From a candidate division Kazan bacterium RIFCSPHIGHO2_01_FULL_44_14 (lineage in GTDB: Bacteria; Patescibacteriota; Kazan-3B-28): 64,000 nt of DNA. Numbering within the stretch: the first letter of the stretch is position 1; the number at the start of each line of letters is the position of its first letter. The notes below the pieces were generated by a model. That model had not been told where the DNA came from and made no database searches. It saw only the letters and a list, made by a program, of their open reading frames with translations. The stretch is from NCBI GenBank assembly GCA_001771185.1, contig METB01000001.1:631200-695199 (forward strand). The letters run 5' to 3'. A program made the position numbers and the translations under genes. Shown here in pieces: positions 1 to 64,000 of the stretch.

Positions 1-1
1 G

Positions 2-673
2 AAGGGGAAGCCCAAGCAAACAAAGGAAGATGTAGACAATAGAATCTTTGACGCCAATACAGAAGTAGATAGTGAGTACAAACCATATCTCAGTGGAAAG
101 GATTTTAACAGGTATGTCATTTTTGGCGTTAATAAGTGGATTAAATACGGGGAGTGGTTGGCTGAACCGAGAAGCTCTCTGAATTTTGGACATAAGAAAA
201 TAGTTGTGCGTCAGACTGCTGACAAGATAATTGCGGCAGTTGATGCAAAGGGTTTATTGGATCTCAACAATGTTCACAACATAGTAATTACATATCAAAG
301 TTACTCAGAAGAGTTTGTTACCGCTTTACTAAATTCCAAATTAATGGACTTTGTCTACAATTTTTTTGTTCCCGAAACTGGTCGTGTGTTTGCAGAGGTG
401 AAGGCAGTGAACTTGGCTAAGATGCCTATCAAAAATCTAAATTCAAAAGACACGAAAATCAAGGCAACCAGCAATTTAATAGAAGAGAGCGTAAAACAAA
501 TGATAAATTTGCAGGTTGAGCTACAGGGTATAACCAAGGATACGGAACAGTATGACAGAATGTGGAGTAGGGTTGTCCAGTTGGATAATGAAATCAATCA
601 ACTCGTTTATACGCTCTACGGTCTCACGCCAGAAGAAATAAAAATTATTGAGGGGATGGGCAGGATTGGATAG
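2..673 (+). CDS. C-terminal fragment of a type II/IIG restriction-modification enzyme (TaqI-like target-recognition domain); 5' end lies outside the window
   Basis: The frame is open from the window edge. The C-terminus ends in the family-typical ...QLVYTLYGLTPEEIKIIEGM motif, preceded by ...GKDFNRYVIFGVNKWIKYGEWL. Confidence 0.5.
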   Translation, partial: KGKPKQTKEDVDNRIFDANTEVDSEYKPYLSGKDFNRYVIFGVNKWIKYGEWLAEPRSSLNFGHKKIVVRQTADKIIAAVDAKGLLDLNNVHNIVITYQSYSEEFVTALLNSKLMDFVYNFFVPETGRVFAEVKAVNLAKMPIKNLNSKDTKIKATSNLIEESVKQMINLQVELQGITKDTEQYDRMWSRVVQLDNEINQLVYTLYGLTPEEIKIIEGMGRIG

Positions 674-809
674 TGCCCGGGCGTGTCTGTGGGGACGGAT
701 TTTTTGCTGTGATTCAGGGTTTGAGTCGAGTTGTGGGCAATCGGGGAATTTTGGCTCCCAGACAGAAAACGGCTATAATGAGGGGGATATTTTTTAGATA
801 TTAGATAAG

Positions 810-1325
810 ATGCCAAGTCAATATACGGAACAGAGGGTGGGGGTCTTCATCGATGTGTCGAACATGTATTATTCGGCCAAGGCGATGTATCAGCAGAAGG
901 TGAATTTTAAGGCGATTTTGGAAGAGGCGGTCGGAGATAGAAGTTTGATTCGGGCGATTGCTTATGTGGTGCAAGCCGATATTCCCGAAGAGGCCGGTTT
1001 TTTTGATGCATTAACTCGAATTGGATTCGAGGTTAAGGCCAAGGAATTGCAGGTCTTTTATGGTGGCCATAAAAAAGGCGATTGGGATGTAGGAATTGCC
1101 ATGGACACGATTAAATTGTCATCCAAGATTGATGTGGTGGTGCTAGTGTCTGGGGATGGCGATTTTGTCCCTCTAGTTGAATTTTTGCAAAGTAACGGTC
1201 AAAAAGTGGAAGTGATGGCATTTGGTCGGAGTGCTTCGGGTAAATTGCGTGAAGCAGTAGACCAGTTTATTGACTTAGATGCTAGTCCGAAAAAGTTTTT
1301 GATTACTGAGAGGAAGCGACGATGA
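810..1325 (+). CDS. NYN/LabA-like (PIN-like) nuclease domain protein
   Basis: VFIDVSNMYY ... VVLVSGDGDFVPLVEFLQSNGQKVEVMAF is the pattern of the NYN domain. Confidence 0.65.
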   Translation: MPSQYTEQRVGVFIDVSNMYYSAKAMYQQKVNFKAILEEAVGDRSLIRAIAYVVQADIPEEAGFFDALTRIGFEVKAKELQVFYGGHKKGDWDVGIAMDTIKLSSKIDVVVLVSGDGDFVPLVEFLQSNGQKVEVMAFGRSASGKLREAVDQFIDLDASPKKFLITERKRR

Positions 1326-1327
1326 AT

Positions 1328-1463
1328 CCCGTTAGAAACTGCCCTTGCCGGAGGTACGGGGGATAACCAGTCAACCAATGTTTACTATGATAGTTACCTA
1401 TACCAGTTTTGCGAAAAAAGAATTCTTACCAGAATTATTTTTTCGCGTAAAGTTTCTAACGGG
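1328..1463 (+). promoter_or_regulatory. Structured leader immediately upstream of the ileS start codon (nested inverted repeats)
   Basis: A 13-bp inverted repeat, cccgttagaaact (1328-1340) and agtttctaacggg (1451-1463), abuts the ATG. It encloses the hairpin gcgaaaaaa-gaattcttaccagaatt-ttttttcgc. No T-box consensus was seen. Confidence 0.35.
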
Positions 1464-4400
1464 ATGAAGTTTAAGCCGATTGATTCACGAGTGGACTTCG
1501 CCAAACAAGAGGAAGAAGTTCTTGAATTTTGGGATAAGGAAAAAATCTTTACCAAAAGTTTAGAGCAACGGCATGGCGGAAAGCGCTATGTCTTTTTTGA
1601 AGGCCCGCCCACAGCCAACGCTAAGCCGGGTTTGCATCACGCATTAGCACGTTATTTTAAGGATTTGTTTCCGCGGTACAAAACCATGCGAGGGTATTTA
1701 GTGGAGCGTAAGGCCGGTTGGGATACGCATGGGTTGCCAGTTGAAATTGCAGTGGAAAAAGAATTGAAGCTAACTTCTAAACCCGATATTGAAAAGTATG
1801 GGGTGGCTAAATTTAATGCCAAGGCCAAGGAAAGTGTGTGGCAACATAAAGAGGATTGGGAAAAATTCACCAAGCGGAGTGGTTTTTGGTTGGATATGGA
1901 GCACCCGTATATTACCTATGAACCAGATTATATTGAGTCGGTTTGGTGGATTTTGAAGCAGGCCTGGGATAAAGGACTGATTTATCAAGGTCATCGAGTG
2001 GTGCCACGGTGTCCGAGATGCGGAACGGCGTTATCAAGTCATGAAGTGGCACAGGGATACAGGGAGGTGAGCGAAACTTCACTTTATGTGAAGTTTCGAG
2101 TTAAAGAAGCAGGTAGCCCCTCCCAACTACGCCAAGGCTTCGATGGACAGGCGGTACCTCGGGGTACCAGTAAAAATACATTTTTACTAGCATGGACGAC
2201 GACACCGTGGACACTACCTGGCAATGTGGCATTGGCAATAGGAAATGAAATTTCCTATTGCAAGTTAAAAGTGACTCAACGGAGTCATCCTGAGCGAAGC
2301 GATAGCGTAGTCGAAGGATCTAGCAACCAGATTCCTCGACATGCTCGGAATGACAATACAGAGTACCTGATTTTGGCGGAGGAGTTGATTGAGAAAGTTT
2401 TTGGTAAAGAGAAAGTTGAAATTGTTGATAGATTTCAAGGGAAGGATTTGGTTGGATTCGAGTATGAACCACTATTCCCAGGAGCGGTACCAGACAATAC
2501 ACCAAATTATCAAAATGCGTTTAAGGTTTATCCAGCCGGTTTTGTAACTACGGATGAAGGGACTGGCGTGGTGCATACGGCGGTGATGTATGGTGAGGAC
2601 GACTATCAACTAGGCGAAAAAGTTGGGTTACCCAAGTTCCATACTGTGCTTCCAGACGGCACTTTTGGCCCAACTGTAGGAGAATGGGCAGGGAAGTTTG
2701 TGAAGGACTCTGAAGTTGAGAAAGGAATTATTGAGTATCTCCGGGAAAATCAGTCATTATTTAAAGAAGAAAAGTTTACGCATGATTATCCGTTCTGTTG
2801 GCGGTGCGAAACACCATTGTTGTATTACGCGGCCGAGAGTTGGTTTATTGCGATGTCTAAATTACGCGACCAATTAATTAAAAACAACGATGCGGTTGAA
2901 TGGACTCCATCTCATATTAAAGATGGTCGGTTTGGTGAATGGCTCCGAGAAGTGAAGGACTGGGGGATTTCTCGCGAGCGATACTGGGGAACCCCTTTGC
3001 CATTTTGGATGCCTGTCCGTACCACTGACGGCGAAGCCGCTGTGGGCGGAAGTGATGATAAACCGATGTGTGTAGGTTCGTTTTCGGAACTTAATAAACT
3101 AGCCAAAGACCCAAGTTTGGTTGGAACCAATTTTGATCCGCATAAACCATTTGTGGACGAAATCGTATTAGTGAAAGATGGTAAGGAATTCAAAAGGGTT
3201 CCGGAAGTTTTGGATGTCTGGTTTGATTCTGGTGCGATGCCCTTTGCCCAATGGCATTATCCAATCGAGAACGCTGAAAAAATTGATCGGGGCGAGGCCT
3301 TCCCAGCTGATTTTATTTCTGAAGCAATCGATCAAACCCGGGGCTGGTTTTATACCATGTTGGCGATTTCGACTATGTTGGGTAAGCCAGCGCCATATAA
3401 GCAGGTGATTTGTTTGGGACATATTCTGGATAAACATGGCAAGAAGATGAGTAAGTCCAAAGGGAACACAGTCGACCCGTGGACGATTTTTGATAAATAC
3501 GGTTCAGATGCATTGAGATGGTATCTGTACACCATTAATCAACCAGGGTTGTCCAAGAACTTTGACGAAGAAGGAGTGAAAACAGTGGTTAGAAGGTTAA
3601 TGCTAACCATCTGGAACACTTATTCATTTTTTGTAACTTATGCCAACATTGACGGATTTATTCCTGACTTGAATGTGAAAGTTAAACCAACGGAAGTGTT
3701 GGATAAATGGATTTGGACTCGTCACGACCAATTGATTGAACATGTAACATATCATTTGGACCGATACGAGCCAATGGCGGCCTGCCAAGCGATAGAAAGT
3801 TTTGTTGATGATTTGTCGAATTGGTATATTCGCAGAAACCGTCGTCGGTTTTGGCGGACAGGTGATGCTAGTCAGACCAAAGACAAACAACAGGCCTATG
3901 TCGTGCTTCATGCCGTGCTGAAGGATTTAACTAAACTAATGGCCCCGTTTATGCCGTTTTTGAGTGAAGCAATTTATGCCAATCTAAAAACAGACGAGGA
4001 ACCAATCTCGGTCCACCTGACGACTTGGCCAAGGGCGGGCAAGGTGGATGAGTTAATCTTGGAAGAAATGAGTCAAGTCCGGCACTGGGTGGAATTGGGA
4101 CTAAATCAAAGAGAAGTGGCCGGAATTAAGGTGCGTCAACCATTGGCGAGGTTTTCAATTAAAGCCAAACAGTTAGATGGTGATTTGATTGCTATTTTGT
4201 GCGAGGAATTAAATGTAAAAGAAATTGTGTTAGGGGATAACATTGAACAGTTGGATACGAAGTTGACTGATAAACTACTGGAAGAGGGATTGGTGCGGGA
4301 ATTAGTTCGGGCAATTCAGGTCTTACGCAAAGAGTCCGGATTTGAAATTCAGGACCACATTTCGATTACTTGGCAAACCGAAAGTAAAGCACTTCGTCAA

Positions 4401-4529
4401 GCGATTAAGGTCTGGGGCGAATATATTCAGTCCGAAACCCTAGCCGATATTTTAATCCAGAGCGAAAACGATGGTTATGAGGTCAAAATAGAAGACAATG
4501 TGGTAAAGTTGGTGGTAGAGAAGAAATAA
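1464..4529 (+). CDS. ileS: Isoleucyl-tRNA synthetase
   Basis: A 1021-aa class I aaRS with the HIGH-like motif PPTANAKPGLHHA and the KMSKS motif (KMSKSKGN). It carries two in-frame repeat-element insertions at 2111-2164 and 2284-2354. Confidence 0.95.
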   Translation: MKFKPIDSRVDFAKQEEEVLEFWDKEKIFTKSLEQRHGGKRYVFFEGPPTANAKPGLHHALARYFKDLFPRYKTMRGYLVERKAGWDTHGLPVEIAVEKELKLTSKPDIEKYGVAKFNAKAKESVWQHKEDWEKFTKRSGFWLDMEHPYITYEPDYIESVWWILKQAWDKGLIYQGHRVVPRCPRCGTALSSHEVAQGYREVSETSLYVKFRVKEAGSPSQLRQGFDGQAVPRGTSKNTFLLAWTTTPWTLPGNVALAIGNEISYCKLKVTQRSHPERSDSVVEGSSNQIPRHARNDNTEYLILAEELIEKVFGKEKVEIVDRFQGKDLVGFEYEPLFPGAVPDNTPNYQNAFKVYPAGFVTTDEGTGVVHTAVMYGEDDYQLGEKVGLPKFHTVLPDGTFGPTVGEWAGKFVKDSEVEKGIIEYLRENQSLFKEEKFTHDYPFCWRCETPLLYYAAESWFIAMSKLRDQLIKNNDAVEWTPSHIKDGRFGEWLREVKDWGISRERYWGTPLPFWMPVRTTDGEAAVGGSDDKPMCVGSFSELNKLAKDPSLVGTNFDPHKPFVDEIVLVKDGKEFKRVPEVLDVWFDSGAMPFAQWHYPIENAEKIDRGEAFPADFISEAIDQTRGWFYTMLAISTMLGKPAPYKQVICLGHILDKHGKKMSKSKGNTVDPWTIFDKYGSDALRWYLYTINQPGLSKNFDEEGVKTVVRRLMLTIWNTYSFFVTYANIDGFIPDLNVKVKPTEVLDKWIWTRHDQLIEHVTYHLDRYEPMAACQAIESFVDDLSNWYIRRNRRRFWRTGDASQTKDKQQAYVVLHAVLKDLTKLMAPFMPFLSEAIYANLKTDEEPISVHLTTWPRAGKVDELILEEMSQVRHWVELGLNQREVAGIKVRQPLARFSIKAKQLDGDLIAILCEELNVKEIVLGDNIEQLDTKLTDKLLEEGLVRELVRAIQVLRKESGFEIQDHISITWQTESKALRQAIKVWGEYIQSETLADILIQSENDGYEVKIEDNVVKLVVEKK
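2111..2164. repeat. B-family repeat copy inserted in-frame in ileS (encodes [18 protein letters not shown])
   Basis: About 49/52 nt are identical to 19352-19403 inside serS. Confidence 0.8.
2284..2354. repeat. A-family inverted-repeat mini-element (gtcatcctgagcgaag...ggaatgac) inserted in-frame in ileS
   Basis: It has the GTCATYC/GGAATGAC termini and the ggatct/agattcc core shared with at least 10 other copies. Confidence 0.75.
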
Positions 4530-5038
4530 TGAATCGTTTTGTTTCAAATCTCATCTTAGGTTTGTTTGTGGTGGCGTTGGTAATTGTTTATGGTGTTAGT
4601 AAACAGCCGGCAGTTTTTTCGTTGGGTCATTTACTAACGAATCAAATAGTACAGCCACCAGTTGACCAGCAAATGGCAATTCGGTTGCCGGGGGGGCAGG
4701 TGATTCAAGCACGGGTAGTAGACACCCCCGAAGCCAGGGCCCAGGGATTGTCGGGAGTGGAATCCGTTCCAGCCGATACCGGAATGTTGTTTGTGTTTCA
4801 AGATGATGGGACACAGGGAATTTGGATGAAGGGGATGAAAATCCCGTTGGATATATTGTGGCTTGATGGTCAGGGACAGGTGGTACATATTGTTCAAAAT
4901 GCTCCAATTCCAGATGATGAACAGACCGTACTTCCTATATATGAAAGCAACCAACCAGCCAGATATGTGCTGGAATTGGCGGCGGGAACAGTAGAAGCGA
5001 CTGGTTTAGAGGCAGGGCAGGTGGTCGGATTATCTTGA
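4529..5038 (+). CDS. DUF192 family protein
   Basis: GMLFVFQDDG...IWMKGMKIPLDILWLD matches the DUF192 pattern. Its start overlaps the ileS stop. Confidence 0.6.
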   Translation: MNRFVSNLILGLFVVALVIVYGVSKQPAVFSLGHLLTNQIVQPPVDQQMAIRLPGGQVIQARVVDTPEARAQGLSGVESVPADTGMLFVFQDDGTQGIWMKGMKIPLDILWLDGQGQVVHIVQNAPIPDDEQTVLPIYESNQPARYVLELAAGTVEATGLEAGQVVGLS

Positions 5039-5067
5039 GGTGTGGTGTCTGAATAAATAAGCAGTAC

Positions 5068-5096
5068 TTGACCCCAGACGCGTCAGGTGATAACTT
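5068..5096 (+). promoter_or_regulatory. Putative sigma70-type promoter for rplU (TTGACC-17-TAACTT)
   Basis: The spacing is exactly 17 nt. It would leave a near-leaderless ATG at 5106. Confidence 0.3.
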
Positions 5097-5105
5097 TTGG
5101 AAGTT

Positions 5106-5423
5106 ATGAAATTGGCAGTCATTAAAACTGGTGGCAAGCAATACCTGGTACAAGAAGGTACGGTTTTGGATATCGAGAAACTTCCAGGCGAAGCCGGAGC
5201 CGAGATTAAATTTACTGAAGTGCTAATGGTGGCGAATGATGATTCGGTTACTTTAGGTACTCCGTTAGTGGCAGATATGGTAGTGACTGGTCAGGTGGTA
5301 GAGCAGTTTAGAGAAGATAAGATTTTGGTTTCTAAAATCAAGCGTCGCAAACGCTATCGCAGAAAAGCCGGTCATCGGCAAGAAAAGACCAGAGTGAAGA
5401 TTGTGGGGATGGTTAAAAGTTAA
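5106..5423 (+). CDS. rplU: 50S ribosomal protein L21
   Basis: MKLAVIKTGGKQYLVQEG... An alternative upstream ATG lies at 5097. Confidence 0.9.
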   Translation: MKLAVIKTGGKQYLVQEGTVLDIEKLPGEAGAEIKFTEVLMVANDDSVTLGTPLVADMVVTGQVVEQFREDKILVSKIKRRKRYRRKAGHRQEKTRVKIVGMVKS

Positions 5424-5446
5424 AAGTGATAAGTGAAAAGTTGTGG

Positions 5447-5474
5447 TGTCCCCTCGGTCCCTCGGGGTATCAAT
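5447..5474. repeat. G-family CTCGG-box 28-mer (gtcccctcggtccctcggggtatcaatc)
   Basis: Its reverse complement recurs at 13583-13610. Related boxes lie at 23608, 23890, 30781 and 31140. Confidence 0.6.
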
Positions 5475-5515
5475 CTTAGTAGGACTTATAGAATGAATTA
5501 AGAATTCTCTCTTTT

Positions 5516-5716
5516 TCCTACCGGCCCTTCAGTGAAGGGTTGTTCTGAATTGAGCTAAATCATTGCCGCGAAGCCACTGTTTAAGGAGCGAAGCGACGAG
5601 TTTGGCTGTAAGCGGAAAAATGATTTAGCCAATGAATAAGCCCGGAACTGTCCGGGCCACGGCTTTGGTTACTTTCACCAAGAGGAAAGTAACGGCGGGT
5701 TGAGCGTCGCCTAAAC
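5516..5716 (-). repeat. D-family structured 3'-end element, copy 1 (minus strand, downstream of lepB)
   Basis: Its reverse complement carries the H1 hairpin gttactttcctcttggtgaaagtaac, then ...ccgggcttattcattgg, the 10-bp helix ctaaatcatt/aatgatttag, and ctcaattcagaacaacccttcactgaagggccgg. Confidence 0.75.
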
Positions 5717-5724
5717 GCTCAAAA

Positions 5725-6375
5725 TTATAACCCTTTACCGTAAGACGGTGAGGCGATACTATGGAAGTCGCTAAATGGATAAATCACCACCCAAACCTTT
5801 CCGACAATTAAATGACGGGCGACTGGTCCCCAGATTCTAGAGTCAGAACTATTGTGGCGATTATCGCCCATAACGAAGTATTCGTCTTTGCCAAGAGTCC
5901 GACGGGCTTCATTAGGCGTGTCTACGCCTTGAAGGTAGGCCTCGCTTAACACAGTACCATTGGGGGTTTGTTTGTTATAAACAGTAACTCGTCCGTCACG
6001 GACTTCTACGGTTTCACCGGGTAACCCAATCACCCGTTTGATAAATGAGATGGCAGTGTTTTGTGGCCACTTAAAGACAACTACATCACCACGATGTGGA
6101 GTTCGGAAGCGATAGGTAACTTGATCAACAATGATATATTCATTGTTGTGGAAGTTGGGCTCCATTGAAGGGCCAGAGACATAGAATGGCTGGATTAAGA
6201 AGAACCGAATTAAGAAGGCAACACCCAGAACGGTGCTGACTGTCTTGAAGACATCGTAGATGAAAATCACCGTGCCAACAAAAACCGTTAGCCAGATATT
6301 TCGGCGCAGGGGTGCCTTTTTCCGCGATGAATGTTTATCGCTCTCGTCTTCGTGAGCGAAAATATCTTCAACCAT
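5725..6375 (-). CDS. lepB: Signal peptidase I
   Basis: It has the SGPSMEPNF catalytic Ser box, GDNRHNSSDSRIWGPV, and an N-terminal TM segment. Confidence 0.9.
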   Translation of the reverse strand: MVEDIFAHEDESDKHSSRKKAPLRRNIWLTVFVGTVIFIYDVFKTVSTVLGVAFLIRFFLIQPFYVSGPSMEPNFHNNEYIIVDQVTYRFRTPHRGDVVVFKWPQNTAISFIKRVIGLPGETVEVRDGRVTVYNKQTPNGTVLSEAYLQGVDTPNEARRTLGKDEYFVMGDNRHNSSDSRIWGPVARHLIVGKVWVVIYPFSDFHSIASPSYGKGL

Positions 6376-6502
6376 AAGTGTTTACAAAAATCTTTTTCAT
6401 TATATATTACAAACATGCGAAAGGTTTAATGGATAGGAGAGATCGGGGCGATTAGCTTCCGTCTGCGCTCATAAGCTTCGCCGGACTACGCAGTTGGTTG
6501 AT

Positions 6503-6577
6503 GGGCGGTTAACTCAGTGGTAGAGTGCTTCGTTCACATCGAAGAAGTCAGAGGTTCAAATCCTCTACCGCCCACCA
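6503..6577 (+). tRNA. tRNA-Val (anticodon CAC), CCA encoded
   Basis: Manual cloverleaf: acceptor gggcggt/accgccc, D arm actc/gagt, anticodon stem cttcg/cgaag with loop ttCACat, T arm agagg-ttcaaat-cctct, discriminator A, then CCA. Confidence 0.85.
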
Positions 6578-6828
6578 CTATGGAACAAAAACCAATAAAC
6601 AAATAACAAATATCAAATAGCCACCAGGGGACAATAACCAAATGACAAATGACCCACCTTCGCCAGGGGCTACGGAATGGGCAGGCAAATGACCACCAGG
6701 GGACAGTAACCAAATAACAAACATCAAATAATATTCAAAGGATAATCTAGTAATATTCCGCTCCTATTGCGGAGTTTTGGTGTTGGTGCTAGGATGTGGG
6801 CATCTTTCAGATAAGGTGGTGATGTTCT

Positions 6829-7467
6829 TTGAAGAAGTGTGCTGTGGTGGTTTGTTTGTATGGAATATTTGACGATACTTTAAGGTCTCCAATCGAAATG
6901 AAAGGATATTGGCAGTATCTTCAGGGAGTAGTTGAGTTTATCAGCAGGTTGGCTGGTGTAGGTCCTGGTAGAAAGCTCGGAGGGGCTATCGTGTCTCCCA
7001 TTGTCCTGTGTGGAGGGCGAACCAATCCTGCCACATCCCTTTCGGAAGCTGAGTCAGTGTTACCAATTTTGACTCAAGCGATATCGACCAGATATCAGGA
7101 TTTTCGGAATGTTAGTGGCATGATTGGGGTCTGGCCGAGCAGTTCCCTCACGCACGATGTATTGTTGGAGAATAAATCTAGCAATACTGCGCAAAACATT
7201 CATAATGCTCTAGAACAACTGTTGAATTTTCTTGGTGAAGACAGGTGTCGAGAAGGAAGAATCCTTTTTGTTTGCGACGCAGTGCGTCGGTTTCCGGTTT
7301 GGGTATTGGCGCGCCACTTATGTGATGAGAAGGGGCTTCGCTTCGGAGGGGTGGTTGGTTTGCCCCGAAGAGATATCCACTCAAACAGCAAAACCTGGAA
7401 GCAAGTTTTGCGTGGTTGCCGTTACCTTCTTAGGTCAGACCTGATTCAAAAAGAGCTTAACGCTTAA
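6829..7467 (+). CDS. Hypothetical protein, possibly DUF218/YdcF-like
   Basis: ...LCGGRTNPATSLSEAESV... resembles the DUF218 GG....SEA motif. A rho-independent terminator follows. Confidence 0.4.
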   Translation: MKKCAVVVCLYGIFDDTLRSPIEMKGYWQYLQGVVEFISRLAGVGPGRKLGGAIVSPIVLCGGRTNPATSLSEAESVLPILTQAISTRYQDFRNVSGMIGVWPSSSLTHDVLLENKSSNTAQNIHNALEQLLNFLGEDRCREGRILFVCDAVRRFPVWVLARHLCDEKGLRFGGVVGLPRRDIHSNSKTWKQVLRGCRYLLRSDLIQKELNA

Positions 7468-7492
7468 GCCCCGATTCGTCGGGGCTTTTTAC
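7466..7492 (+). terminator. Rho-independent terminator (agccccga-ttcg-tcggggc + TTTTT)
   Basis: A GC-rich hairpin is followed by a T-tract. Confidence 0.7.
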
Positions 7493-7496
7493 TGCC

Positions 7497-7525
7497 TTGA
7501 CATAGAAAGGGACATCAGGTAGCAT
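7497..7525 (+). promoter_or_regulatory. Putative promoter for rpsB-tsf-frr-uppS (TTGACA-17-TAGCAT)
   Basis: The -35 is perfect, the spacer is 17 nt, and the -10 has the TAnnnT form. Confidence 0.5.
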
Positions 7526-7610
7526 AACCCCTGTACGCACATCCGGAACAAATAATCCTTGGGACTAGGAGACCCAAACCGGGTGGAGGCAATAATAAAG
7601 GATTTGAACT

Positions 7611-8417
7611 ATGGCACAGAGCAAAATCTCAGTTGAGACGATGATGGAGGCGGGTATGCATTTTGGGCATCAGACGCATCGGCGTAACCCAAAGATGGAC
7701 CCGTATATTTTTGATGTTCGGTCGGGGATTCATATTATTGACTTAACTAAAACCGAACCGTTGCTGAAATCGGCAATGGAATTTTTAAAGGAAACCGTTA
7801 AAGGTGGTCGGCAAGTGATTATTGTTGGAACCAAGCGTCAGGCCAGTGCATTGGTTAAGGCCCAAGCCGAGGCCTGTGGGATGCCGTATGTGAGTGAGCG
7901 CTGGTTAGGAGGGCTGTTGACTAATTTTGAGACCATTAAAAAACGATTGAAATATTTGAATGAATTGGAGATAAAGTTGGCTCAACCGGATCTTGGTGAA
8001 ATGACCAAGAAAGAAAAAGTAATGTTGGATCGTCAATTAAAGGCACTTCTAACATCACTAGGCGGAGTGAAACATCTCCAAGGATTACCCGGTGCGGTGT
8101 TTGTGATTGATTTGATCAAAGATAAAATTGCAGTGAAAGAGGCCAGTAAGTTAGGGATTCCAGTGGTAGCGCTAGTGGATACTAATGCTAACCCTGACAC
8201 GGTAGATTATCCAATTCCATCCAATGATGATGCCAAGAAAGCAATTGAATATGTGTTGGAGTTGGTAGCCGAGGCCTGTACGGTAAAGCCAGTCGCCAAA
8301 GCTATCGAGGCAAAGGCAGATAAATCCGCCAACGGATCAGACAAGGTCTCTGGGGATGAGCCAATCGTGACTGACAACGAGACGACAGGTGAAACATTAG
8401 TCATTAAAGAGGAGTAA
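7611..8417 (+). CDS. rpsB: 30S ribosomal protein S2
   Basis: MAQSKISVETMMEAGMHFGHQTHRRNPKM... Confidence 0.95.
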   Translation: MAQSKISVETMMEAGMHFGHQTHRRNPKMDPYIFDVRSGIHIIDLTKTEPLLKSAMEFLKETVKGGRQVIIVGTKRQASALVKAQAEACGMPYVSERWLGGLLTNFETIKKRLKYLNELEIKLAQPDLGEMTKKEKVMLDRQLKALLTSLGGVKHLQGLPGAVFVIDLIKDKIAVKEASKLGIPVVALVDTNANPDTVDYPIPSNDDAKKAIEYVLELVAEACTVKPVAKAIEAKADKSANGSDKVSGDEPIVTDNETTGETLVIKEE

Positions 8418-8419
8418 CT

Positions 8420-8956
8420 ATGGAAATTAAAGCAACTGATGTAAAAAATTTGCGGGATATGACTGGGGCAGGCATGATGGATGCCAAAAAGGCCTTGGCT
8501 GAAGCTGAAGGCAATTTGGATAAAGCCAAAGAAATATTAAAAGAACGCGGGGCAACAATCGCTGCCCAAAAGGCCGAACGGGTAGTGGCTCATGGAGTAG
8601 TGTCGTCTTATGTCCATATTGGAAACAAAATTGGGGTGTTGGTGGAAGTGAATGTGGAGACCGATTTTGTAGCGCGCGACGAACGGTTCATATCTTTTGC
8701 TAGAGACATTGCCGTGCATGTGGCGGGAATGAATCCAAAATATATTTCCGCCGATGAAGTACCAGCCAGCGAATTAGCCGAAGCTGATGACAAAGACGCC
8801 TACATTAAAGAGGTCTGTTTGGTGGAACAACCTTATGTGAAGAACTCCAGCATGACGGTGCAGCAGTTGGTACAGGAGCAAGTAGCGCATTTCAAAGAAA
8901 ACATCCAAATAAGACGGTTTGTAAGATTTGAATTAGGGGTAGTATCGACATGCTAA
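8420..8956 (+). CDS. tsf: Elongation factor Ts (short form)
   Basis: IKATDVKNLRDMTGAGMMDAKKALAEAEGNLDKA is the EF-Ts N-terminal UBA-like motif. Confidence 0.9.
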   Translation: MEIKATDVKNLRDMTGAGMMDAKKALAEAEGNLDKAKEILKERGATIAAQKAERVVAHGVVSSYVHIGNKIGVLVEVNVETDFVARDERFISFARDIAVHVAGMNPKYISADEVPASELAEADDKDAYIKEVCLVEQPYVKNSSMTVQQLVQEQVAHFKENIQIRRFVRFELGVVSTC

Positions 8957-9495
8957 ACGAACTGGCGGATAAAATTAGCAAGGCCATTGAAGTACTACAG
9001 GGTGAATTAGCCGGTATCCGAGCTGGACGAGCGAGTAGCAATCTGGTTGAAAATTTATTAGTGGAGTCCTACGGTAGTAAAATACCACTAAAACAAGTGG
9101 CTAGTATCACTGTGCCTGACGCTCGGTCTCTTGCCATCCAGCCATGGGACAGGGCTAACCTGGCTGGGATTGAACGGGCGATTAGTCAGTCGGAATTGGG
9201 TTTGAACCCGGTTAATGACGGTACAATGGTGCGGTTGAACATTCCGCCATTATCAACCGAACGGAGAGATGAACTAATTAAACTGATTAGGCAACGCGCT
9301 GAAGCGGCCAAGGTGACAATCCGAAATCTGCGTCATGAGGCGATGGAGGGGATTAACCATCAAGTGAAAGATAAGGCCATTTCAGAAGATGAAAGTAAGC
9401 GGTTGCAAAAAACAGTACAGGATAAAATCGATCAAGCTAATGCGCGAATTGAGCAGGTGTTAGCCGACAAAGAGACAGAAATTAAGACCGTTTGA
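8950..9495 (+). CDS. frr: Ribosome recycling factor
   Basis: ...LQGELAGIRAGRASSNLVENLLVESYG... Its start overlaps the tsf stop. Confidence 0.9.
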   Translation: MLNELADKISKAIEVLQGELAGIRAGRASSNLVENLLVESYGSKIPLKQVASITVPDARSLAIQPWDRANLAGIERAISQSELGLNPVNDGTMVRLNIPPLSTERRDELIKLIRQRAEAAKVTIRNLRHEAMEGINHQVKDKAISEDESKRLQKTVQDKIDQANARIEQVLADKETEIKTV

Positions 9496-10187
9496 TGAAT
9501 CGGGACATACCCCAACATATTGCGTTTATTGTGGATGGTAATCGGCGCTGGGCGAAAGAGCGCGGTTTGCCAGTGTGGGAAGGCCACATGCAAGGGATGG
9601 AGACAATGGAACGAGTTTTGGATTGGTGCGATAAAGCGGGCGTAAAATATGTCACGACTTATTTATTTTCAACCGAAAATTGGGGACGGGGTGAGCAAGA
9701 ATTAAATTATTTGTTTGGTGACATTTTTACCAAAGCATTCAAAGAAAAATTTCCGCGTTTGATTGAACAAAATATTCGGTTCAATATTTTTGGCGAAATC
9801 GATCGGTTTCCGGAAAGTATGCGCCGAGGACTAATCAATCTGGTGGAAAAGACCCGAGCTAACACGGGCTTGGTCTGGAATGCTTGTTTAAACTACGGCG
9901 GACGAGCCGAGTTGGTGCGAGCGGTTCAGCAAATTATAAAGAGCCAAATGCCATCAGAGCAAATTACCAAACAAACTATTGCCGACAATTTATATTCCGC
10001 TGGAATACCAGACCCAGATTTAATTATTCGAACTAGTGGCGAACAACGATTGAGTGGATTTCTGTTGTGGCAAGGTTCTTATGCGGAATTATATTTCCCT
10101 GAAGTTTATTTTCCGGCTTTTACCAAGGCCGATTTAGAACAGGCCTTGCAATGGTATGCTGACAGGGACCGGAGGTACGGAAAATAA
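9492..10187 (+). CDS. uppS: Undecaprenyl diphosphate synthase
   Basis: HIAFIVDGNRRWAKERGL ... RTSGEQRLSGFLLWQ. It has an ATGA overlap with frr. Confidence 0.9.
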   Translation: MMNRDIPQHIAFIVDGNRRWAKERGLPVWEGHMQGMETMERVLDWCDKAGVKYVTTYLFSTENWGRGEQELNYLFGDIFTKAFKEKFPRLIEQNIRFNIFGEIDRFPESMRRGLINLVEKTRANTGLVWNACLNYGGRAELVRAVQQIIKSQMPSEQITKQTIADNLYSAGIPDPDLIIRTSGEQRLSGFLLWQGSYAELYFPEVYFPAFTKADLEQALQWYADRDRRYGK

Positions 10188-10262
10188 CAATTAAATCACA
10201 AATCACAAATCACAAACAAAAAGTTAAATTACAAATTTCAAATAACAAATAACAAAAAAGTT

Positions 10263-10349
10263 GTCATCCTGAATTTATTTCAGGATCCAGACAGAAAGAT
10301 AGAAATTATTTGTTTTCTTTTCTGGATTCCGGACTAAATCCGGAATGAC
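10263..10349. repeat. A-family mini-element (gtcatcctgaa...ccggaatgac)
   Basis: It has the GTCATCC/GGAATGAC termini. Confidence 0.7.
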
Positions 10350-10561
10350 GGAAGGAGAATCTGGATTATTTGTTTATTGGTTATTGATGTTTGATTATTA
10401 TTTGATTATTGGTGCTTGATTATTAATTTTTAACGGGGTCCCCGAAATGGTCTAATTCCGATGAACAGAGGAATGAACATTTTGGGGAATAGGAGAAATC
10501 TTTGGGCCCCAAAAGGTTCTGCTTAAAGCCAGAACCGTTAAAGCGAAAGGATCGGGACGTT

Positions 10562-11635
10562 ATGACTTGGTTATCAATCTTAGTGTTTATTTTTATATTT
10601 GGTCTGTTTGTGTTCGTGCACGAATTGGGTCATTTTTGGGCAGCAATTAAATCGGGGGTGAAAGTAGAGGAATTCGGGTTTGGTCTTCCGCCTCGGATTT
10701 GGGGAACAAAAAAGCACGGAGTAATTTATTCAATTAACTGGATTCCCTTTGGTGGATTTGTTCGAATTAAAGGTGAGGGAGTTGACGGTGGGCATGATCC
10801 TGATTCTCTAAAGAATAAATCATATGGAGTTCGGATTTTGGTGACAGTTGGTGGGGTATTGATGAATTTTCTCACGGCTTTTGGGCTGTTGATGTTTGGT
10901 TTTTGGTTGGGGATGCCACCAATTGTGTCTGATGCTAGTCGATATGCGATAGATAATTCTCAATTAGAGTCCCAGATTTTAATTGTGCATGTTGATCGGG
11001 GCACTCCGGCTGAATTGGCGGGGATAAAGGCCGGGGATATTGTGGTAACGGCGGATGGGATAGCGCTTAAAACCGTGCCAGAATTACAGCAAGCCATTGC
11101 CGGTAAACGCCAAGTGAATATGGTAGTCCGGCGCGATCAAGAACGATTAACTTTACCCGTAACAACCATTCGGGAGGAGAATCGGGAAGTAATCGGGGTA
11201 TTGGCGGATGAGTTGGTTTCAAAAGTGCACTACACTTGGTGGAAGGTACCTTATTTTGCGATTCTAGAGACCGGCCAGTTGATTAAAAATATCGCAATCG
11301 GAATTGTAGATTTTTTGGCAAGTTTAGTAAGCACTGGCAGTTTGCCGGATTCAGTGGCTGGACCAGTCGGAATCGCTAAAATCACGGCCCAGGCCGTGGC
11401 ATTAGGATTTTTATCAGTGTTGCAGTTCGCTATCTTTTTAAATGTTAATTTAGGATTAATTAACATTGTTCCATTTCCAGCCCTTGATGGTGGTCGGTTG
11501 TTATTTTTGTTAATCGAGATATCACGCGGTGGCAGACGGATCAAACCAGAAATCGAGAACGCAATTCATAGTTTTGGGTTTTTACTCCTGTTGGCCCTTA
11601 TCTTTGTAGTGACGTACCGTGATATCTTCAAGTAA
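10562..11635 (+). CDS. rseP: RIP metalloprotease RseP (site-2 protease)
   Basis: It has the HELGHFWAA zinc motif, a PDZ domain, and multiple TM segments. Confidence 0.9.
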   Translation: MTWLSILVFIFIFGLFVFVHELGHFWAAIKSGVKVEEFGFGLPPRIWGTKKHGVIYSINWIPFGGFVRIKGEGVDGGHDPDSLKNKSYGVRILVTVGGVLMNFLTAFGLLMFGFWLGMPPIVSDASRYAIDNSQLESQILIVHVDRGTPAELAGIKAGDIVVTADGIALKTVPELQQAIAGKRQVNMVVRRDQERLTLPVTTIREENREVIGVLADELVSKVHYTWWKVPYFAILETGQLIKNIAIGIVDFLASLVSTGSLPDSVAGPVGIAKITAQAVALGFLSVLQFAIFLNVNLGLINIVPFPALDGGRLLFLLIEISRGGRRIKPEIENAIHSFGFLLLLALIFVVTYRDIFK

Positions 11636-11760
11636 CCATCTCGAGAGGGCACCAGTGGGTTCCCTCTCGACGCCCGTCAGCAAAAGCTGAGTTTCACTTC
11701 GTTCAACCAAGCGGTCTGCTCTCCCTCCCTGTTTAGAATTTTGAAATTAAAAACTTATTT

Positions 11761-12570
11761 ATGAAATTGATGGATGGTAAACGAGTGGCTAGTGCTTGGA
11801 CTAAACGGTTGCAGGGGAAGTTCAAGCGGGTAGGCAAGTTGGTGGCTATTTTAGTGGGCGATAATCCCGCCTCATTGGTGTACTTGGAAAAGAAGGCACT
11901 AATGGCAAAAGAATTGGGAGTTCGGTTTGAGTTGTGTCAATTTAAGGCCAGCGTAAATCAGTCCATAGTCGAAAAGAAAATTGCTTTGTTAAATAATGAT
12001 AGGCAAGTGGCGGGAATCATTGTTCAGTTGCCACTGCCGACGAATTGGAATACGGCCAGAGTTATTAATGCGATTATTCCCAGTAAAGATGTTGATGGTT
12101 TAACGGATACTAATATTAGTAATGGTCAAGTATTGCCAGCTACAGCAGTGGGGATTTTGAAATTGTTAGAGGAATACAAAATTAAATTGCAAGGGAAAAA
12201 TATTGTGCTAGTTGGATTTACCCGATTATTAAACATTCCGTTAAGTATTTATTTGGCTAGTTTGAAAAATAATGTGACCGTGTTGCAAGAGGGTACGCGC
12301 AATAAATCAGTTTTGTGTGAGGCCGACATGATTATTACTGCTACAGGCAAGCCGAAATTAATTACCGGCAAAAATGTAAAACAGGGAGTAGTAATTATAG
12401 ACGCAGGTGTCAGTCGAGTTAATAAAAAGTTGGTCGGGGATGCGGATTTTGCTTCGGTTAGCAAGAAAGCCCGGCTGATTACACCGGTTCCGGGCGGGGT
12501 TGGGCCGATGACGGTAGTGGCACTATTTGCCAACTTGTATCAGGCGGTGGGAAGTCGCTCTGGGAGGTAA
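11761..12570 (+). CDS. folD: Bifunctional methylenetetrahydrofolate dehydrogenase/cyclohydrolase
   Basis: ILVGDNPASLVY ... GIIVQLPLP ... PVPGGVGPMTV. Confidence 0.9.
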   Translation: MKLMDGKRVASAWTKRLQGKFKRVGKLVAILVGDNPASLVYLEKKALMAKELGVRFELCQFKASVNQSIVEKKIALLNNDRQVAGIIVQLPLPTNWNTARVINAIIPSKDVDGLTDTNISNGQVLPATAVGILKLLEEYKIKLQGKNIVLVGFTRLLNIPLSIYLASLKNNVTVLQEGTRNKSVLCEADMIITATGKPKLITGKNVKQGVVIIDAGVSRVNKKLVGDADFASVSKKARLITPVPGGVGPMTVVALFANLYQAVGSRSGR

Positions 12571-12584
12571 TTTTACACCGACTG

Positions 12585-12651
12585 CCCAGTAGAAGAAATT
12601 TGATTGCGCTTTGCGCCTTAATCTACGATATATCAAATTTTCTCTACTGGG
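12585..12651. repeat. F-family hairpin element, copy 1 (cccagtagaagaaatttga ... tcaaattttctctactggg)
   Basis: This is an imperfect ~19-bp stem. Copy 2 at 16210-16279 carries a compensatory G/C swap (tttga/tcaaa vs tttca/tgaaa). It lies just upstream of the greA promoter. Confidence 0.65.
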
Positions 12652-12766
12652 TTGACCCCGTTTAAAATTGCCCACCGAAGTGTCTGTCATGTAAGACAAG
12701 GCAATAGTGCCATGCGCTCGTTAGTGATTCGAAAAAAGTCGCCGTGGTGGTGGATTTCTAACGGGG

Positions 12767-12794
12767 TTGACAGGGGGAATACTTAACGTATAAT
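12767..12794 (+). promoter_or_regulatory. Promoter for greA (TTGACA-16-TATAAT)
   Basis: Both -35 and -10 hexamers are consensus. Confidence 0.6.
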
Positions 12795-12840
12795 CAAAAC
12801 TATTCTTGGGTTGAATGATGATACCCAGGCGGTTATAACT

Positions 12841-13308
12841 ATGGGAGTGCAAGAATTGTATATCTCAAAGCAAGGGCTAGAAAAACTTAAACTTGAGCTG
12901 GAAGAACTAAAACAGCAACGGGTTGAAGTTACGGAAAAAATTAAAGATGCCCGTGAGTTTGGTGACTTGTCAGAAAACGCCGAATACCAAGAAGCCAAAA
13001 CCAAGCAATCCTTTATTGAAGGACGGATTGAGGAAATCGAATCCACATTAAAAATGGCGAAAGTAATTGATGCCAGAAATAACGCTAGCGGTGAAGTTGG
13101 GGTTGGTTCGACTGTGATAGTCGACGGCACTGGTCGGGAAGTGACTTATCAAATTGTTGGTTCCAATGAAGCCAGCCCGGAGGAAGGTAGAATTTCTAAT
13201 GAGTCCCCGCTAGGAGTTGCTCTTATGGGATGCCGGGCGGGAGATCGGGTAGTAGTGCCAATGGCGGATGGAGAGAAGAGAGAGTATTTGATTGTGAAGG
13301 TAAGTTAA
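12841..13308 (+). CDS. greA: Transcription elongation factor GreA
   Basis: MGVQELYISKQGLEKLKLELEELK...DLSENAEYQEAK. The ORF also extends to an upstream ATG at 12811. Confidence 0.85.
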   Translation: MGVQELYISKQGLEKLKLELEELKQQRVEVTEKIKDAREFGDLSENAEYQEAKTKQSFIEGRIEEIESTLKMAKVIDARNNASGEVGVGSTVIVDGTGREVTYQIVGSNEASPEEGRISNESPLGVALMGCRAGDRVVVPMADGEKREYLIVKVS

Positions 13309-13328
13309 TCAAGCAACGCGGTCTTTTT

Positions 13329-13395
13329 TGTCATTCTGAACGAAGTGAAGAATCTAGTCCCGGCAGGCCGGGACGTTTTCTTTCTGCCACCATCC
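13329..13395. repeat. A-family half-element (gtcattctgaacgaagtgaagaatctag...)
   Basis: It shares a 5' terminus with the copy inside the RT gene (52019). Confidence 0.6.
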
Positions 13396-13582
13396 CGGCT
13401 TGCCAGGACGGTGGCGCTAAAATGGTGCCCCACTCACAAATGGCTAGCCAATAGAGCAAAATCCTCCTTTCTGGATTTAACCACAAACTCCTCGGGCTAA
13501 AGCCCTCGTCAAACATGTTCATCCAGACCAGAGGATTTTGCTATTGGCGAACGCAATTTGCTCGATGGGTCCTAACAGAATT

Positions 13583-13610
13583 GATACCCCGAGGGACCGA
13601 GGGGATACCT
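13583..13610. repeat. G-family CTCGG-box 28-mer (reverse complement of 5447-5474)
   Basis: The sequence is gataccccgagggaccgaggggatacc. Confidence 0.6.
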
Positions 13611-13654
13611 TAATTTCTAATCCGCCGGCTGGCGGATTAATTTCGAATCAGATC

Positions 13655-13769
13655 TTTCTGCTCCGTCATCCCGAACTTGTTTCGGGATCCAGCAAAGAAA
13701 ACAAACAATCTGTTCTTGTCTAGATTCCGGGTCCCGCCTTCGTCCAGGGCTACGGAACGGGCAGGCAAG
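13655..13769. repeat. A-family mini-element (gtcatcccgaac ... cccggaatgac)
   Basis: It has the family termini and the internal agattccgg core. Confidence 0.7.
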
Positions 13770-13868
13770 CCCGGAATGACAAAAGAACTTTTCACCTATC
13801 ACTAGCCCTCTCTCGAGACCTGGTATAATCAAATAGTTGAGGATATATTTTCTAAATTCTTCTACGGG

Positions 13869-15341
13869 GTGGATTACAGTTTGGATCAAATTATTGCTGG
13901 GCGGTTAACAAAACTCAAAATCCTTCGTGAAAAAGGGATTGAGGCCTATCCGTCTGGGTCAAATCGGACAATGACTTTGGCTGAATTTTTGGATAAGTTT
14001 AATACTATAAAACGAGCCAAGAAGTCCGTCACATTGGCTGGTCGGTTGATGGCGTTCAGGGAATTTGGGGGATTAAGTTTTGGGGTATTGAAAGATGGCT
14101 CGAGCCAGTCGCAAATTTTATTTAAAAAAGATAATCTAGGAGAAAGGGCTTATGTTGACTTAAAACTTTTGGATATTGGCGATATCGTGCAAGTGAAAGG
14201 TCTGGCGATGTTGACTAAGAAAGGCGAGAAGACCCTACAAGTCAGCAAATTAACTTTATTGGCCAAATCACTTCGACCACTGCCGGAAAAATGGCACGGT
14301 TTGACCGACCAAGAGACCAGATTTCGTCAGAGATATTTGGATTTACTATTTAACCCGGAAGTTAAAGAGCGGTTTATTACTCGTCACAAGTTAGTGCAGG
14401 CGATTCGGCAATTTTTAGTTGAGCGGGAGTTTATCGAAGTCGATACTCCAGCGCTTCAACCAATGCCGGGTGGGGCTCTGGCTACGCCATTCAAGACCCA
14501 CTATAACGCGTTAAATTCAGATGTTTATCTTCGAATTGCCCCAGAGTTGTATTTGAAGCGGTTAATTGTCGGTGGGTTTGAGCGAGTATTTGAATTTGCT
14601 CGGGTGTTTCGGAATGAAGGGGTTTCAACTCAACATTTGCAGGATTTCACCATGCTGGAGTTTTACCAGGCATATGCGACTTATGAGGATTTAATGGAGA
14701 TGACAGAACAGATGTTTGGATTTGTGCTAAAGCAGGTCTTTGGGACTTTGAAAATAAAATATGGCGATAAAACGCTCGATTTTAAAGCGCCATGGCCAAG
14801 GAAGACCTTCCGCGATTTAATTAAACAATATGCTGGGATTGATGTGGATAAATTTGCGACCGTTGAAGAACTGCAAGCCGAAATTAAACGCAAGAAAATT
14901 AAATTAACTTATTCGGGCAAGGTTGGACGGGGAAAATTAATTGATGAACTTTATAAAGAAACGGCTCGGCCAAAATTAATCAATCCGATATTTTTAATTG
15001 ACCATCCACTGGATTTGTCGCCACTGGCTAAAATTAAACTAGGGGACTCGGACAAAGTAGAACGGTTCCAGTTGGTAGTGGCGGGGATGGAAATCGTGAA
15101 TGCATTTTCCGAGTTGAATGACCCGATTGATCAAAAGGAACGGTTCAAGGCGCAATCCAAGTTAAAGAAGGAAGGCGACGCTGAAGCCCATTCAATGGAC
15201 GAGGACTTCGTGAAGACCTTGGAATATGGTATGCCACCAACTGCCGGGTGGGGGATGGGAATTGATCGTCTGACGGCCGTTCTGACTGATACTGATTCGA
15301 TTCGGGAGGCCGTGTTATTCCCGTTTATCAAGAACAAGTAG
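13869..15341 (+). CDS. lysS: Lysyl-tRNA synthetase (class II)
   Basis: A GTG start. It has an OB anticodon-binding domain and class II motifs (FRNEG..., GGGIGIDRL). Confidence 0.9.
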   Translation: MDYSLDQIIAGRLTKLKILREKGIEAYPSGSNRTMTLAEFLDKFNTIKRAKKSVTLAGRLMAFREFGGLSFGVLKDGSSQSQILFKKDNLGERAYVDLKLLDIGDIVQVKGLAMLTKKGEKTLQVSKLTLLAKSLRPLPEKWHGLTDQETRFRQRYLDLLFNPEVKERFITRHKLVQAIRQFLVEREFIEVDTPALQPMPGGALATPFKTHYNALNSDVYLRIAPELYLKRLIVGGFERVFEFARVFRNEGVSTQHLQDFTMLEFYQAYATYEDLMEMTEQMFGFVLKQVFGTLKIKYGDKTLDFKAPWPRKTFRDLIKQYAGIDVDKFATVEELQAEIKRKKIKLTYSGKVGRGKLIDELYKETARPKLINPIFLIDHPLDLSPLAKIKLGDSDKVERFQLVVAGMEIVNAFSELNDPIDQKERFKAQSKLKKEGDAEAHSMDEDFVKTLEYGMPPTAGWGMGIDRLTAVLTDTDSIREAVLFPFIKNK

Positions 15342-15372
15342 GGTTTATTGATTTCACAGTACAAAAACTCTG

Positions 15373-15406
15373 GATAATATAATGAACGGCCGTTCATTAT
15401 ATTATC
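15373..15406. promoter_or_regulatory. 34-bp perfect AT-rich palindrome (gataatataatgaacgg|ccgttcattatattatc)
   Basis: Two 17-bp arms are perfect inverted repeats. It sits between convergent lysS and the 15570 (-) gene, and could be an operator or a bidirectional terminator. Confidence 0.4.
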
Positions 15407-15436
15407 TGGATTGGTTGGTGATTTTATACAAAAAAA

Positions 15437-15463
15437 GAGGCCCGAAGGAAGGGGCCTCTTTAA
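15437..15463. terminator. Bidirectional rho-independent terminator (gaggccc-gaaggaa-gggcctc flanked by A- and T-runs)
   Basis: A GC hairpin has an A-tract upstream and a T-tract downstream, between convergent genes. Confidence 0.7.
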
Positions 15464-15569
15464 TTTCATAATGTTCACGTGTTTTACCACTCGTCAGTGA
15501 CCCCTATCATTCCCTGGGGGAGGGAGTTTTGGTAGAGAAGATGACGGGTGCGTGGGACGGATTGCATCG

Positions 15570-15878
15570 CTAGTCGATTAGATCTCCGATTCTTAAATCG
15601 GGGTCGTGGCTGATTGCCACGACATATTTTCCGATTTTTGGGTCCCATACGGCTACGACTCCGTATTTGTGTCCGACTTCGTGTGAGATGGCTACGGCTA
15701 CCGGCAACGATGCTGGTCCGTTGATACGGATTAATCTCCCACCTTTTAAGTCTAACGCGTGAATGGCGGTTACCGCATCGACGACGATTTCGCCGTTCGA
15801 GGCGGGTTCTCCAAAAGCCAGCTTAAGTAGTGAACTACCATCTTCTTCTTGCCCCAATGTCACTTTATAAGAATTCAT
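15570..15878 (-). CDS. Hypothetical protein (102 aa)
   Basis: It is a clean ORF with the SD aaggagg 7 nt upstream. Its family was not recognised. Confidence 0.5.
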   Translation of the reverse strand: MNSYKVTLGQEEDGSSLLKLAFGEPASNGEIVVDAVTAIHALDLKGGRLIRINGPASLPVAVAISHEVGHKYGVVAVWDPKIGKYVVAISHDPDLRIGDLID

Positions 15879-15940
15879 CCTGTAAAACCTCCTTACCTAA
15901 AAAGGTAAACCCCTAGACGAGGAAGACAAGGAGGTATACT

Positions 15941-16033
15941 ATGTCAAACTGCAATGCTCCTAATGTACTCCTAAAAACTATTCTCGTCAATGGTTTTATC
16001 GCTCTGGGAGCGGATTATCAGATATGGGGATAG
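15941..16033 (+). CDS. Small ORF (30 aa, MSNCNAPNVLLKTILVNGFIALGADYQIWG) with a strong SD
   Basis: The SD caaggaggtatact precedes the ATG. It is divergent from the 15570 gene and too short for the ORF track. Confidence 0.3.
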   Translation: MSNCNAPNVLLKTILVNGFIALGADYQIWG

Positions 16034-16209
16034 TTAAAAGTTAAAGGTGAAAAGTGAAAAGTTTAGGTACCTCTTCGATTCGCTTCACTCACTCAGAGAA
16101 TATTTAAAGATAACCTCTTCCCTGTCACAGACCCTACGAAGCTTTAGTGAAGTAGGGCTAACCCGCTAACCTGCTTCCCTGCTTACCCGCTTTTTCTTAC
16201 GGGGTTGAC

Positions 16210-16279
16210 CCAGCTAGAAGAAATTTCATTGCGCTCTGCGCTGATATCCTACGGATATATGAAATTTTCTCTACTGGGT
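16210..16279. repeat. F-family hairpin element, copy 2
   Basis: cccagctagaagaaatttcattgcgctctgcgc...atatatgaaattttctctactggg, followed by gggttgact, which overlaps a -35-like hexamer. Confidence 0.65.
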
Positions 16280-16365
16280 TGACTTTGGCGAGTACTAGGT
16301 ATAACCTACCTGGGCTGGATTGTACTTTAAGAAGATTAGGTTTTTATCTATAGGAGGAGGGAACC

Positions 16366-16752
16366 ATGGGAAAAAGGAAAATAGTTGTCGTTGATGATGA
16401 AGAGTTTGTCAGGATGTCGGTATTCAGAAATTTGGAAGCCGAGTTTGATTCGGATATTGTCTTGGCGTTAGAGCCAAAAGGAAGTGCCAGACATACAGCA
16501 CTTTTGATTATCGATGAGGGCCCAGACGTAATCGTCATGGACCTTGGATTCAATCACCTATCATTTGATGGGGGGGATGTGATTCGAGCTCTTCGTGAAA
16601 ATGGATTTGCTGGTGAGATTATTCTGTTCTCGGGATTTATTCCGGAGGACAAGAAAACGTCCCTTGAGGCGTGCGAAGTTCTGGCTTATATCCAAAAGCC
16701 AAACCTCAATGTTCTCAAGGAGACGCTAAAAACAGCCCTTCGACTCGGCTAA
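16366..16752 (+). CDS. Stand-alone response-regulator receiver (CheY-like) domain protein
   Basis: It has the acidic pocket VVVDDEE, the phospho-acceptor Asp in IVMDLGF, and the conserved Lys in YIQKP. Confidence 0.7.
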   Translation: MGKRKIVVVDDEEFVRMSVFRNLEAEFDSDIVLALEPKGSARHTALLIIDEGPDVIVMDLGFNHLSFDGGDVIRALRENGFAGEIILFSGFIPEDKKTSLEACEVLAYIQKPNLNVLKETLKTALRLG

Positions 16753-16971
16753 CGCCTCGCTCAGGGGATAAAAGAGAGAGGTAACGGCACTTGTTCTTTG
16801 TCCAATAGATAAATTAGGAGGTGGTGTCGCGATGCGGATGCGACTGATTAGGGCTGGGCCCAGATTTCCTTGGTGGCGGAGATGGTCGTGGACTTTTCTC
16901 CGCTATAAACTTGTAACTTTGTTTCGGCGTCGCCGTCGTATGATGATTCGTCGGATCGAACTTTAGGCCAG

Positions 16972-17979
16972 TTAGAAAGTGGTAACAGGCCGAATGACAT
17001 TGTAGGGAGTAGCAGATTGCTGCTCCCTTTTTTTTGGTTCAGACAATATAGACGAGGCAACTAAGTCGCGGATAAGAAATAGTCGGTCGTAGGCCTTTTT
17101 GGAATTTTCAATCATTTCTGGCGTCCATTCTTGACCGTTATTGTAGCGTTTATGGTTGCTTTCAGCTTGGTTGGACAGATAACTTATTTGTCGATCAAGT
17201 TGGTCGACAATTTCACTGGCCAACTCGGTCTCGAAGTTAAATTGACTAAAGGTGGATTTGATTGCGGGACGTAAGTTAACGTATTTTCTATCAACGTCAA
17301 ACCGTTTTTCGCATTGTTCGGCCATTAATTTTAATTGTTCCGGGTTTATACTGATGACTACTAATGGCATTTCTTTTGCTCCTATTGGACGTCCAGTACT
17401 GGGGTCGCGGTAAAAACGGATTTTATTCAGATGTCCATCATTAAGATTATGTTTGATTCTGTTGGTTTTTTTCCTCAATACATCATTGTCTTGACTGACG
17501 GTTGCATCAATGCCAAAAGGGATTTTTTGTCCGGTTTCAGTATCTTCAATGGTGACTACGATATCCGTCCCAGCGAAGATATCATCTGCTTGATCGGCTA
17601 GACCAACATGAATGTTATATCTTTCGTTGCTTGGTTTTAAGTATTTGAAATCTGAAATGCCCTCGACAATTAGTCGGGCAGCTAATTCAGGAGAATGACC
17701 GATGGCTGGTTCATAACTGATTTCGTCCAGTCGGTCCCAATATTCATCACGGAAAGATGCCAAGCACTTCTCGTCATATGGTCCACCTTGCTTTTTACCC
17801 CATCCACTATCAATAACGCGTCGGCTTTCGGTATTTTTAGTTACATCTAAAATGGCCATGTGAAACCGATATTCTGGTGTGTCAGGTCGATAGACCTCTC
17901 CCGAGCGTTGGTTGTAATTATGTTCAGGTGTGCCAAACATTTTGGTTTTTGTTTTAACTTTCCTTTTATTATACCACAA
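16972..17979 (-). CDS. Hypothetical protein (335 aa)
   Basis: It is a long ORF with no recognisable family. The real start is probably an internal Met (MFGTPEH...). Confidence 0.45.
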   Translation of the reverse strand: MWYNKRKVKTKTKMFGTPEHNYNQRSGEVYRPDTPEYRFHMAILDVTKNTESRRVIDSGWGKKQGGPYDEKCLASFRDEYWDRLDEISYEPAIGHSPELAARLIVEGISDFKYLKPSNERYNIHVGLADQADDIFAGTDIVVTIEDTETGQKIPFGIDATVSQDNDVLRKKTNRIKHNLNDGHLNKIRFYRDPSTGRPIGAKEMPLVVISINPEQLKLMAEQCEKRFDVDRKYVNLRPAIKSTFSQFNFETELASEIVDQLDRQISYLSNQAESNHKRYNNGQEWTPEMIENSKKAYDRLFLIRDLVASSILSEPKKREQQSATPYNVIRPVTTF

Positions 17980-18268
17980 AACTTCTGTTGTGTCAAATGG
18001 TAAGGAGTTACCCTTCGCCGGACGCTACGGGTGATCTGCGAGTGACGGTAAGGAGAATGTTATAATTAATAAATAACAAACAAAAAGTTAAATCACAAAT
18101 CTCAAACAACAAACAACAAACAAATTACAAATAATAATGACCGAAACAAGAACAGTTTAGAGCATTGGAATTTAGAATTTGTTTGAGATTTGGAGTTTGA
18201 TTATTGATTATTACACGCGATGAATAAGCATAAATTACAAAATTGAGGAGTAAGAATCTTTATATCTG

Positions 18269-19606
18269 ATGGATTTAAAGCAATTAGAGGACAATCTGTA
18301 CACTTGGCAGTCAGCCCTGGAGAGACGAGGGGCGGAAGTGGATTTGAACAAAGTATTAGAGGCGCATAAGTGTTATCTTGAGTTATTGCAAAAGTCCGAG
18401 GAATTGAGAGCTAGACGCAACACGGCGGCTCGGGCCCAAGATATTGAAGCAGGTAAGCCCTACTCCGCTGAAGCTACGAAGGGTCTGCGACAGGCAAAGG
18501 GTTTATTGAAAGAAATGGAAGACGAGTTGGCTACAGCTAAAGCAGAGTTGGACGAATTAGTGGCCGGAATTCCCAATCTACCTAGTGGTGATATTCCTGA
18601 CGGAGGGGAAGAAAATAATAAGGTCTTGGGAGTGGTGGGGAAACCGCGAACCATCGATAATCCCAAAGACCACATTGAATTAGGTGAAGGCCTGGGGATT
18701 TTGGATATTGAGCGAGGGACCAAGGTCTCGGGCGCTCGGTTTTATTATTTGAAAAATCAGGCAGTCGAATTGGAATTTGCGATTGTTAGATGGTTGATGG
18801 ACTTATTGAAAGAGAAAGGATTTGAACTGCTGATAGGTCCAGAACTTTTAAATGAAAAGGCGATGTTGGCAGGCGGATATTTGGGTAAAGCTGTGGACGA
18901 AGTTTACAAAACTCAAGATGAATTATATTTGATTGGTACGGCCGAACAAAGTATTTTGGCTTATCATTTGGATGAAATTGTTCCCGTTCCCAAACGATAT
19001 GCTAGTTTTTCAACTTGCTTTCGGAGAGAAGCTGGTAGTTACGGAAAAGATGTGAAAGGAATTATTCGAACGCATCAGTTCGATAAAATCGAAATGTTTT
19101 CGTTTGTGGCGCCGAGTATGTCGGCTCGGGAACATGAATTTTTAGTATCAATTCAAGAAGAAATTTTGCAAGGACTGGAAATTCCATATCAGAAAGTGCT
19201 ACTGGCGGCGGGGGACTTGAGTATGGCTTCGGCCAAGACGATTGATTTGGAAAGTTGGTTGCCGTCACAGAATCGGCATCGGGAAACCCATAGTTGTAGT
19301 AATTGCACTGATTGGCAGGCGAGACGGGCGAAGATTCGTTACAGGGAGCAAGGTAGTCCCTCCCAACTACGCCAAGGCTTCGATGGGCAGGCGGTTCCTC
19401 GGGATAACATAAAAAATGACTTCCTGACGAATGGAGGGGGTACTACCGGTAACAAGCCAGAGTTGGTTCATACGCTAAACGGTACAGCGGTAGCGATTGG
19501 GCGTATACTTGTGGCTATACTGGAAAACCATCAACAGATAGATGGGAGCGTGATTGTCCCTAAAGTTCTGCATCCGTATTTGAGTTTTAAGGAAATTAGA
19601 CCATGA
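18269..19606 (+). CDS. serS: Seryl-tRNA synthetase
   Basis: It has the N-terminal coiled-coil arm and class II motifs (FRREAGS..., [22 protein letters not shown]). An in-frame repeat insertion lies at 19352-19403. Confidence 0.9.
19352..19403. repeat. B-family repeat copy inserted in-frame in serS (encodes [18 protein letters not shown])
   Basis: It is near-identical to 2111-2164 in ileS. Confidence 0.8.
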
Positions 19607-22332
19607 GTTTTTTAACTAAACTTCTGGGGAATCCGAACAAACAGGCAATAAATAAACTGAAACCGATTGTAATGCGGGTGAATTCGTTTGAACCGGAAAT
19701 TCAAAAACTTTCGGATGAACAGTTACGAGCCAAGACAGACGAGTTTAAAAGTCGGTTGGAAAAAGGCGAAACCCTAGATGATATTTTATCAGAGGCCTAT
19801 GCGGTGGTTCGTGAAACGGCCAAGCGAGTGCTAGGTGAGCGGCATTTTGATGTGCAGATTATGGGAGGCGTTGCGTTGCACCAAGGTAAAATTGCCGAAA
19901 TGAAAACAGGTGAAGGAAAAACTTTGGTCTCAACTTTGCCAGTCTATTTGAATGCCTTAACTGGCAAAGGTGTGCATGTTGTAACGGTGAATGATTATCT
20001 GGCTAAACGTGACTCGGAGTGGATGGGCCAGATTTATGAATTTTTGGGACTCACGGTTGGAGTAGTGATTCATGATAAGTCCACCGAAGACAGGAAACTA
20101 GCGTACGCATCCGATATTACTTACGGCACTAATAATGAATTCGGATTTGATTATTTGCGGGACAATATGGCTCCAACCCATGAAGCCCAAGTCCAACGGT
20201 CACTTAATTTTGTGATTGTGGACGAGGTGGACTCGATTTTGATTGATGAGGCCAGAACACCTCTGATTATTTCAGCGCCGGACGAGGAGTCAACGACACA
20301 CTATCAGCGGTTTGCGATGATTGCACCGCAATTAACCGAAAATGTCGATTTTACTAAAGACGAGAAATCCAAAACAACATCACTGACTGAAGCGGGGATT
20401 GAAAAGGTTCAAAAACTTTTAAACATTCCAGACATTTATGAATCGGGTAATATTTTATTGGCGCATCATATTGAGCAGGCGTTACGGGCCCAATTTTTGT
20501 ATAAGAAAGATGTCGATTATGTAGTGACAAATGGCGAGATTTTGATTGTGGACGAATTTACTGGTCGGTTGATGCAGGGCAGAAGATATTCAGAAGGTTT
20601 ACATCAGGCGATTGAAGCCAAAGAAGGGGTGGAAGTCCAACGGGAGAGCAAGACCTTGGCGACAATTACTTTCCAAAATTATTTTCGATTGTATGAAAAA
20701 TTATCCGGGATGACTGGTACGGCCAAGACCGAAGAAGAAGAATTTTGGAAAATATATGGGTTGGAGGTGGTAATGATACCGACCAATCAGCCGTTGGCCA
20801 GGACCGATTTGAATGATTTAATTTATGTTAATGAAAAGGCCAAGTTTGAGGCGGTAGTCAAAGAAATTAAACGGCGGTATGAAACCGGTCAGCCGATTTT
20901 GGTTGGTACGATTGCGATTGAAAAGTCCGAACTTTTATCTGACATGTTGAAATTGGAAGGGGTGCCCCATAATGTTTTGAATGCTAAACAACATGAGCGG
21001 GAAGCGGAGATTGTTAAAGATGCTGGACAAAAGGGAGCGGTAACGATTGCCACCAACATGGCTGGGCGAGGAACTGACATTAAATTAGGTGAAGGAGTGA
21101 GGGAACTTGGCGGATTGCATATTTTGGGGACTGAACGACATGAGTCCCGTCGAATTGATAATCAGCTTCGGGGACGGGCCGGTCGGCAAGGGGACCCAGG
21201 TAGTACTCAATTTTTTGTGTGCTTGGAAGATGACTTGATGCGGTTGTTTGGAAGTGAACGGCTGAAAAGCATGATGACCACGCTGAAAGTGCCAGAAGAT
21301 CAACCATTGGAACATAAATGGATAACTTCCAGTATTGAATCGGCCCAGAAGCGAGTGGAGGGGCATAACTTTGATATTCGTAAACGAGTAGTGGAATACG
21401 ATGATGTGATGAATCGTCATCGGTCCACGATTTATCGTCAACGGCAAAAGTTGCTTTCAGCTGGTGATGTGAAAGATACGGTCTGGGGTTATGTAGAACA
21501 AGAACTGCGAGGAATGTTGGCAATGTATGCGGTGAGCGAAAAACCAGACGCCAAGTTGTTAGTGGAAAGTGTGTTGGCGATTGTGCCATTGTCAGGCGGT
21601 TTCCAAAAAGAATTATCCGAAAATCCTGATGCTGATGTATTAGTAACAGAGGCCAAAAAAATATATGAGAATAAAGAAAAAGAAGTTGGCGAAGAGACCT
21701 TCCGCCAAGTGGAACGAATGGTGTTGCTTCGAGTAATGGACATGATGTGGATGGAGCATATTGATGCAATGATGAAGTTGCGCGAAGCGATTGGTTTGCA
21801 TGGTTATGCGCAAAAAGACCCACTGGTGGAATACAAACAGGAAAGTTACATGATGTTTCAACGGTTACAAATGGTAATTGCGGGAGATGTGGCGCGGATG
21901 ATTTTTAGAGTCAGAGTTGCGAGCAATGAGTCACGAGTTGTGAGTGAAGACAAAGAACTCCAAGAAAAGAAAAATATGGCGATGAAGGGGGCGGAATCCG
22001 ACTCCGCTGAAGCTTCCGCCTTCGCCGAGGCTTCGGCGGACCAACGGACGCCGGACGCAAATTTAAATTTACAAGGTGGTGCGGAGCCGAGCGGGGATTT
22101 TGAAGATGAAGAGAAAGAAATTGCCGAAATTAAAAATGACAAATTACAAATGAAAAATTCGGATGCCCATCCGGAAACCGAGATTCAAAATTCTAATGTC
22201 TCAAGTGGTGCGGTCAGGGATCCGGAAGACAAGAAAGATAAAGTCGGGCGGAATGACCCATGTCCATGCGGAGCGATAAAACCGGATGGTGGGCCGATTA
22301 AATATAAGCACTGTCATGGAAGAGGGAAATAA
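19603..22332 (+). CDS. secA: Preprotein translocase ATPase SecA
   Basis: It has the DEAD-like motor ([26 protein letters not shown]) and the C-terminal zinc finger [23 protein letters not shown]. An acidic, low-complexity insert precedes that tail. It has an ATGA overlap with serS. Confidence 0.95.
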
Positions 22333-22352
22333 CCCCTCTTAAGATAAGAGGG

Positions 22353-22469
22353 TCACCTAAATTTCTAATTTCTAATTTCGAATCAAATTCCAATGACTGA
22401 ATGTTTCAAAATTAAGACATTAGGTCATTCACTCAAAATTCAAAATTCATCATTCAAAATTATATTTAT
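22353..22469. repeat. C-family hairpin element, copy 1, flanked by an 18-bp direct repeat of a palindrome (cctcttaagataagaggg at 22335-22352 and 22470-22487)
   Basis: Core caatgactgaatgtttcaaaattaagacattaggtcattc, with atttctaatttcgaatcaa on the 5' side and aaaattcaaaattcatcattcaaaatt on the 3' side. Confidence 0.75.
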
Positions 22470-22544
22470 CCTCTTAAGATAAGAGGGGAAGGTATGAAGT
22501 AGAGATTAAAAAATAACTGACTGGTTGGGGGAGAAAGAGGAAGT

Positions 22545-23216
22545 GTGAGCGACGAACGGAATGATGGGGGCGAAAAAGTTGTTCGAGTAACTTTGTGCAT
22601 AGCCCAAAACAAAGAGGGCCAGGTTTTATTGGGATACAAACACGATTCAGAGAAGTTTGGTGGGAATTTATGGAATGGGTTTGGAGGGAAAGTCGATGAA
22701 GGAGAGACCTATTTGCAGGCGGCAGTGCGTGAATTTAAAGAAGAATGTAAGATTCACGATGGCGATATTGAATTGTCTGGGGTGCTAGAATTCAGACATC
22801 GTAATCAACCAGGAAAAGTAATAGAGATGCCGGTGTATCGAGTAACCAATTCTTTAAGTGAAGCGCAGTCAACAAAAGAAATGAAACCGGTGGCATGGTT
22901 TGACAAAGACCAGTTGCCTCTAGAGCAAATGTGGGCATCTGATAAATATTGGTTGCCTCTGTTCTTGGAGGGAAAGGGCTTCTTTGGCCAGTTTGTATAT
23001 GATAATAAAGACAATCGGAATTTAATTGAAGAACCTAAAATTCAAGAATGGGACATATCCGCTGAAATTACAGCAGAAACTCTAGTTGCGGAAATAAAAG
23101 CCGAACTTAGAGTCAAGGAGGAGAGTGGAGCGGAAGTGAAGGCCGAAGTGATGGTGGAAGCCGGTGGTGGAGAGGTTTTCCAGGAGGTTAGAGGAGGGGG
23201 GATGAGATTGAGGTGA
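22545..23216 (+). CDS. NUDIX hydrolase
   Basis: It has the Nudix box GGKVDEGETYLQAAVREFKEECKI. The C-terminal tail runs into repeat sequence. Confidence 0.8.
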   Translation: MSDERNDGGEKVVRVTLCIAQNKEGQVLLGYKHDSEKFGGNLWNGFGGKVDEGETYLQAAVREFKEECKIHDGDIELSGVLEFRHRNQPGKVIEMPVYRVTNSLSEAQSTKEMKPVAWFDKDQLPLEQMWASDKYWLPLFLEGKGFFGQFVYDNKDNRNLIEEPKIQEWDISAEITAETLVAEIKAELRVKEESGAEVKAEVMVEAGGGEVFQEVRGGGMRLR

Positions 23217-23296
23217 AATGATAAATTAAAAATTAAAAATGGGGGAGGAGAGTGATGAGTCGGGGAGTGGGTTGGGGAGTGGGGCTTGTTTCTTTC

Positions 23297-23453
23297 GTCA
23301 TCCTGAGCGAGGTGTAAGCCGAGTCGAAGGATCTAGGCGTAGCCGTCTATAAGAAATTCGCTATCGCCCCAACGGGGGCCCTTTGGGGCTAGATTCTTCA
23401 TCCCGGCAAGCCGGGATTCAGAATGACAGAAGGTAGGCGGGGGCCGGAATGAC
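23297..23453. repeat. A-family mini-element(s) (gtcatcctgagcgag ... gaatgac ... ggaatgac)
   Basis: It carries the family termini and core. Confidence 0.7.
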
Positions 23454-23924
23454 AAAAAGAGAGACAGTTGGGATGGTAGGTGGCGCCTCTCGGTTCCTCA
23501 GGATGATGATTCGCAGGCGTTAGGAGGAGAGATGATGGGTGATTTTGTGGTGATTACACCACATTTTTGGGTAAAGTCAAGTTTTATCAGATTAGAAGGT
23601 GGCCCCTCGGTACTTCGGGGCAATAAAGGGGATGGATGTACAATAAATCCACTCTGGGAGCCAGTTTTTGCTTGACAAAACTATTTAATTATAATAGAGT
23701 AGCGGTAGGTGAGCCGAATGGCTCCATTGCACTCTACAATTAGTTGACTAAAAATGAGTATCGAGTTGCGAGTATCGAGTTGCGAGTCGGAACTGATGAT
23801 AAGACAGACGGTCAACGAAGAGATGCGAAAATTTACAATTCATTAAAATAAAATATCAGCACGGGGGGAACGGGCTGATTTTTGTTTTGATGGGTGTCCC
23901 TCGGTTCTTTTTGTTGTCATTCCC

Positions 23925-24068
23925 GCGCCCGTCCGCAACGATTCGCCAGCCCGTAGTATATACAACATTTCTGGCGGGCGTAGCATTTCGGGCAGGTAGG
24001 CGGGAATCTAGAAAAGAAAACAGATTTTTATGTTTTGTTCTGGATTCCGGCTCGTGGGCCGGAATGAC
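23925..24068. repeat. A-family mini-element (gtcattcccgcg ... ggccggaatgac)
   Basis: It carries the family termini and the ctggattccgg core. Confidence 0.7.
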
Positions 24069-24353
24069 GATAAGAGAAACTTGGGTTGTAATTGAGCCGC
24101 AGAATTCTGGTGCTGTAGAGGTTTAGGGTCTGGATATTTTTGGATTAACCTTTAAGAATATCAATTTAAGGACACGATACCTTCTTAGCACTGGAATCCT
24201 GCGGCTCATACGAATTTCTCTTCGAGCCAAAGGATTATTTTGTTTTCAAAAACCAACTGTAAAATACGCGAAAGCGGATTACGGTTGGTCTTCTACTCAT
24301 CGGCTGGCGCGGTTGATGGGTTGGGCCTACGAGGGTCCGAAGGAGGTAGAGAA

Positions 24354-25772
24354 ATGCGCAAGAATTCCTTTATGGCCCTCGTGGCCTTTGTTGTTGTTTC
24401 GTTGTTCGTGTTGGTTGGTTGTGGTGGAGGAGGTTCTAAATCTCCGACGACACCGCCAGCGAATAACAATGGCAACAACTTGCCGGCACCATCTGTGCCA
24501 AGCGGGATTGACCAGACAAGTTATCGGGCGGAGGTCGAGGTTCCAACTTCTCCTGACTCGGGCGAAGGTGCACTCGTGCTTCGGCACGGGGTGTACTTCT
24601 TCAGTCCGGATGCTTCGGATAATAACTGGACGTTTGGGGTCAGGACTTGGGTCAAAAGCAAGGATGGCAATCCGTTTCAGCTCGACACTTACAGGTGGTC
24701 GGGTAAAGATGGAATGTTGAACTTGGCTAATCCGAGCCAAGACAAATCTTCAGTAGTTGTCCGTGTTGTGACTATCGGCGATAAAGACATTAGTCCGGCA
24801 GTCGGAGTTTATACAGTTGGGATCAAGACCGCAGATGTCAGTAAAGGCAAATTGGTACCGTTGGCTTACTCGGTCAATACGCCTCCATATGCGTTATGGG
24901 TGGCATGGCTGAAGTTTGGTGGACTATACCATACGAATGACGGTGGCACGGGCGGCGGTTCCAGCGACGGCGATCCGGCTGATAGTTGGTTGGAGGAACT
25001 GTGGGGCAATATCAATGAATGGATATGCCCCAGCTCAACGGTCACGGTCACTCTTGCAATCGATGACGAGTTGTGGGTGTGGGACGAAACCGGTGATTCG
25101 CCAAGATGGGCGTATAATCCACAAACTCCCGAACCTCCCAACGTTCCACCAACAGTCATTCTTGAAGCTAACCCGACGTCTGGGGTTGCACCACTTACCG
25201 TTAATTTCGATGCGAGCGGTTCGAGTGATTCGGACGGCACTATCATCGAATATGCCTGGGACTTTACCAGTGACCAAGCGACGGACCAAGAGGGCATTGC
25301 GGTAAGTTATACCTATACTAATCCAGGTACTTACCTCTCAACCCTCTATGTCACGGATAATGACGGCGTTAGTCGATCAAAGTCAGTGGCAATTACTGTT
25401 GCCGAATCGCAGAATCCGCCGACAACTTGGGGAGGAGAGGAGTTCAATCCTAATCTGGCAAACTTCTTTACCGACCAGGGGAGTTATGTCGGCTTGTCTA
25501 TTGAGAAAGAAGAGTTCCAGATATTCATACCGTACTTAATGTATAGCGGTATGAACATCCCTATCTCTTCCGCACCGAAGTCGTGGACGGTCGATTGGGT
25601 GATTCTTCTGGAAGGGGAATCGGTGAAATCGTTTGTTGATCCCTCTCCTAGGATTAACGCCGTGGAATTGGAACAGAAGAGTTACACTCTTAGGGCACAA
25701 GTTCACTTTGCAACTCTTCCCAATCCAACGGTAAAACAGTACGACGTTTGCGTCGTCACTGTCGGACCGTAG
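24354..25772 (+). CDS. Lipoprotein with a PKD domain
   Basis: It has the SD aggaggtag, a lipobox LVGC-GGGG signal, and a PKD-like segment PTSGVAPLTVNFDASGSSDSDGTIIEYAWDF...YTYTNPGTYLSTLYVTDNDG. Confidence 0.7.
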   Translation: MRKNSFMALVAFVVVSLFVLVGCGGGGSKSPTTPPANNNGNNLPAPSVPSGIDQTSYRAEVEVPTSPDSGEGALVLRHGVYFFSPDASDNNWTFGVRTWVKSKDGNPFQLDTYRWSGKDGMLNLANPSQDKSSVVVRVVTIGDKDISPAVGVYTVGIKTADVSKGKLVPLAYSVNTPPYALWVAWLKFGGLYHTNDGGTGGGSSDGDPADSWLEELWGNINEWICPSSTVTVTLAIDDELWVWDETGDSPRWAYNPQTPEPPNVPPTVILEANPTSGVAPLTVNFDASGSSDSDGTIIEYAWDFTSDQATDQEGIAVSYTYTNPGTYLSTLYVTDNDGVSRSKSVAITVAESQNPPTTWGGEEFNPNLANFFTDQGSYVGLSIEKEEFQIFIPYLMYSGMNIPISSAPKSWTVDWVILLEGESVKSFVDPSPRINAVELEQKSYTLRAQVHFATLPNPTVKQYDVCVVTVGP

Positions 25773-25922
25773 TCAATTAATTTTTGCACAAAAGGTTTGG
25801 GTCTCGCTGTTTACAGCGGGACCCACCTCCACTCTTGGTCATCACTACTTCCCCCAGGTAATGATGGCCAAAAGTGGGGGTTACGAGATAATTACAAATT
25901 AAAAATTACAAATGTTTTTGCT

Positions 25923-26039
25923 GTCATCCCGAGCTTGCCTGCCCGCCTTTGGAGGGTCGAGGGATCTATCCTCATTATTTGAAAAAGCCAGATTCCTCCA
26001 CTACGGTCGGAATGACAGAAATGGAACGGTCGGAATGAC
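25923..26039. repeat. A-family mini-element (gtcatcccgagc ... cggaatgac x2)
   Basis: It carries the family termini. Confidence 0.7.
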
Positions 26040-26103
26040 AGAAAACGGTCGTGGTAAATAAATTAGATTAGATTAGATTATAAAAAAGTTAATTAGATTA
26101 AAG

Positions 26104-28896
26104 GTGAAGATTATGGATTTTTTCAAAACGGTCGGTAGACGGGTATACTTTCAAGTGCGGAGAATAAAGAAAGCCATGAAGAACTGGAAAAAGTTTGGAG
26201 TGATTATGTTTGGCGGGCTATTGCTCGCAATGAATATTTTGCCAATCGCTTTGGCGGCTGGTTTATTAACCGTGGGCGTGAGTCCAAGCGGTTCAACTAT
26301 AACAATGGGTACTCCAGCCACTTTTACGGCAACGGTTAAATTGAACGGTGGGTTGACCTCGTTCGATACTTTAAAGTGGAGTGTGAATGATACCCCAGCC
26401 GATCAAACCACCTCTGGCAAGACCAGTTTTACTTTTAATCCGACTACGGCCGGAACTTATACAATCATGGCTCGGGCGACCAAGTTGGGCAGTGACCCAG
26501 CCACTGGGCAGGCCACTTTAATCGTGAAAGATGGCGGCAATGGTGGTGGGACTACTCAACTTTTGACGGTTGGAATTACTCCGAGCGGTGCAACGGTGAA
26601 CCCAGGTGTACCGCAGAATTATGATGCCACAGTTAAGTTGAATGGTAATTTAACCTCGTTTGACACTTTAAAGTGGTATTTTGACGGCAACTCGGAAAGT
26701 ACTAGTTATCGGAATAAGACCAAGTTTGCGGTTAGTTCGATGACAGCTGGTAATCACAATGTCAAAGTAGTTGCAAATAAAGGCACTTACAATGAAGCAA
26801 CGGCTAATGCTACGCTGACGGTTCAAACAGTTACTCCGCCAGCCGAAACCATGGCAATTCATATTACTCCAGAAGAGCCGGGTTCAACTGAAGTTGGAAC
26901 TCCAAAAGTAACTAATTTTGCGGCTAATGTAACTCTAGATGGTCGGCCATTTAGTCCCGATGTGATTCAGTGGTATGCGAACGATGTATTCCAGAGTGCG
27001 TCTGGGGTTAACTTTACTTATAGCGCACCGATGATTGTGGGGACTTACAGAATTCAAGCCAAGGCAGTAGATGGTGGGAAGAATGACGCTTGGAGTAACA
27101 GTGCTTATGTGTATGTCAATCCAACGCCTGACCAACCATATTTTTACTTGTTTGAAGTTAACCCATCGCCAGTGACTTTGTATCTGACGCCGGGAGCCGA
27201 TATCCAGGATTTGATTTACACAGCACGTGATTCAAAGACAAACTCGATTATTCCAGATTCAATGAGTTGGATTTCTAATAATCCAGCCATTGGGCATATG
27301 GATGTAATCGACCAAGGGCGACGATTTGTGGCTGATCAAGTAGGTGCGACTATTATTACCGTGACAGCCAAATGGCAGAACAAGACACTATACGATTTTG
27401 TTTATGTCACGGTCTTAGATGTACCAGTAACTGAACGGGTCTTAGGAAGTGTTGAAATTACTCCGCCGAGTACTGCGCTGACAGCTGGTGGGAATCAGCC
27501 ATTTTCGGCCCAGGCATATGATTTGTTCCACAACCCGATTAATTCAGGTGTGACTTACCAGTGGCAGATTAATTCGAATGTTAGTTACATCGGTTACTTG
27601 AATCAGGCCTACGGTCAGAATATAACCTTCACGGCTAATCCTGGCATTAACAACACTTTTGTTGGTGCACTAACAGTGAATGCTTACTTTAATAACCAAT
27701 CACCACAATCAGATAGCGCGACTATCGCGATTAGTGATGTGATTATTGCGCAAGAGGTTTTGGCTAGAGTGGATGTGACCGCGACTCGGTATTCGATTTT
27801 GACCAACGATACCACAGTGTTGACGGCACAGGCCTTTAGTAACTTGAGCAATCCATGGCCAGCCACTTATAGTTGGCAGATTGAAAGTGGTAATGCCACT
27901 TTGAGTTCTCTGACTGGACAAAGTGTTGTTCTATATTCCAATATTTGGACCGGACCGGTAACGGTACGGGTCTGGGCGACTAACGGGAATGTGGTTACCA
28001 ACACATCAACGATTATGGTGCAAGGGACCATTCCTCCCGTCAATTCAATTAATCTGGTAGTAACACCACAGACGCCGACTATCGTAACCAACAATACACA
28101 ACAGTTTATCGCACGAGTGTACGACGGCTATGGCAGTAATATTACCAGCCAAGTCGATTACATTAATTGGACTAATCTGAATCCAACCGCAGGCAGTATT
28201 ATTAGCCAGAGTCGCGATACGATGATTTGGCGGGCAGATAGCATATTAGGAACTTTCTCCAACGCTTTGCGAGTAGAGACGCGGTGGGGGAATCTGACTG
28301 ACACAGAGTATATCTCTCCTACGGTAATTCTAAGCGGACCGATACCTAATTACTACATTACTTCGATTTTCACGGCGGTAATCAAAGATGGTTCAACTCC
28401 AAGCGAAGGCGATATTATTCTCTACACGGTTACTTTGCGGAATAATCAGCCAAACTTGGTGTCAGGGATTCAGCTAACAATGAATGTACCGACTTATACG
28501 ACATTTATTTCGGCCTCTTCGGTGGTTGATCATCCACGAATTTCTGGCCGAACAATTACTTGGGATACGGGTACGCTGTACAACGGTGAAGGTAAGACCA
28601 TGATAGTTGAGGTTCAAATCAATGATGGTTTGCCAAAGGTCGGAGTTAGCATCACTGGTCAGGCCCATGTTCGGGCAGATCAAATCCCACAGGGATTTAA
28701 CATCACTTCAAATACGATTGTGGTTACCTCTGGCAGTGGTCCAATTACGCCAGTGACCCCAACTGATGAACCATTAACTCCAACTGGAATGGATTGGCAA
28801 ACATTGGTTTTGATTGCCATGGCTTCGCTACTGCTGGCTAGTATTACTTGGGTAGGGTTAGAGGCCAAAGCCCAACGGCGTCTACAACTGAACTAA
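26104..28896 (+). CDS. Large cell-surface protein with tandem Ig-like (Big/DUF11-type) repeats and a sortase-type C-terminal sorting signal
   Basis: It has a signal/TM at the N-terminus and repeated ~90-aa modules (LTVGVSPSG.../LTVGITPSG...). The C-terminal tail is PLTPTG + hydrophobic stretch + KAQRRLQLN. A likely start is the ATG at 26176. Confidence 0.7.
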   Translation: MKIMDFFKTVGRRVYFQVRRIKKAMKNWKKFGVIMFGGLLLAMNILPIALAAGLLTVGVSPSGSTITMGTPATFTATVKLNGGLTSFDTLKWSVNDTPADQTTSGKTSFTFNPTTAGTYTIMARATKLGSDPATGQATLIVKDGGNGGGTTQLLTVGITPSGATVNPGVPQNYDATVKLNGNLTSFDTLKWYFDGNSESTSYRNKTKFAVSSMTAGNHNVKVVANKGTYNEATANATLTVQTVTPPAETMAIHITPEEPGSTEVGTPKVTNFAANVTLDGRPFSPDVIQWYANDVFQSASGVNFTYSAPMIVGTYRIQAKAVDGGKNDAWSNSAYVYVNPTPDQPYFYLFEVNPSPVTLYLTPGADIQDLIYTARDSKTNSIIPDSMSWISNNPAIGHMDVIDQGRRFVADQVGATIITVTAKWQNKTLYDFVYVTVLDVPVTERVLGSVEITPPSTALTAGGNQPFSAQAYDLFHNPINSGVTYQWQINSNVSYIGYLNQAYGQNITFTANPGINNTFVGALTVNAYFNNQSPQSDSATIAISDVIIAQEVLARVDVTATRYSILTNDTTVLTAQAFSNLSNPWPATYSWQIESGNATLSSLTGQSVVLYSNIWTGPVTVRVWATNGNVVTNTSTIMVQGTIPPVNSINLVVTPQTPTIVTNNTQQFIARVYDGYGSNITSQVDYINWTNLNPTAGSIISQSRDTMIWRADSILGTFSNALRVETRWGNLTDTEYISPTVILSGPIPNYYITSIFTAVIKDGSTPSEGDIILYTVTLRNNQPNLVSGIQLTMNVPTYTTFISASSVVDHPRISGRTITWDTGTLYNGEGKTMIVEVQINDGLPKVGVSITGQAHVRADQIPQGFNITSNTIVVTSGSGPITPVTPTDEPLTPTGMDWQTLVLIAMASLLLASITWVGLEAKAQRRLQLN

Positions 28897-28922
28897 GAAT
28901 AAGCAGGTTAATAACCTACAAA

Positions 28923-28963
28923 AGCCCCCGTCTCCGCCAGTTGGCGGATGACGGGGGCTTTTG
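28923..28963 (+). terminator. Rho-independent terminator (agcccccgtc...gacgggggct + TTTT)
   Basis: A 10-bp GC stem is followed by a T-tract after the large surface protein gene. Confidence 0.75.
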
Positions 28964-29557
28964 GTTGACTGGCCGATGGGGATTGTTATACACTTAGGCG
29001 TTCTTTGTTGTAGTTTACCAATAAGTTTTAGGGGGTGTGTGATGGGAGTAATCGCGATTATTTTTCGGCATGGCGTCGTTTCAAACGACCCGGCCATAGA
29101 ATTTGAGTGGACCAACTCTCTCGTTTCGAATCGGTCGTTTCATAGTGACACGATAGATGGTTTGCCGACCATTGCTCGAAAGGAGCTACGGAAAATGTTG
29201 CAATCCCCAGAGTTTGTGCGATATCGAACCGAGTTAAGGGGTGGTGGCGATGAGCTAATTATTCAATTTGAAAATCTCCCAGCTGGTTCAACTTTTCTGT
29301 TGGGATTTTTCCGTCAATTTTTTGGTAAGGGATTCAACGAGTTCTTTTCCGCAAGAGGGATTTGTGGGAAGCGGACCAATTCACCAATCAGTAGAATTAT
29401 AGTAACAGCAATAAATCGGACGGATAAGTCCTGTCAACTCACGGTCAAGTCCTCCAGAGAGAATTCTAACCTGACCTTTCATCAGATATCGGAGGAATTA
29501 TTAAAACTTCTGGATGAATCTGAAAATTTTCGCTGGGAGCATGAACATCAAACTTGA
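28961..29557 (+). CDS. Hypothetical protein
   Basis: It is an open frame with no recognised family. The start is uncertain. Confidence 0.35.
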   Translation: MVDWPMGIVIHLGVLCCSLPISFRGCVMGVIAIIFRHGVVSNDPAIEFEWTNSLVSNRSFHSDTIDGLPTIARKELRKMLQSPEFVRYRTELRGGGDELIIQFENLPAGSTFLLGFFRQFFGKGFNEFFSARGICGKRTNSPISRIIVTAINRTDKSCQLTVKSSRENSNLTFHQISEELLKLLDESENFRWEHEHQT

Positions 29558-29599
29558 GGCGTCAAACCTGACGCCTCTTTTTATTGGTATAATGCGATT

Positions 29600-30713
29600 A
29601 TGGCAGAACAGACAGTCAAAGAACGGTTCGAATCTATCCGCCTGCAATTTTCCAAATTGCAGGACTATCTTTGACCCAGATAAAGTTAAATCCAAAGTAG
29701 AAGAATTGACGGCGGAAATGAGTGCGCCGGATTTTTGGAAACAAGATCACCAAGTATCGGCCAAGAAAGCCGAAGAATTGGATTTGCAGACCAAGATTTT
29801 AACCGCCGAGAAGGATACTGAAGATGCTTTGGCCAGGGTGGGTTTGAAATTAAACGAAGACAATTACAGTCCGAACGACAAGGAAATGGAAGCGGACTTA
29901 GACAGTGCGATGCAAAAGATATCTTGGCTAGAGTCGCAGACGCTTTTTTCTGGGCCCTATGACGAGAAAGATGCTTATTTATTTTTTCATGTGGGAGCGG
30001 GCGGGGTGGATGCGGCCGATTGGAATGAAATGCTTTTAAATATGTATTTACAATATGCTAAGCGAAAAGGTTGGAAGACGGAGATATTACATCGGACGGA
30101 CAATGAAGAAGCCGGAATCAAAAATGCGACGGTGAAAATTTCTGGGGTGAGAGCGTATGGTTATTTGAAAGCCGAGGCTGGAGTGCATCGATTAGTTCGG
30201 CAATCGCCATTCAATGCCCAAAATCTGCGTCAGACATCGTTTGCGTTGGTGGAGGTATTGCCAGATATGGGAGATGTGGATGTGGGAATTAAAGAAGATG
30301 ATCTAAAAATAGAGACCTTTAAGTCGTCTGGTCACGGGGGGCAAAGTGTGAACACGACTGATTCGGCTGTGCGAATTATTCATATTCCGACTGGTCTGAC
30401 AGCGGTATCGCAAAATGAACGGTCACAGATGCAAAACCGAGCGACAGCAATGCAGGTGTTAAAGAATAAGGTTTACATTCAAGAACAAGCCGAGCGGGAT
30501 ACGGCAGAGCGGAAGATGAAAGCGGCGACTGCATCGGGTGATTTCGGACATCAAGTTAGAAGTTATGTGATTCATCCGTATCAGCAAGTGAAAGATCATC
30601 GGAGTGATTTTACTGAACCGAGAACTGACAAGATTATGAAAGATGGGGATTTGGATGAAATTATTTTAAGTGTTTTGGTAAATCAGAGAGACAACGATAT
30701 CGATAATAAATAA
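29600..30713 (+). CDS. prfB: Peptide chain release factor 2, requiring a programmed +1 frameshift (frame 0 29600-29671, then +1 frame 29673-30713)
   Basis: Frame 0 reads MAEQTVKERFESIRLQFSKLQDYL and stops at the classical CTT TGA C site, with SD-like AGGA upstream. The +1 frame continues DPDKV... through the SPF motif (SGHGGQ) and GGQ. Confidence 0.9.
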
Positions 30714-30757
30714 AATCCCTCCCCTCGGCAAGCTCGGGACGATGCTTATCCTCGGGA
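30714..30757. repeat. E-family repeat (ccctcggcaagctcgggacgatgcttatcctcgggata)
   Basis: A near-identical copy is inserted in-frame in murD at 56808-56851. Confidence 0.7.
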
Positions 30758-30864
30758 TAACAGATTATCAATAAATAGTGTTTCCCCGAGGAACCGAGGG
30801 GGGCCGAATACTAGAAAATTTAATATGTTGCCCCGGCGAACGGAGGGGATACCTTGGATGGCTT

Positions 30865-31134
30865 ATGGGGGATTTTTCTTATGAATGGTGGGTATATTTA
30901 GTGAGATGTCACGATAAAAGTTATTACTGTGGCATTACTACCGATTTGTATAGACGAATAGATCAGCATAATACGGGCAAGGGTGCAAAATATACGGCTG
31001 GTCGTTACCCGGTGGAATTGTTATGGAGTCGTGAATTTCCCGGCGAAGGTGAAGCCAGAAGTTTTGAACATCGTATCAAAAACTGGGGTAGAATGAAGAA
31101 GGAGAAATTGATAAGAGGAGAGATATACACATAA
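30865..31134 (+). CDS. GIY-YIG nuclease superfamily protein (UPF0213-like)
   Basis: WWVYLVRCHDKSYYCGITTDLYRRIDQHN ... EHRIKNW matches the GIY-YIG fold. It is flanked by 21-bp inverted repeats at 30781-30801 and 31140-31160. Confidence 0.7.
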   Translation: MGDFSYEWWVYLVRCHDKSYYCGITTDLYRRIDQHNTGKGAKYTAGRYPVELLWSREFPGEGEARSFEHRIKNWGRMKKEKLIRGEIYT

Positions 31135-31170
31135 GGTAGCCCCTCGGTACCTCGGGGAAACAATTATTCC

Positions 31171-31851
31171 GTGATAATTTTCGATAAAATTACTAAGCAT
31201 TACGGTTCGCATAAGGCATTGGATAATGTGTCTTTTTCGATTCGGCCGCGCGAATTTGTAATCTTAGTCGGGCCATCCGGAGCTGGTAAGACCACACTAA
31301 TTAAATTATTGCTGTGCGAGGAAAAGCCAACTTTCGGCAGTATTACGATTGACGGTAAAGATATCCATTTGCTGCAAGAAAAATATATTCCATATTATCG
31401 TCGGCAAATCGGAGTGGTATTCCAAGATTTTAAACTCCTGCCCAGCCAAACGGTAGAAGAGAATGTGGCGTTTGCAATGCAGGTTTCGGGTAAGCCGGAT
31501 AGCGAAATCAACAAGGAGGTAGCAAAGATTTTGGAATTGGTGGGATTAAAGGACAAAGCCCACAATTTTCCGCGAGAGTTATCTGGCGGGGAGATTCAAC
31601 GGGTGGCAATTGCTCGGGCACTGGTGTTTCGGCCACAGTTTTTAATTGCCGATGAACCGACTGGCAACCTCGATCCAGCCAATGCTTGGGAAATCACTAA
31701 ATTGCTGTTGAAAATTAATTCTTTGGGGACCACGGTGCTGTTGGCGACCCATAATCGGGATATTGTAAACAGTATCAATAAGCGGGTCATTAACATGGAA
31801 GATGGGCGGATAGTAAAAGACAGGCGGAAAGGGAAGTATGATTACAAATAA
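31171..31851 (+). CDS. ftsE: Cell division ATP-binding protein FtsE
   Basis: It has the Walker A motif GPSGAGKTT, the ABC signature LSGGEIQRVAIARAL, and Walker B FLIADEPTGNLD. Confidence 0.9.
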   Translation: MIIFDKITKHYGSHKALDNVSFSIRPREFVILVGPSGAGKTTLIKLLLCEEKPTFGSITIDGKDIHLLQEKYIPYYRRQIGVVFQDFKLLPSQTVEENVAFAMQVSGKPDSEINKEVAKILELVGLKDKAHNFPRELSGGEIQRVAIARALVFRPQFLIADEPTGNLDPANAWEITKLLLKINSLGTTVLLATHNRDIVNSINKRVINMEDGRIVKDRRKGKYDYK

Positions 31852-31905
31852 TCAAATAAATCCGAAATACTAAACTCTAAATCCTAAACAAATTTCAAGC
31901 ACTAA

Positions 31906-32280
31906 ATGACAATTCTTCAAACTAATAAAGCTAGAGCGTATGATTTGGAGTCAAGAACCTTACAATTTGCTATGACTGTGAATAACTATGTCGGACGGTT
32001 ACCCCAGACGGTTGCGAATCAGGAGAATGGGCGGCAATTAATTCGTTCAGCTGGATCAGTAGGTGCTAATTATATTGAGGCCAATGAAGCGTTGAGCAAA
32101 AAAGATTTTGCCATGAGGGTAAAAATATCCAAAAAAGAAGCCAAGGAGAGTCGATTTTGGATATCTCTTACCCAGCCATCAAAAGAGGAGATAAATATAC
32201 GGGAGCACTTGATAAATGAGTCAACTGAGTTAATGAAAATTTTGGGTGCTATATTAGAGGCGTCGTTGATTCGTGTTTAA
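31906..32280 (+). CDS. Four-helix-bundle protein (23S rRNA intervening-sequence protein family)
   Basis: It has the hallmark GANYIEANEALSKKDF. Confidence 0.7.
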   Translation: MTILQTNKARAYDLESRTLQFAMTVNNYVGRLPQTVANQENGRQLIRSAGSVGANYIEANEALSKKDFAMRVKISKKEAKESRFWISLTQPSKEEINIREHLINESTELMKILGAILEASLIRV

Positions 32281-32343
32281 TATATTTTTTGTAATTTGTT
32301 ATTTAGGGCTTGTTTAGAAATTAGAAATTAGGATTTAGAATTT

Positions 32344-33264
32344 TTGTTGGATATGTTAATTTATTTAAATAGAATTTTGCGATCGGCGATGTCGGGTTTT
32401 AAACGCAACGGCTGGTTGTCGTTGGTGGCGGTATTTATTATGACTCAGGCCTTATTATTAATCAGTATTTTTGCGTCGTTAAATTTAGTCATTGGGGCTT
32501 CAATCCAGGCAGTAAATGAACGAATTGATGTGGCGATATTCTTTAAAGAAACAGTCAATCAGAGCGAAGCAATAACATTAAAAAGTCAGGTGGAACAAAT
32601 TGATGGGGTGAAACAAGTGATTTATGTTTCTTCTCAAGATGCATTGGCTAAGTTTTTGGCTGATCATCGCAATCGGGACTCGATTTTGGGAGTGGTGTCT
32701 AAAGATGAAAATTTCCTGCCAGCTAGTTTAGAGGTAAAAGTGACTGACCCGTATCTGATTGAGGGGATAGTTGGCCAAATTACTAAAGGTGAAGGAGGTG
32801 AGTTGATTTCACAGACCAGCTTGGAAGATAACCAAAAATTGATTGAACAGTTGCGCAATTTTGGCGGTTTTGTCCAACGATCTAGTTTACTGCTGGCATT
32901 AGCATTAATTATTATTGCGTTGTTGATTATTTTCAATACAATTCGGATTACCATTTTTACGCGAAGAGAAGAAATCGAAATCATGAAATTGGTAGGGGCA
33001 ACCGATTGGTATATCCGTTGGCCATTTATTATTGAAGGAATGCTATACGGCATAATTGCTACTGCCTTGTCGTTGGTTTTGCTGTATATCGGTTATTTGA
33101 CACTAGCCAAGCCGATGGTGGCGAATTATCTAATATCGACTACTGACAGTCCAGTGTTTACGGTTGGTTTTTTTGCTTTTTTGGCAATTTTGCAATTGGT
33201 AGTTGGGCTGGTGGTGGGCGGAGTTAGCAGTTATTGGGCTACGCGTAAACATCTTCATGTATAA
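32344..33264 (+). CDS. ftsX: Cell division permease FtsX
   Basis: Four TM segments, a periplasmic loop, and a position immediately after ftsE. Confidence 0.85.
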   Translation: MLDMLIYLNRILRSAMSGFKRNGWLSLVAVFIMTQALLLISIFASLNLVIGASIQAVNERIDVAIFFKETVNQSEAITLKSQVEQIDGVKQVIYVSSQDALAKFLADHRNRDSILGVVSKDENFLPASLEVKVTDPYLIEGIVGQITKGEGGELISQTSLEDNQKLIEQLRNFGGFVQRSSLLLALALIIIALLIIFNTIRITIFTRREEIEIMKLVGATDWYIRWPFIIEGMLYGIIATALSLVLLYIGYLTLAKPMVANYLISTTDSPVFTVGFFAFLAILQLVVGLVVGGVSSYWATRKHLHV

Positions 33265-33387
33265 AATAATTACAAATTAAAAATTAAAAATGACAAATGA
33301 AAAATAATAATCAAAGCCCAAACTGCTTAGAAATTGGACATTAGAAATTATTTAGAAATTAGAACTTAGATATTAGAAATTTATTGT

Positions 33388-34554
33388 ATGTTGAGTTGGA
33401 AGAAGACACTTAATTGGTTGCTGGTTGTTACATGTGTGTTCAGCACTGTCGGTTTTGCGTTTGCTGATTTGTTGGGCGATAAAACGGAAGAGTTGGCAGC
33501 CCTGCAGAAACAAATTACTCAACAGCAACAGGCCCTAGATAAGGCCCGAAGTCGGAGTGCGACTTTGAAAAATCAACTGGATATTTTAGATCAGCAAATC
33601 AAAATGACCGAATTGCAGGTTCAGTCACTAACTGTGCAAATTGATAAAACAACTGCTGACATGAGCCGGATTAACCGCGATTTAGTTGATGCGGAAGTCC
33701 AAATTTATGATAGTAAAAAAATCTTGCGGGATGCGATTACCGAATCATATATGCGTCAGCAAACCGGACTGTTGGAAGTACTGTTGGGTTCATCGGACTT
33801 GTCAGATTTTATTTCGCAACTGGAATATGTCACGACCATTGAAGGACGAATTACTAATACTTTGAGCGTACTTCAGGACTTAAACGCTTCGCTAAAGGAG
33901 AGAAAAGGGGAATTGGAGACCGCTGATAAACAATTAAAGCAGTTAGCTGCCTCCAAAGCACTAGAGCAGAATAGTTTAACGGTCCAGGCCGGGGCTAAGG
34001 AAAATTTGTTGAACGATTCAAAGTTGACTGAAGCGGAATATCAAAAAAGATTATTGGATGCAGTGGCGGAAGAGGCCAGGATCCAAAATCAAATCGCCCA
34101 ACTGGCCAAAAATGTTCGCAAAGATACCCTGAACCAGGGTAAATATACTCTGCAATGGCCAATTCCATCCCGGATGATTACTGCCACTTTCCGAGACGGT
34201 GACTATTTGGCTCGGTTCAAAATCCCACATAACGCGATTGACATTGCGACACCGCAAGGGACGCCGATTAAGGCACCAGCTGATGCATTTGTACTGAAGG
34301 TAAAATTTGATGGGAGTAATGCTTATTCCTATATCATTTTGGATCATGGTAATGGGATGGTAACGGTTTATGGTCATGTTAGTGCTGTTTCGGTAGCGGT
34401 TAGTCAGTTTGTACCAGTTGGAGCAGTGATTGGTTATACCGGAGGTACCCCGGGGATGACCGGAGCCGGTTGGTTGACGACTGGACCGCATTTGCATTTT
34501 GAAGTGTGGATGAATGGAGAAGCAAAGAATGCGTTGAATTATTTAGTGGATTAG
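33388..34554 (+). CDS. M23/LytM peptidase with an N-terminal coiled-coil (EnvC-like)
   Basis: It has a signal peptide and a long coiled-coil. The C-terminal LytM domain carries HNAIDIA ... GPHLHFEV. Confidence 0.85.
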   Translation: MLSWKKTLNWLLVVTCVFSTVGFAFADLLGDKTEELAALQKQITQQQQALDKARSRSATLKNQLDILDQQIKMTELQVQSLTVQIDKTTADMSRINRDLVDAEVQIYDSKKILRDAITESYMRQQTGLLEVLLGSSDLSDFISQLEYVTTIEGRITNTLSVLQDLNASLKERKGELETADKQLKQLAASKALEQNSLTVQAGAKENLLNDSKLTEAEYQKRLLDAVAEEARIQNQIAQLAKNVRKDTLNQGKYTLQWPIPSRMITATFRDGDYLARFKIPHNAIDIATPQGTPIKAPADAFVLKVKFDGSNAYSYIILDHGNGMVTVYGHVSAVSVAVSQFVPVGAVIGYTGGTPGMTGAGWLTTGPHLHFEVWMNGEAKNALNYLVD

Positions 34555-34562
34555 AAGCAAAA

Positions 34563-34642
34563 GAATTTCTAATTTCTAATTTCGAATCAAATCCCAATGA
34601 CTGAATGCTCCAAAATTAAGACATTAGGTAATTCATTCGACC
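34563..34642. repeat. C-family hairpin element, copy 2
   Basis: atttctaatttcgaatcaaatcccaatgactgaatgctccaaaattaagacattaggtaattc. Confidence 0.7.
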
Positions 34643-34671
34643 CATTCCCGCTTTGTCTTATATTTTTTTGT

Positions 34672-34745
34672 CATCCTGAGCGAAGTCGAAGGATCTATCT
34701 TTCTTCTACGTCATCCTGAATTTATTTCAGGATCTATTTTTATTT
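34672..34745. repeat. A-family partial elements (two gtcatcctga heads)
   Basis: gtcatcctgagcgaagtcgaaggatct ... gtcatcctgaatttatttcaggatc. Confidence 0.6.
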
Positions 34746-34751
34746 TCTTTT

Positions 34752-34940
34752 TTCAAGCGTTCACGCCCCGCTTGACCGGGCGGTTACTTTTCTGGAAAAG
34801 TAACTCAAAAGCTTCCGCCAGTTCGTCGGGTCTATTCATTGGCAAAAGGACTGGGCGCTCCCGGCGGTATAACCGCCTCCGCCCACTAGCCCTTTTGCTC
34901 AATTCAGAACAACCCTCCTCCAATGGCCGGATAGGAGAAA
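34752..34940 (+). repeat. D-family structured 3'-end element, copy 2 (after the M23 peptidase gene)
   Basis: ttcaagcgttcacgccccgcttgaccgggcgg; H1 gttacttttc-tgg-gaaaagtaac; gtcgggtctattcattgg; helix gcaaaagg...ccttttgc enclosing ggcggt-ataa-accgcc; ctcaattcagaacaaccctcctccaatggccgg. Confidence 0.8.
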
Positions 34941-35217
34941 GGAGAGAAGATAAACCTCGTTACGAAGGGCCAAGTTGGGATTTAGGATTTAGGGTTTGGG
35001 ATTTGTTTAGAAATTAGATATTAGGATTTAGAATTTAACCAGGATTGACTGGTTTCTTGCTACAATGTATCTGTTATACAGGGGAGCGGGTGAGTTTTGG
35101 GTATGGCATAATTGTCCAATTTGTCATTGCGAGTCCTGCTGTCCAGCAGGACGTGGCAATCTAGATTGCTTCATCGCCGACTCTTCGCAATGACGACTAA
35201 GTAAAGTTTCTAATAAT

Positions 35218-36417
35218 ATGTCAAAACAAGTCGGGTTATATGTTGGAGGGGGAGTACTGTTGGTATTGATTTATGTATTGGGGGTGACCACCGGCTATTA
35301 TGGGCGAGTGAATTTGCAGAATTATAGTACGGTGTTTAAGCAGGAGTTGATGGGAAGGAAACTAGGGGAGACCGATTTGAATCTGCTTTGGACGGTGACT
35401 GACTTGGTGAACGAAAAATACCTTGGGCAAACTAACTACCAGGAAATGCTCTACGGCGCGATTCGAGGGGCAGTAGAGGGATTAAACGACCCGTATAGCG
35501 TATTTACTAGTCCGACTGAAAATAGTGCTTTTTTTCAGACCCTGGATGGGGTGTATGAGGGTGTGGGGGTGGAGATTAATGTAATCGAAGGTCATTTGAT
35601 AGTCATTACTCCGGTCAAGGGTTCACCGGCCGAGCGAGCGGGACTACTGCCCAAAGATGAAATTTTGGCAATTGATAATGAAAGCGTAGTTGGAATGACT
35701 TTTGGTGATGCGATTAACAAGATGAAGGGATTGGCGGGAACGACAGTTAAACTGACGGTTGGCCGCGAAGGATTGTCCAATTCTTTGGAGATTGAAATAA
35801 CTCGGGAAACGGTGCGGAGTAAGAGCGTGACGGTGGATATTGATGCGGATAAAATTGCGACCATTAACATTGCTCGATTTGCTTCGGATACCGAAGCCGG
35901 TTTCAAGTCGGCGGTGAATAGTGTAATTGCTGGTGGAGCGGTGGGATTGGTTTTGGACATGCGGAATAATCCGGGCGGATTTTTGGACGTTGGTGTAAAA
36001 GTGGCAAATGAATTTTTGGCTTCGGGGATGATAGTGGAAGAGCGGTTCAAGGATGGTAAGACCACCCCATTTTCGGCGGATGGTTCAGGGCGCCTGACAA
36101 AACTACCGGTAGTGGTATTGGTAAATGAAGGAAGTGCTAGCGCGGCCGAGATTGTAGCAGGGGCGTTGCAGGACAGTCAGCGGGCTAAAATTGTGGGGGA
36201 ACAGACCTATGGTAAGGGGAGTGTGCAAGAGGTGGACGCTTTCCCTGACGGTTCGGCTCTGCGGTTGACGGTTGCTAAATGGTACACCCCTAAAGGGCGT
36301 TCGATTAGCGATGAGGGGATTAAACCTGATAAGGTGTTAAAATGGGAGTCGAGTACTACATCAGATAATCAGCTGGAGGGGGCGAAAGAAGTATTAAAAA
36401 CCATGATAGGGAGATAG
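35218..36417 (+). CDS. ctpA: Carboxyl-terminal processing protease (S41)
   Basis: It has an N-terminal TM, a PDZ domain, and an S41 catalytic region with the GSASAAEI serine box. Confidence 0.85.
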   Translation: MSKQVGLYVGGGVLLVLIYVLGVTTGYYGRVNLQNYSTVFKQELMGRKLGETDLNLLWTVTDLVNEKYLGQTNYQEMLYGAIRGAVEGLNDPYSVFTSPTENSAFFQTLDGVYEGVGVEINVIEGHLIVITPVKGSPAERAGLLPKDEILAIDNESVVGMTFGDAINKMKGLAGTTVKLTVGREGLSNSLEIEITRETVRSKSVTVDIDADKIATINIARFASDTEAGFKSAVNSVIAGGAVGLVLDMRNNPGGFLDVGVKVANEFLASGMIVEERFKDGKTTPFSADGSGRLTKLPVVVLVNEGSASAAEIVAGALQDSQRAKIVGEQTYGKGSVQEVDAFPDGSALRLTVAKWYTPKGRSISDEGIKPDKVLKWESSTTSDNQLEGAKEVLKTMIGR

Positions 36418-36448
36418 AATATAGAATTTGGAATTTAGAATTTTGAGT

Positions 36449-36883
36449 ATGAGAGTGATATTTTTGCAGAATGTGGCGGGAGTGGCAAAGCGGGGTGATG
36501 TAAAAGAAGTGGCCAGTGGTTATGCTCAAAACTTTTTATTGCCTAATGGTTTGGCAGAAATGGCAACTTCAGGAAGGGTGTCGGCGATGAAAGAGCAGTC
36601 CGAACAAAAAACTGCCAAGCAAGAGGCCAAGAGTGGAGAATTGGCACAGCAGGTAAGCGAGTTAGCAGGTAAGCAGGTAAGTATTAGTGTTAAGGCCAAT
36701 CCGAAGGGTGGTTTGTTTGCCATGGTGACAGCCGAGGACATTATTAAACACCTGGGAGTGAAACTTTCTCCTGACCAGATTTTTATTTTGGAACCAATTA
36801 AAAGTGTGGGTGAGCATATAGTAGAGGTGCGGGGTGGCGATGCAACTGCTAAAATAACAGTGACAGTTCAGGCAAAGGCCTGA
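36449..36883 (+). CDS. rplI: 50S ribosomal protein L9
   Basis: MRVIFLQNVAGVAKRGDVKEVASGYAQNFLLP. Confidence 0.9.
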   Translation: MRVIFLQNVAGVAKRGDVKEVASGYAQNFLLPNGLAEMATSGRVSAMKEQSEQKTAKQEAKSGELAQQVSELAGKQVSISVKANPKGGLFAMVTAEDIIKHLGVKLSPDQIFILEPIKSVGEHIVEVRGGDATAKITVTVQAKA

Positions 36884-36947
36884 TGGAAATTACAAATTTC
36901 TAATTTTGAATTTCGAATCAATTTAAGAATGATTTAATGATGGGGGG

Positions 36948-37316
36948 ATGGTGACGCAAACACAAGTTCAATACGATTTAGAGGAGAGAACTGCTAAGTT
37001 TGGAGAAAGGGTGATTGAGTTTTGTCAAAGCATTAGGCAAGATGCAGTCGTGAAACCTCTAATTAGTCAGTTAGTGCGTTCTGGAACGAGTGTTGGGGCA
37101 AACTATATGGAAGCCAATTCGGCTAGTTCTAAAAAAGATTTTACCAACAAGATTTTTATATGTAAGAAAGAGTGTCAAGAGACCAAGCACTGGTTTCGTA
37201 TGGTTGCTAAATCCACACCGGATAGAATGGAGGATATTAGAAAGTTGTGGCAAGAAGCCCAAGAACTAACGCTTATCTTTGGTAAAATTGTTTCGTCTAT
37301 CCGTCGCCAGGATTGA
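36948..37316 (+). CDS. Four-helix-bundle protein (23S rRNA intervening-sequence protein family)
   Basis: It has the hallmark GANYMEANSASSKKDF. Confidence 0.7.
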   Translation: MVTQTQVQYDLEERTAKFGERVIEFCQSIRQDAVVKPLISQLVRSGTSVGANYMEANSASSKKDFTNKIFICKKECQETKHWFRMVAKSTPDRMEDIRKLWQEAQELTLIFGKIVSSIRRQD

Positions 37317-37381
37317 TTAAAAATTCTATCATTCAGATTTCACTCAAAATTCAAAATTCGTAATTAAAAATTAATAACCTC

Positions 37382-38746
37382 ATGGTTAAACAAGATGATA
37401 ATCTTATGAAAGAAATTGTAGCGCTGTGTAAACGGCGTGGTTTAATTTATCCAGGTAGTGAGATTTATGGTGGGCTGGCAAATACCTGGGATTATGGTCC
37501 GTATGGGGTTCTACTTAAAAACAATGTTAAGCAAGCGTGGTGGAAAGAAATGGTGATGAAGCGGTCTGATATTGTGGGACTGGATAGTGGAATCTTAATG
37601 AATCCAAAAGTGTGGGAGGCCAGCGGACATGTAACTAGTTTTACTGATCCGATGGTGGATTGTACTAAATGTCATAATCGTTTTAAGGAGGACTCAGTTG
37701 ATCAAGCGATTGTTATAAACGGAAAGCCGGGTTGTCCAGCTGGTGGGGAGCATGAGTTGACACCAGCGCGGCAATTCAATTTAATGTTTCAGACCCACAT
37801 TGGGCCGGTAACTGACGAAGAGAGCACGGCTTATCTCCGACCGGAAACGGCGCAGGGAATTTTTGTTAACTTTAAAAATGTATTAGACAGCACGCGAGTA
37901 AAGTTGCCGTTTGGAATTGCTCAAATAGGGAAGGCCTTCCGCAACGAGATCACGCCAGGCAATTTTACTTTTCGAACATTAGAATTCGAACAATTTGAAT
38001 TGGAATATTTTGTGTATCCCGAAACCGCGGATAAATTTTTTGCTGACTGGGCGGACGAGCGGTTGCGGTGGTATGTGGATTTAGGATTAGATAGTGCCAA
38101 AGTTCACTTGAAGGCACACGACAAAAAGGACTTGGCTCACTATGCCAGGGCGGTAACCGATATCGAGTATAAGTTTCCGTTTGGTTGGAGCGAGTTGGAG
38201 GGAATTGCTAATCGGGGCGATTACGATTTGGCTCAACATGCCGAAAGTAGTGGCGAGAATTTGGATTATACGGATGATGAGGGCAAGAAAGTAAAGCCGT
38301 ATGTAATTGAGCCGTCCGGTGGGGTAGATCGGGCCGTGCTGGCGTTCCTGGTGGATGCGTATAGGGAAGAGGAGGTGAAACCCTCCTTCGCTAAAGCTAC
38401 GGAAGGGCCGGACGAGAAGCGTATTGTACTTCGTCTTGACCCTCGCCTTGCTCCTATTAAGGCGGCTGTCTTCCCCCTCGTCCGGAAAGAACCGGTGATG
38501 GGAAAAGCTAAAGAGATTTACGAAAATTTGAAGGGAAAATGGTTTGTGGAATACGATGAATCGGGGACGGTGGGGAAGCGGTATCGTCGGCAAGATGAAA
38601 TTGGAACACCATATTGTATCACAGTGGATTTTGAGGGGCTAGAAAGTGAGCCCCAAACCGTGACAATTCGTGACCGAGATACGATGGAACAGAAGCGGAT
38701 TGTGATAGACCAAGTTGGGGAATGGTTGGCGGGAAAAATAAACTAG
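37382..38746 (+). CDS. glyQS: Glycyl-tRNA synthetase (dimeric class II type)
   Basis: It has the anticodon-binding C-terminus and class II motifs (FRNEITPG, GGVDRAVLAFL). Confidence 0.9.
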   Translation: MVKQDDNLMKEIVALCKRRGLIYPGSEIYGGLANTWDYGPYGVLLKNNVKQAWWKEMVMKRSDIVGLDSGILMNPKVWEASGHVTSFTDPMVDCTKCHNRFKEDSVDQAIVINGKPGCPAGGEHELTPARQFNLMFQTHIGPVTDEESTAYLRPETAQGIFVNFKNVLDSTRVKLPFGIAQIGKAFRNEITPGNFTFRTLEFEQFELEYFVYPETADKFFADWADERLRWYVDLGLDSAKVHLKAHDKKDLAHYARAVTDIEYKFPFGWSELEGIANRGDYDLAQHAESSGENLDYTDDEGKKVKPYVIEPSGGVDRAVLAFLVDAYREEEVKPSFAKATEGPDEKRIVLRLDPRLAPIKAAVFPLVRKEPVMGKAKEIYENLKGKWFVEYDESGTVGKRYRRQDEIGTPYCITVDFEGLESEPQTVTIRDRDTMEQKRIVIDQVGEWLAGKIN

Positions 38747-38747
38747 A

Positions 38748-39395
38748 ATGATGAAATCATCTATCTTGCGGGTGGAGACAGTCAAAGGCGACAAGTATGA
38801 AAAGTACTTGCTAAAGTGCAAGAAAGAATTAGATAAATGGTTTGGGGTTAGTGTAAATATTCCACGAGTGTTGTTTGTCCAGTCGCGTAAAGAATACAAC
38901 AAGATAATGGGGTTTAAAACCGAGGCCTGGCAGGTGGGAAATAGTGAAAATGGAGTGATTTACATTTTGGACCCCAAGATTTACACCAAAGAATCCGACC
39001 ATAAAGACATTAAGCGATTTTGGCTAGTGTTAAAGCACGAATATGTTCATCTGTATTGGCACCAGATAACAAAGGCGTGGAACCCTCGGTGGCTAAACGA
39101 GGGGTTGGCCTGTTATTTGGCGGGGCAGGAGAAAAAGACACCGAGCCAGGAAGTGGTTATTGATGTGCAAGAATATTTTAGTCATGGTGGGATGTTCGTT
39201 TATGGGCTGGGATACTTTTGGGTGAATTATTTAGTAAAGAAGTTTGGTAAGACGAAATTGTTGAATTTAATTAAGAGTGTAGATGCGGATATTACTGCAA
39301 AGAAGTTTGAGGTCAAATTTAAGCGGATTTATGGGTTTGGGTTGGACAAGAAGTCACTGAAAGGTAGAATTGGCTCTAAGCAGGGTTTTTCTTGA
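38748..39395 (+). CDS. Putative zinc metallopeptidase (HExxH)
   Basis: It has the HEYVH motif with a Glu 24 residues downstream (NEGLA), a gluzincin-like arrangement. Otherwise the family is unassigned. Confidence 0.45.
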   Translation: MMKSSILRVETVKGDKYEKYLLKCKKELDKWFGVSVNIPRVLFVQSRKEYNKIMGFKTEAWQVGNSENGVIYILDPKIYTKESDHKDIKRFWLVLKHEYVHLYWHQITKAWNPRWLNEGLACYLAGQEKKTPSQEVVIDVQEYFSHGGMFVYGLGYFWVNYLVKKFGKTKLLNLIKSVDADITAKKFEVKFKRIYGFGLDKKSLKGRIGSKQGFS

Positions 39396-39450
39396 CCCAG
39401 AGCGGTATTTGGTGATAGTTTATGGTCATCTAGCACTTGCTGGATGAACT

Positions 39451-39780
39451 TTGACTTGGAGGTGGTGGGAGATGAGTTGGTCGCCAATTTGTGAATGTGG
39501 CAGACCTATCAGGGATGGTGGGGAAAAATGTTTGCTTTGTCGGAAGGCGGAGGTATTGCCACCACCGTCGGAAGTAAGTCAAAACATCAGGAAACGTGCT
39601 CGTTCGTTGGATGAAGTTCAGCGTGACGCCGAGAGTGCGGGAATCCCGATACCGGTATATAAAGGAGTTCTAATCTGCTCGGAACCAACTTGGGTGAGTT
39701 GGCTGAAGGGATTCTTTTACTTGGCAATTGCGGTATTCATCGGCTGGGTCATTTGGCAGGCCTGGCCGAAATCAGGATAA
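39451..39780 (+). CDS. Small zinc-ribbon membrane protein
   Basis: It has CECGRPIRDGGEKCLLC and a C-terminal TM segment. Confidence 0.4.
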   Translation: MTWRWWEMSWSPICECGRPIRDGGEKCLLCRKAEVLPPPSEVSQNIRKRARSLDEVQRDAESAGIPIPVYKGVLICSEPTWVSWLKGFFYLAIAVFIGWVIWQAWPKSG

Positions 39781-39796
39781 GGGGGAGGTGTTTGAC

Positions 39797-39937
39797 ATGT
39801 TTTGGCATATTCTTCTTGCTCTTGTGGGTATTGTGCTCGGATTGTATATACTTGGTTGGATTTTTTATGGTCTCGGTCTGGGTCTTAGTACTTTTGTCGA
39901 TTTTTTGTGGCGATTGTTCAATTGGGACTGGGACTAG
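39797..39937 (+). CDS. Small hydrophobic protein (46 aa)
   Basis: It has two predicted TM segments. This is a weak call. Confidence 0.25.
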   Translation: MFWHILLALVGIVLGLYILGWIFYGLGLGLSTFVDFLWRLFNWDWD

Positions 39938-40010
39938 GAAAACCAATTTTTGTACCTAACCGCTTTGACCTTGGAGGAGTCAAAGCGGTTTTTTATTTGA
40001 GAGGTGATAT

Positions 40011-40526
40011 TTGTGTGATATTCTAGAGCTAATGGGGAGCCGAACAAAAAAAGTAGCTAAAAAGAACCAATCACAGCATCTGGTACCATTAGTTATTGCT
40101 ACCGCGCTTTTGCTAGTAATACTAATTCAGACCGCATCATCGGGTCGTGTTGTGGCGTGGTTTGGCAGTCCAAGCGCTTCTAGTATTGAATCACAATATG
40201 TTGGGGTGTTATTCAGCGAAAGTGGTGTTGTAGTGGAGTCAACTCAACCAAGTGTGCCGGTGGGATTGGATTTGGGTGGGAATCAAGCGGTTTTGGACGA
40301 TGTGGATTTGGTGAGCAACTCAACTGATTTGCAAATAGAGATGGCCGAACTGGATGCTAGATTGGCTAAGTTGGGTGTGGTGGCACAGACAGAAGAGTCA
40401 ACTGATTCCGAGTTGGATGATACAAGCGACGATACCGCTAACCAAGTGGACTCGGACATATCTTCATCATCCAAGCATTCACCAATTTCAAATTGGTGGG
40501 GAGATTGGTTTAGTCGAATTTTTTAA
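40011..40526 (+). CDS. Membrane-anchored acidic protein
   Basis: It has an N-terminal TM and a Ser/Asp/Glu-rich C-terminus. Confidence 0.4.
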   Translation: MCDILELMGSRTKKVAKKNQSQHLVPLVIATALLLVILIQTASSGRVVAWFGSPSASSIESQYVGVLFSESGVVVESTQPSVPVGLDLGGNQAVLDDVDLVSNSTDLQIEMAELDARLAKLGVVAQTEESTDSELDDTSDDTANQVDSDISSSSKHSPISNWWGDWFSRIF

Positions 40527-41404
40527 TGAAACGAAAAGACATTTTTAGAATTGTAATTGTGAGCGTTGCCATACTAGTAATAAGCGCTGATTGGGTTTTT
40601 CCAGTTTTGCCAGCTTCGGCTGAAATTATTACTGGGGGAGGACCGAGTGTTTGTAATAGTGAAGATTGGCAAAATTGGCAAAAGAAGATAGAACAAAATG
40701 CCAAGGCGATTGTGGCAAAGCTAGAGGAGTTGAGGGAAAAGACAATTGCAGAATTGGAACCGGTACTAAAATCAACTCAAGAACAATATAACGACTTGAA
40801 TGAGCAGGCCGTAATATGGTTGACTAATTTAAAAGCTAAACCAAGGGGATCAATTGTGAATGGAAGAATTTCGTTGATTGGTCGGCAGTATCTTCCTTCG
40901 GAAATGAGAAATCGATTGGCTATTATAGGTACTAAACTCACAGAACTTTCGATTGCACTTCGTCAAAAGAAAGATGCCGATTATTTTTCGGGTCCATATG
41001 CCGAGTCGGAGCTTGATCCTTATGCCAAGCAAAAAAGCGCTTTAATTCAGGAAGCTGGTGGGTTGGTGCCTCGTTATTTGCAGTCCAAGGTTATTTTGGA
41101 AACGGCATATGCGGTAACGGAAAAAGCCGGAGCATACAATAGTGGATGTTGGTTTTTTAGTGGTCCAATAACAAAAAGTAGGGATAGTAAAGTGGATGCT
41201 GGAAAAACTTTTTATAAATTGATGTATATGTATCAACCGATTGGAAGCTCGAAGAGTGGTACGGAGCGCTATTCGTATAGTGAATGGCAAAAAGCTCGAA
41301 ATAAATTTAATGTGTTATCTCGTCTAAACAATACAACTTTTGGAGCCCACTGGGATGTAAGCAACTTTCGGGGAAGTTTTAAGAGGGTCTTTGGGATTGA
41401 TTAG
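40526..41404 (+). CDS. Secreted hypothetical protein
   Basis: It has a signal peptide. The family was not recognised. Confidence 0.4.
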   Translation: MKRKDIFRIVIVSVAILVISADWVFPVLPASAEIITGGGPSVCNSEDWQNWQKKIEQNAKAIVAKLEELREKTIAELEPVLKSTQEQYNDLNEQAVIWLTNLKAKPRGSIVNGRISLIGRQYLPSEMRNRLAIIGTKLTELSIALRQKKDADYFSGPYAESELDPYAKQKSALIQEAGGLVPRYLQSKVILETAYAVTEKAGAYNSGCWFFSGPITKSRDSKVDAGKTFYKLMYMYQPIGSSKSGTERYSYSEWQKARNKFNVLSRLNNTTFGAHWDVSNFRGSFKRVFGID

Positions 41405-41608
41405 TTGTTCTCCCGGGGTGGGGATAACTTTTTCAATAAAACTTGATTAATTCAGGATAGGGGACTGGGGATAACTCACCTGGTTTACTGATATAAAGAA
41501 TAAACTATTCGCTTCTATGGCGGATAATTTTTGGTTTATAGGTAAAGGGTTGCTAGATGTAATCTTAGTGGGGTACAATAAAATCGTTGTGGATAAATGT
41601 GGGGATAA

Positions 41609-42052
41609 GTGGAGGAATATGTGGATAATGTTTTTATCGGTGAATATACGCATGTACTAGACAGCAAGGGCCGACTTGCTATTCCTGTTAAGTTTAAAAA
41701 ATTGTTAACCAAAGGTGCGGTAGTGACCAAGGGGTTAGATGGTTGTCTTTTCCTTTATACCGAATCCGAATGGGCGAAGTTGGTGGCTAAGCTTAACCAG
41801 ATGCCCATTTCTCAAGGTAATGCGCGGGCATTCGCTCGGTTGATGTTAGCGGGAGCCATGCCGGTAACCTTGGACGCACAGAACCGCATCAATTTACCAA
41901 ATTATTTGATTGCCTTTGCTGGATTGAAAACTACTGCCGTGTTGGCTGGTCTAATGAATCGTCTGGAAATCTGGGACACCAAGAAGTGGGAGACCTACAA
42001 AAAGAAGACCGAGCCAGAGTCCGAGAAAATCGCCGAGCAGTTGTTTATTTAA
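41609..42052 (+). CDS. mraZ: Transcriptional regulator MraZ
   Basis: It has duplicated SpoVT/AbrB-like halves (DSKGRLAIP...). The SD ggagg lies 5 nt upstream. Confidence 0.9.
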   Translation: MEEYVDNVFIGEYTHVLDSKGRLAIPVKFKKLLTKGAVVTKGLDGCLFLYTESEWAKLVAKLNQMPISQGNARAFARLMLAGAMPVTLDAQNRINLPNYLIAFAGLKTTAVLAGLMNRLEIWDTKKWETYKKKTEPESEKIAEQLFI

Positions 42053-42053
42053 A

Positions 42054-42177
42054 AATCTTAATCCGTGAGTAATCCGAATTTATTTCGGATTACGAACCCC
42101 TCGAAAAGGGGAGGCAGTCCCGGCAAGCCGGGATGTCGGAAGGGGAAAAACCTGAATAATGGTTTTGCCCCTCCGAG
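42054..42177 (+). repeat. H-family structured element, copy 1 (between mraZ and rsmH)
   Basis: Stems gtaatccgaa/ttcggattac, tcccggc/gccggga and ggggaaaaacc/ggttttgcccc. Copy 2 keeps the same stems with different sequence (compensatory changes). Confidence 0.7.
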
Positions 42178-42336
42178 GATAGTTTAAAAATTAATTCCCG
42201 TTTATGTGGCCGATAACTTAACACAATTAGTTATCTAGCTATTATCCGCAACTTTTCACCTCCAACAACTTAGTTTACCCACCCCTGGGCAAACAAAAAA
42301 ACAATCTGAGTTGTCGGCCACATAAAAATATTAACA

Positions 42337-42459
42337 ATCTTAATAAGTGAGTAGCCCGAATTTATTTCGGACTACGAACTCCTCGAAAAGGGGAGGCAGG
42401 TCCGATTTATCGGACTGTCGGAAGGGGAAAAACCTGAATAATGGTTTTGCCCCTCCGAG
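42337..42459 (+). repeat. H-family structured element, copy 2 (ends 8 nt before the rsmH ATG)
   Basis: gtagcccgaa/ttcggactac, gtccga/tcggac, ggggaaaaacc/ggttttgcccc. A 16-bp inverted repeat (42203-42218 and 42309-42324) lies between the two copies. Confidence 0.7.
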
Positions 42460-42466
42460 TTGAATT

Positions 42467-43342
42467 ATGGAAAATTTCACCCATCAGCCCGTTCTGACTG
42501 ATGCCGTGATGGAATATTTGGCGCCTCGCCCGGGACAGACCCTTGTGGATGCCACATTGGGACTAGGCGGTCACGCCAAAGCGATTCTGGAACGGTTGGG
42601 GGGAATTGGAAAACTTGTCGGCATTGATCAAGATGAACAGGCCTTACAAATTGCAAGCAAAAACCTTAGTTCTTACCAAAATCAATTGGTTTTGGTTTAC
42701 GGCAATTTCCGTGATCTTGGCCAGCTTGTTGAGAGCCACGGATACGGAAGCGTTGACGGAATATTATTTGACCTCGGTGTCTCGTCTCTTCAGTTAGACG
42801 AGGGCACACGAGGTTTTTCTTTTAACAAATCAGCCATTCTAGATATGCGGATGGGAGTGGGCGAGTTGACTGCCGAGGAGGTAGTAAATACTTATTCGGA
42901 AGCGAAATTGGTTCGTATCTTACGGGAATATGGCGAGGAGCCACGAGCCGAGCAGATTGCCGAACGGATAGTAGAAGCCAGGAAATATCACCCGATACGG
43001 ACTACCGACGAATTGGCTGATATCATTGGCGGTTACCGAGGAGGAAAGATTAATCCGGCTACTCGGACATTCCAGGCCATACGCATTGAAGTGAATGACG
43101 AACTGACTGCTTTGGAACAGGCATTGCCACAGGCAGTTGACTTGTTGAAACCAGGCGGACGGTTGGCGGTAATTTCCTTCCATTCATTGGAGGATAGAAT
43201 CGTCAAACACTTCTTTAAAACTTTAGCCACTGGGGGGAGCATCCGGCTTCTCACCAAGAAGGCAATTATGCCTTCTTGGGAGGAGCGGAAGAGCAATCGG
43301 CGAGCGAGAAGTGCCAAACTCCGAGTAATCGAAAAAATTTAA
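42467..43342 (+). CDS. rsmH: 16S rRNA (cytosine1402-N4)-methyltransferase
   Basis: It has the SAM-binding motifs DATLGLGGH and DLGVSSLQLD. Confidence 0.9.
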   Translation: MENFTHQPVLTDAVMEYLAPRPGQTLVDATLGLGGHAKAILERLGGIGKLVGIDQDEQALQIASKNLSSYQNQLVLVYGNFRDLGQLVESHGYGSVDGILFDLGVSSLQLDEGTRGFSFNKSAILDMRMGVGELTAEEVVNTYSEAKLVRILREYGEEPRAEQIAERIVEARKYHPIRTTDELADIIGGYRGGKINPATRTFQAIRIEVNDELTALEQALPQAVDLLKPGGRLAVISFHSLEDRIVKHFFKTLATGGSIRLLTKKAIMPSWEERKSNRRARSAKLRVIEKI

Positions 43343-43343
43343 T

Positions 43344-43769
43344 ATGAAACCGCGGTTCAAAATCAATTTCAATTTAGGTAGACGGATAAGAATGCGGCCA
43401 ATGTCATTGACTTATTTGGCCGTGGGAACATTTTTTGTGGTCGGATTTATCTATGTAGTGGTGGTCAATGTGGTGTCTAACAAGGGAACTGAACTGCGGA
43501 TGTTGGAAATTGAAAATGGTAATTTGGCCAATGATAATGATCGGTTAGATGTAGAAGCGGCCAGGTTGAAATCGTTGAGTGTGATTGAAGATAACGCATC
43601 GGGCGAAGTCAATGTCGGGAACTTGGAGCCGACCAATCCAAACAGCACAACCCCAACCGCAACAACCGATAAACAGGTAGTGGCGGTGGTGCCAAAAGCG
43701 GTACCAAAATTAGTTAGGACTCAAAGCCAGCAGTATTTGCCGAGTTATACAGTATTGGCTCAAAGGTAA
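43344..43769 (+). CDS. FtsL-like cell division protein
   Basis: It has a single TM and a coiled-coil, and occupies the ftsL position after rsmH. Confidence 0.55.
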   Translation: MKPRFKINFNLGRRIRMRPMSLTYLAVGTFFVVGFIYVVVVNVVSNKGTELRMLEIENGNLANDNDRLDVEAARLKSLSVIEDNASGEVNVGNLEPTNPNSTTPTATTDKQVVAVVPKAVPKLVRTQSQQYLPSYTVLAQR

Positions 43770-43797
43770 CTTTTCTGACCGTATAACGACGGTCAAT

Positions 43798-43975
43798 CCG
43801 TTGCTACTTTTGTCTTGCCAAAAGTAGCCAAAAGCGTGGCCCGGACAGTTCCGGGTCTATTCATTAGTTAAACTGCTGGGCGCTTTCGCCGAACTCGCCT
43901 TCGGCTCAAACAACGGCTTCGCCCCAAGCAATTTAACTTAATTCAGAACGACCCTTCACTGACGGGCCGGATGAT
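43798..43975 (+). repeat. D-family structured 3'-end element, copy 3 (after the ftsL-like gene)
   Basis: H1 gctacttttg-tcttgcc-aaaagtagc; ccgggtctattcatt; helix agttaaa...tttaact; cttaattcagaacgacccttcactgacgggccgg. Confidence 0.75.
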
Positions 43976-43986
43976 ATACTCGTGGT

Positions 43987-44472
43987 ATGGAACGGCATAA
44001 GCGATTGAAAAACTTAGAGGCGACAGAACAGTATTTGTTCCATGGGTCACCTGATGAAATAGGGGAATTGGAACCTCGTCAGCCGTATATTTTTGATAAG
44101 AAGCAAAACAAGATGGTGCCAGACGGTGAGCCAGCAGTGGTGGCGTCCCCATATTCGGACGTAGCGATTTTTAGAGCAATTGTGAACAAGAAAAACATTC
44201 CTGAAAAGCATTGGAGTGGATTCGGGTATGATGGCGAAAATAAAAAACTGAAGTTTAGAATGTCTCGGAGTACTGCTGATACGGCTAAGGAAGCCAAAGG
44301 GTATGTTCATGTATTAAATAGGAACGAGTTTACGCCAAAGAGTCCAGAAAGACCCGAGGGGATGGAGTGGCGGTCTGATAAAAGTGTAAAACCAGTTGAG
44401 ATTGTCGAGGTAACAGCCGACTATTTGCCAGAAGATATTTCGATTGAGCCGGACCCATCTGAAAATCAATAA
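43987..44472 (+). CDS. Hypothetical protein inserted between the ftsL-like gene and ftsI
   Basis: It is a 161-aa ORF with an acidic C-terminus and no recognised family. Confidence 0.4.
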   Translation: MERHKRLKNLEATEQYLFHGSPDEIGELEPRQPYIFDKKQNKMVPDGEPAVVASPYSDVAIFRAIVNKKNIPEKHWSGFGYDGENKKLKFRMSRSTADTAKEAKGYVHVLNRNEFTPKSPERPEGMEWRSDKSVKPVEIVEVTADYLPEDISIEPDPSENQ

Positions 44473-44528
44473 TTTGTGATTTGTTATTTGAAGTTTGGAA
44501 TTTACTCATTAGTTTATAATGAGTAGGT

Positions 44529-46259
44529 ATGCTAGATAGGGCGACGACATTGCAGTTAGAACAAAGGTACCGGATTGGTTTTGTTAGTACCGCGTTTTTC
44601 ATATTGTTTGTAATGGCGACAGGTAGATTAATTGAACGCCAGGTATTTGAGCATGGCTATTTTGTGCGGTTAGCCAAAGAACAGCATTTGGCCAGCCAGG
44701 TGGTACCAGCGCAGAGGGGCAGGATTTTTACGGAGGAATCAGACGGTAGTGGCTTGTATCCGTTGGCGACCAATGTGTCGTTGTGGGCTTTAACCGCAGT
44801 TCCGGCGCAGATTCGTCAGCCGGAATTGGTGGCGAGTAAGTTGATGCCGTATTTAGCCGGTTCGGGAATCGAAGAAAGTGAGTTAATCGGTAAACTCTCC
44901 AGCAAGTCCCAATATATTCCACCATTAAAACGAAAGATCGGTGAAGAGGAAGCGACGGCAATTAACGCGCTGGATTTGACCGGAGTGTATTTGACGCAAG
45001 AGAAGTATCGTTATTCGCCAGAAGAAACTATGGCGGCGCAAGTGTTGGGATTTGTAAACCGAGATGGTGAGGGCCAATACGGCTTGGAGGGATATTTTGA
45101 TAAAGAACTGGGCGGTAAAGCCGGATTCCTAGAATCCGAGCAGGACACTTTTGGTCGGCAAATTGCATTAGGCAAACGCGAAGAAGTGAACCCAGAAAAT
45201 GGATTAGATCTTGTGGTGACGCTCGATCGAGCGGTGCAATATTATGTCGATAAAGCCGTCAAAGAATCGGTTGAAAAACATCAAGCTGAACGAGCCACAG
45301 CGATTGTGATGGAACCGCAGACCGGCAAAATAGTTGCCATGTCATCTTATCCAACTTTTAATCCGAATAATTACAACACAGAAGATATTGCTAACTTCAC
45401 CAATTCGAATATTTCCCAGGTGTATGAGCCGGGGTCAGTGTTTAAAGTGATTACGATGGCAGCCGGAATTGACGCAGGGCTAGTGGCGCCGAGTACAACT
45501 TATACTGACATTGGTGAAGTCCAGGTGGATGACAGAACAATTAAAAACTCTGACCTGAAAGCCCACGGTCAGCAGACCATGACTCAAGTATTGGAAGCAT
45601 CACTGAATACGGGTGCAGTGTTTGTGGTGCAGAAACTGGGGAAGTATTTATTTAATAAATATCTGGGTCAATTTGGTTTTACCCATCTGACTGGAATTGA
45701 TTTAAAAGGTGAAGTAGATGCGCAGATTAAAGATGTTCGCCAAGTCAGAGATGTCGATTTGGCGACGATGGCGTTTGGACAAGGAATTGCGGTGACGCCA
45801 ATCCAGATGTTAGCGGCGGTAGGGGCAATTGCTAACGATGGGCGATTAATGAAACCGCATATTGTCGATCGGATTTTGTATCCTTCAGGAGCGGTGTCGA
45901 TCGACCCAGTGGTGGAGGGGCAAGCAATTAGTTCGCAAACTGCCCAATTAGTTTCGGCCATGATGGTGAGTGTGGTGGAAAATGGACATGGTCAAAAGGC
46001 CGGTGTGCCGGGGTATTGGATCGCTGGCAAAACTGGTACGGCCCAAATACCCAGCCCGAACGGAGGATACTTGGATGGGTTTGGTAACACTATCGGGACT
46101 TTTGTTGGGTTTGGGCCAGTCGAGAATCCGAGGTTTGTGATGTTGACCCGGGTAGATAAACCAAAAGATGTGCAATTCGCGGAAAGTAGTGCCGCACCAC
46201 TGTTCGGACAGATTGCAAAGTTTTTGTTGGATTATTGGAGAATTCCTCCGACGAGGTGA
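44529..46259 (+). CDS. ftsI: Penicillin-binding protein (FtsI-type transpeptidase)
   Basis: It has an N-terminal TM and the motifs SVFK, SLN and KTGT. Confidence 0.9.
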   Translation: MLDRATTLQLEQRYRIGFVSTAFFILFVMATGRLIERQVFEHGYFVRLAKEQHLASQVVPAQRGRIFTEESDGSGLYPLATNVSLWALTAVPAQIRQPELVASKLMPYLAGSGIEESELIGKLSSKSQYIPPLKRKIGEEEATAINALDLTGVYLTQEKYRYSPEETMAAQVLGFVNRDGEGQYGLEGYFDKELGGKAGFLESEQDTFGRQIALGKREEVNPENGLDLVVTLDRAVQYYVDKAVKESVEKHQAERATAIVMEPQTGKIVAMSSYPTFNPNNYNTEDIANFTNSNISQVYEPGSVFKVITMAAGIDAGLVAPSTTYTDIGEVQVDDRTIKNSDLKAHGQQTMTQVLEASLNTGAVFVVQKLGKYLFNKYLGQFGFTHLTGIDLKGEVDAQIKDVRQVRDVDLATMAFGQGIAVTPIQMLAAVGAIANDGRLMKPHIVDRILYPSGAVSIDPVVEGQAISSQTAQLVSAMMVSVVENGHGQKAGVPGYWIAGKTGTAQIPSPNGGYLDGFGNTIGTFVGFGPVENPRFVMLTRVDKPKDVQFAESSAAPLFGQIAKFLLDYWRIPPTR

Positions 46260-46262
46260 ATA

Positions 46263-46516
46263 GTCCAAGCGCAAGCTGGCGCTTGACCCAGCACAGACGA
46301 GCGCCACATCGCGCTCGACCGATGGGCACTTTGGCTTGTCAAAGTGCCATAAATCGCTTTCGCAGTCGCTCTCGTTATTCATCACAACTAATTCCCTTAC
46401 TGCTCTCGCCAAACTCCCCCTCGACTACGCTCGGGGTCAAACAGTTGGCTTCGCAACGGGAATTAGTTGGATTCAGGACATTCGAGCTCCAATGCTCGGT
46501 TAAGAAGGAATTGTCT
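46263..46516 (+). repeat. D-family structured 3'-end element, copy 4 (after ftsI; diverged subtype)
   Basis: tccaagcgcaagc...gcttgacc; H1 ggcactttg-gcttgt-caaagtgcc; ttattcatcac; cagttggcttcgcaacggg; aattagttggattcaggacattcgagctccaatgctcgg. Confidence 0.75.
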
Positions 46517-46678
46517 AACCCATGATTCGTAATTCGTGATTCATGATTCTGGCTTGGTTCGATGCATCTTTACTTACCCGCTAACCTGCTGTTCTAATTT
46601 TTCCTTGTCTGGGGGCGTCACAGCACCAGTCGCTAGCCCTCCGGTGCATGACACCGATTTTTAGCGTATTATTGGAGG

Positions 46679-47935
46679 ATGAAGATCTTTGCTCTCAATC
46701 TGTTGGTGGGGTTGGCCAGACGGATATTGGTTAAATTCCAGCCCCGAATTATTGGGGTGACGGGAAGTGTGGGCAAGACCACGACCAAGGAAGCCATTTA
46801 CACCGCCTTGCGCGGAAGTTTTCGAGTGGCGCGGAGTTTGAAGAATGCTAATACTGAATGGGGAGCGACGGCGACAATCCTTGACCAGAATTTCCATCCC
46901 CAAGTAGATGGTCTGGGTCGAGCTAAAATTACACCTGGGCAGATGGTGCGGTTGGTTTGGCAGGGTTGCAGATGGTTAATGAGAAAGGGCGGTTATCCGG
47001 AAATTTTGATATTAGAGTTGGCGGCGGATCGGCCGGGCGATATTAAATTTTTCAATCGACTTTTGCAGTATAACATCGCGGTGATTACCAATATCGGTCA
47101 AGTACACTTGGAGTTTTATAAAGACCAGACCGAGTTGACCGCCGAAAAATTGGCTTTAGCGGATGGACTAAAAACAGGTGGTCTTTTGGTATTGAATGGT
47201 GACAATGATTTGATGCGGGATTTTGTGGAGACAACCTCATCCCGCAAAGTGACTTTTGGGTGGGAGGACACGAATAATTATTTTGCTTCCCTACAAGATA
47301 TTACGACCGAGGGCTTACGGTTTGAGGTGCATACGCCGAAGGGTGACGAAGTGATGGCATTTGGGTTTGGTCGTCAGGTGGTCCCAGCGGTTTTAGTTGG
47401 GTTGGCAGTTGGGCAAGAATTAGGGATTCCTCTTCAAGTAATGACTGGACGACTGGCTTCGTTTGGTTCGCTGACTGGCCGATTTGAGATTGAGTATTTA
47501 AATCGCGGGATTATGCTAGTTAATGATGCTTACAATGCAAATCCTGATTCAATGAAATCGGCATTAACTAGTTTGCAGGATATTGCCTCGATCAGAGACG
47601 AGCAAGGCCCTCCGAGTCCTCGGCGTAGGAGAGTGGCAATCCTCGGTGGAATGCGAGAACTGGGTTCGGCTCATGATAGCGCTCACCGGGAAGTCGGCCG
47701 GTTTTTGCGGGACAAAGTTGATTTGTTGATTGCTATTGGTGAGGATGGGATGTTAATGGCAGAAGCGGCGCAAACATCTGGTTTGACCGAAAATCAGATT
47801 ATTTTAGTGCCGGAAATTGGTCAGGTAGATTTTTCTAAATTTTTGCAGGATAATGATGCCGTGTTGGTAAAGGCCTCGCGCAGTTTCGGGTTGGATAAGG
47901 TGGCGCAATTAATTAAACAACGCATTGGGAAATAG
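46679..47935 (+). CDS. murF: Mur ligase, MurF-type (UDP-MurNAc-tripeptide--D-Ala-D-Ala ligase) lacking the N-terminal domain
   Basis: It has the P-loop GVTGSVGKTTTKE and the MurF hallmark DAYNANPDSM. Confidence 0.65.
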   Translation: MKIFALNLLVGLARRILVKFQPRIIGVTGSVGKTTTKEAIYTALRGSFRVARSLKNANTEWGATATILDQNFHPQVDGLGRAKITPGQMVRLVWQGCRWLMRKGGYPEILILELAADRPGDIKFFNRLLQYNIAVITNIGQVHLEFYKDQTELTAEKLALADGLKTGGLLVLNGDNDLMRDFVETTSSRKVTFGWEDTNNYFASLQDITTEGLRFEVHTPKGDEVMAFGFGRQVVPAVLVGLAVGQELGIPLQVMTGRLASFGSLTGRFEIEYLNRGIMLVNDAYNANPDSMKSALTSLQDIASIRDEQGPPSPRRRRVAILGGMRELGSAHDSAHREVGRFLRDKVDLLIAIGEDGMLMAEAAQTSGLTENQIILVPEIGQVDFSKFLQDNDAVLVKASRSFGLDKVAQLIKQRIGK

Positions 47936-48968
47936 TCCATCTGAATTAGTTTTGCAAATTACTCTGCTTCGGGTATTTATTTTGGCTGGGTTGGGATTTT
48001 TTGTGGCGATTTTGGCAACTCCGTTTTGGATTAATTTTTTGTATAAATATAAGTTTTGGAAACAGGCCAAGGAAGAAACGATTTATGGAACAAAAGCCAC
48101 GGTATTTCAGCAGTTGCATGCCGAAAAGCACAAACGGAATATCCCGACGATGGCGGGAGTGTTGTTTTGGGTAATTGTGTTGGCGCTGTCGTTGAAGTTT
48201 AATTTAACTCGGTCGCAAACTTATTTGCCGTTGTTTGCGCTGGTTTCGGTTGGAATTATTGGGGCGGTGGATGATTGGTTTAATATTCGGGGAATCGGCA
48301 GAATCAAAGGAATCCGAGCTCGACAAAAAATGGCTTGGTTATTGGTGATGGCGGGCCTGGGGGCTTGGTGGTTCTATGAAAAATTAGGTCAACACAGTAT
48401 TCATTTACCTGGAATCGGAGATTTCTTGGTGGGGTGGTGGTATATTCCGATTTTCATTATCATTATCCTAGCGACTGCCAATGCGTTTAATATTACTGAT
48501 GGGTTGGACGGATTGTCGGGTGGATTGTTCGTGATCGCTTATGGGGCGTATGGGATTTTGGCCCTGGCAAATAATCAAGTTAGTTTGGCCATTTTCTGTG
48601 CCACGGTGGTGGGGGTGCTATTGGCTTATCTTTGGTTTAATATTTATCCGGCCAGATTCTTTGGCGGTGATACTTATTCGTTAGCGTTCGGAGCAACCTT
48701 GGGGGTAGTGGCGATGTTGATTAACAGGGGAACTGGTGTAGCCGTTTTGCCGTTAATTGCTTTTGTGCCACTGCTTGAAACTTTGTCGGTAATCATCCAG
48801 CTGACTTATCGGAAGTTGTATAAAAAGAAATTGTTTTTAGTGGCCCCAATTCATCATCATTTCGAGGCGATTGGTTGGCCAGAAACCAAAGTAACAATGC
48901 GGTTCTGGGTAATTGGAGCCGTATTTGCAACGATGGGATTGGTAATCGGGTTGGTTGGTGCTGGTTAA
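47925..48968 (+). CDS. mraY: Phospho-N-acetylmuramoyl-pentapeptide transferase
   Basis: It is polytopic, with the motifs NAFNITDGLDGL and PIHHHFE. Confidence 0.9.
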   Translation: MGNSPSELVLQITLLRVFILAGLGFFVAILATPFWINFLYKYKFWKQAKEETIYGTKATVFQQLHAEKHKRNIPTMAGVLFWVIVLALSLKFNLTRSQTYLPLFALVSVGIIGAVDDWFNIRGIGRIKGIRARQKMAWLLVMAGLGAWWFYEKLGQHSIHLPGIGDFLVGWWYIPIFIIIILATANAFNITDGLDGLSGGLFVIAYGAYGILALANNQVSLAIFCATVVGVLLAYLWFNIYPARFFGGDTYSLAFGATLGVVAMLINRGTGVAVLPLIAFVPLLETLSVIIQLTYRKLYKKKLFLVAPIHHHFEAIGWPETKVTMRFWVIGAVFATMGLVIGLVGAG

Positions 48969-48971
48969 TTT

Positions 48972-49195
48972 AAATGAGCGCAGGGTGGCGCTCAACCCAC
49001 CGTTACTTTCCTCTTGGCGAAAGTAACCAAAGCCGTCTCCGCAGTCGCCCTCTTTATTCATCACAACTAATTCCCTTACTGCTCTCGCCAAACTTGCCCC
49101 GACCTAAAGGTCGGGTCTTCGAACAGTTGGCTTCGCAACGGAAATTAGTTGGATTCAGAACACTCGGGCTCCAATGCTCGATTAAGAGGGGATAG
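48972..49195 (+). repeat. D-family structured 3'-end element, copy 5 (after mraY; same subtype as copy 4)
   Basis: H1 gttactttcc-tcttggc-gaaagtaac. The remaining ~130 nt are about 85 % identical to copy 4. Confidence 0.75.
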
Positions 49196-49250
49196 TAACT
49201 ACTCGATGGGTCCCAATAAGATTGATACCCCGAATCCGCCAACTGGCGGA

Positions 49251-49340
49251 CTAATTTCGAATCAAACTCGAATGACTGAATGCTTCAAAATTAAGACATT
49301 AAGATATTTACTCAAAATTCAAAATTTGTCATTCAAAATT
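49251..49340. repeat. C-family hairpin element, copy 4
   Basis: ctaatttcgaatcaaactcgaatgactgaatgcttcaaaattaagacattaag...caaaatttgtcattcaaaatt. Confidence 0.7.
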
Positions 49341-49438
49341 ACTTATACTCCAATATTCAGTATCTTCTCCCCCCTAAGATAAGGGGAGGTAGGGTGGGGT
49401 CATATGGGTGCAAATTGGCTCTGGGGGAGGGTTTTGGC

Positions 49439-49467
49439 TTGACGGTAGGTGGGAATAGGAGTATAAT
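49439..49467 (+). promoter_or_regulatory. Promoter for the DGR target gene (TTGACG-17-TATAAT)
   Basis: -35, a 17-nt spacer, and a perfect -10. A homologous promoter is at 63862-63890. Confidence 0.6.
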
Positions 49468-49571
49468 CAAGGTGTAAGGTGGGCCTGTAATTTTCAGGGA
49501 TATCAACCATCAGCACCTTGAAGACTAGTTCTGCAAAACTGGCCAGCAAGGCGAACCAGAAGGAGACTAGG

Positions 49572-50624
49572 ATGAACATCCTGGCCGCTATTAGTGTCGT
49601 ATTGAAATTTCTCGAAGCTTTGATTGTTGCTAATCAAGACAAAGATGGTCATTTCTCCCGGGTGAGTGAGTTGCTTACACAGCTCAAGTCGCTCGGCGAA
49701 GAGCCCCTCTCTCGTCTGATGCAGCGGATTAATGTTGTTGGCTTGGTGCTGAGCCGGGTCAGCATCCCCAGTTACGAAGAGTTTCAGGGGTTCGTGGACA
49801 CACAGGTTCTTTCCTGGCTACCGAAGCCGTCCCGTACACCAACCCGACTCAAGGGCAATTGGCAGAACGAACGACTGAAGGTGCAGAAGAAAGCCTGGGC
49901 CGTAATCGGGGTCGAGCTTCCGCAGGATCTTTGTGATGAGTTCGTTGCAATCCTAAACAAGTGTGGCGCCGAATTGGTAGCGACCCTCGAGGCGTATGGC
50001 TTCATGTTTGTTATCACGCCGGATATCACTTGGACCGTCAACACTTGGCCTGCCAAGTGGGTTAAGCTCAACAACTGGTTCTGGCAGATTCTGGGTAGCG
50101 GACGTCTCCTCAAAGAGGATGACACCGTAATCCAGCACTGCAAGCTCCAACGCCAGGTCCTGCTAATCGATACACGCAAGAAGCCTGTCTATGCTGACGG
50201 TCGTCAGTGTTGGGACAAGGATGTGTTCATGGAGGCTCTAATCGGGTGGCTTCAAGACCAAAAGAAACTGCCTATCGACAGCACCTGCGGTCGTGGTAGT
50301 CGCTTCCGCTTAAGCCGCAACGACTATACAAAGGTTGTGGCTCCAGCTTTATTAGAGGCGCTTCAACAGCTCGGTTGTCCGGCTCAAGCCGTTCGGTTGG
50401 AATACTGTCCGGAGCATTCTGCTTTCTGCCAGCTGTTTGATGCCCCCCGCAAGGATAGTGGAAAGACAACCACTTGGCTGTGGTTCCAAGAGCGACTGGA
50501 CTCGTCCGGGCACTCGCTGCATAGCGGGGTCTCCGGCAGCGGTGGTCTGGCGTTCGTCAGTTTCAACAATTCCGACTACCGCTGGAACAACGTATCTGCT
50601 TCGCTCGTGGCAGTTATGGTCTAG
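49572..50624 (+). CDS. DGR variable (target) protein; the C-terminal ~41 codons are the variable repeat
   Basis: The SD aaggag lies 8 nt before the ATG. The 3' 123 nt (50493-50615) match the downstream TR except at TR adenines. The C-terminus is ...WLWFQERLDSSGHSLHSGVSGSGGLAFVSFNNSDYRWNNVSASLVAV. The TTG at 49518 is an alternative start. Confidence 0.7.
   Translation: MNILAAISVVLKFLEALIVANQDKDGHFSRVSELLTQLKSLGEEPLSRLMQRINVVGLVLSRVSIPSYEEFQGFVDTQVLSWLPKPSRTPTRLKGNWQNERLKVQKKAWAVIGVELPQDLCDEFVAILNKCGAELVATLEAYGFMFVITPDITWTVNTWPAKWVKLNNWFWQILGSGRLLKEDDTVIQHCKLQRQVLLIDTRKKPVYADGRQCWDKDVFMEALIGWLQDQKKLPIDSTCGRGSRFRLSRNDYTKVVAPALLEALQQLGCPAQAVRLEYCPEHSAFCQLFDAPRKDSGKTTTWLWFQERLDSSGHSLHSGVSGSGGLAFVSFNNSDYRWNNVSASLVAVMV
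50493..50615 (+). repeat. DGR variable repeat (VR)
   Basis: Of 123 nt, 112 are identical to TR. All 11 mismatches sit at positions where TR has A (VR has C, T or G). Confidence 0.85.
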
Positions 50625-50668
50625 GCCATTTTGGGCGTTTGGATTTTTTGGAATTTGGTATCATCCCC

Positions 50669-50698
50669 GAGCGGGGTTGCTTGCAACCCCGCTCTTTT
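50669..50698 (+). terminator. GC-rich hairpin directly downstream of VR (gagcggggtt-gcttgc-aaccccgctc + TTTT); a DGR target-recognition hairpin and/or terminator
   Basis: A 10-bp perfect stem lies 54 nt after the end of VR, with a T-tract. Confidence 0.7.
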
Positions 50699-50922
50699 CA
50701 TATACTGATGTAGATGCGGCAGTGAATAGATACTTTGGTATCTATCGTCGCTCTCCCTTTTGGGACCAGCCAGAGTTTATAAACTCAAGTAGTTTATAAA
50801 GAGTGCTAAACCTAAAAGAGAAACTGCGTATCTGCTACTCAGTCTCATGAAGTGAGGCGCATAAAATACAGGCAGAACATCTTGTTTGTTTGCCAGTGCT
50901 AAAGGATGGTGGCAGATACTAA

Positions 50923-51045
50923 CGACTGGACTCGTCCGGGCACTCGCTGAATAGCGGGGACTCCGACAACGGTGGTCTGGCGAACGTCAATTACAACAAT
51001 TCCGACAACCGCTGGAACAACGAATCTGCTTCGCTCGTGGAAGTT
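50923..51045 (+). repeat. DGR template repeat (TR)
   Basis: It is the non-coding cognate of VR, has the same length, and is adenine-rich at the mismatch positions. Confidence 0.85.
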
Positions 51046-51065
51046 TCTCGCATTAGGTAGGTAAA

Positions 51066-51089
51066 GGGGGCGGGGGTCACCTCGCCCCC
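51066..51089. terminator. Hairpin gggggcg-ggggtcacct-cgccccc overlapping the avd stop codon
   Basis: A 7-bp GC stem lies between TR and the convergent avd gene. Confidence 0.5.
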
Positions 51090-51382
51090 TTAGTCGTAGT
51101 TTTAATCCAACCTCCCAGCATTTTTCCTATTTCTTGTAGCTTAGTTTGGAGGGTTAGATAATACTTTTCGTTAAGTGCCTGCACCTCATAACCCAAGCGG
51201 ATTTGTAGCTTCACTAAATCCAGCAAGGCACTCGCTCTAAATAGTATCTCCACCCTGGAGCGTTCAGGAGTGGAGGAGGCCGTCAGGACACATTCCACTA
51301 ACTCCAATATCTTCGCTTGGGTCATCTGGCCCAGACTGTATCGCTCAATTTTGGGATATTTCAAAAGATGTCCATGAAACAA
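51077..51382 (-). CDS. avd: DGR accessory variability determinant (Avd-like four-helix-bundle protein)
   Basis: It is ~100 aa and basic, with a C-terminus ...EIGKMLGGWIKTTTKGAR that resembles Bordetella phage bAvd ...EVGRILGSWIARVNRKGQ. It lies between TR and the RT but on the opposite strand. Confidence 0.65.
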   Translation of the reverse strand: MFHGHLLKYPKIERYSLGQMTQAKILELVECVLTASSTPERSRVEILFRASALLDLVKLQIRLGYEVQALNEKYYLTLQTKLQEIGKMLGGWIKTTTKGAR

Positions 51383-51503
51383 TTTGTAAAACTCGAAGAG
51401 CTGATAAACGATTGGGATTTCACCAAATCCGTCCGGGGGGGGGCTTAATAGGAAGGTTATTTTCCATACTGGTGTTTTTGAAGAAATTATTTCGTTAGAG
51501 AAT

Positions 51504-52616
51504 TTGTTTTTGGCTTGGAGGGAGTTTCGGAAAGGTAAACGAGGTAAGTTAGATGTCCAAGCGTTCGAGCTTCATCTTGAAGATAACATATTTGCTCTTT
51601 ACGAGGAGTTAGCGGGTGGAGATTATTGCCACGGTGGCTATCATCAGTTTCGCATCTCCGACCCGAAATCTCGCTTGATTAGTAAGGCGTTGGTTCGGGA
51701 TAGGTTGCTCCACCACGCTATCTGCCGAATCTTGTATCCGGTTTTTGATCGAACCTTTATCTTTGATAGCTACTCTTGTCGAAAGAATAAAGGGACGCAT
51801 AAAGGATTCTTTCGGTTAGCCGAGATGGCTCGAAAAGTCAGTAGAAACTATACTGGTCCGTGCTGGGCGTTGAAGTTGGATATTCGGAAGTTTTTCGACA
51901 GTGTCGATCATAGTGTGTTGATGGGGCTGTTAAGAGGGCGCATTGCCGACGAGCGACTGCTGGGGTTATTGGGGAATATTATTGGTAGCTTCCCTATGCG
52001 TCATTCTGAACGCAGTGAAGAATCTAGCGGTAGCGTTCTGCTGTACAGCAGAACTAGATCCTTCGCTAACGCTCAGGATGACAGGAGGAGAGTTCAGGAT
52101 GACGAGAGGAGAGTTAAGGATGACAAAGGAGCGGGCGGGGATGACGAAGGTGGCAAGGGGATGCCATTGGGGAATCTGACCTCACAATTATTTGCCAATA
52201 TCTATCTGGATCCATTAGATAAGTTTGCGAAACATCACTTAAGAGCTAAATATTATCTTCGCTATGCCGATGACTTTATTTTCTTGGCCGATAACCCAGA
52301 CGAACTAATGGGCTATTTTGTGGAGGTAAATCAGTTTTTGAAAATCAAGCTAAAGCTTAATCTTCATCCAAATAAAATCTCTCTCCGAAAATTGGACTGG
52401 GGAATTGACTATGTTGGGTATGTGGCATTGCCACATTACGCTGTTCCCAGAAGCAAAACGGTTACCCGGATTGTTAAAAAGATTCGTCGACTTGTAGTGA
52501 TAGGTGACGAAGCAACTTTGACTAAAGCAATGCCGTCATATTTAGGGTATCTTGAGCATACTAGTAGCTACCGAGTGAGGCGACGGTTAGAGGGAGTAGT
52601 CGAGAGGATACCATAA
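51504..52616 (+). CDS. DGR reverse transcriptase
   Basis: It has RT motifs ...LKLDIRKFFDSVDH..., the DGR-specific PLGNLTSQLFANIYL (LGxxxSQ in place of the group II QGxxxSP), and YADDFIFLAD. The conserved N-terminal motif FEEIISLENLFLAWREFRKGKR begins upstream at ~51477, where no ATG/GTG/TTG is in frame. An in-frame A-family repeat insertion lies at 52016-52150. Confidence 0.85.
   Translation: MFLAWREFRKGKRGKLDVQAFELHLEDNIFALYEELAGGDYCHGGYHQFRISDPKSRLISKALVRDRLLHHAICRILYPVFDRTFIFDSYSCRKNKGTHKGFFRLAEMARKVSRNYTGPCWALKLDIRKFFDSVDHSVLMGLLRGRIADERLLGLLGNIIGSFPMRHSERSEESSGSVLLYSRTRSFANAQDDRRRVQDDERRVKDDKGAGGDDEGGKGMPLGNLTSQLFANIYLDPLDKFAKHHLRAKYYLRYADDFIFLADNPDELMGYFVEVNQFLKIKLKLNLHPNKISLRKLDWGIDYVGYVALPHYAVPRSKTVTRIVKKIRRLVVIGDEATLTKAMPSYLGYLEHTSSYRVRRRLEGVVERIP
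52016..52150. repeat. A-family mini-element inserted in-frame in the DGR RT (encodes RHSERSEESSGSVLLYSRTRSFANAQDDRRRVQDDERRVKDDKGAGGDDEGG)
   Basis: gtcattctgaacgcagtgaagaatctag ... tcaggatgacagg, then a 4x tandem aggatgac tail. Its 5' part is near-identical to 13329-13360. Confidence 0.75.
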
Positions 52617-52620
52617 TACC

Positions 52621-52723
52621 AAATTTCTAATTTCGAATTTCTAATCAAATCTAAATGACTGAATGTCTCAAAATTAAGATATTAGGTCATTCATTTAAAA
52701 TTCAAAATTTGTCATTCAAAATT
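52621..52723. repeat. C-family hairpin element, copy 5 (after the RT)
   Basis: aaatttctaatttcgaatttctaatcaaatctaaatgactgaatgtctcaaaattaagatattaggtcattc... Confidence 0.7.
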
Positions 52724-52848
52724 ACTTGCCAGGATACCATCACTTTTAACTTTTAACTGACTCCACGATTTCCCTTGCCTGGGAGCGGGTTTTATGGTAT
52801 GACAGGGGTATCTTGCAGTATGTTCTTTAACAGGGAGGTTTTAAAACG

Positions 52849-53037
52849 ATGGACAAGCAATGCATTGCTACTGGGTGTCAAAATCCGGCTAACAACCGGT
52901 GTATCGTCTGTTGTCAGCCGATATGCGACAGTCACATTGTTTTGATTGATGATATTCCGGTTTGTGGGAAGTGTCGTGCCGATCTTTCTGCACCGAGACC
53001 GGCAAGACCAGTGCAAACAGAAACGGCGGCCGTTTAG
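52849..53037 (+). CDS. Small Cys-rich (zinc-ribbon-like) protein
   Basis: The SD gggagg is upstream. It has the pattern CxxC...CxxCC...CxxxC...CxxC. Confidence 0.4.
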   Translation: MDKQCIATGCQNPANNRCIVCCQPICDSHIVLIDDIPVCGKCRADLSAPRPARPVQTETAAV

Positions 53038-53080
53038 TCGTCATTGTAAATATTTCAGGCCACATTGGGAGGTGGTGGAG

Positions 53081-53671
53081 ATGAAGCGGGTTGGGTTTGT
53101 AATAGTAGTGGGGCTGGTCCTGCTGCTAGGGCTATCTTTGCGGAGCGAGACCGAAACGGGTAGTAAAGACCTTGAGGGGATTTTCCGATATCGCTTCGGG
53201 ATGTCAGTTTCGGAATGTCAATTGATTGCCAAAGGAGCGCTGGAGCGTCAGGATAATTCGGATATTCCCGGATTGGTGGAGTATTCGACTGACCATGGGC
53301 TCTTGAGCAATCGAGACGGCAGTATTAGTAATCTGCCAGCCGGATTATGCCTTTCATTTTACAACGGCAGATTAGCAGGAATCATCGTCGAGTTGCCGCA
53401 ACAGGAAGATGCCCAGGTTGCGACAATGCTAGTAACCGCGCTTCGGGACGATGTGCTAAAATATTACGACAAATTAATCGTGATGCGAAACAAGTTCCGT
53501 CCTGATGAAAGTTTATTAGTGCTCACTCTCAAAGATGCAGAAGGTGATGGTCTGCTTCTGATGTGGGACGGAATGGACATTCTGCTCTGTTTAATGACGG
53601 GTGAGTTATTGCAACTTAATCCCGAGTGGACTAGGACCTTTTTGACTGAAAATGATTGCCCTGCTTTTTAG
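53081..53671 (+). CDS. Secreted hypothetical protein
   Basis: The SD gggaggtgg is strong. It has an N-terminal signal/TM. Confidence 0.45.
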   Translation: MKRVGFVIVVGLVLLLGLSLRSETETGSKDLEGIFRYRFGMSVSECQLIAKGALERQDNSDIPGLVEYSTDHGLLSNRDGSISNLPAGLCLSFYNGRLAGIIVELPQQEDAQVATMLVTALRDDVLKYYDKLIVMRNKFRPDESLLVLTLKDAEGDGLLLMWDGMDILLCLMTGELLQLNPEWTRTFLTENDCPAF

Positions 53672-53683
53672 CGGGGCAATTTT

Positions 53684-55036
53684 TTAATTTAGTTTAACTA
53701 TCTGACCAGCTTTCGGAACGATGACTTGGCGTTTTAATTGACGGGTAACTTTGCCTTGTAGGGTTTGTCTGGCCAAGTCCTCACCATGGGTCAAAATCAC
53801 AGTCGGATTGGTGTTAAAACCAGACAACCAAGCCAGCAGTCCTTTTTGATCAGCGTGAGCGGAAAAGGCATTCAGCGAGCTGATTTTGGCTCGAACCGAA
53901 ACGCTTTTATCTCGAATTCGAACTCGGGTGGCACCGCTGATCAATTTTCGGCCCAATGTTCCAGGAGTACAGAAACCAACGAATAGGACTTGATTTTCCG
54001 GTCGGCCCAATTGATGAAGCAGATGATGTTGGACTCGGCCACCATCAGCCATGCCGGAACCGGCGATAATTACGGCTTCGCCTGACAAGTCATTAATGGT
54101 TTTTGATTCTTCGACGGTGTTGGTTTGGCTAAAACCGGGAAAATCAAATAAATCCTGGTCGGTCTTTAAATACTGCTGAAAGGTTTCGTCAAATAATTTA
54201 GTGTATTTTTTGTAAATCTTTGTGACTTTAATTGCCAAAGGGCTGTCTAAAATAATTGGAATTTTAGGAATTTGATTGGTATTGCGGAATAAATTGAGTG
54301 TGTAAAGCAAATCCTGACTTCGCTCTAGGGCAAAGGCCGGAATGATTAATTTGGCATGGTGCTGTTTGGCATAACGAATCGCAGCCAGAAGTTTTTTTTC
54401 ACGGTTGGTTGGCGGTTCATGCAAGCGGTCGCCGTAAGTCGATTCACAGATGACATAGTCGGCTTCGGCAATAGGCGTTGGATCTCTCATAATTGGAACT
54501 GGACTGTTGCCTAGATCGCCCGAAAAAACCAATTTTTTGTCTTCTACCCAAATTTCAGTAATCGCCGAACCCAAAATATGCCCAGCATCTTGAAAGCAGA
54601 TTTTGATATTGCCAGAGATGAAGGTTTGGTTATAAGCGTGGGTCTCGAATTGGGATAAGGCCTGATCAACATCAGCTTTGATGAACAGGGTCTCGATTTG
54701 TTTTTCGGTAGCGCCGTGTTCTTGAATATGAGCGGCATCGGTCAGCAGGGCCTCGGCCAATTCGCGAGTGGAGGGAGTGGAATAAATTTTTCCTCGAAAA
54801 CCATTCCGAACCAATTTGGGAATTAGTCCGCAATGGTCGAGATGTGAGTGAGTGGAAATGACAAAATCCAATTCTTTGGGATGGTAGGGAAACGGCTGAT
54901 AATTTTTGCGGTCAGCCGCATCGCCTCCTTGGTATAGTCCGCAATCAACTAAGAATTTTGATTGAGCGGTAGTGACCAAATAACTTGAACCAGTCACCAT
55001 CCCAGTTGCTCCGATAAATTTGATTGAGAGAGCCAT
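53684..55036 (-). CDS. MBL-fold beta-CASP ribonuclease (RNase J / CPSF-like)
   Basis: It has the metallo-beta-lactamase motif HSHLDHCG and a beta-CASP region. Confidence 0.75.
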   Translation of the reverse strand: MALSIKFIGATGMVTGSSYLVTTAQSKFLVDCGLYQGGDAADRKNYQPFPYHPKELDFVISTHSHLDHCGLIPKLVRNGFRGKIYSTPSTRELAEALLTDAAHIQEHGATEKQIETLFIKADVDQALSQFETHAYNQTFISGNIKICFQDAGHILGSAITEIWVEDKKLVFSGDLGNSPVPIMRDPTPIAEADYVICESTYGDRLHEPPTNREKKLLAAIRYAKQHHAKLIIPAFALERSQDLLYTLNLFRNTNQIPKIPIILDSPLAIKVTKIYKKYTKLFDETFQQYLKTDQDLFDFPGFSQTNTVEESKTINDLSGEAVIIAGSGMADGGRVQHHLLHQLGRPENQVLFVGFCTPGTLGRKLISGATRVRIRDKSVSVRAKISSLNAFSAHADQKGLLAWLSGFNTNPTVILTHGEDLARQTLQGKVTRQLKRQVIVPKAGQIVKLN

Positions 55037-55146
55037 AAGTCCAGTATAGCGAAGTTAGGGCAATATTTTCACGGGAAACTCCGAACTCCGTCTAATCAGA
55101 GGTGAGTGTTAGAATGTAAGGTAGATATTAAATAAGGACAAACATT

Positions 55147-55635
55147 ATGAAATATGTTTATGGCATTCTGGGGGTGGCGATTTTAGTGTTAGCGGCGAAT
55201 TGGGCGTATCAGTTCGCTCCTAAACCGGTGGAGGAGCCAATGACCCAGACAGTGTTTGTGTATTACACTATCCCGACTGAGACCGATATGGATTTTGTGG
55301 CAGTCGAGCGCGAGGTGCTGGTTAGCGACGATAGAGATGTTTTGGCGCTGGCGACCCTGCAGGAGTTGGTAAAAGGACCGACTGACTCGGAAAAGGCCCA
55401 GGGCATTGCTTCATCTTTCAATGACGAGACGGTTGTGAACAGCGTAAAATTTGAGGACGGCGTAGTCACGATTGATTTCAACGAAACCTTTGATATGCAG
55501 ATGGGTGGTTCAATGCGGGTGAGGGCGATTTCTCAATCAATCCGTAAAACCGTTCAACAGTTTGATCAAACTACGGAATATACCTTTAAACTGACCGTGA
55601 ATAACGGTGCACGGGAAGCGGTGTTGGAACCCTAG
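55147..55635 (+). CDS. GerMN-domain protein
   Basis: It has an N-terminal TM and a GerMN-like segment (VFVYYT...LQELVKGPTDSEKAQG). Confidence 0.5.
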   Translation: MKYVYGILGVAILVLAANWAYQFAPKPVEEPMTQTVFVYYTIPTETDMDFVAVEREVLVSDDRDVLALATLQELVKGPTDSEKAQGIASSFNDETVVNSVKFEDGVVTIDFNETFDMQMGGSMRVRAISQSIRKTVQQFDQTTEYTFKLTVNNGAREAVLEP

Positions 55636-55669
55636 GATAGTTAAAAGTGGTGACAGATAGCTCTTTGTC

Positions 55670-55743
55670 GTCATTCTGGCGTCACCCCGGCCAGCCGGGA
55701 TTCCCCAGCATGACAGAAATAAAAAACGTTCTCCAGAATGACG
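55670..55743. repeat. A-family mini-element (gtcattctggc ... ccagaatgacg)
   Basis: It carries the family termini. Confidence 0.65.
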
Positions 55744-55749
55744 AATCAT

Positions 55750-56328
55750 TTAAGTCGTCAATAGCGGCAAACGCGAAGCAACTATCGGCCAATCAACAGC
55801 AGCCATAAATGCGGTGATGTAGTCGGCACGATTGGTGTTGTAGTCGAGCATGAAGGCGTGCTCGAAAATATCGAGATTGAGCAAGACCACACAACCGGCT
55901 AGATGTCCTAAGTCATGTTCATTGACGAAAACATTAAATAACCGTTTGGCGATTGGGTCATAATACGAAGTTGCCCAGCCAATACCGCGCATTGCTGCGG
56001 TGACTTTAAAATCGGTTTCCCAATTTTCATACAAACCAAAGTCCTCGACGATTTTTTGATACAAGGGCGAACTGGTGTCTAGCGGACTAAAAGATTTAGT
56101 CATAGCGCCAAAATAATATTCGTGCAAGCGCATGCCATTAAATTCCCAGCCGAATCGACGCTTGAGTTCGCCATATTCTGGTGTGTCCTTAGGTAGGCCG
56201 GACAATTTCCCCATCAGTTTGTTCGTGTTCGCAACATAGCCCTGATACAACTTGAAGTGAGTATTCAGAGCGTTATCGGAAAATCCCGATAGTCCCAGAA
56301 GATGCGAAAAATCTTTTGCTTCGTACAT
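55750..56328 (-). CDS. sodA: Fe/Mn superoxide dismutase
   Basis: The C-terminal domain has the metal-ligand box DIFEHAFMLDY, and the N-terminal helical domain is present. Confidence 0.85.
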   Translation of the reverse strand: MYEAKDFSHLLGLSGFSDNALNTHFKLYQGYVANTNKLMGKLSGLPKDTPEYGELKRRFGWEFNGMRLHEYYFGAMTKSFSPLDTSSPLYQKIVEDFGLYENWETDFKVTAAMRGIGWATSYYDPIAKRLFNVFVNEHDLGHLAGCVVLLNLDIFEHAFMLDYNTNRADYITAFMAAVDWPIVASRLPLLTT

Positions 56329-56400
56329 ATTGATATTCTTATGTTAGTTATTTCATTTTACAAGAGATGGGCTAGTCGTTAAAGGCAGTATAATGAGATT

Positions 56401-57825
56401 ATGGTCAAAAATCGGTTAACCGGCAAACGAGTGGCGGTGATTGGTCTGGGACGCGAGGGGATTGAACTGGTGCGGTTCTTGTATAAACAAGGGGCTCTAA
56501 TTACGGTCTTGGATTGGTCATCGGCTGGTAAATTGGGAGCGCAGTATCGAGAGGCGAAGGCCTTGGGAGCGGAATTTAGATTGGGCAAAAAATATCTGGT
56601 CGGGCTAAACGATTTTGAGATAGTGTTTCGGAGTCCAGGTGTAGCGTTGCAAATCCCGGAAATTAAACGGGCGATTAGAGCCGGAGTGGAAATTTCTAGC
56701 ACAATTAAGTTGTTCCTTGAATTGTCGCCAGCCAAAACGATTGGGGTGACCGGGACTAAGGGCAAGTCAACCACGGCCAGTTTGATTTATCATTTGTTGA
56801 AGGGTGGCCCCTTCCCTCGGCAAACTCGGGACCCTGCTCATCCTCGGAATAGCAAGAAAAAATCGAAAGTGTTTTTGGCGGGTAATATTGGCCATTCGCC
56901 AATTCCATTGCTTAGTAAACTTAAATCGAGCGATACAGTAGTACTGGAACTATCGAGTTTTCAATTAGAGGACTTAACCAAGGGTCCTGATATTGCCGTG
57001 TTGTTAAATGTGGTGCCAGAACACTTGGATCGGCACAAAACCCTGGCTAAATATTTGGCCGCCAAACAGAACCTTTATCTTCATCAAGGTAAACAGGATT
57101 GGTTGGTTACTAGTCGGGATTTCTTGCCGACTCGAGAAGCAATTAAGCAGACACGAGGGAAGGTATTGCCAATCTCGACTCGCCAGATTCTGCGGAAGGG
57201 AGTTTATATCAGTAAAGGTGAACTGGTTTATCGACACTGGCGAACGGGTCGAAGGCAGAATATTTCATCAGTTGCCGATTTGAAATTGGTTGGCAGTCAC
57301 AATTTGCAAAATATCCTGCCAGCCGTCGCTGTGGCACTGATTCTTAATGTTCCGATTTCGACTATCGTAAAAAAACTGCGGAGTTTTAAGCCGTTGAAGC
57401 ATCGGATTGAATTGGTGCGTCAAATTGGCGGGACATTATATATAAATGATTCGTTAGGGACTACGCCAGAAGCGGCCACAGCAGCGATTGGAGCATTTTT
57501 GGAAATGTCCAAGGCCTTGATTATTGGCGGAGTATACAAAGGCGGTAATTTGATCGGTCTGGCTAGGGCGATAGCCACTGGGAATGTCCGAGAGGTAATT
57601 TTGATTGGAAGTTCCGCTAAAAAAATTCAGACCGTATTAAAACAATATGCTCCCAAGGTACTGGTAACATTGGCCAAAACTTTACCGCAGGCAGTGCGTC
57701 AGGGAAGGATAGCGGTGCGGGGTCGGGGAGCGGTGATGTTAACACCGGCTTGCGCCAGTTTTGATATGTTTAAGGATGCTTACGATCGGGGCGAACAATT
57801 CAGGAAAATAGTGAATGCACTCTAG
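56401..57825 (+). CDS. murD: UDP-N-acetylmuramoylalanine--D-glutamate ligase
   Basis: It has the Rossmann N-terminus VIGLGREG and the Mur ligase P-loop GVTGTKGKSTT. An in-frame E-family repeat insertion at 56808-56851 encodes GGPFPRQTRDPAHPRN. Confidence 0.85.
   Translation: MVKNRLTGKRVAVIGLGREGIELVRFLYKQGALITVLDWSSAGKLGAQYREAKALGAEFRLGKKYLVGLNDFEIVFRSPGVALQIPEIKRAIRAGVEISSTIKLFLELSPAKTIGVTGTKGKSTTASLIYHLLKGGPFPRQTRDPAHPRNSKKKSKVFLAGNIGHSPIPLLSKLKSSDTVVLELSSFQLEDLTKGPDIAVLLNVVPEHLDRHKTLAKYLAAKQNLYLHQGKQDWLVTSRDFLPTREAIKQTRGKVLPISTRQILRKGVYISKGELVYRHWRTGRRQNISSVADLKLVGSHNLQNILPAVAVALILNVPISTIVKKLRSFKPLKHRIELVRQIGGTLYINDSLGTTPEAATAAIGAFLEMSKALIIGGVYKGGNLIGLARAIATGNVREVILIGSSAKKIQTVLKQYAPKVLVTLAKTLPQAVRQGRIAVRGRGAVMLTPACASFDMFKDAYDRGEQFRKIVNAL
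56808..56851. repeat. E-family repeat inserted in-frame in murD
   Basis: ccccttccctcggcaaactcgggaccctgctcatcctcggaata, versus the intergenic copy at 30714-30757. Confidence 0.75.
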
Positions 57826-57960
57826 TGCAAAATAACAAATAACAAATAACAAATAACAAACAAGCACCAAATAACAATAATAAAAACAAAAAAGGTTTGA
57901 AACATTGGGATTTGGGATTTGTTTGAAATTTGGAGATTGTAATTTGGGATTTAATTTTTT

Positions 57961-59148
57961 ATGAGGCCTTATCACCGACAAGATTATTATTTAGCAGTTA
58001 CCACTTTTGTATTGGTGATATTTGGTTTGATTATGGTGGCTTCGGCTTCGGTGGTGGAATCGTATACGGCGACCGGCTCTAATAATTATTATTTTCTGCG
58101 CCAGGCCGGGTTTGCGGGAGTGGGACTAATTTTGTGGTGGTTTTTACAAAAGTTGGATTATCGGTTTTGGAAACGCTGGGCGGGAACACTGTTAATTATC
58201 GCTGGGGTTTTGTTGGTATTAGTGTTAATTCCAGGCGTTGGAGTTGAGGCCGGTGGAGCCAGGCGGTGGATTGGATTTGGTAATTTTACTTTACAGGCCA
58301 GTGAGTTTGCCAAATTTGCTCTAATCGTTTATTTGGCATATTGGTTTGAGCGGAAAGGGCGGGAAATTACGGATTTATATAAAACCTTTCTACCGTTCGT
58401 GGGGCTACTATTGGCAATGTTTTTCTTGGTGATTCAAGAACCTGATTTGGGCACGGCTTTGGTGATGGCTGCGATTGCTGGGACGATGTATTTAGTCGCC
58501 GGAGCAAGTTGGGGTCAAGTTGGCACTTTGTTGGGGGGTGGTGTGGTGGCAGTACTGCTTCTGATTAAAGTAGCACCTTATCGGTTACGGCGGTTGCTGA
58601 CTTTCTTGAATCCGGGGGCCGATCCGCTGGGGGCGGGATATCACATCAACCAAGCTCTGCTGGCAATCGGCTCGGGCGGTATTTTCGGGCTGGGGTATGG
58701 TCATAGTCGGCAAAAGTACAATTTTTTGCCGGAACCGTCATCTGACTCAATTTTTGCTATCATAGGAGAGGAGTTGGGTCTGATTGGGGCAGTGTTTCTG
58801 GTGATTATCCCTTTTGCAATCATCGTTTGGCGGGGTCTATTGGTGGCTCGGAAAGCCCCTGATATGTTCGGTCGGATGATGGCGTTGGGACTAACTTGCT
58901 GGATTGGATATCAGGCAGTAATTAATATCGGGGCAATCGTTGGGTTGTTTCCGCTCACGGGAGTGCCGTTGCCGTTCATTAGCTTGGGAGGCAGTTCGTT
59001 GGTAGTAATGCTGGCAGCTTCGGGAGTATTACTTAATATTTCTAAGCAGACAGTAAAAAGCAGTGAAGATGAAAATCCTTTTAGTTGGTGGTGGAACTGG
59101 TGGGCACGTTATGCCAACTCTAGCGGTCGCCGCGCAGTTAAAAGATAA
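57961..59148 (+). CDS. ftsW: Peptidoglycan glycosyltransferase FtsW (SEDS family)
   Basis: It is polytopic with SEDS motifs. The 3' end overlaps murG by 86 nt in another frame. Confidence 0.85.
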   Translation: MRPYHRQDYYLAVTTFVLVIFGLIMVASASVVESYTATGSNNYYFLRQAGFAGVGLILWWFLQKLDYRFWKRWAGTLLIIAGVLLVLVLIPGVGVEAGGARRWIGFGNFTLQASEFAKFALIVYLAYWFERKGREITDLYKTFLPFVGLLLAMFFLVIQEPDLGTALVMAAIAGTMYLVAGASWGQVGTLLGGGVVAVLLLIKVAPYRLRRLLTFLNPGADPLGAGYHINQALLAIGSGGIFGLGYGHSRQKYNFLPEPSSDSIFAIIGEELGLIGAVFLVIIPFAIIVWRGLLVARKAPDMFGRMMALGLTCWIGYQAVINIGAIVGLFPLTGVPLPFISLGGSSLVVMLAASGVLLNISKQTVKSSEDENPFSWWWNWWARYANSSGRRAVKR

Positions 59149-60184
59149 ACTGCCGGACAGCGACTTGTTGTATGTTGGTTCTCGGATGCCAGCAGACCGT
59201 CAATTAGTGGAAACGGCCGGTTTAGTGTTTCAGCCGATTACGACTGGTAAGTTGCGCCGGTATTGGTCGTGGAAAAATTTTATTGATGGATTCAAATTTT
59301 TGACCGGACTAACTCAAGCCAAACGAATAGTGAGAGATTTTCAGCCGGACGTAGTGTTTGCCAAGGGTGGTTATGTGGCATTACCAGTGGTTTTGGCGGC
59401 ACATCAACAAAAGATTCCAGTAGTAATCCATGAATCCGACAGCCGGTTAGGACTGGCTAACCGGTTGGCCATTCCCTCGGCGACTAAAGTAGCAGTTGCG
59501 TTTCCGATTGAGGAATATTTTAAGTGTCAGCCCGGTTTGGGAAAATATCGGGCCAAGTTTATTTATACCGGGTTGCCATTGCCTGATTCTTTGATGATTG
59601 GAGAGGACAAGTCGTTGTTTGCTAATTCTAAACCCACTATTCTAGTAACCGGTGGATCGCAAGGAGCTCGGGCAATTAATCAGGCCGTCTGGAACGGCTT
59701 ACCCGAACTGTTGGCTAAGTATAATGTGGTTCATCAGGTTGGAACGGGGGGGGTGGCCGAAGCCGATCAGAGGCGGCAGGCGCTCCCGGCCGGGCTAGAT
59801 GCGAGTTATTTGCCATTCGATTTTGATGCCGAATTTTATCAACGAGCATTGCGGTCGGCGGACTTGGTGGTAGCCCGGGCCGGTTCGATGGTGTTTGAAT
59901 TGCAGGCATTAGGGAAACCAGCGATTTTAATCCCATTGCCGCATTCGGCGAACGATCACCAGCATCGCAATGCTAAATTTTTAGTAGAGCATCAGGCAGC
60001 GGTTGCCATTAATCAGCGTGATTTAACGGCTGATGGACTGTTGGCCGTGATTGAACAAGTCATGAGTGATGTTAAGTTAAGGCAGGAGTTATCGGATAAT
60101 TTAGCAGAACTGGGCAAGATTAATTTGGCAGCCAGCCGAGTATTGGCGGATCTAGTTATTAAGATTGGACGGCATGAAATATAA
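59063..60184 (+). CDS. murG: UDP-GlcNAc:lipid I N-acetylglucosaminyltransferase
   Basis: It has the GGGTGGHVMP G-loop and a GT28 C-terminal domain. Confidence 0.85.
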   Translation: MKMKILLVGGGTGGHVMPTLAVAAQLKDKLPDSDLLYVGSRMPADRQLVETAGLVFQPITTGKLRRYWSWKNFIDGFKFLTGLTQAKRIVRDFQPDVVFAKGGYVALPVVLAAHQQKIPVVIHESDSRLGLANRLAIPSATKVAVAFPIEEYFKCQPGLGKYRAKFIYTGLPLPDSLMIGEDKSLFANSKPTILVTGGSQGARAINQAVWNGLPELLAKYNVVHQVGTGGVAEADQRRQALPAGLDASYLPFDFDAEFYQRALRSADLVVARAGSMVFELQALGKPAILIPLPHSANDHQHRNAKFLVEHQAAVAINQRDLTADGLLAVIEQVMSDVKLRQELSDNLAELGKINLAASRVLADLVIKIGRHEI

Positions 60185-60770
60185 TTTACCACGCTTAGGA
60201 CGGCAAATCGTCGGGGGACTGTTAGTTTTGGTTAGCTTATTTGTGCTAATAAATTGGCAATTTTTTGTTACACAAGTGGGTTTTTGGTGGCAACGCGATG
60301 TTTTACACCGAGTAGTTACTTTGGCGCCAATCATAACTGGGACGCCAGATACGGTGCAGATTCCGGGATTAGGAATTACGGCTCCGCTGGTTTATGTTGA
60401 CGATACGGATGTGCGAACATTTCAGACCGGTTTGGCCAATGGGGTAGTGCATTATCCTGATACGGCCAATCCGGGTGGACCGGGAAACGCGTTTTATTTT
60501 GGACATTCATCCGACTATATCAGCAAACCAGGGCATTATAAAACCGTGTTTGCATTACTGCCCCAGATTAATTTGAATGATGAGATATTGATTACCAACC
60601 AGCAGGGCCGATTATTTTCATATCGAGTCATCAGCAAACAAATCGTGTCGGCAACAGCAACGGAATGGCTTGACCAAGGTGATAACCACAGACGATTGCT
60701 GACTTTGCAGACATCTTATCCGATTGGAACAGCATTAAAGCGTTATATTGTTCAAGCAGAGATGAATTAA
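60165..60770 (+). CDS. Sortase-family protein with Ser in place of the catalytic Cys (the protein has no Cys)
   Basis: It has an N-terminal TM, a His box FYFGHSSDY, LLTLQTSYP in place of TLxTC, and a conserved Arg in KRYIVQAE. Confidence 0.55.
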   Translation: MDGMKYNLPRLGRQIVGGLLVLVSLFVLINWQFFVTQVGFWWQRDVLHRVVTLAPIITGTPDTVQIPGLGITAPLVYVDDTDVRTFQTGLANGVVHYPDTANPGGPGNAFYFGHSSDYISKPGHYKTVFALLPQINLNDEILITNQQGRLFSYRVISKQIVSATATEWLDQGDNHRRLLTLQTSYPIGTALKRYIVQAEMN

Positions 60771-60892
60771 TGACAAATGATAAATGGGAGATAAGTGATA
60801 AGTGAGGGAGAAAGAGTTAAGAGTTAAAATGATAAACTCTAAGTACGAAATAACAGATAAATTAAGATTCAACGTTCTAGAACCTCTTCTCG

Positions 60893-61026
60893 TCATTCCA
60901 GATCCGCCATCCGCCAACTGGCGGAGGCGGAAGTCCGGGATCCAGTAAAGAAAATAAAAAATCTATTTCTGTTTTGGTCTGGATTCCCGCGGGCGCGGGA
61001 ATGACAGTAGAGGGGTGGGAATGACA
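60893..61026. repeat. A-family mini-element (gtcattccagatc ... gcgggaatgac)
   Basis: It has the family termini and the internal ccgccaactggcgg hairpin. Confidence 0.7.
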
Positions 61027-61067
61027 AAGAGGATTTGCGATTTGATTAGAAATTAGAAATTATTTTT

Positions 61068-62453
61068 ATGAATATAAAAAACAGGCATTATTTTTTGATT
61101 GGGATTGGCGGGATCGGGATGCAAACAGTGGCTCGGTTGTTGACTGATTCGGGTCACAAGGTGTCGGGATCGGACATAAAGGACTTTGACGCCAGTCGCG
61201 ATTTGAAATGTTTGGGAATGGAAATATTTATCGGTCATGACAAAAACCGTATTACCAAAGAAATTGATGAAGTGATTTATTCAGCAGCTATTCCCGAAAC
61301 CAATCCGGAATTGCAAATGGCTCGGAAGTTAGGGATTACAATCAGGCGGAGGTTGGAGCCAGTGGGGGACTTAATGAAAAGTAAGACCGGGATTGCGATT
61401 GCTGGGACTCATGGTAAGACCACCACTACCACCATGACTGCGCTGATTCTGCAAGCGGCTGGTCGTGATCCGTTGGCATTAATTGGTGCTGAAGTAAAAG
61501 ACGCTCATTCAAATGTGATGTTGGGGCACGGCCCGTTTATGGTGGTAGAGGCCTGTGAATATAGCCGATCATTTTTGGATTTAAGTCCCAAAATCGCTGT
61601 AATCACTAATATCGAAGCAGACCACTTGGATTATTATCGAGACCTAGATGAGATTAAAGATGCTTTTACTGATTTTCTAAAACTACTGCCTAAGGACGGA
61701 ATAATTATTGCTAATGGGGATGATTCAAATGTCCGAGAAGTGGTGGGACGAGTAAACCGGTCGGTGGTGTGGGCTGGTTTGGAGTCAGGCAATGATGTGC
61801 GGGCAACTGATATCGAATTTCGAGAAGGCAGATTATATTTTTCAGTGAATGGGACCAGATTGCATTTGCAAGTGCCTGGCCGACACAATGTCGCTGATGC
61901 GGTGTTGGCGTGGGCGGTGGCGCAATCGGTAGGGATTGATGACCAGACCATCAAACATGTATTGCAGGATGGGTTCAGAGGAGTTCAGCGGCGGTTTGAG
62001 ATATTGGGGACTACTTCGGGGGTTACTTTTGTAGATGACTACGCGCATCATCCGACCGAAATTACGGCAATGCTGGAAGGGGCCAGGGAGTATTTCGGGA
62101 AACGACGATTGTGGGTGGTGTTCCATCCGCACCAGTTTAGTCGGACTCGGATTTTGCTTAATGATTTCGCCCGAAGTTTTCGCAATGCCGATACAGTTTT
62201 GGTGGCGCCAATTTATGCAGTGCGGGATAGTGATGCAGACAAGAAATCGATTGACAGCGAACAATTAGTCGAGGCGATTAACCAAGTTAGCGGCAATGCG
62301 AAATATTTGGGTAACTTTTCAGCAATTGAAGATTTCTTAATTCGGGAATTAAAACCCGGAGATGTGTTGTTAACTCTAGGGGCGGGCGAAGCTAATTTGT
62401 TCGGTCGAGAGCTGTTGGACAAATTAAGACAGCAGTCGCAGGCGGTACTTTGA
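61068..62453 (+). CDS. murC: UDP-N-acetylmuramate--L-alanine ligase
   Basis: It has the N-terminal Rossmann motif IGIGGIGM, the P-loop GTHGKTTTT, and Mur ligase middle and C-terminal domains. Confidence 0.9.
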   Translation: MNIKNRHYFLIGIGGIGMQTVARLLTDSGHKVSGSDIKDFDASRDLKCLGMEIFIGHDKNRITKEIDEVIYSAAIPETNPELQMARKLGITIRRRLEPVGDLMKSKTGIAIAGTHGKTTTTTMTALILQAAGRDPLALIGAEVKDAHSNVMLGHGPFMVVEACEYSRSFLDLSPKIAVITNIEADHLDYYRDLDEIKDAFTDFLKLLPKDGIIIANGDDSNVREVVGRVNRSVVWAGLESGNDVRATDIEFREGRLYFSVNGTRLHLQVPGRHNVADAVLAWAVAQSVGIDDQTIKHVLQDGFRGVQRRFEILGTTSGVTFVDDYAHHPTEITAMLEGAREYFGKRRLWVVFHPHQFSRTRILLNDFARSFRNADTVLVAPIYAVRDSDADKKSIDSEQLVEAINQVSGNAKYLGNFSAIEDFLIRELKPGDVLLTLGAGEANLFGRELLDKLRQQSQAVL

Positions 62454-62458
62454 AGATA

Positions 62459-62537
62459 ATTTCTAATTTTTAATTTCGAATTTCGAATCAAATCCCAATG
62501 ACTGAATGTTTCAAAATTAAGATATTAGGTCATTGAT
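62459..62537. repeat. C-family hairpin element, copy 6 (after murC)
   Basis: atttctaatttttaatttcgaatttcgaatcaaatcccaatgactgaatgtttcaaaattaagatattaggtcattg. Confidence 0.7.
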
Positions 62538-62545
62538 TCAAAGTA

Positions 62546-63421
62546 ATGTTAAAGAGGGGGTTTTCTACTAATTGGTTTACTAAAAAAAAGCGGTCAGCAC
62601 CGTCTCGGGTGGTGTTGTTTAACCAGCAACAAAAATATAATCAGCGAATGCGCGGTAATCTTTTGCGCAAAACCAGCGTCCAATTAACGGCGGCGAAACT
62701 AAGTCGACTGCGAACTCCTGCTAGGTGGTGGTCAAAGGTTCTGGTGGTGTTGGGACTGGGCTTGGTGGGATACCTGCTGTTTGGGACTAATTTATTTGTG
62801 TTGGATACTTTGCGGATTACTGGTACACACTTAACCGAACCCGATGCGATTCAGGCCGTATTGTTCCCGCGGGGGTTTACCAAAATGAATGCATTAACTT
62901 GGTGGGAAAGCCGAGCCAAACACAAAGTCGAATCATTGCCTCAAGTTCAGTTGGTTCACTTTGTGAAAAATTTTATTTCTGACACGTTGACAGTCGAAGT
63001 AACTGAACAGCAAATGGCGGTGGTGTGGCAGACGGCCGGGGAAAAGTTCTTGATTAATCGTCACGGAGTGGCATATGACCGAGCGGAAGAGGGGAACCCA
63101 CTGCTGACAATCGAAGATCTGAAAAATATTCCGATTAGTTTGAATCAGCGGATTGTAACATCGGACTTTATTGATTTTGTGACTAGTTTTGCGGCTAATC
63201 TTCCGCGCAAAACCAATTTGGTGATTCGGCGAATTACCGTGCCAGAGACCACTTTTGAAGTAGAAATGGAAACTAGCGAGGGTTGGAGAATTATTTTAGA
63301 TACGACTGGTAGTTATGACGAACAGCTCAATAATTTGGTCAGAGTATTACAGGAGATGGGGGATAGAAAGCCCAGAGAATATGTGGATTTGAGGGTGGGG
63401 AAGAAAGTGTTTTATAAATGA
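62546..63421 (+). CDS. ftsQ: Cell division protein FtsQ-like (POTRA domain)
   Basis: It has a basic N-terminus, a single TM, and a POTRA-like region, and it sits at the dcw position after murC. The start is uncertain. Confidence 0.65.
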   Translation: MLKRGFSTNWFTKKKRSAPSRVVLFNQQQKYNQRMRGNLLRKTSVQLTAAKLSRLRTPARWWSKVLVVLGLGLVGYLLFGTNLFVLDTLRITGTHLTEPDAIQAVLFPRGFTKMNALTWWESRAKHKVESLPQVQLVHFVKNFISDTLTVEVTEQQMAVVWQTAGEKFLINRHGVAYDRAEEGNPLLTIEDLKNIPISLNQRIVTSDFIDFVTSFAANLPRKTNLVIRRITVPETTFEVEMETSEGWRIILDTTGSYDEQLNNLVRVLQEMGDRKPREYVDLRVGKKVFYK

Positions 63422-63430
63422 CCCGTTAGG

Positions 63431-63570
63431 GTCATCCTCGCGAAGGCGGGGGTCCAGACAGAAACAAAAAATTATTTCTTTTCCCGTCATTCTGAACTTG
63501 CGATGCCCCTCCATCTTGTCCGCCGAAGCCTCGGCGTAGGTTGGAAGCTCGGAGAGCGAAGGATGGGGTT
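63431..63570. repeat. A-family mini-elements (gtcatcctcgcg ... gtcattctgaac ... gttcagaatc)
   Basis: It has the family termini. It contains ccgccgaagcctcggcg, the reverse complement of a segment inside secA (22031-22047). Confidence 0.65.
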
Positions 63571-63588
63571 CAGAATCTTTTTTATTTT

Positions 63589-63815
63589 TTCAAGCGTTCA
63601 CGCCCCGCTTGACCGGGCGGGCACTTTGTCTTGGCAAAGTGCCTCAAACCGCCCCGCCAGTTCGTCGGGTCTATTCATTGGCTAAATCCTTAGGGCGCTC
63701 TCGGCGGTATAGACCGCCTCCGCCCTTCCGTCGGCTGACGGACAGGATTTAGCTCAATTCAGGACGACCCTCCTCCAATGGCGGACGGGAGAGGGGGAAA
63801 AAGACGAATCCACGC
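63589..63815 (+). repeat. D-family structured 3'-end element, copy 6 (after ftsQ)
   Basis: The first 32 nt (ttcaagcgttcacgccccgcttgaccgggcgg) are identical to copy 2. H1 is ggcactttg-tcttg-gcaaagtgcc. The helix gctaaatcct...aggatttagc encloses ggcggt-atag-accgcc, followed by ctcaattcaggacgaccctcctccaatggcgg. Confidence 0.8.
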
Positions 63816-63861
63816 CAAAGGGCCGGTAAAGAGGAAAGGCGCTTCTAGAGCCACTTTTGGC

Positions 63862-63890
63862 TTGACAGTGAATCAGATTAGAAGTATAGT
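63862..63890 (+). promoter_or_regulatory. Promoter (TTGACA-17-TATAGT) homologous to the DGR target promoter
   Basis: ttttggcttgacagtg...gtatagt...gtgtaaggtg aligns with 49431-49490. Confidence 0.5.
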
Positions 63891-64000
63891 TAGAGTGTAA
63901 GGTGTGTAGCTTGAAAACACCTGATAGAGCAGTCCCCGCCGTCTGGCTGGGAGCTGGTTTTGCCTACTAGCCACCGATTCTGTTGTCAACAGGACGGATT

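Follow-up and report, generated by a model that had tools for sequence, protein, structure and literature searches.

How the same short, GC-rich run of nucleotides came to lie in frame in two aminoacyl-tRNA synthetase (aaRS) genes of one bacterial genome, ileS and serS, is the question raised by the locus described here. The window (the whole 64-kb stretch of DNA that was analysed) belongs to a member of the Patescibacteria (CPR), as judged by the names of the homologues of its proteins. Selfish repeats that colonise essential genes in frame are a textbook phenomenon in Rickettsia and are held to be unusual elsewhere. The preliminary description of this DNA had proposed recent, independent insertion of nucleotides in the two genes and not a shared protein domain, and had drawn a parallel with the palindromic elements of Rickettsia. 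The results presented below bear out the former proposal and part of the latter; the aaRS inserts are probably copies of a short GC-rich genomic repeat spreading at the DNA level in this CPR genome.

1464..4529, plus strand: ileS, encoding isoleucyl-tRNA synthetase (IleRS, 1021 aa; PDB 1ile, E 1.8e-242), which holds two or three inserts
2112..2168, plus strand: copy 1 of the 57-nt element, in ileS, with the 30-nt core module at 2121-2150
2284..2354, plus strand: GTCATCC...GGAATGAC element, 71 nt, IleRS insert 2, read in frame as SHPERSDSVVEGSSNQIPRHARND
18269..19606, plus strand: serS, encoding seryl-tRNA synthetase (SerRS, 445 aa; PDB 6x94, E 3e-89), which holds two inserts
19352..19408, plus strand: copy 2 of the 57-nt element, in serS, with the core module at 19361-19390

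The two copies were read directly from the sequence. The ileS copy, GGTAGCCCCTCCCAACTACGCCAAGGCTTCGATGGACAGGCGGTACCTCGGG, is present as had been described, with an exact span of 2112-2163 instead of 2111-2164, and the serS copy, GGTAGTCCC...GGTTCCTCGGG, lies at 19352-19403, precisely where it had been placed. They are identical at 49 of 52 nucleotides, in agreement with the earlier figure of about 94%. The length of the element is 52 nt without a weak outer stem, GGTAGCCCC...GGGGTACC, and 57 nt once the stem is counted. A 29-nt core, CCCTCCCAACTACGCCAAGGCTTCGATGG, is exact in both aaRS copies, with a match in none of 100 dinucleotide shuffles, and a repeat search of the window groups the two copies as one family (D15). 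In both of the long reading frames the first base of the copy falls on a codon boundary (G217 in IleRS and G362 in SerRS) and the identical 17-residue peptide is encoded, as claimed previously; the element has no stop in four of its six frames. The folding of the element as RNA is no more stable than that of shuffled sequence (z 0.05, 0.05 and -0.15 for the three copies known from this genome) and its description as a stable hairpin was therefore rejected.

Comparison with orthologues shows the inserts to be lineage-specific. Relative to them the ileS insert comprises 2109-2168 (60 nt, 20 codons) and the serS insert 19352-19447 (96 nt, 32 codons), the 3' 39 nt of the latter being additional AT-rich sequence beyond the element (encoding 15 residues); SerRS has 445 aa here against about 402 aa in its relatives. 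The insert is missing from one close SerRS orthologue (P0004; 83% alignment identity, 74% by BLASTP) and from about 60 further SerRS sequences, and another close orthologue (P0003; 88% alignment identity, 84% by BLASTP) carries a different module in the same loop. Of the 77 aligned IleRS sequences that cover the region, about 70 have no insert in loop 1, and most of them have none in loop 2 either; both inserts are absent from most Patescibacteria IleRS, and in some other IleRS the two loops hold unrelated inserts that are likewise repeat-derived. Across lineages, different repeats have struck the same tolerant loops of the two synthetases repeatedly. The contig of the closest ileS relative (80% identical) ends within ileS.

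The location of the inserts in the proteins was examined in AlphaFold models and, as the preliminary description had proposed, in alignments to known structures. Mean pLDDT is 89.6 for IleRS, in which the only low-confidence segments are residues 217-235, 275-296 and 521-528, and 88.7 for SerRS; values below 50 are confined to insert 1 (217-235), insert 2 (275-296) and the short segment 521-528 of IleRS and to residues 365-393, the C-terminal-side insert, of SerRS. The inserts sit between confident strands with flanks of pLDDT above 90, the alignments to 1ile and 6x94 are gapped exactly at the insert points, and Thermus thermophilus IleRS has a shorter loop at the position of insert 1. The inserts are thus predicted to occupy surface sites compatible with the fold, where they are modelled as disordered.

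The repeat also occurs outside coding regions. A third copy of the 57-nt element, 88% identical, was found in the same genome 8 kb beyond the end of the window, on the minus strand of a gap of about 700 nt between called genes, and this lends weight to independent insertion at the nucleotide level. The locus that holds it (L022) was considered as the DNA of another organism and this was rejected, since it overlaps the tail of the window and is 100% identical to locus L042. The exact 57-nt variant has only these three copies in about 93 kb of this genome. Rfam searches of the window and seven loci at the gathering threshold, and of 2050-2420 at a permissive E-value, returned only tRNA and noise, with no ribozyme or intron matching the inserts. 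Both ileS elements gave nothing significant in blastn against plasmids, and the four open-frame peptides, joined, gave no match at E <=10 in a protein database search, for which the query is too short given 5.8e9 sequences.

The search for further copies, also proposed earlier, showed that the 57-nt aaRS element is one variant of a wider family of 30-nt modules (10 codons) of the form CCCAAC-TACGCCAAGGCTTC-GATGGG-CAGG. Besides the aaRS copies, its relatives in the window include a second site in serS and one in secA as well as intergenic members:

6653..6686, plus strand: member of the module family between genes, CCCACCTTCGCCAGGGGCTACGGAATGGGCAGGC, with a tRNA gene 80 nt upstream of it
13665..13780, plus strand: intergenic GTCAT...ATGAC doublet whose second hairpin encloses a module-family member in its loop (13733)
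18457..18489, plus strand: divergent module of 33 nt, GCCCTACTCCGCTGAAGCTACGAAGGGTCTGCG, in the part of serS that encodes the N-terminal coiled-coil tip
22000..22044, plus strand: module-family sequence in the SecA C-terminal linker, in frame, 15 residues
63515..63545, minus strand: intergenic divergent core copy CTACGCCGAGGCTTCGGCGGACAAG, adjoining a ...GAATGAC end

The 33-nt module of serS is identical to the core at 22 of 33 positions in register, with an A-T to T-A swap in the stem; it is missing from both close orthologues at the nucleotide level, and the region of the coiled-coil tip (SerRS residues 51-70) has pLDDT values of 63-74. Within the family the closing base pair covaries (CG 12, UA 4, AU 3). 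In metagenomes the core was found at 21 distinct loci, after removal of duplicates and chance matches, and most of these lie outside any long ORF. Four matches (L010, L016, L026 and L029) were discarded as chance 20-mers in high-GC genes. At one locus (L012) the core is read in frame, and in a RarA-like gene of another organism (L011) it is in frame on the other strand, encoding a different peptide, again as expected of insertion at the DNA level. The identical core recurs in many environments, on contigs that have 36-57% GC and in which the sequence around it is unrelated. The proposition that it always stands at the apex of a long inverted repeat was rejected, flank complementarity reaching z <-2 in only 3 of 25 copies. 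A scan of viral contigs gave no match, and a scan of genome collections, which are not exhaustive and did not return the species of the window itself, gave a Balneolaceae MAG only. No current RNA or repeat catalogue accounts for this 30-nt core conserved across very different hosts.

The second insert of IleRS probably arose in the same way as the 57-nt insert but from a different repeat, a miniature palindromic element. It occupies 2284-2354 in frame, as reported earlier, and consists of an inverted pair of hairpin units resembling the NTS/SRM repeats discussed below. Its folding energy is -28.3 kcal/mol (z -3.8 against shuffles), so that the word palindromic, in view of z values near 0 for the 57-nt element, is apt for the GTCAT element only. 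An element about 85% identical in nucleotides occurs in another Patescibacterium (L041) in a different ileS loop, loop 1, of an IleRS only about 60% identical to that of the window, which further supports independent insertion. The window contains 8 complete GTCAT...ATGAC elements of 71-153 nt with the termini GTCATYCC/GGRATGAC, flanked by T-rich sequence on the 5' side and A-rich sequence on the 3' side, without direct repeats. Two members of the family are relevant here:

52000..52082, plus strand: GTCAT...ATGAC element within the reverse transcriptase ORF 51504-52616, read in frame
60978..61005, minus strand: intergenic NTS-like hairpin GTCATTCCCGCGCCCGCGGGAATCCAGA, the reference link of the GTCAT family to Neisseria NTS/dRS3

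The latter hairpin, GTCATTCCCGCGCCCGCGGGAATCCAGA, is a single loop base off the Neisseria NTS consensus (PMC11893778), and blastn of 60970-61010 matched one N. gonorrhoeae record at 40 places or more. Sites of the NTS type, with a GTCAT(T/C) head, a short hairpin and an ATC-YRG tail, number 10 in the window against 2.9 in shuffles. The strict SRM pattern HGTCWYN(0-2)YYVSBRHN(0-5)WNVSBRGN(0-2)RNCYNB has two window matches against 0.28 expected; the GTCAT copy in ileS falls outside it, the window units having longer loops and one position that differs.

Several other origins of the aaRS inserts were weighed against the spread of a genomic repeat. The 17-residue peptide could be a selected functional appendage of both synthetases, for instance a loop on which tRNA or a shared partner docks, gained in a single event and then copied for its usefulness. 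In its favour, aaRS genes amount to about 11% of the window yet hold both coding copies, which share strand and frame; IleRS insert 1 precedes the WTTTPWTLP editing motif by 8 residues; and none of the three differences between the coding copies over 51 nt changes an amino acid (p ~0.02), a hint of constraint at the level of the peptide. However, the next 6 nt hold two non-synonymous changes, making two of the five differences over 57 nt non-synonymous, and the LysRS-type and GlyRS/HisRS-type genes of the window have no copy of the element. The minus-strand copy between called genes, the use of another frame and strand in the RarA-like gene, the close orthologues with no insert or different ones and the modelled disorder of the inserts speak against an appendage as well, and it is considered quite improbable. 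Removal of the inserts from the mRNA, or their bypass as in phage T4 gene 60 and the mitochondrial 'byp' elements, such that they would be absent from the mature protein, merits hardly any credence. Each insert stands out by its high GC content (60-65%, the whole window having 44%), and the codons around that of ileS, GCA GGT AGC ... CGG GGT ACC, place GGT on both sides; but both copies consist of whole codons and are stop-free in the frame used, no stop stands behind the putative take-off codon, and the lack of a stable hairpin and of any ribozyme or intron match in Rfam is equally unfavourable, as is the fact that the inserts of SecA, the reverse transcriptase and RarA are likewise in frame.

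The manner of spread itself admits of another reading, in which host recombination or replication (microhomology template switching, gene conversion) generates the repeats as passive by-products that are not mobile DNA. The borders of the inserts are suggestive in this respect. Of the 7 occurrences of the octamer AGCA(A)GGTA in the window, three mark the 5' edges of the three aaRS module inserts. The uninserted orthologue natively has the octamer AGCAGGTA at the N-terminal site of serS, and the other two inserts are bordered by it as well; the modules terminate in sequence like CAGGCAAG, which is similar to this border. No unambiguous target-site duplication accompanies the 57-nt element, the GGTA...GGTA flanks of which are possibly ends of the element itself. 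The different modules of sister lineages at one serS loop are what replacement by conversion would give, insertion of 30- or 33-nt units leaves the frame intact by default, and no mobilising gene was found in about 93 kb: a motif scan of the window, L042, L044 (together about 93 kb) and the fetched metagenome loci detected no GIY-YIG-like (Ssn) ORF, 20 ORFs scanned with Pfam included no transposase or RAYT, and no parent IS was found for the GTCAT elements. Host recombination alone nevertheless explains poorly the identity of the core across contigs of such diverse GC content, environment and flanks, and the class to which the associated GTCAT units belong has a dedicated nuclease in other bacteria (PMC11893778); this reading is regarded as rather unlikely. 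As for chimeras assembled from repeat-collapsed reads, contigs of the relatives and of this organism do break at repeat-rich places, one scaffold ending near window position 23.2 kb and ileS standing at a contig end in relatives. Against this, an identical SerRS was read in 11 contigs, which among the matches listed come from four samples (ENA and JGI) and different assemblers, locus L044 is identical to the window across 11,325 nt including ileS, and the reading frames are intact. The presence of the same DNA in independent assemblies shows that it is not an assembly artefact, and chimerism is extremely improbable.

Given the preferred reading, namely the spread of a genomic repeat, the following course of events may be envisaged. 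Related modules reside in intergenic DNA, often within the loops of GTCAT-headed hairpin repeats, and genic copies would persist only where whole codons are added, the frame used is stop-free and a surface loop is tolerant. We infer that the surviving genic copies are translated, as disordered loop extensions of an otherwise normal IleRS and SerRS, and that they are near-neutral. As a best guess, movement may proceed by single-strand or hairpin-directed insertion or by microhomology-guided copying at AGCAGGTA / GGTA ... TAAAAAAT borders, possibly with the help of a nuclease acting in trans, of either the Ssn (GIY-YIG) or the RAYT type.

Among the known repeat systems, the Rickettsia palindromic elements (RPEs) are in-frame repeats in unrelated essential genes, as well as intergenic ones, at sites compatible with the fold (PMC10969869). 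Like the aaRS element they are multi-copy, intergenic and in frame, adding a conserved peptide to a protein that is kept, and the parallel drawn earlier stands to this extent. It does not extend to palindromy: RPEs are palindromic and about 150 bp long (100-150), whereas the aaRS element, with a 30-nt module as its basis, measures 52-57 nt and shows no significant self-complementarity. The better structural analogue of the RPE is the GTCAT element (z -3.8), though it too is shorter, at 71 nt. The hosts also differ (Rickettsia there and a CPR bacterium here), and it is in their layout that the two are likened.

The REP, REPIN and BIME repeats resemble the present ones as short GC-rich hairpin units, single or in inverted doublets, in mosaic intergenic clusters, and the window-type element has GTAG at its 5' terminus (GGTAG), a putative further likeness. 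REPs are, however, extragenic by definition, whereas the 57-nt element is genic in two of its three copies, and REPs are mobilised with REPINs by RAYT (IS200/IS605-like), which is absent from the 20 Pfam-scanned ORFs. REP families are usually species-specific, whereas the 30-nt core is common to several phyla. The GC clusters or 'byp' elements of yeast mitochondria are short GC-rich mobile inserts in genes of an AT-richer genome; they break the frame and are bypassed, whereas the inserts described here preserve it and, judging by their sequence, would most simply be translated. MITEs (ERIC, Correia, Nezha) are small and non-coding, with terminal inverted repeats and occasional in-frame fusion, like the GTCAT doublets (PMC10969869), and it is the GTCAT element only (8 elements) that has such termini, these being themselves NTS-like hairpin units; neither a parent IS nor a clear target-site duplication was found here. 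The GTCAT units also resemble Neisseria NTS, which likewise begin with an oriented GTCAT(T/C)CC head and form a hairpin, with ATC-YRG as the tail. Chenal et al. (2025) described NTS/dRS3 and SRM as the targets of Ssn, a GIY-YIG single-strand nuclease (GIY-YIG_unchar_3) whose gene is typically flanked by repeats, and reported the SRM class to be cross-phylum and almost never intragenic (PMC11893778). The likeness is confined to the GTCAT units, as the 57-nt aaRS element has no GTCAT head; only two window sites fit the strict published pattern, and no ssn gene was found in the 93 kb or so scanned. A full-text literature search gave no paper connecting in-frame repeat colonisation with CPR/Patescibacteria, and a search with the element sequences and with CPR together with RPE or MITE gave only the Ssn paper (PMC11893778) and a MITE review.

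The findings support the view that selfish repeats remodel essential proteins in this organism much as palindromic elements do in Rickettsia, the same process now being observed in a CPR genome, where the units are far shorter. They provide a concrete source for the lineage-specific insertions of CPR proteins, call for caution in alignments, phylogenies and gene calls of CPR genomes, and tie coding-region inserts to the recently described NTS/SRM-Ssn class of repeats. More tentatively, and as a possibility well short of an even chance, the 30-nt module and the NTS/SRM-like GTCAT hairpins may form a cross-phylum mobile system that routinely makes in-frame loop insertions in essential CPR proteins (IleRS, SerRS, SecA, RarA and the DGR reverse transcriptase), perhaps driven by an Ssn-type single-strand nuclease or another enzyme. 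If this is true, the strict conservation of the module over hosts of 36-57% GC would point to some function or recognition site, and many of the lineage-specific insertions responsible for the divergent appearance of CPR proteins would be repeat-derived.

The isoleucyl- and seryl-tRNA synthetase genes of the window both carry, in frame, a copy of a GC-rich repeat of 52-57 nt (hereafter the 57-nt element) built around a 30-nt core, the module. The reading frames concerned are:

1464-4529, IleRS ORF (PDB 1ile, E 1.8e-242)
18269-19606, SerRS ORF (PDB 6x94, E 3e-89)

The ileS copy (GGTAGCCCCTCCCAACTACGCCAAGGCTTCGATGGACAGGCGGTACCTCGGG, 2112-2163) and the serS copy (GGTAGTCCC...GGGCAGGCGGTTCCTCGGG, 19352-19403) agree at 49 of 52 nucleotides, share an exact 29-nt core that was matched in none of 100 dinucleotide shuffles, and were also recovered as a pair by repeat finding in the window (family D15). 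Both begin on a codon boundary and encode the same 17-aa peptide, as claimed in the preliminary description; direct reading likewise confirmed its second ileS element, GTCATCC...GGAATGAC at 2284-2354, with in-frame read-through. The same synthetase-locus DNA was recovered in independent ENA and JGI assemblies, which excludes an assembly artefact. Named homologues bear the label 'candidate division Kazan' or 'Patescibacteria group'; the contigs derive from Rifle aquifer metagenomes.

Alignment with orthologues bore out the proposal that the peptides are lineage-specific insertions. The window SerRS has 445 aa vs about 402 aa in typical relatives; no insert precedes motif 3 in the orthologue P0004 (83% identity in the alignment, 74% by BLASTP), P0003 (88% and 84%, respectively) has a different 22-aa insert in the same loop, and the loop holds still other short inserts in P0014, P0088 and P0047. 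At the nucleotide level, the extra bases in this loop number 96 in the window, 66 unrelated ones in P0003 and none in P0004. Among the 77 aligned Patescibacteria IleRS that cover the region, loop 1 is free of inserts in about 70 and loop 2 in most; the rest have assorted other inserts in these loops. One of them, P0137, has SHPERSDSGVEGSKPEIPRQARNDK, the GTCAT element, in loop 1; at the DNA level this shares about 85% identity with the loop-2 copy of the window, against only about 60% between the two IleRS proteins. A separate Cys-rich, zinc-ribbon-like insertion of 40-70 aa, absent in the window SerRS, was observed in the catalytic domain of other Patescibacteria SerRS (P0047, P0075, P0099), between the conserved GYLGK and LYLIGT, and other lineages have 'AGKQVS/AGQQVSG'-type peptides in their IleRS and SerRS loops.

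Mapping onto structures placed the inserts in loops, as anticipated. In AlphaFold models that drew on 69 and 71 homologues (mean pLDDT 88.7 for SerRS and 89.6 for IleRS), pLDDT falls below 50 solely at 365-393 in SerRS, and at 217-235, 275-296 and a short 521-528 in IleRS; these segments match the inserts, each is flanked by well-modelled strands, and HMMER alignments to solved structures are interrupted there. The IleRS inserts lie eight residues upstream and about 25 residues downstream of the WTTTPWTLP editing motif. The 521-528 segment (window 3004-3057) is a GC-rich loop, TTDGEAAVGG, about ten residues longer than in relatives, and may represent another small insert of repeat origin.

A search for copies beyond the window yielded a third, GGTATCCCCTCCCAACTACGCCAAGGCTTCGATGGGCAGGCAGTTCTTCGGGGTAT, about 8.3 kb past its end on the opposite strand, located in a 700-nt gap between called genes that is crowded with other repeats; none was found in the 9.2 kb upstream. 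The contig concerned (L022), located by a metagenome scan for the core, is the downstream continuation of the same genome, since it overlaps the final 300 bases of the window and is 100% identical to L042, the contig carrying the last gene of the window. Four of the six frames of the 57-nt element are free of stops. A RarA-like ATPase (L011) has the core near its C-terminus, read from the other strand (…AHRSLGVVG…), and a 258-aa ORF (L012) has it in the LRQGFDGQ frame; the core lies outside any long ORF in most of 21 distinct metagenome loci, counted after removal of duplicates and of four matches rejected as chance occurrences inside high-GC genes. Two in-frame inserts, both apparently derived from repeats, are present in the L011 gene (174-1493), which comes from another metagenome; one of them contains the 30-nt core. 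The intergenic copy, the open frames and the use of other frames and strands fit a nucleotide element rather than a shared protein domain, in agreement with the original suggestion.

The conserved 30-nt unit reads (C/T)CCA(A/T)C-TACGCCAAGGCTTC-GATGG(G/A)-CAGG, and locus L027 has two tandem units with a 30-nt period, equal to ten codons. A short stem of the module is weakly supported by its closing pair (CG 12, UA 4, AU 3 across distinct sequences), the other stem positions being largely set by the search pattern. Within the window, more diverged members of the family were identified at:

18457-18489, 33-nt insert at the SerRS coiled-coil tip, lacking in both close orthologues, with a stem A-T to T-A swap
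22000-22044, SecA C-terminal linker
6653, 13733 and 63515, intergenic

AGCA(A)GGTA stands directly 5' of all three synthetase module inserts and is native at the SerRS N-terminal site in an uninserted orthologue; the octamer occurs seven times in the window, and a tandem AGCAGGTAAGCAGGTAAG array of the same octamer lies at 36648-36690 within ORF 36428-36883. All three 57-nt copies are followed by TAAAAAAT(R)AC. These borders, from three copies only, suggest a preferred target or microhomology. The SecA linker (22000-22158) combines the GC-rich module stretch with the heptad repeat AAATTAAAAATGACAAATTACAAATG, which is AT-rich, encodes a 10-aa peptide and is also found intergenically (families D2 and D6); similar peptides (EKLKVK, EELRMKN, TSHKPLA) occupy the loops of IleRS from other Patescibacteria.

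The window contains eight complete elements of the form GTCATYCC...GGRATGAC, 71-153 nt long, with T-rich 5' and A-rich 3' flanks, the ileS copy showing a strong fold (z -3.8). Each end is an oriented unit of GTCAT head, hairpin and ATC-YAG tail. The unit GTCATTCCCGCGCCCGCGGGAATCCAGA differs from the consensus of the Neisseria repeat NTS, CGTCATTCCCGCGMAVGCGGGAATCYRG, by one loop base, and a 41-nt query around it matched at least 40 places in an N. gonorrhoeae record; the hairpin lies in an intergenic region (60970-61010), and blastn located this motif in records of Neisseria, Photobacterium, Cupriavidus, Azospirillum and Legionella. Described in 2025, NTS and the broader group of Ssn-related motifs (SRM) are cross-phylum hairpin repeats; Ssn are small GIY-YIG nucleases that are flanked by NTS/SRM and cut them single-stranded, and only 2% of NTS cases in N. 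meningitidis are intragenic (PMC11893778). Membership of the window units in this class, their nearest known relatives, is likely by architecture but incomplete, because the strict published SRM pattern matches only two window sites and no GIY-YIG ORF was seen in about 93 kb of this genome. The 30-nt module lies inside a GTCAT hairpin loop at 13665-13780 and likewise in five contigs from soda lakes, of which two are assigned to a Balneolaceae MAG; judged from these positions, it is linked to the GTCAT units.

One more GTCAT...ATGAC element is in frame within the reverse transcriptase of a complete diversity-generating retroelement (49518-52616):

50493-50615, variable repeat, C-terminus of ORF 49518-50624
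50923-51045, template repeat
51504-52616, RVT_1 reverse transcriptase, containing LGNLTSQ

All 11 mismatches between variable and template repeats fall at template adenines. The in-frame element and the short GGATGAC-type repeats (RRRVQDDERRVKDDKG) that follow it (together 52000-52140) lie upstream of GMPLGNLTSQ. A 104-nt AT-rich repeat (family D1; 22359, 34563, 49238, 52621, 62464), with copies 72-89% identical to the reference copy and four of the five within about 30 nt after a gene end, may be a terminator-like or boundary element. The rplU (L21)-signal peptidase spacer (5424-5724) holds about 300 nt of interspersed repeats and is only 28 nt long in the syntenic relative DQGL01 (L040, 2793-2821). 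Contig ends of the organism and its relatives tend to coincide with repeats, inside ileS or at the GTCAT element near 23297 (position 1 of L039/L040; the scaffold_376 end near 23.2 kb), so repeats within genes may break up CPR assemblies and cut gene calls short.

On the best-supported account, small repeats would spread at the DNA level, selection would retain only those copies in tolerant loops that preserve the frame and lack stops, and these would be translated as disordered extensions. With a unit of 30 or 33 nt, frame preservation would be nearly free, and candidate movers are a trans-acting Ssn- or RAYT-like nuclease or microhomology-guided copying. The main biological rival, a functional 17-aa peptide shared by both synthetases, gains from the presence of both copies in synthetase genes, which make up about 11% of the window, and from three differences over 51 nt that are all synonymous (p ~0.02); however, the next six bases hold two non-synonymous differences, and the intergenic copy, the other frames and the insert-free orthologues also speak against it. 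Removal of the insert from the mRNA, its skipping by ribosomal bypass and assembly error are all unlikely.

Spread of repeats with retention of tolerated copies operates like the Rickettsia palindromic elements (RPE), which are of about 150 bp, form ten families and frequently give in-frame fusions (PMC10969869). The parallel drawn initially holds for the in-frame colonisation of ORFs but not for the palindromic character of the 57-nt element, a term that was rejected because the element folds no better than shuffles (z ~0) and significant complementary flanks surround the core in only three of 25 copies. Being a third of the RPE size, not palindromic and from a different phylum, it is not a member of an RPE family; the GTCAT element behaves like miniature inverted-repeat elements. 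An incomplete survey of the literature yielded no publication that connects such elements with CPR genomes. A common 30-nt core occurs in hosts of 36-57% GC, and repeats of the kind described here offer a source of lineage-specific insertions in CPR proteins.

What the first reader, a model, noticed from the sequence alone, without database searches (positions are those of the whole stretch)
34752..34940. A ~200-nt structured element family at gene 3' ends (six copies), with compensatory stem changes
The copies lie at 5516-5716 (minus strand, after lepB), 34752-34940 (after the M23 peptidase), 43798-43975 (after ftsL-like), 46263-46516 (after ftsI), 48972-49195 (after mraY) and 63589-63815 (after ftsQ). 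Each sits immediately downstream of a gene and in that gene's orientation.

The copies share conserved single-stranded blocks: tYcaagcg...gcttgacc, tattcat, and aattcagRacNaccctYc...ggccgg.

Their helices differ in sequence yet stay base-paired: H1 is gttactttYc/gRaaagtaac, ggcactttg/caaagtgcc or gctacttttg/caaaagtagc, and a second 8-10-bp helix is gcaaaagg/ccttttgc, gctaaatcct/aggatttagc, ctaaatcatt/aatgatttag or agttaaa/tttaact. Covariation of this kind implies selection on RNA structure.

Several copies are followed directly by promoters. The family looks like a REP/Correia-type 3'-UTR module (terminator, stabiliser or processing site), or an uncharacterised small RNA family.
Basis: seen in the sequence. 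Interest (0 to 1): 0.7.

Follow-up and report, generated by a model that had tools for sequence, protein, structure and literature searches.

The report
Structured 200-nt intergenic repeat of CPR bacteria
The six copies are real members of an undescribed family of about 200-base, intricately folded RNA-like elements scattered between housekeeping genes of tiny-genome CPR bacteria (Kazan, Saccharibacteria and relatives); their fold is strongly preserved by evolution but their function is not yet known.

Summary
A covariance model finds exactly six copies in the window (164-190 bits), all in the sense of the upstream gene. No Rfam 15 family matches, even at E<=10.

The window comes from a relative of candidate division Kazan. 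Pattern scans found about 30 further distinct copies, all in CPR genomes or in metagenome contigs.

The fold has a 5' hairpin S1 that overlaps a second helix S2. A CUUG-capped hairpin P1 follows, then an irregular rod of about 40 bp carrying conserved bulges, then a purine-rich tail. Covariation is strong: 96% of cells pair and 28 of 35 pairs show double changes. It holds on a structure-blind alignment too. G-U pairs outnumber A-C mismatches 39 to 9, which points to the sense RNA strand.

Copies at orthologous sites (after ftsL, mraY, ftsQ) persist with compensatory changes. Other copies are present in one genome and absent in a relative, and copies are mosaics of shared modules. Flanking genes are unrelated housekeeping genes, and no transposase lies nearby.

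Best reading: a co-transcribed structured RNA module that has spread as a repeat, comparable to ERIC or BIME elements but much more elaborate. Its function is inferred, not shown.

The parts
34734..34949 (+). The flagged copy, 'type iii', with these parts:
- T-rich leader 34734-34752
- S1 34753-34759 / 34769-34775
- S2 34765-34768 / 34778-34781
- P1 34782-34805 (loop CTGG)
- x 34815-34820, pairing with x' 34924-34930
- Pj 34828-34832 / 34911-34915
- UAUUC 34833-34837
- P3 34838-34849 / 34891-34903
- UCA bulge and GAA 34904-34909
- purine-rich tail 34931-34949
   Evidence: R1 164.2 bits; sequence read; helices. The copy is absent from the orthologous 55-nt M23-S41 spacer of Kazan GW2011.
5512..5724 (-). 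Copy after lepB (S26 signal peptidase), 'type i'. S1 starts 4 nt after the stop codon.
   Evidence: R1 176.9 bits; sequence; Pfam. Its 5' module is 92% identical to that of the mraY copy (I2).
43771..43975 (+). Copy after the ftsL-like gene, 'type i'. S1 starts 7 nt after the stop codon, and the copy ends about 12 nt before the next ORF's ATG.
   Evidence: R1 181 bits. An orthologous copy lies after ftsL in Kazan GW2011 (L010:7272-7483), with compensatory changes.
46265..46512 (+). Copy after ftsI, 'type ii'. An extra duplicated S1/S2 module (46265-46294) precedes the full element (46297-46509).
   Evidence: R1 181.7 bits; sequence. It is absent from the 139-nt ftsI-murE spacer of Kazan GW2011. 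Its closest relative, L009:2918-3126 (86% identity), sits elsewhere in that genome.
48970..49196 (+). Copy after mraY, 'type ii'. S1 starts 7 nt after the stop codon.
   Evidence: R1 190.2 bits. Orthologous copies lie after mraY in L016 and in Kazan GW2011 (L020:757-970).
63580..63805 (+). Copy after ftsQ, 'type iii', 168 nt past the stop codon and preceded by a T-rich leader.
   Evidence: R1 186.1 bits; sequence. An orthologous copy lies after ftsQ in L019.

Best explanation
**What it is.** The elements are copies of a family of about 200-nt structured RNA modules, so far found only in CPR/Patescibacteria.

**How it is made and folds.** Each copy is transcribed in the sense orientation as part of the flanking operon. 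The RNA folds into:
- a 5' module: hairpin S1, helix S2 that overlaps S1, and the CUUG-capped hairpin P1;
- a long irregular rod (x/x', Pj, UUC/GRA, P3, P4) whose bulges carry the invariant nucleotides;
- a purine-rich tail.

**How it most likely works (inferred).** The fold is a recognition platform for a conserved cellular factor, a nuclease or an RNA-binding protein. That factor would define, separate or protect transcript ends between neighbouring housekeeping genes. The mutually exclusive pairings at both ends make the module a conformational switch. The switch could respond to a ribosome terminating 4-7 nt upstream, and it could expose or hide the SD-like tail.

**How it spread.** The family multiplied by duplicative insertion and by recombination between copies, which explains the mosaics and the gain and loss between relatives. 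Many copies were then retained under purifying selection.

**Shown:** the family, its fold, the folding strand, its distribution, and retention and turnover of copies. **Inferred:** transcription, the cis-acting role, and the switch.
For: **Real family.** Six copies at 164-190 bits in the window. Thirty-five matches, 33 of them distinct, over the window and 25 fetched loci.

**Covariation on the model-fitted alignment.** 96.2% of cells pair against 72.3% in shuffles. 28 of 35 pairs have changes on both sides. Slid controls give 28-50% pairing.

**Covariation on a structure-blind MAFFT alignment.** 90.4% against 69.0% pairing, a covariation score of 0.547 against 0.197, and 23 of 31 pairs with double changes.

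**Further helices.** S2 occurs as about a dozen different but complementary sequences. Pj occurs as at least 8.

**Folding strand.** G-U/U-G 39 against A-C/C-A 9.

**Orientation.** All six window copies follow the sense of the upstream gene, including the single minus-strand copy. Most copies elsewhere are co-directional with a neighbour.

**Retention in place.** Copies after ftsL, mraY and ftsQ persist in genomes whose RsmH is 77% and FtsL 60% identical at the protein level. Double compensatory changes outnumber broken pairs: 4 to 3, 9 to 4 and 7 to 0.

**Neighbours.** Flanking genes are unrelated housekeeping genes, with no transposase or nuclease partner. Some copies lie in the spacer after the 16S rRNA gene.
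Against: - There are no expression data, so transcription and processing are unproven.
- Most 'type iii' copies lie behind a terminator-like hairpin plus T-tract. If that is a working terminator, co-transcription would be limited.
- Two copies (L009, L011) are antisense to both neighbours.
- Similarity does not follow position. The window mraY copy is 61% identical to the Kazan GW2011 mraY copy but 90% identical to a copy after an aminoacyl-tRNA synthetase gene in L023. Turnover or gene conversion could therefore mimic conservation in place.
- A simple hairpin would be enough to stabilise an mRNA, so this complexity suggests a more specific role that has not been identified.
- Pairing of the 5' leader with the 3' tail is no better than composition predicts.
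Confidence: 0.45

Rival explanations
1. It is a selfish, non-autonomous mobile element (MITE-like, or RNA-mediated). Its structure would be needed only for mobilisation, by a factor encoded elsewhere: a transposase acting on folded single-stranded DNA, or a reverse transcriptase. It would have no function for the host.
For: - Presence and absence differ between relatives. The ftsI and M23 copies are missing at the orthologous Kazan GW2011 sites.
- Near-identical copies sit at non-orthologous sites in different genomes (86-90% identity).
- Copies are mosaics (I1-I10, D18, D19).
- Partial or decayed copies exist.
- Many copies lie just after a terminator-like hairpin plus T-tract, or just after a stop codon, which are typical safe havens.
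- A reverse transcriptase is encoded in the window.
- The central domain is one long imperfect palindrome, as in many MITEs.
Against: - I saw no terminal inverted repeats and found no recognisable target-site duplication.
- No transposase was found beside any of about 30 copies.
- Intact copies persist at orthologous sites, with compensatory changes, in 0.6-Mb streamlined genomes.
- Orientation follows genes, and G-U pairs exceed A-C mismatches, which fits RNA better than DNA.
- The window's reverse transcriptase belongs to a textbook DGR.
Confidence: 0.25
2. It is a family of paralogous stable non-coding RNAs, cut out of operon transcripts, that act in trans or as the RNA part of a ribonucleoprotein. 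The three structural types would be functionally distinct paralogues.
For: - Invariant nucleotides are concentrated in bulges and junctions between covarying helices, as in RNP scaffolds and ribozymes.
- The three structural types (i, ii, iii) coexist in the window and in Kazan GW2011, and types ii and iii in a Saccharibacteria contig.
- Copies sit in highly expressed units: the rRNA spacer, next to rpsF, and after sigma-70 and aminoacyl-tRNA synthetase genes.
- Hairpins at both ends could protect a processed RNA.
Against: - Copies that start directly after a stop codon leave no room for a promoter of their own.
- Copy number and position vary between close relatives.
- Decayed copies exist.
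- No partner protein has been identified.
Confidence: 0.2
3. It is a cis-regulatory switch (riboswitch-like, or a translational-coupling device) that controls the downstream gene through the alternative pairings and the SD-like tail.
For: - Mutually exclusive helices occur at both ends in all three types: S1 against S2; Pj and x/x' against a local 3' hairpin.
- In several loci the tail abuts or overlaps the ribosome-binding site of the next gene. Spacings run from 6 nt (the FolD gene in L006) to 47-57 nt in other loci.
- The S1 5' arm lies within ribosome reach of the upstream stop codon in 8 copies.
Against: - The downstream genes share no function.
- Several copies face a convergent gene (5512, L007:5194, L015, L023), so there is no downstream gene to control.
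- Distances to the next start codon range from 6 to more than 300 nt.
Confidence: 0.08

Closest known systems
ERIC/IRU elements of enterobacteria (127-bp imperfect palindromes)
   Same: Both are intergenic and interspersed, and both are co-transcribed with flanking genes. Both have a long imperfect-palindrome core whose pairing is kept by compensatory changes. Presence varies between related genomes. ERIC elements are reported to affect mRNA fate in an orientation-dependent way (from my own knowledge, not checked here).
   Different: I saw no sequence resemblance. This element is about 200 nt and has an extra 5' module (S1/S2 and P1). It also has invariant bulge nucleotides, three structural types and a purine-rich tail. 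It spans several CPR lineages rather than one family of bacteria.
REP/BIME mosaic elements (and the REPIN/RAYT system)
   Same: Both lie in intergenic regions near gene ends and are built as mosaics of modules. In this window the element also coexists with small REP-like hairpins (GTCATYCY...RGRATC).
   Different: REP units are 20-40-nt simple palindromes, mobilised by a RAYT transposase. Here the unit is a 200-nt fold of many helices, and no RAYT-like gene was seen next to any copy. Whether such a gene exists elsewhere in these genomes could not be tested.
bcr1 and related Bacillus cereus-group repeats; BOX/RUP elements of pneumococcus
   Same: These are repeats of 100-200 nt with predicted conserved RNA structure. 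Some are mobile and some are fixed at conserved positions (from my own knowledge).
   Different: Different phyla and unrelated sequence. No specific target duplication was found here. The structure is more elaborate and is conserved across CPR lineages.
HEARO / IscB omega-RNA and IS200/IS605 omega-RNAs
   Same: These are multi-copy structured RNAs of about 150-300 nt that were found by comparative genomics before their function was known. They set a precedent for a repeat RNA turning out to be part of a mobile-element machine.
   Different: No Rfam hit at gathering threshold across the window, nor at E<=10 across 43700-49300. No IscB, TnpB or TnpA ORF lies next to any copy. No guide-like complementarity to the flanks was found.
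Group IIC introns
   Same: Both insert just after terminator-like hairpins or gene ends, in the sense orientation.
   Different: The element is 200 nt against at least 600 nt for an intron. I saw no domain V/VI, and no element copy has an Rfam group II hit. A 2026 survey reports no group II introns in Patescibacteria (PMC13011429).

Membership tests
Any Rfam 15 family | A covariance-model match at the gathering score, or at least a weak match at E<=10 | tested here: not met
   At gathering threshold the window yields only a tRNA. An E<=10 scan of 43700-49300, which covers three copies, gives only a chance snoRNA hit outside the elements. CPR loci yield only rRNA, tRNA and one weak group II fragment elsewhere.
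REP/BIME | A short (20-40 nt) imperfect palindromic unit | tested here: not met
   The unit is 188-218 nt and has at least 8 helices.
REP/BIME | An associated RAYT (Y1 transposase) in the genome | not testable with these tools
   Only 64 kb plus 8-kb loci are available. None of about 40 flanking ORFs scanned is a Y1 transposase.
MITE / Correia-type element | Terminal inverted repeats at the element ends | tested here: not met
   The 5' end is a T-run followed by S1, and the 3' end is a purine-rich tail. Only the composition of the two ends is complementary: the leader-tail duplex has mean z = +0.2 against shuffles. No terminal inverted repeat shows in the alignments.
MITE / Correia-type element | A target-site duplication flanking the insertion | tested here: inconclusive
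   Comparing the filled and empty ftsI-murE sites shows the insertion starts right after the stop codon, but the flanks are too diverged to read a duplication. No consistent matches between flanks were found.
IS200/IS605 PATE or TnpB/IscB omega-RNA | Adjacent or associated tnpA, tnpB or iscB, and a guide segment matching the flanking DNA | tested here: not met
   Flanking ORFs are housekeeping genes. The longest matches between an element and its flanks are 6-10 nt, with no consistent position.
Riboswitch or cis-regulatory leader | A position upstream of functionally related genes | tested here: not met
   Neighbours include signal peptidase, M23 and S41 peptidases, FtsI, MurE, MraY, FtsQ, aminoacyl-tRNA synthetases, UvrB, TrmD, KhpA, ribosomal protein S6, a UbiA-family protein, sigma-70, PCMT, RecO, FolD and 16S rRNA.
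Intrinsic terminator | A GC-rich hairpin followed directly by a U-tract at the 3' end of the element | tested here: not met
   The 3' end is purine-rich. The only terminator-like hits inside the elements are internal: P2 followed by UAUUCAUU, and S2.
Structured RNA under selection (generic) | Significant covariation on a structure-blind alignment, and an excess of G-U over A-C on one strand | tested here: met
   90.4% against 69.0% paired, with 0 of 500 shuffles reaching the observed covariation score; 39 G-U against 9 A-C.

The most novel reading that the evidence does not exclude
The element is a new class of large functional RNA restricted to CPR bacteria. It could be the RNA subunit or substrate of a still unknown machine: a processing 'punctuation' system for polycistronic transcripts, a ribozyme, or an RNA-based mobile element with three conserved structural types. 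It would not be a mere repeat.
Probability: 0.3. Interest if true: 0.85.

Novelty: new variant of a known kind. Interest (0 to 1): 0.68.

Why it matters
CPR/Patescibacteria make up a large share of bacterial diversity and have genomes of about 0.6-1 Mb, where non-coding DNA is scarce. These genomes nevertheless keep several copies of a 200-nt, multi-helix element inside core units such as the dcw cluster and the rRNA spacer. The element has invariant bulge nucleotides and switch-like alternative pairings that are conserved across the Kazan and Saccharibacteria lineages.

If it is functional, it would be one of very few lineage-specific structured RNAs known for CPR. It could show how these organisms delimit or process transcripts. 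If it is selfish, it is an unusual protein-less mobile element thriving in streamlined genomes. Both questions can now be tested with the covariance model and existing metatranscriptomes.

Tried and rejected
- **Rfam.** Gathering and E<=10 scans gave nothing.
- **Viral contigs.** The pattern gave one hit (L036, the same contig as L027), which is a chance match: the best R1 hit there is 3.4 bits and lies elsewhere on the contig.
- **Guide-like complementarity** between an element and its flanks. Only 6-10-nt matches turned up, with no pattern.
- **Leader-tail closing helix.** Duplex energies are no better than composition-preserving shuffles, mean z = +0.2.
- **Terminator role.** There is no 3' U-tract.
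- **Promoter association.** Only 2 of 6 copies have strong matches nearby, and counts are not above shuffles.
- **Riboswitch regulon.** Rejected because the neighbouring genes are heterogeneous.
- **Associated protein.** About 40 flanking ORFs were scanned in Pfam, and none recurs with the element.
- **S1 and S2 as a classical H-type pseudoknot.** The loop joining S1 to S2 is only 1-3 nt across a 7-8-bp S1. Both helices therefore cannot be fully formed together, and I read them as alternative or partly exclusive.
- **Literature.** Five full-text searches found no description of such an element. Two of them were too broad to be informative.
- **All-pairs covariation scan** on a raw MAFFT alignment. 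It largely failed because helices were out of register.

Full report

Reading the six stated intervals showed clearly related sequences. A MAFFT alignment gave 55-66% mean column identity with conserved blocks. I built a covariance model (R1) and ran it unfiltered over both strands of the window. It returned exactly six hits at 164-190 bits. The next hit scored 13.7 bits and overlaps a copy. A motif pattern found five of the six copies against 0.00 expected by chance.

The ftsL-like ORF has no Pfam hit.

Four copies start 4-7 nt after the stop codon of the upstream gene. For the ftsI copy this is the start of an extra duplicated 5' module at 46265-46294. The M23 and ftsQ copies lie 198 and 168 nt downstream, behind other repeats. 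All six copies have the sense of the upstream gene, including the single minus-strand copy after lepB.

**2. Where does it occur?**

The window's FtsI protein is encoded on metagenome contigs from JGI and ENA samples. One scan of 185,579 species genomes with the motif pattern hit only CPR genomes: candidate division Kazan (two genomes, one the complete 0.6-Mb GW2011_GWA1_50_15), two Saccharibacteria MAGs and one 'Patescibacteria group' MAG. A metagenome scan gave 23 loci.

R1 confirmed all loci but one as true copies and found further, more divergent copies nearby. A run over the window and 25 fetched loci gave 35 matches, 33 of them distinct. The single viral-contig hit is a chance pattern match.

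The window organism is a relative of Kazan GW2011. Its RsmH is 77% and its FtsL 60% identical at the protein level, and the gene order is the same.

No Rfam 15 family matches. This holds at gathering threshold for the window and the loci, and at E<=10 for a stretch with three copies. Five literature searches found no description.

**3. Anatomy**

From 5' to 3' the element has these parts:

- **T-run or T-rich leader.** It is 4-7 nt long after stop codons, and 20-25 nt long in most 'type iii' copies. There it follows a REP-like hairpin GTCATYCY...RGRATC.
- **S1.** A hairpin of 7-8 bp.
- **S2.** Four to five nucleotides in the S1 loop pair with the 4-5 nt immediately 5' of P1. About a dozen different but complementary S2 sequences were seen. 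The linker is only 1-3 nt, so full S1 and S2 cannot coexist. They are alternative or partly exclusive.
- **P1.** A hairpin of 9-12 bp with a conserved ACUUU/AAAGU stretch and a CUUG or CUAG tetraloop.
- **Linker.** CAAAGCCG.
- **A long irregular rod.** The inner helices enclose AACU, a variable hairpin and UCAAACAG.
- **Purine-rich tail.**

The R in AUUCAGRAC is explained because it pairs with a U (U-A 13, U-G 15).

Three structural types (i, ii, iii) differ in the x, Pj and 3'-hairpin region. In each type, the 3' strand of Pj can pair either upstream, closing the rod, or downstream, forming a local hairpin that includes CCUCC/GGAGG in type iii. So both ends show switch-like alternative pairings.

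**4. Is the structure selected?**

On the model-fitted alignment, 96.2% of 1107 cells pair against 72.3% in shuffles. Twenty-eight of 35 pairs change on both sides, and slid controls give 28-50% pairing. That alignment leans towards the structure, so I repeated the count on a structure-blind MAFFT alignment of 30 copies:

| Measure | Observed | Control |
|---|---|---|
| Cells paired | 90.4% | 69.0% (shuffles) |
| Covariation score | 0.547 | 0.197 (0 of 500 shuffles reach it) |
| Cells paired, partner slid by 1-3 columns | – | 36-56% |

Twenty-three of 31 predicted pairs have compensatory changes. G-U/U-G cells outnumber A-C/C-A cells 39 to 9. The folding strand is therefore the sense strand, which fits RNA.

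**5. Fixed or mobile?**

Both signals are present.

*Retention.* Copies occupy the same sites in related genomes: after ftsL (window and Kazan GW2011), after mraY (window, L016 and Kazan GW2011) and after ftsQ (window and L019). These genomes have coding DNA only about 72% identical. Between these copies, double compensatory changes outnumber broken pairs: 4 to 3, 9 to 4 and 7 to 0. A set between divergent rpsF and a UbiA-family gene is also conserved across four genomes.

*Turnover.*
- The ftsI and M23 copies are absent from the 139-nt and 55-nt orthologous spacers of Kazan GW2011.
- The closest relative of the ftsI copy (86% identity) lies between the der and pth genes in that genome. The mraY copy is 90% identical to a copy after an aminoacyl-tRNA synthetase gene in another organism.
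- Copies are mosaics. The 5' module of the lepB copy is 92% identical to that of the mraY copy, while their 3' parts belong to different types. The ftsI copy carries a duplicated S1/S2 module.
- Truncated copies exist.

**6. Context**

Flanking genes are unrelated housekeeping genes: peptidases, dcw genes, aminoacyl-tRNA synthetases, UvrB, TrmD, KhpA, ribosomal protein S6, a UbiA-family protein, sigma-70, PCMT, RecO, FolD, Der, Pth and SecF. Two lineages carry a copy in the spacer after the 16S rRNA gene. No transposase, IscB, TnpB or similar partner recurs.

Most copies are co-directional with a neighbouring gene. Two are antisense to both neighbours. These counts rest on crude ORF calls.

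There is no terminator anatomy at the 3' end. Strong promoter-like sites follow only two window copies, and a few copies elsewhere on inspection. No guide-like complementarity to the flanks was found. The leader-tail pairing is only compositional.

**7. Interpretation**

The combination of findings fits best a structured RNA module that has spread as a repeat and is kept because the RNA does something. The findings are sense-strand structure, gene-linked orientation, invariant nucleotides in bulges, intact copies retained at orthologous sites in streamlined genomes, and no regulon. The most likely role is as a recognition platform that delimits or protects transcripts between genes, with a switch at each end (confidence 0.45).

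A purely selfish, protein-less mobile element (0.25) and a processed trans-acting RNA or RNP family (0.20) remain serious rivals. A riboswitch-like regulator is unlikely (0.08).

The element works most like the ERIC, BIME and bcr1 types of structured interspersed repeat. It is not a member of any of them. It is much more elaborate and is spread across several CPR lineages. HEARO is the cautionary precedent for a 'repeat RNA' that later proved to be part of a machine.

**8. Verdict**

I rate it a new variant of a known kind, with about a 30% chance that it is a genuinely new class of functional RNA. Interest 0.68.

Noticed in passing
window 49518-52616 (block 49198-52761): A textbook diversity-generating retroelement sits inside the dcw cluster. 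It consists of a target ORF (49518-50624, 368 aa, no Pfam hit) with a variable repeat at 50493-50615, a template repeat at 50923-51045, and a reverse transcriptase ORF at 51504-52616 (RVT_1, 5.9e-20). All 11 mismatches within the repeat fall on template adenines. The whole block is missing in the related contig L016 and is bracketed by copies of the D1 repeat.
   Followed up: partly
window 22359-22462, 34563-34666, 49238-49341, 52621-52724, 62464-62567: A second repeat family (D1, 104 nt, 5 copies at 72-100% identity) lies just after gene ends. Two of its copies flank the retroelement block. Its nature is unknown.
   Followed up: no
window 34669-34697, 34710-34735, 52055-52083, 10305-10352, 13662-13709; also L008, L013, L014, L018, L019, L024-L026: Small REP-like hairpins (GTCATYCY...RGRATC) followed by a T-rich tract of about 22 nt recur in intergenic regions. 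They directly precede most 'type iii' copies of the 200-nt element in several genomes.
   Followed up: partly
window 42049-42177 and 42331-42459: A 129-nt direct repeat pair (87% identity) lies between mraZ and rsmH. Homologous sequence, partly inverted, is at the same place in Kazan GW2011 (L010:5627-5981).
   Followed up: no
window 43987-44472: A 161-aa ORF with no Pfam hit lies between the ftsL-like gene and ftsI. It is absent from the same position in Kazan GW2011, where ftsI follows the element directly.
   Followed up: no
window, many spacers (e.g. 6585-6746, 10186-10262, 18064-18138, 33245-33383, 34960-35040, 57816-57954): Runs of heptamer-like short repeats (AAATTAC/AAATAAC and GATTTAG/GGTTTGG types) fill many intergenic regions. 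This is unusually repeat-rich for a CPR-type genome.
   Followed up: no
window 2090-2177 and 19330-19417: An 88-nt repeat (81% identity) lies inside two long ORFs (1464-4529 and 18269-19606). A related motif (CTACGCC..GGCTTCG..) recurs reversed near 63520-63550.
   Followed up: no
L007:923-1123 / L028:7839-8039 and L021:3055-3267: In two CPR lineages a copy of the element lies in the spacer downstream of the 16S rRNA gene. In L021 a LAGLIDADG endonuclease ORF lies between the 16S 3' region and the element.
   Followed up: partly
window 1-64000: GC skew is strongly positive throughout, and nearly all genes are on the + strand. Orientation relative to replication and relative to transcription therefore cannot be separated within this window, apart from the lepB copy.
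   Followed up: no

Follow-up and report, generated by a model that had tools for sequence, protein, structure and literature searches.

Within the window, the 64,000-nt stretch of DNA analysed here, mraZ and rsmH both lie on the plus strand and are separated by a spacer of 414 nt (Table 1), which as a whole folds with z = -9.5. The encoded MraZ is 90-99% identical to proteins of candidate division Kazan, which belongs to the candidate phyla radiation. Just 3' of a promoter-like site (41550-41579) and overlapping the mraZ start are four GTGG-type repeats with a period of 10-12 nt. This arrangement upstream of mraZ is kept in relatives and resembles the MraZ-binding repeats (MBRs) at Pmra of B. 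subtilis (GTGG[A/T]G with a 4-nt spacer); it is predicted to bind MraZ. Six of the 16 GBGGATAA matches in the window are grouped at 41420-41628.

Table 1. Features at the mraZ-rsmH junction, with positions in the window.
Feature	Position	Strand	Remarks
Putative MraZ operator, four GTGG-type direct repeats GTGGATAAAT GTGGGGATAA GTGGAGGAATAT GTGGATAATG	41589..41630	+	
mraZ	41609..42052	+	Listed ORF starts at GTG 41609, relatives suggest GTG 41621; PF02381, best matches candidate division Kazan MraZ
Repeat E copy 1	42052..42180	+	Reads GTGAG...CTCCGAG; covariance-model match 131 bits, fold, family alignment
Copy 1 P1	42069-42078 / 42084-42093	+	
Copy 1 P2	42097-42101 / 42107-42111	+	
Copy 1 R1 purine block	42104-42115	+	
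Copy 1 P3	42117-42123 / 42128-42134	+	
Copy 1 P4	42136-42152 / 42161-42176	+	R2 (first arm) paired with Y (second arm)
Core	42201..42326	+	Junction-specific conserved element
Core closing helix arms	42201-42218 / 42309-42326	+	
Core promoter-like site	42218-42223 / 42240-42245	+	TTAACA, 16 nt, TATTAT
Core conserved box	42223-42263	+	ACAATTAG...TTCACCTCC
Core hairpin	42277-42290	+	C-rich loop
Core A-rich tract	42291-42306	+	
Repeat E copy 2	42334..42462	+	Orientation as copy 1; covariance-model match 124 bits
rsmH	42467..43342	+	PF01795 found in orthologous loci

The spacer carries a direct repeat of 129 nt (42049-42177 and 42331-42459; 87% identity, 88% in MAFFT), here termed repeat E, an element of ∼ 125 nt. 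The 64 kb contain exactly two occurrences each of the shared blocks CCTCGAAAAGGGGAGGCAG and GTCGGAAGGGG...CCCCTCCGAG (none expected from shuffles), and an unfiltered covariance-model search of the window returned these two copies only, the next best match scoring 18 bits. Each copy folds into four hairpins, with -55.6 kcal/mol (z = -5.3) for the first and -52.5 kcal/mol (z = -5.7) for the second. The preliminary description of this DNA, made from the sequence alone, had reported two covarying structured copies whose stems differ in sequence yet stay paired. The copies and their covariation were confirmed, and the statement on the stems holds in full for the third hairpin, which is completely paired in both copies and differs by three compensatory pair changes (TCCCGG/CCGGGA vs GTCCGA/TCGGAC). 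It holds less strictly for the first, in which copy 2 retains 9 of 10 pairs, with one compensatory change and one C·A mismatch. A coding role for the 38-40-aa ORFs of the copies was rejected, as their non-conservative differences fall exactly at the covarying stem positions and hairpins of different family members differ in length by numbers not divisible by three. The inverted repeat between the copies, put at 16 bp before, measures 18 nt per arm, is 94% complementary and encloses 90 nt. From the end of copy 2 (42459) to the rsmH ATG there are 7 nt and not 8. As noted earlier, rsmH has no visible Shine-Dalgarno (SD) sequence; since relatives that have no copy 2 possess an equally SD-less rsmH, the feature characterizes the lineage rather than the arrangement seen here.

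To assess the fold, 36 distinct copies of E were aligned to model R1. In this set 94.5% of cells are paired and compensatory changes are seen in 25 of 36 pairs; covariation scores 0.339, compared with 0.117 in shuffles (none of 500 reached the observed value) and at most 0.10 with slid partners. The paired positions include 60 G·U but only 5 A·C combinations when the GUGAG…CUCCGAG strand is read, and RNAalifold gives -55.6 kcal/mol for this strand and -43.2 kcal/mol for the other, in agreement with single-sequence folds. One strand of E, GUGAG...CUCCGAG, is thus under selection for the four-hairpin fold; in the window it is the plus strand.

Both copies belong to a dispersed family. When one genome per GTDB species was scanned with a degenerate pattern, E was located at two loci of the complete Kazan genome CP011216 (between the S1 gene and infB, and downstream of mraZ) and at four loci of the Kazan sequence OY968788 (after infB, and in the junctions eamA-cysS, frr-uppS and rpsR-efp). 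Five matches outside Kazan (Acidimicrobiales, two in Nonomuraea, Thermoplasmata and Verrucomicrobiales) lack the rest of E and were discarded as chance. With a second pattern, more than 119 E loci were found in JGI metagenomes, with a GC content of 41-72% among the matches listed, and several contigs carry two or three copies each. Of the 80 metagenome matches listed, 15 are no more than 65 nt away from a true contig end, as would be expected if assemblies break at repeats; in one contig (L003) mraZ is joined to infB through E, which is a typical repeat-induced chimera. In the window the genes frr and uppS share 1 nt of overlap, and in OY968788 E lies between them; further copies adjoin secY, rplV and yqeY. 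Copies occur in both orientations relative to genes. Among 45 genes downstream of E no Pfam family was represented more than twice and no gene family was enriched. E therefore has the properties of an interspersed repeat, with numerous non-coding copies that are scattered over unrelated loci and polymorphic for presence and absence, and does not recur as the sense 5' leader of related genes that a riboswitch or gene-specific leader would be. The orientation and position of the Kazan-type copies are nevertheless not random: in 8 of 10 the folding strand is antisense to both neighbouring genes, and these eight begin, on the other strand, 3-6 nt after a stop codon.

Two longer forms of the family were recognized. 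Type A, the most abundant, is ∼ 300 nt long, has a covarying closing helix of its own and belongs to Candidatus Aminicenantes; a hammerhead, a twister or a group II domain V found no support in it by eye and no match in Rfam. Type B has the pentanucleotide TTGAC at both ends, and variable sequence follows directly after …CTCCGAG-TTGAC. Searches of Rfam 15 with the region 41300-42900 at E ≤ 10 gave only chance-level matches (mir-785, mir-965 and the Na+ aptamer), the whole window at gathering score gave one tRNA only, and 11 related loci matched no family. No relevant description was found in the literature on structured repeats of the candidate phyla radiation or Patescibacteria. In the libraries searched, neither E nor the core (see below) has been described.

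The mraZ-rsmH junctions of relatives were obtained via exact-protein look-ups (compared loci bear numbers prefixed with L). In the Kazan genome GW2011_GWA1_50_15 (L001/L018; MraZ 90%), E follows the mraZ stop directly, as the reverse complement, and is itself followed by fragments; no copy precedes rsmH. Three further relatives, L008 (MraZ 99%), L010 and L028, have one reverse-oriented E each, and four with MraZ identities of 73-79% (L007, L141, L142 and L144) have no E in the spacer. The DNA identity of the genes flanking the junction to those of the window is 96-98% for L008 and 95% for L028, yet their single inverted copies are only 77% and 87% identical, respectively. The divergence and inversion of E between nearly identical flanks indicate that this spacer is a hot spot of replacement and inversion.

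These comparisons bear directly on the role first proposed for the copies, a cis-regulatory RNA controlling rsmH and the dcw operon, in which they would be tandem aptamer-like domains of one riboswitch or attenuator. Both copies are indeed sense in the window, both are highly structured, and the second ends 7 nt before an SD-less start codon. The preliminary description had itself named absence of the element from the mraZ-rsmH junctions of close relatives as evidence against this role, and sense-oriented copies are absent there; covariation beyond the two copies, the lack of which it had also regarded as contrary evidence, is abundant in the family. Because E is dispersed, is antisense or absent at the junctions of relatives and adjoins many unrelated genes with no neighbouring family enriched, a dedicated tandem cis-regulator of rsmH made of the copies is not supported. 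Neither a riboswitch nor the mraW motif of Rfam was matched, even at E ≤ 10, and the SD-less start of rsmH is independent of copy 2. The tandem riboswitch is already contradicted by these comparative data, and we give it very little credence.

A conserved structured element on the sense strand does exist at the junction, as the claim of a cis-regulatory RNA had implied, but it is the segment between the copies (the core), of which the preliminary description had noted only the inverted repeat, and not the copies themselves. The core is kept by all nine relatives whose MraZ identity is 68% (L145) or higher and is missing at 66% (L146); among the 146 loci compared, the box ACAATTDG...TTCACCTCC occurs only at 13 mraZ-rsmH loci. 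The core is thus conserved at the mraZ-rsmH junctions of a Kazan subclade. Its closing helix of 13-20 bp is 92.6% paired, with compensatory changes in 5 of 11 pairs, a covariation score of 0.419 vs 0.191, and U·G pairs on the sense strand. The invariant, single-stranded box ends in the anti-Shine-Dalgarno-like UUCACCUCC; the invariant UUCACCUCC(U/A)A resembles the 3' end of 16S rRNA. Judged by eye, the stem of the hairpin with the C-rich (CCCC) loop varies in a compensatory manner (ACCC/GGGU, ACCU/AGGU, UGUC/GACA). TTAACA-16-TATTAT is the best sigma-70-like site of the region (10 of 12 positions) and points at rsmH; the -10 hexamer of this site is conserved, and the window, L008, L028 and L141 have a good -35 hexamer, L001, L007 and L142 a poor one. 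These features suggest that the core is a promoter/leader module of rsmH and the downstream dcw genes. A transcript starting from the promoter-like site could not form the closing helix, which counts against this prediction.

In Actinobacteria, the mraW RNA motif (Rfam RF01746), a candidate cis-regulatory RNA, precedes mraW/rsmH. The core lies at the corresponding genetic position, directly 5' of rsmH where the dcw cluster begins, and is likewise a conserved structured element on the sense strand. It differs in that the region 41300-42900 gave no match to the mraW covariance model, even at E ≤ 10, in its phylum and sequence, and in having a long closing helix, an unpaired conserved box, a C-loop hairpin and a promoter-like site.

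The core might alternatively act as DNA and not as RNA, either as an invertible promoter or as an operator for MraZ or another regulator. Inverted repeats of 18 bp do flank a 90-bp segment containing the best promoter-like site, as in an inverton. However, the core interior has the same mraZ-to-rsmH orientation at 13 of 13 loci, and inversion is unlikely because none of them shows the other orientation. An operator is suggested by the most conserved word of the core, TTATCCGCA, which on the minus strand reads GCGGATAA, like the boxes grouped 5' of mraZ. The MraZ operator reading is weak because only this one GBGGATAA word is present; an MBR array has at least 2-3 GTGG-type repeats at ∼ 10-nt spacing, and the core has no such array, in contrast to 41589-41630. 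For either DNA device it is also awkward that the arms tolerate U·G and not A·C, as an RNA helix would, that their sequences change between relatives while complementarity is kept, and that the interior hairpin covaries as well. A purely DNA-level role of the core therefore appears quite improbable to us.

We suggest instead that the 406-nt stretch consists of a lineage-specific leader/promoter element of rsmH and two flanking insertions of the structured, probably mobile repeat E, a reading to which we assign a probability of roughly 0.65. In this model the core would separate rsmH and the downstream dcw genes from mraZ and set their expression. E would be a non-autonomous mobile or recombining element that is propagated or recognized as a folded single strand; between close strains it is gained, lost, replaced or inverted. 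Since both copies are sense in this genome, mraZ-rsmH transcripts and those from the core promoter would carry very stable structures. The SD-less start codon of rsmH lies right behind copy 2; any effect of this copy on translation, which is possible, would be incidental. What looks temptingly like a tandem riboswitch 5' of a cell-division operon would then be mostly a pair of repeat insertions. The core for its part could offer a handle on the regulation of the dcw cluster in uncultivated Kazan bacteria, and E could reveal how streamlined genomes tolerate or use repeats inside essential operons.

With regard to a mobility mechanism, the Kazan-type copies showed neither a transposase nor clear terminal inverted repeats nor a clear target-site duplication. 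The 9-bp sequence TTTAAAAAT present on both sides of copy 1 is of low complexity, and the two ends of E resemble each other only weakly and in some copies (TAATCCGTGAG vs TAATCTCGGAG). No match to E was obtained in IMG/VR, and blastn of the whole spacer against plasmids and phages gave none. With REP/BIME, ERIC and MITE repeats E shares its small size, structure, intergenic location and multiple copies, its occurrence in both orientations, presence/absence polymorphism between strains and association with assembly breaks. Unlike them, it is conserved across phyla both in sequence and in structure, evolves with compensatory changes and is strongly biased to a single strand; neither terminal inverted repeats nor certain target duplications were seen in it, and no partner transposase or RAYT was identified. 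E is also kept at orthologous junctions across species, with compensatory changes, at eamA-cysS (L013, L129) and next to mraZ (L001, L008, L028). Such retention fits function and selfish persistence equally well. The P3 variant of copy 2, GTCCGATTTATCGGAC, is identical in the eamA-cysS copy of another genome (L129).

E might be related to transposons of the IS200/IS605 type that move as single strands (PATE-like), in which case its fold would be needed by a Y1 transposase or as a TnpB-type guide-RNA scaffold. The hairpins near both ends of E, with no clear terminal inverted repeats, the folding of one specific strand, and type B, with TTGAC on both sides and variable sequence right after the second, are all in line with such a derivation. 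No transposase, TnpB or IscB gene was seen among the ∼ 100 neighbouring ORFs scanned, which were thus free of tnpA and tnpB. In addition, the Rfam IS605-orfB and HEARO models did not match, the Kazan-type copies lack TTGAC flanks, and the ∼ 300-nt type A has a covarying closing helix, unlike the separate left and right ends of a transposon. We consider this origin very unlikely.

A less improbable alternative, which we nonetheless hold to be unlikely, is that E is not selfish DNA and represents a family of putative functional small structured RNAs or RNA modules, with every copy transcribed in the GUGAG direction by a promoter of its own. A three-strand module of P4 and R1 would lock in the 3'-terminal strand …CCCCUCCGAG and so shield the 3' end, and the RNA would work either in trans or locally, as an antisense or insulator element. 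The strength of the covariation, a G·U to A·C ratio of 12:1 on one strand, the conservation of loop and junction sequences from 40% to 72% GC and the retention at orthologous junctions with compensatory changes all point this way. An A/T-rich, -10-like hexamer (…TAAT, TATAAT, TATTAT) is also seen by eye 2-4 nt 5' of P1 in most short-type copies. Copies are found inside essential operons (rplV-rpsC, secY, S1-infB), where E must be at least tolerated. On the other hand, neither a -35 element nor a consistent terminator was seen in the copies, and within operons some copies are sense and others antisense. The high copy number in Aminicenantes, with contigs breaking at E, is typical of repeats, and E is absent from orthologous junctions and replaced or inverted between strains that are ∼ 97% identical.

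A three-strand module of E runs from P2 to the 3' end in the order R1 (A(n)G(m)AGGCAG), hairpin P3, R2 (GUCGGA-A-G(m)A(n)), loop, and Y (U(n)C(m)UCCGAG). In P4, R2 is paired with Y, and R1 mirrors R2. The G-runs of R1 and R2/Y are matched in length across lineages (3/3, 4/4, 5/5 and 6/6; 4/5 in type A), and the A-runs of R1 and R2/Y co-vary in length from 0 to 6. The mirror identity of R1 and R2 is 10.0 of 14 positions, compared with 9.40 ± 0.18 for permuted partners, a comparison in which only the inner mirror positions count as evidence because CGGAG and GGAGGC were fixed by the search patterns. A direct-repeat relation, which would indicate alternative pairing, was rejected, the best direct alignment (7.9) being worse than the mirror (10.0). 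A reverse-Hoogsteen block followed by a purine and a pyrimidine block is the classic layout for an intramolecular triple helix. The sequence of E contains the mirror block, the purine block and the inverted-complement pyrimidine block of an intrastrand triplex. It does not have the short loops of 1-6 nt or the TMECO consensus; R1 and R2 are linked by CAG, a hairpin of 12-26 nt and GU. Judging from this block arrangement, E may form a triplex. Purine-motif triplexes form in DNA and not in RNA (PMC4666352), and folded single-stranded DNA is therefore at least as plausible as RNA for E.

The family is absent from Rfam and common to bacteria of the candidate phyla radiation with genomes of ∼ 0.6 Mb, Aminicenantes and high-GC bacteria, and it combines unusually strong structural covariation with a built-in block arrangement of the triplex type. 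Should the triplex form, E would be among the very few natural bacterial triple-helix elements with evolutionary (covariation-type) evidence. In its most far-reaching form, which we offer tentatively and with the odds clearly against it, the interpretation would be that E and its ∼ 300-nt Aminicenantes relatives are an undescribed structured element spanning phyla. An intramolecular triple helix at its heart (Hoogsteen block, variable hairpin, purine and pyrimidine blocks) would let it act as a triplex-sealed small RNA or as folded single-stranded DNA for a mobilization machinery. The core would, separately, be a new dcw cis-regulatory RNA; it would present UUCACCUCCU, which mimics the 3' end of 16S rRNA, ahead of a gene encoding a 16S rRNA methyltransferase.

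The closest parallel is provided by the BoxC/PIT/TMECO repeats of E. coli and other Proteobacteria, which are multi-copy, intergenic and linked to genomic instability (Holder et al. 2015, PMC4666352; Hoyne & Maher) and to which no function has been assigned (PMC4666352). Like E they are short non-coding repeats tied to rearranged or variable loci. E lacks similarity to the TMECO consensus CCCTCNCCC-N3-6-GGGNGAGGG-N3-GGGNGAGGG, its block order is reversed, and its purine blocks are linked by a covarying hairpin of 16-26 nt where theirs are linked by a 3-nt loop. It also has the extra conserved hairpins P1 and P2 and positions of the A·A-U type, and its hosts are candidate division Kazan, Aminicenantes and high-GC bacteria. 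Both E and these repeats place three blocks on one strand in a mirror-plus-inverted relation, so that the complementary strand automatically carries a pyrimidine-motif arrangement; in the nomenclature of PMC4666352, the GTGAG strand of E has a class I (purine-motif) module and its complement a class III (pyrimidine-motif) one.

Repeat E, the ~125-nt dispersed structured element, also lies at junctions of other genes. In the related contig L003 (1-4061), mraZ is joined straight to infB via E, whereas the complete Kazan genome (CP011216) carries the two E copies at separate loci. The L003 contig therefore probably arose either by recombination or as a chimera during assembly. In the window frr and uppS share one base (TGATG, 9490-9497), an overlap suggestive of translational coupling; ∼ 160 nt, repeat E included, separate the two genes in the Kazan genome OY968788.

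A past rearrangement between E copies is indicated at locus L001. Here, scrambled E fragments (3560-3640) lie downstream of a full reverse-oriented copy, with a forward 3' end (GTTTTGCCACTCCGAG) followed by a reverse half of the first hairpin, P1. In the mraZ–rsmH spacer of L141 (2150-2260) and L144 (1950-1990), short tandem-like repeats, GAGACGAGAGACGAGAGATGAGAGATGAGAAAC and CTGCAAATAGGCAAATCAGCAAATCTGCAAATG, take the place of E.

E also occurs as a module of longer units. Aminicenantes contigs (L024, L030, L051, L065, L084, L097 and others) contain a highly structured unit of ∼ 300 nt (about -170 kcal/mol), with several copies per contig and many at contig ends. Copies at unrelated loci are > 90% identical. 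In the closing helix a run of 6 bp is variable while remaining complementary, and tandem G·A mismatches are found at the helix base. A second form, type B (L082, L124, L127 and ∼ 10 truncated loci), begins after (T)TGAC and finishes with …CTCCGAG-TTGAC, beyond which the sequence is unrelated. The TTGAC could possibly represent a 5-bp target or duplication, or else a cleavage-site motif.

TTGAC also stands on either side of one copy (window 16191-16279) of a second, small palindromic repeat, which is ∼ 65-85 nt long and reads CCCAGTAGAAGAAATTT…AAATTTTCTCTACTGGG. In L028 the hairpin that precedes mraZ is interrupted by an inserted copy; the window has no copy at this position. This repeat looks like a MITE. 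Every relative shares the layout of GBGGATAA words and GTGG repeats around the mraZ start, which resembles an operator for MraZ.

Positions of the repeats upstream of mraZ and of the palindromic repeat
Feature	Location	Strand	Number	Remarks
GBGGATAA words	window 41420-41630	+	6	clustered
GTGG-type direct repeats	window 41420-41630		4	period 10-12 nt; directly 3' of promoter-like site 41550-41579; overlap mraZ start
Palindromic repeat	window 12586-12652			CCCAGTAGAAGAAATTT…AAATTTTCTCTACTGGG
Palindromic repeat	window 16191-16279
Palindromic repeat	L028 1250-1315

Follow-up and report, generated by a model that had tools for sequence, protein, structure and literature searches.

A homopolymer in the overlap of the avd and reverse transcriptase genes as putative phase switch of a diversity-generating retroelement from a candidate division Kazan bacterium

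The chromosomal diversity-generating retroelement (DGR) in the 64-kb stretch of DNA analysed here (the window), which comes from a candidate division Kazan bacterium, carries a single homopolymer (51435-51443; G9 on the reverse transcriptase (RT) strand, C9 on the avd strand) through which two divergent genes, avd and RT, are both read. This tract may be regarded as a candidate phase-variable, heritable on/off switch for the two genes in the population represented by the window, a reading to which we assign a probability of roughly 60%. The avd gene (51077-51467, minus strand) starts with an ATG at 51467-51465 and the RT gene (51368-52616, plus strand) with ATGs at 51368 and 51374, which results in a head-to-head overlap of 100 nt between 51467(-) and 51368(+). 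The tract is the longest G/C run of the window and lies in this overlap between each ATG and the conserved body of the respective protein, coding for Pro-Pro-Pro in the Avd leader and for Gly-Gly(-Gly) in the RT leader. At a length of nine, the conserved bodies of Avd (51433-51077) and RT (about 51444 to 52616) are both placed in the +1 frame relative to their ATGs, by an equal amount, and the ATG frames run into stop codons at 51422-51420 (avd) and 51446-51448 (RT). Both genes require a correction by -1 nt, and tract lengths of 8 or 11 would restore the two frames together, with G8 giving a single RT reading frame of 415 aa. No in-frame ATG, GTG or TTG was found before the conserved N-terminus of either protein, and neither gene contains any further stops or frameshifts besides the tract. 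The lack of a Shine-Dalgarno sequence before the ATGs of avd and RT speaks against the switch reading. The cassette had been presented as complete in a preliminary description, which holds for the presence of all parts, but not for an intact state, given that avd and RT are out of frame at G9/C9. Gene callers truncate both products, predicting an Avd of 95, 82 or 79 aa and an RT of 368 or 370 aa, and the overlap and the tract are therefore invisible in the databases. By the proposed mechanism, slipped-strand changes of the tract length would set the frames of avd and RT, and the two genes, and hence mutagenic retrohoming, would be turned on or off jointly, heritably and reversibly, with the population of the window representing the OFF phase and its variable repeat (VR) being frozen.

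Six assemblies, obtained independently from different samples and with different pipelines, agree on the G9 tract and show 100% identity over 3.6 kb, and an identical truncated Avd call is present in 17 contigs. These observations argue against a sequencing or assembly artefact at the homopolymer, by which the genes would be ordinary intact ORFs in the cell. Homopolymers are indeed prone to error, and several of the polymorphic relatives considered below are represented by low-coverage contigs (1-3.5x; one 10x), so some of their tract lengths could be errors; however, out-of-frame lengths also occur on a 308-kb contig and on a 10x contig, and poly-G tracts in the RT genes of a sister subclade, which serve as a control, are in frame in 4/4 loci. 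Such an artefact is thus considered very improbable.

A view on related loci shows a tract at the same position in 37 distinct cases, with lengths ranging from C6 to C14. The tract is in frame in 9/37 of these loci if the nearest ATG is used, or in up to 11/37 if any open upstream ATG is accepted, while about one third would be expected for random phasing; out-of-frame alleles thus represent the majority (26-28/37, depending on the counting rule). In 21 of 22 loci, avd and RT would be put in frame by an identical correction (binomial P=1.4e-9), although a bias towards an open codon-aligned antisense frame could explain part of this concordance. G/C runs of at least 8 nt are concentrated at this site, with 35 of the 44 runs in 857 kb of related loci being located at the avd/RT junction, and the tract stays a pure homopolymer across loci with diverged flanks. 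Changes of the tract length between close relatives are associated with joint changes of the two frames: among loci L170-L174, which have identical flanks, C8 is on, whereas C9 and C10 are off; between L175 and L181, again with identical flanks, C10 is on and C11 is off; and among related strains, L178 with C6 is on, as opposed to L176 and L177 with C8, which are off. In all three sets, avd and RT toggle together. In other Avd genes, the place of the tract is taken by (CA)n and (GA)n repeats, and a large subgroup of CPR DGRs may well have their divergent avd and RT genes read through one simple-sequence tract of either poly-G/C or (CA)n/(GA)n type, in which a single slip would toggle mutagenesis.

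The tract may alternatively act at the level of RNA or protein, with slippage providing a constant small amount of in-frame Avd and RT, which would make it a throttle rather than a DNA switch. Slippage is classically associated with runs of 9 or more identical bases. In addition, purifying selection persists on Avd and RT although most alleles of the related loci are out of frame, and C9 is kept both in the window and in a sister cassette (L004) despite saturated synonymous divergence. The needed shift varies, on the other hand: 16 loci call for -1 nt, 11 for +1 nt and 9 for no change, whereas a programmed shift would go in a single direction. Moreover, the tract length differs at the DNA level between conspecific contigs, which points to DNA-level switching in these relatives. 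A constant throttle is therefore regarded as rather unlikely. Classification as a programmed frameshift or slippage gene was rejected for the same variation in direction, even if the slippery run is conserved. Potential routes of slippage are RNA polymerase slipping on G9/C9 and +1/-1 ribosomal slippage of tRNA-Pro or tRNA-Gly. Slippage at the RNA or protein level and switching at the DNA level are compatible and not mutually exclusive, and the proposed switch is probably accompanied by some leaky expression, through slippage of RNA polymerase or ribosomes on the run.

With both enzymes out of frame and the same G9 and VR in all public assemblies, the DGR of the window shows no sign of current activity at consensus level. 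Again at consensus level, 11 contigs representing at least 5 samples share one VR sequence, no VR variant was found in the 90% cluster, and neither a VR variant nor an ON variant was found in a collection of 15 billion proteins. An OFF state fits these data, with no variation of VR or G9 across six assemblies and neither a VR variant nor an ON variant on record. The presence of G9 in every assembly also counts against the switch reading, insofar as any switching in this population would be too rare to show at consensus level. The invariant VR, the lack of an ON allele on record, the joint loss of frame in avd and RT and a repeat-derived insertion in the RT would also be consistent with a once active DGR that is now a disabled remnant, in which one indel in a run prone to mutation would have disabled both enzymes without any regulatory meaning. 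However, avd and RT are devoid of further lesions outside the tract, and a comparison with L004 indicates strong purifying selection on both proteins (RT dN/dS of 0.04, far below 1, with dS saturated), although both cassettes carry the same out-of-frame C9. The retention of a pure homopolymer between diverged flanks and the coexistence of in-frame and out-of-frame lengths in related populations likewise speak against a decayed element, which we consider improbable.

The assignment of the element as a DGR of the CPR type is almost certain, and the core of the preliminary description is borne out by an adenine-specific pair of VR and template repeat (TR), an RT of the DGR clade, an Avd protein and a target with a C-type-lectin/FGE fold. 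The VR (50493-50615, plus strand) comprises the last 41 codons of the target gene, and the TR (50923-51045, plus strand) is located in the intergenic, non-coding region downstream; both are 123 nt long, are found exactly at the coordinates originally proposed, share 91% identity and are 430 nt apart from start to start, with the identity ending sharply 5' of 50493 and 3' of 50615. Tabulation of the alignment confirmed that the mismatches are confined to adenines: all 11 of them coincide with an A in the TR, which is replaced in the VR by T (6), G (3) or C (2), corresponding to a hypergeometric P=3.5e-8 with 30 A in the 123 nt of the TR. All 11 mismatches affect codon position 1 or 2 of the target ORF and, if the TR is read in the register of the VR, 9 of its 41 codons are AAY and 27 of its 30 adenines fall on codon positions 1 or 2. 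In L004, which resides in another genomic setting between uvrA and uvrC, TR adenines account for 15/15 of the VR/TR mismatches. At the sequence level, these patterns show a VR rewritten from the TR at adenines only. The 3' end of the VR, which was examined as the IMH position, is A-poor and GC-rich (GCTTCGCTCGTGG) and is kept in L004, and no additional VR copy is present within the 64-kb window.

The RT is recognized by RVT_1 (8e-20) and phrog_1423 (6e-106) and contains MPLGNLTSQ and YADD, of which LGNLTSQ and YADD had been noted before. Its best solved relative is the Bordetella bRT (8ub7; 7e-47), compared to values of about 1e-16 for retron-type and group II RTs, and by these sequence matches the enzyme is a member of the DGR clade. 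Between motif 3 and LGNLTSQ, the RT contains about 55 additional residues inserted in frame (51995-52165, plus strand), which appear as a gap in the alignment to bRT. The insertion is composed of a palindromic dispersed repeat and 21-nt tandem repeats, contains a 25-mer which recurs at 13330-13354, and shows a DNA fold z-value of -3.5; the RT of L004 carries a shorter insert at the matching site. The accessory gene is a bAvd as judged from its profile matches, namely PF22296 (3.4e-15, 56.9 bits, cut-off 40), NCBIfam DivGenRetAVD (2e-19, 69.8 bits, which is below the cut-off of 80) and phrog_3206, the PHROG family "Avd protein of DGR". The DivGenRetAVD match extends to profile position 2 only if the sequence is read upstream of any canonical start. 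The earlier assignment as an Avd-like gene is thus retained, but its orientation had to be corrected, since it is located on the minus strand between TR and RT.

The target gene (49572-50624, plus strand) codes for a protein of 350 aa and is preceded by an AAGGAG Shine-Dalgarno sequence before its ATG. As predicted in the preliminary description, an FGE/C-type-lectin fold was obtained for its C-terminus by modelling; the matches include TvpA, Mtd and TaqVP, and the variable residues sit in this fold of the model. No Pfam domain was detected in the target. In comparison with TvpA of Treponema denticola and other FGE-type variable proteins, it differs in its N-terminal helical region and shows neither a sequence-level match to the FGE-sulfatase or DUF1566 families nor a signal peptide or lipobox evident on reading the sequence. 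The gene indeed possesses a consensus promoter of its own, a sigma-70-like TTGACG-17-TATAAT (49439-49467, plus strand) that matches the consensus at 11/12 positions; a similar promoter plus GTGTAAGGTG is also found in L004 and at window position 63855. GC hairpins follow both repeats. The first one (50669-50694, plus strand) had been described as a 10-bp hairpin 54 nt past the VR; its presence holds, but the stem measures 11-12 bp, with 12-nt arms, and begins 53 nt past the VR. It is followed by TTTTC, scores as an intrinsic terminator (tail TTTTCATATA) and is kept in L004 with a compensatory change, and may represent the target-recognition hairpin of the DGR, the intrinsic terminator of the target gene, or both. 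The second hairpin (51064-51091), between the TR and the 3' end of avd, is kept with covariation in L004 and may act as a terminator in both directions, serving the TR RNA as well as avd. A conserved non-coding region upstream of the TR (50700-50922, plus strand), matched by nhmmer in L004 only and without a match in Rfam, probably forms the 5' part of the TR-containing RNA; RNAalifold with the two sequences from the window and L004 yielded 6 compensatory pairs over the aligned range 50700-51100, which includes the TR and its 3' hairpin.

DGRs of CPR/DPANN organisms were reportedly treated by Paul and coworkers in 2017 in Nat Microbiol. The order of target/VR, TR, avd on the reverse strand and RT corresponds to the B3 architecture, TR-(avd)-RT, as defined by Wu et al. 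(2018, NAR, PMC5758913), which is the usual one in DGRs of CPR bacteria, and 148/148 Avd hits among the related loci fetched show avd in this position and orientation. The element resembles the other B3 DGRs of CPR/DPANN in gene order, strands, host group, RT clade and a target without Pfam domain. With this layout published, and with target, Avd and RT consecutively deposited in GenBank as AQS30098-30100 and AQS30231-30233 ("uncultured bacterium") and OGB73841-73843 (candidate division Kazan), the DGR itself has to be regarded as known, and what would be left if the switch reading were wrong is an ordinary, previously deposited CPR DGR. The head-to-head overlap of avd and RT, their common homopolymer and the frame-disrupted enzyme genes found no mention in the DGR papers covered or in most of the full-text searches directed at them. 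The DGR of Bordetella phage BPP-1 (mtd-avd-TR-brt) shares the adenine-specific transfer from TR to VR, the Avd accessory protein, an RT with (I/L)GxxxSQ and YxDD motifs, a C-type-lectin-fold target with C-terminal VR and a GC hairpin downstream of the VR. Unlike in the Kazan DGR, avd is located there upstream of the TR on the same strand, all genes belong to one transcription unit, and neither an avd/brt overlap nor a homopolymer is present; moreover, the BPP-1 hairpin is near the IMH, whereas that of the Kazan DGR lies more distant and is terminator-like as well. The proposed location in the dcw cluster between mraY and murD is correct for mraY, which adjoins the DGR, but murD follows only 3.8 kb beyond it, with four unrelated genes in between (an unknown ORF and the genes for a beta-CASP RNase, a GerMN protein and a superoxide dismutase). 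The cassette is flanked by direct repeats of 92-104 nt (49238-49341 and 52621-52724, both plus strand), which were considered as a target-site duplication and rejected, because they belong to a dispersed family of intergenic repeats of about 104 nt with five copies in the window, at 22359, 34563, 49238, 52621 and 62464.

The proposed switch resembles the poly-G/C contingency genes of Campylobacter, Neisseria, Helicobacter and Bordetella, in which tracts of 7 to 14 nt are likewise located just inside the 5' coding region, differ in length among close relatives and thereby set the frame, with about one third of the alleles being in frame. Unlike these cases, the Kazan DGR has its one tract placed where two divergent genes overlap, and this tract sets both frames at once, and the genes under the putative switch code for a mutagenesis machine instead of a surface structure. 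Many natural DGRs are listed as "inactive" in surveys, with no cause named (Roux et al., 2021); a shared hypermutable tract, if true, would provide a simple genetic explanation. Taken modulo 3, the tract length would then directly reveal the state of such a DGR in its sequence, and one tract serving two divergent overlapping genes would represent an unusual economy for genomes of very small size. If the switch operates as proposed, a lineage could diversify its ligand-binding protein in one phase and preserve a successful variant in the other.

The variable repeat (VR, 50493-50615, plus strand) of the diversity-generating retroelement (DGR) lies in the target gene (ORF 49572-50624) and has a direct, non-coding copy downstream, the template repeat (TR, 50923-51045, plus strand). 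The two copies differ at 11 of 123 nt, and the TR carries an adenine at every one of these positions, replaced in the VR by T in six cases, by G in three and by C in two, with no other class of substitution. Because the TR holds just 30 adenines, the probability that 11 random mismatches would all fall on A is 3.5e-8, and the adenine-specific repeat of the preliminary description is thus borne out. All 11 mismatches fall on the first or second position of a codon of the target ORF, as do 27 of the 30 TR adenines, and 9 of the 41 TR codons are AAY. The similarity breaks off sharply at both edges, and no further VR copy was found in the 64-kb window.

The consensus promoter assigned to the target gene is likewise present (TTGACG-17-TATAAT, 49439-49467, plus strand, 11 of 12 positions matching). 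The stretch made up of this promoter and a following GTGTAAGGTG motif (49432-49481 in all) recurs at the right end of the window (63855-63904) with 76% identity over 50 nt, and also in the sister cassette L004; this combination may be a common strong promoter or transcription-start context in these genomes. The hairpin described downstream of the VR exists (50669-50694, plus strand, starting 53 nt beyond the VR) and is kept in L004, but its role in target recognition should be regarded as putative, since a T-run comes after it and it is scored as an intrinsic terminator, which offers an alternative function. The target protein gave no match in Pfam, NCBIfam, PHROGs or PDB sequences, only the fold search being informative among the family and structure searches; an exhaustive search yielded 136 homologues and a word-indexed search one. 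The non-coding stretch of about 220 nt that precedes the TR (50700-50922) is conserved in L004 (11125-11345), and a consensus fold of 50700-51100, including the TR and a hairpin after it, contains six compensatory pairs; this covariation comes from two sequences, as nhmmer retrieved no clear homologue of the region upstream of the TR except that of L004. An Rfam search of the cassette gave no match. For B3-type DGRs, in which avd is not located upstream of the TR, this region may be a structured 5' portion of the TR RNA.

The reverse transcriptase (RT), whose body ends at 52616, matches RVT_1 and phrog_1423 (6e-106). Among solved structures, the Bordetella enzyme bRT is by far the closest (8ub7, 7e-47, aligned over bRT residues 5-313 with the LGNLTSQ and YADD motifs included), compared to values of about 1e-16 for retron-type and group II RTs, so that profile and structure-library searches uphold its assignment to the DGR type. 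Between motif 3 and LGNLTSQ it contains an in-frame insertion of about 55 aa (51995-52165), composed of a palindromic dispersed repeat (GTCATTCTGAACG.AGTGAAGAATC) and three 21-nt tandem units. A 25-mer of this insertion is also found in an intergenic region (13330-13354), related motifs occur at 2284-2323 and 23297-23336, and in the RT of L004 this site holds a shorter insert. The ORF between TR and RT does code for an accessory protein Avd, as proposed (PF22296 above cut-off, DivGenRetAVD at 2e-19, and phrog_3206, "Avd protein of DGR"), and it can be added that avd is encoded on the minus strand. The layout is the same as the known norm for DGRs of the candidate phyla radiation (CPR), since architecture B3, TR-(avd)-RT with avd reversed, accounts for 90% of them (Wu et al., 2018, PMC5758913). 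In 160 related loci retrieved by means of the RT, all 148 Avd matches are encoded opposite to the RT strand and directly upstream of it. It is practically certain that the cassette is a B3-type CPR DGR with a VR written by adenine mutagenesis.

The cassette proteins are deposited under candidate division Kazan accessions OGB73841-73843 and also as "uncultured bacterium" entries AQS30098-30100 and AQS30231-30233, whose consecutive numbering indicates that the three-gene cassette was already in GenBank; the DGR itself is already known, and a full-text literature search returned nothing linking Kazan to DGRs. As for the insertion site reported between mraY and murD, the mraY side is correct, the preceding genes being ftsI, murF and mraY, but murD does not adjoin the cassette: murD, ftsW and murG follow only after an unknown ORF, a beta-CASP RNase, a GerMN protein and a superoxide dismutase. 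The cassette is bracketed by two copies (49238-49341 and 52621-52724) of an AT-rich intergenic repeat of about 104 nt. A target-site duplication by flanking direct repeats of 92-104 nt was considered and rejected, because these are two of five dispersed intergenic copies, the others being located at 22359-22462, 34563-34666 and 62464-62567; recombination between copies could be a route of cassette gain or loss. In L004 (JAFGPN010000015.1, Patescibacteria) the same cassette, with a target 64% identical, sits between uvrA and uvrC, and since its context in the window is another one, the cassette moves as a unit. All 15 VR/TR differences of L004 (10925-11044 vs 11345-11464) also occur at TR adenines. 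Note that 13 of these 15 changes are A-to-G, as compared to six T, three G and two C in the window, which is an unusually skewed substitution spectrum for a DGR. The same genome holds a second DGR of the same subclade (L013, JAFGPN010000004.1). Other repeats of the window include a pair of about 175 nt with 84-88% identity, located intergenically downstream of ftsI (46341-46514) and of mraY (49020-49196), with spurious ORFs starting MARAVRELVVMN on the opposite strand and no match in Rfam; an 88-nt segment of 81% identity (2090-2177 and 19330-19417) in the unrelated long ORFs 1464-4529 and 18269-19606, which resembles a repeat element that entered these coding genes in frame; and, in non-coding sequence ahead of the rsmH-like gene heading the dcw cluster, two copies of 129 nt (42049-42177 and 42331-42459) that are 87% identical and spaced by 282 nt.

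All parts of the full cassette are present as described, with the qualification that the conserved bodies of Avd and RT both lack a start codon in front and are disconnected from their ATGs at a run of nine G (51435-51443, plus strand; C9 on the avd strand), the longest G/C run of the 64-kb window, which lies between them. The minus-strand ATG at 51467 opens MENNLPIKPPP and the plus-strand ATGs at 51368 and 51374 open MSMKQFVKLEELINDWDFTKSVRGG, the frame being lost thereafter in both directions. Shortening the run by one base gives an Avd of 129 aa and an RT of 415 aa, overlapping head to head by 100 nt; these exact in-frame proteins were absent from a collection of 15 billion proteins. Alternative starts were rejected. 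The only canonical one for Avd, TTG 51382, is absent in L004, the profile match reaches 17 positions further upstream, this stretch shows many synonymous differences from L004, and L004 has a TGA stop just upstream in the Avd body frame; an ATA start for Avd was likewise rejected. For the RT, the conserved N-terminus HTGVFEEIISLENL (aligned from bRT residue 5) precedes the first TTG, and ATT 51459, kept in five relatives and annotated as the start in L004, is unnecessary, because in-frame relatives contain this codon internally and begin their RT at an ATG past the tract.

A C6-C14 run occupies the same place in 37 distinct related loci; an ATG stands a few codons ahead of it, and the Avd body follows 11-15 nt after it. 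In 857 kb of related loci, G/C runs of 8 nt or more number 44, of which 35 fall at the avd/RT junction. Taking the nearest ATG, Avd is in frame in 9 of the 37 loci, would need removal of one nucleotide in 16 and addition of one in 11, and is without ATG in one; in two loci of the -1 class, L168 and L081, a more distant upstream ATG is in frame, which brings the loci with joined frames (ON) to 11, about one third being expected for a randomly phased tract. The correction required is identical for avd and RT in 21 of the 22 loci with both upstream ATGs identifiable (none in three, -1 in 11, +1 in seven; binomial P = 1.4e-9 vs a chance rate of 1/3). In-frame loci read M-x(7-9)-GG(G)-LN-x-H-x-IFEEI for the RT and M-x(3-8)-PPP for Avd, so that translation of either protein passes through the tract, with an avd/RT overlap of 41-57 nt; in tract-less relatives the two ATGs stand back to back, typically spaced by -2 to +3 nt. 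Tract loci are scattered across about half of the clade in a neighbour-joining RT tree. Many further Avd homologues of CPR bacteria (P0174, P0181, P0189, P0208, P0216, P0219, P0240/P0286/P0288, P0157 and P0159; loci L023 and L091) have HTHTHT or RERERE leaders, corresponding to (CA)n or (GA)n at the poly-C position, with repeat numbers varying within Avd clusters of 90% identity; the frame is kept in L023 (CA repeat of 19 nt) and lost in its relative L091 (17 nt).

We consider it likely, with a probability of roughly 0.6 as judged from sequence comparison, that the shared tract is a phase-variable switch setting the frames of Avd and RT jointly and that the window population is OFF. The main rival, a constant low expression of both proteins by transcriptional or ribosomal slippage, is rather unlikely, as a programmed shift does not fit the mixed directions required (-1 nt in 16 loci, +1 nt in 11, none in 9); leaky slippage probably coexists with switching at the DNA level. 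That the DGR is a dead remnant, disabled in the window lineage, seems improbable in view of an RT dN/dS of 0.04 (dS saturated) against L004, which shares the out-of-frame C9 with the same defect in both genes; Avd shows a dN of 0.16 (dS saturated) and the target a dN/dS of 0.17.

Tract length also differs among close relatives. The only close pair with different lengths among the first 160 loci was L070 (G12) vs L139/L141 (G11); better cases, in conspecific contigs, were reached through cluster members of Avd homologues. At a Hainich aquifer locus A with identical flanks, avd and RT are both in frame with C8 (L173, L174) and both out of frame with C9 (L170) or C10 (L171, L172); at a second one, locus B, also with identical flanks, both are in frame with C10 (L175) and out of frame with C11 (L181, 10x coverage); and in a Minisyncoccia genome both are in frame with C6 (L178) and out of frame with C8 (L176/L177, 308-kb contig). 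In L013 (C7), both are out of frame. Single lengths in relatives could be wrong, because several contigs are of low coverage, but the linked ON/OFF difference repeats in three lineages, which argues against a remnant as well as against the very improbable case that the out-of-frame length is a sequencing or assembly error. Such an error is also hard to reconcile with the 3.6-kb cassette, G9 included, being 100% identical in six independent assemblies, and with the same truncated Avd call on 17 contigs. As a control, four sister-subclade RTs with an internal poly-G of 8, 9, 10 or 12 nt (L034 at 4477, L054 at 1267, L115 at 4540 and L038 at 2057; about 560-665 nt from the RT N-terminus) are all in frame; this run directly precedes LPIGNLTSQ in the motif 3/4 loop, the one carrying the insertion of the window RT. 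Other G runs of the window, G8 inside murG (59746-59753, in frame) and G7 at 4690-4696 and 16570-16576, would be suited as internal controls for the rate of homopolymer errors in read data.

Neither the shared tract nor the head-to-head overlap nor the linking of the frames is mentioned in Wu 2018, Roux 2021 or Paul & Eren 2022, and full-text searches aimed at these features found nothing; a prior description in other papers is possible. According to the proposed joint control, the length of the shared run would bring Avd and RT in or out of frame together, and the window population would represent the OFF state, in which the VR stays unchanged. This reading fits the invariant VR, which is identical in 11 contigs from at least five samples, with neither a variant VR nor an in-frame allele on record.
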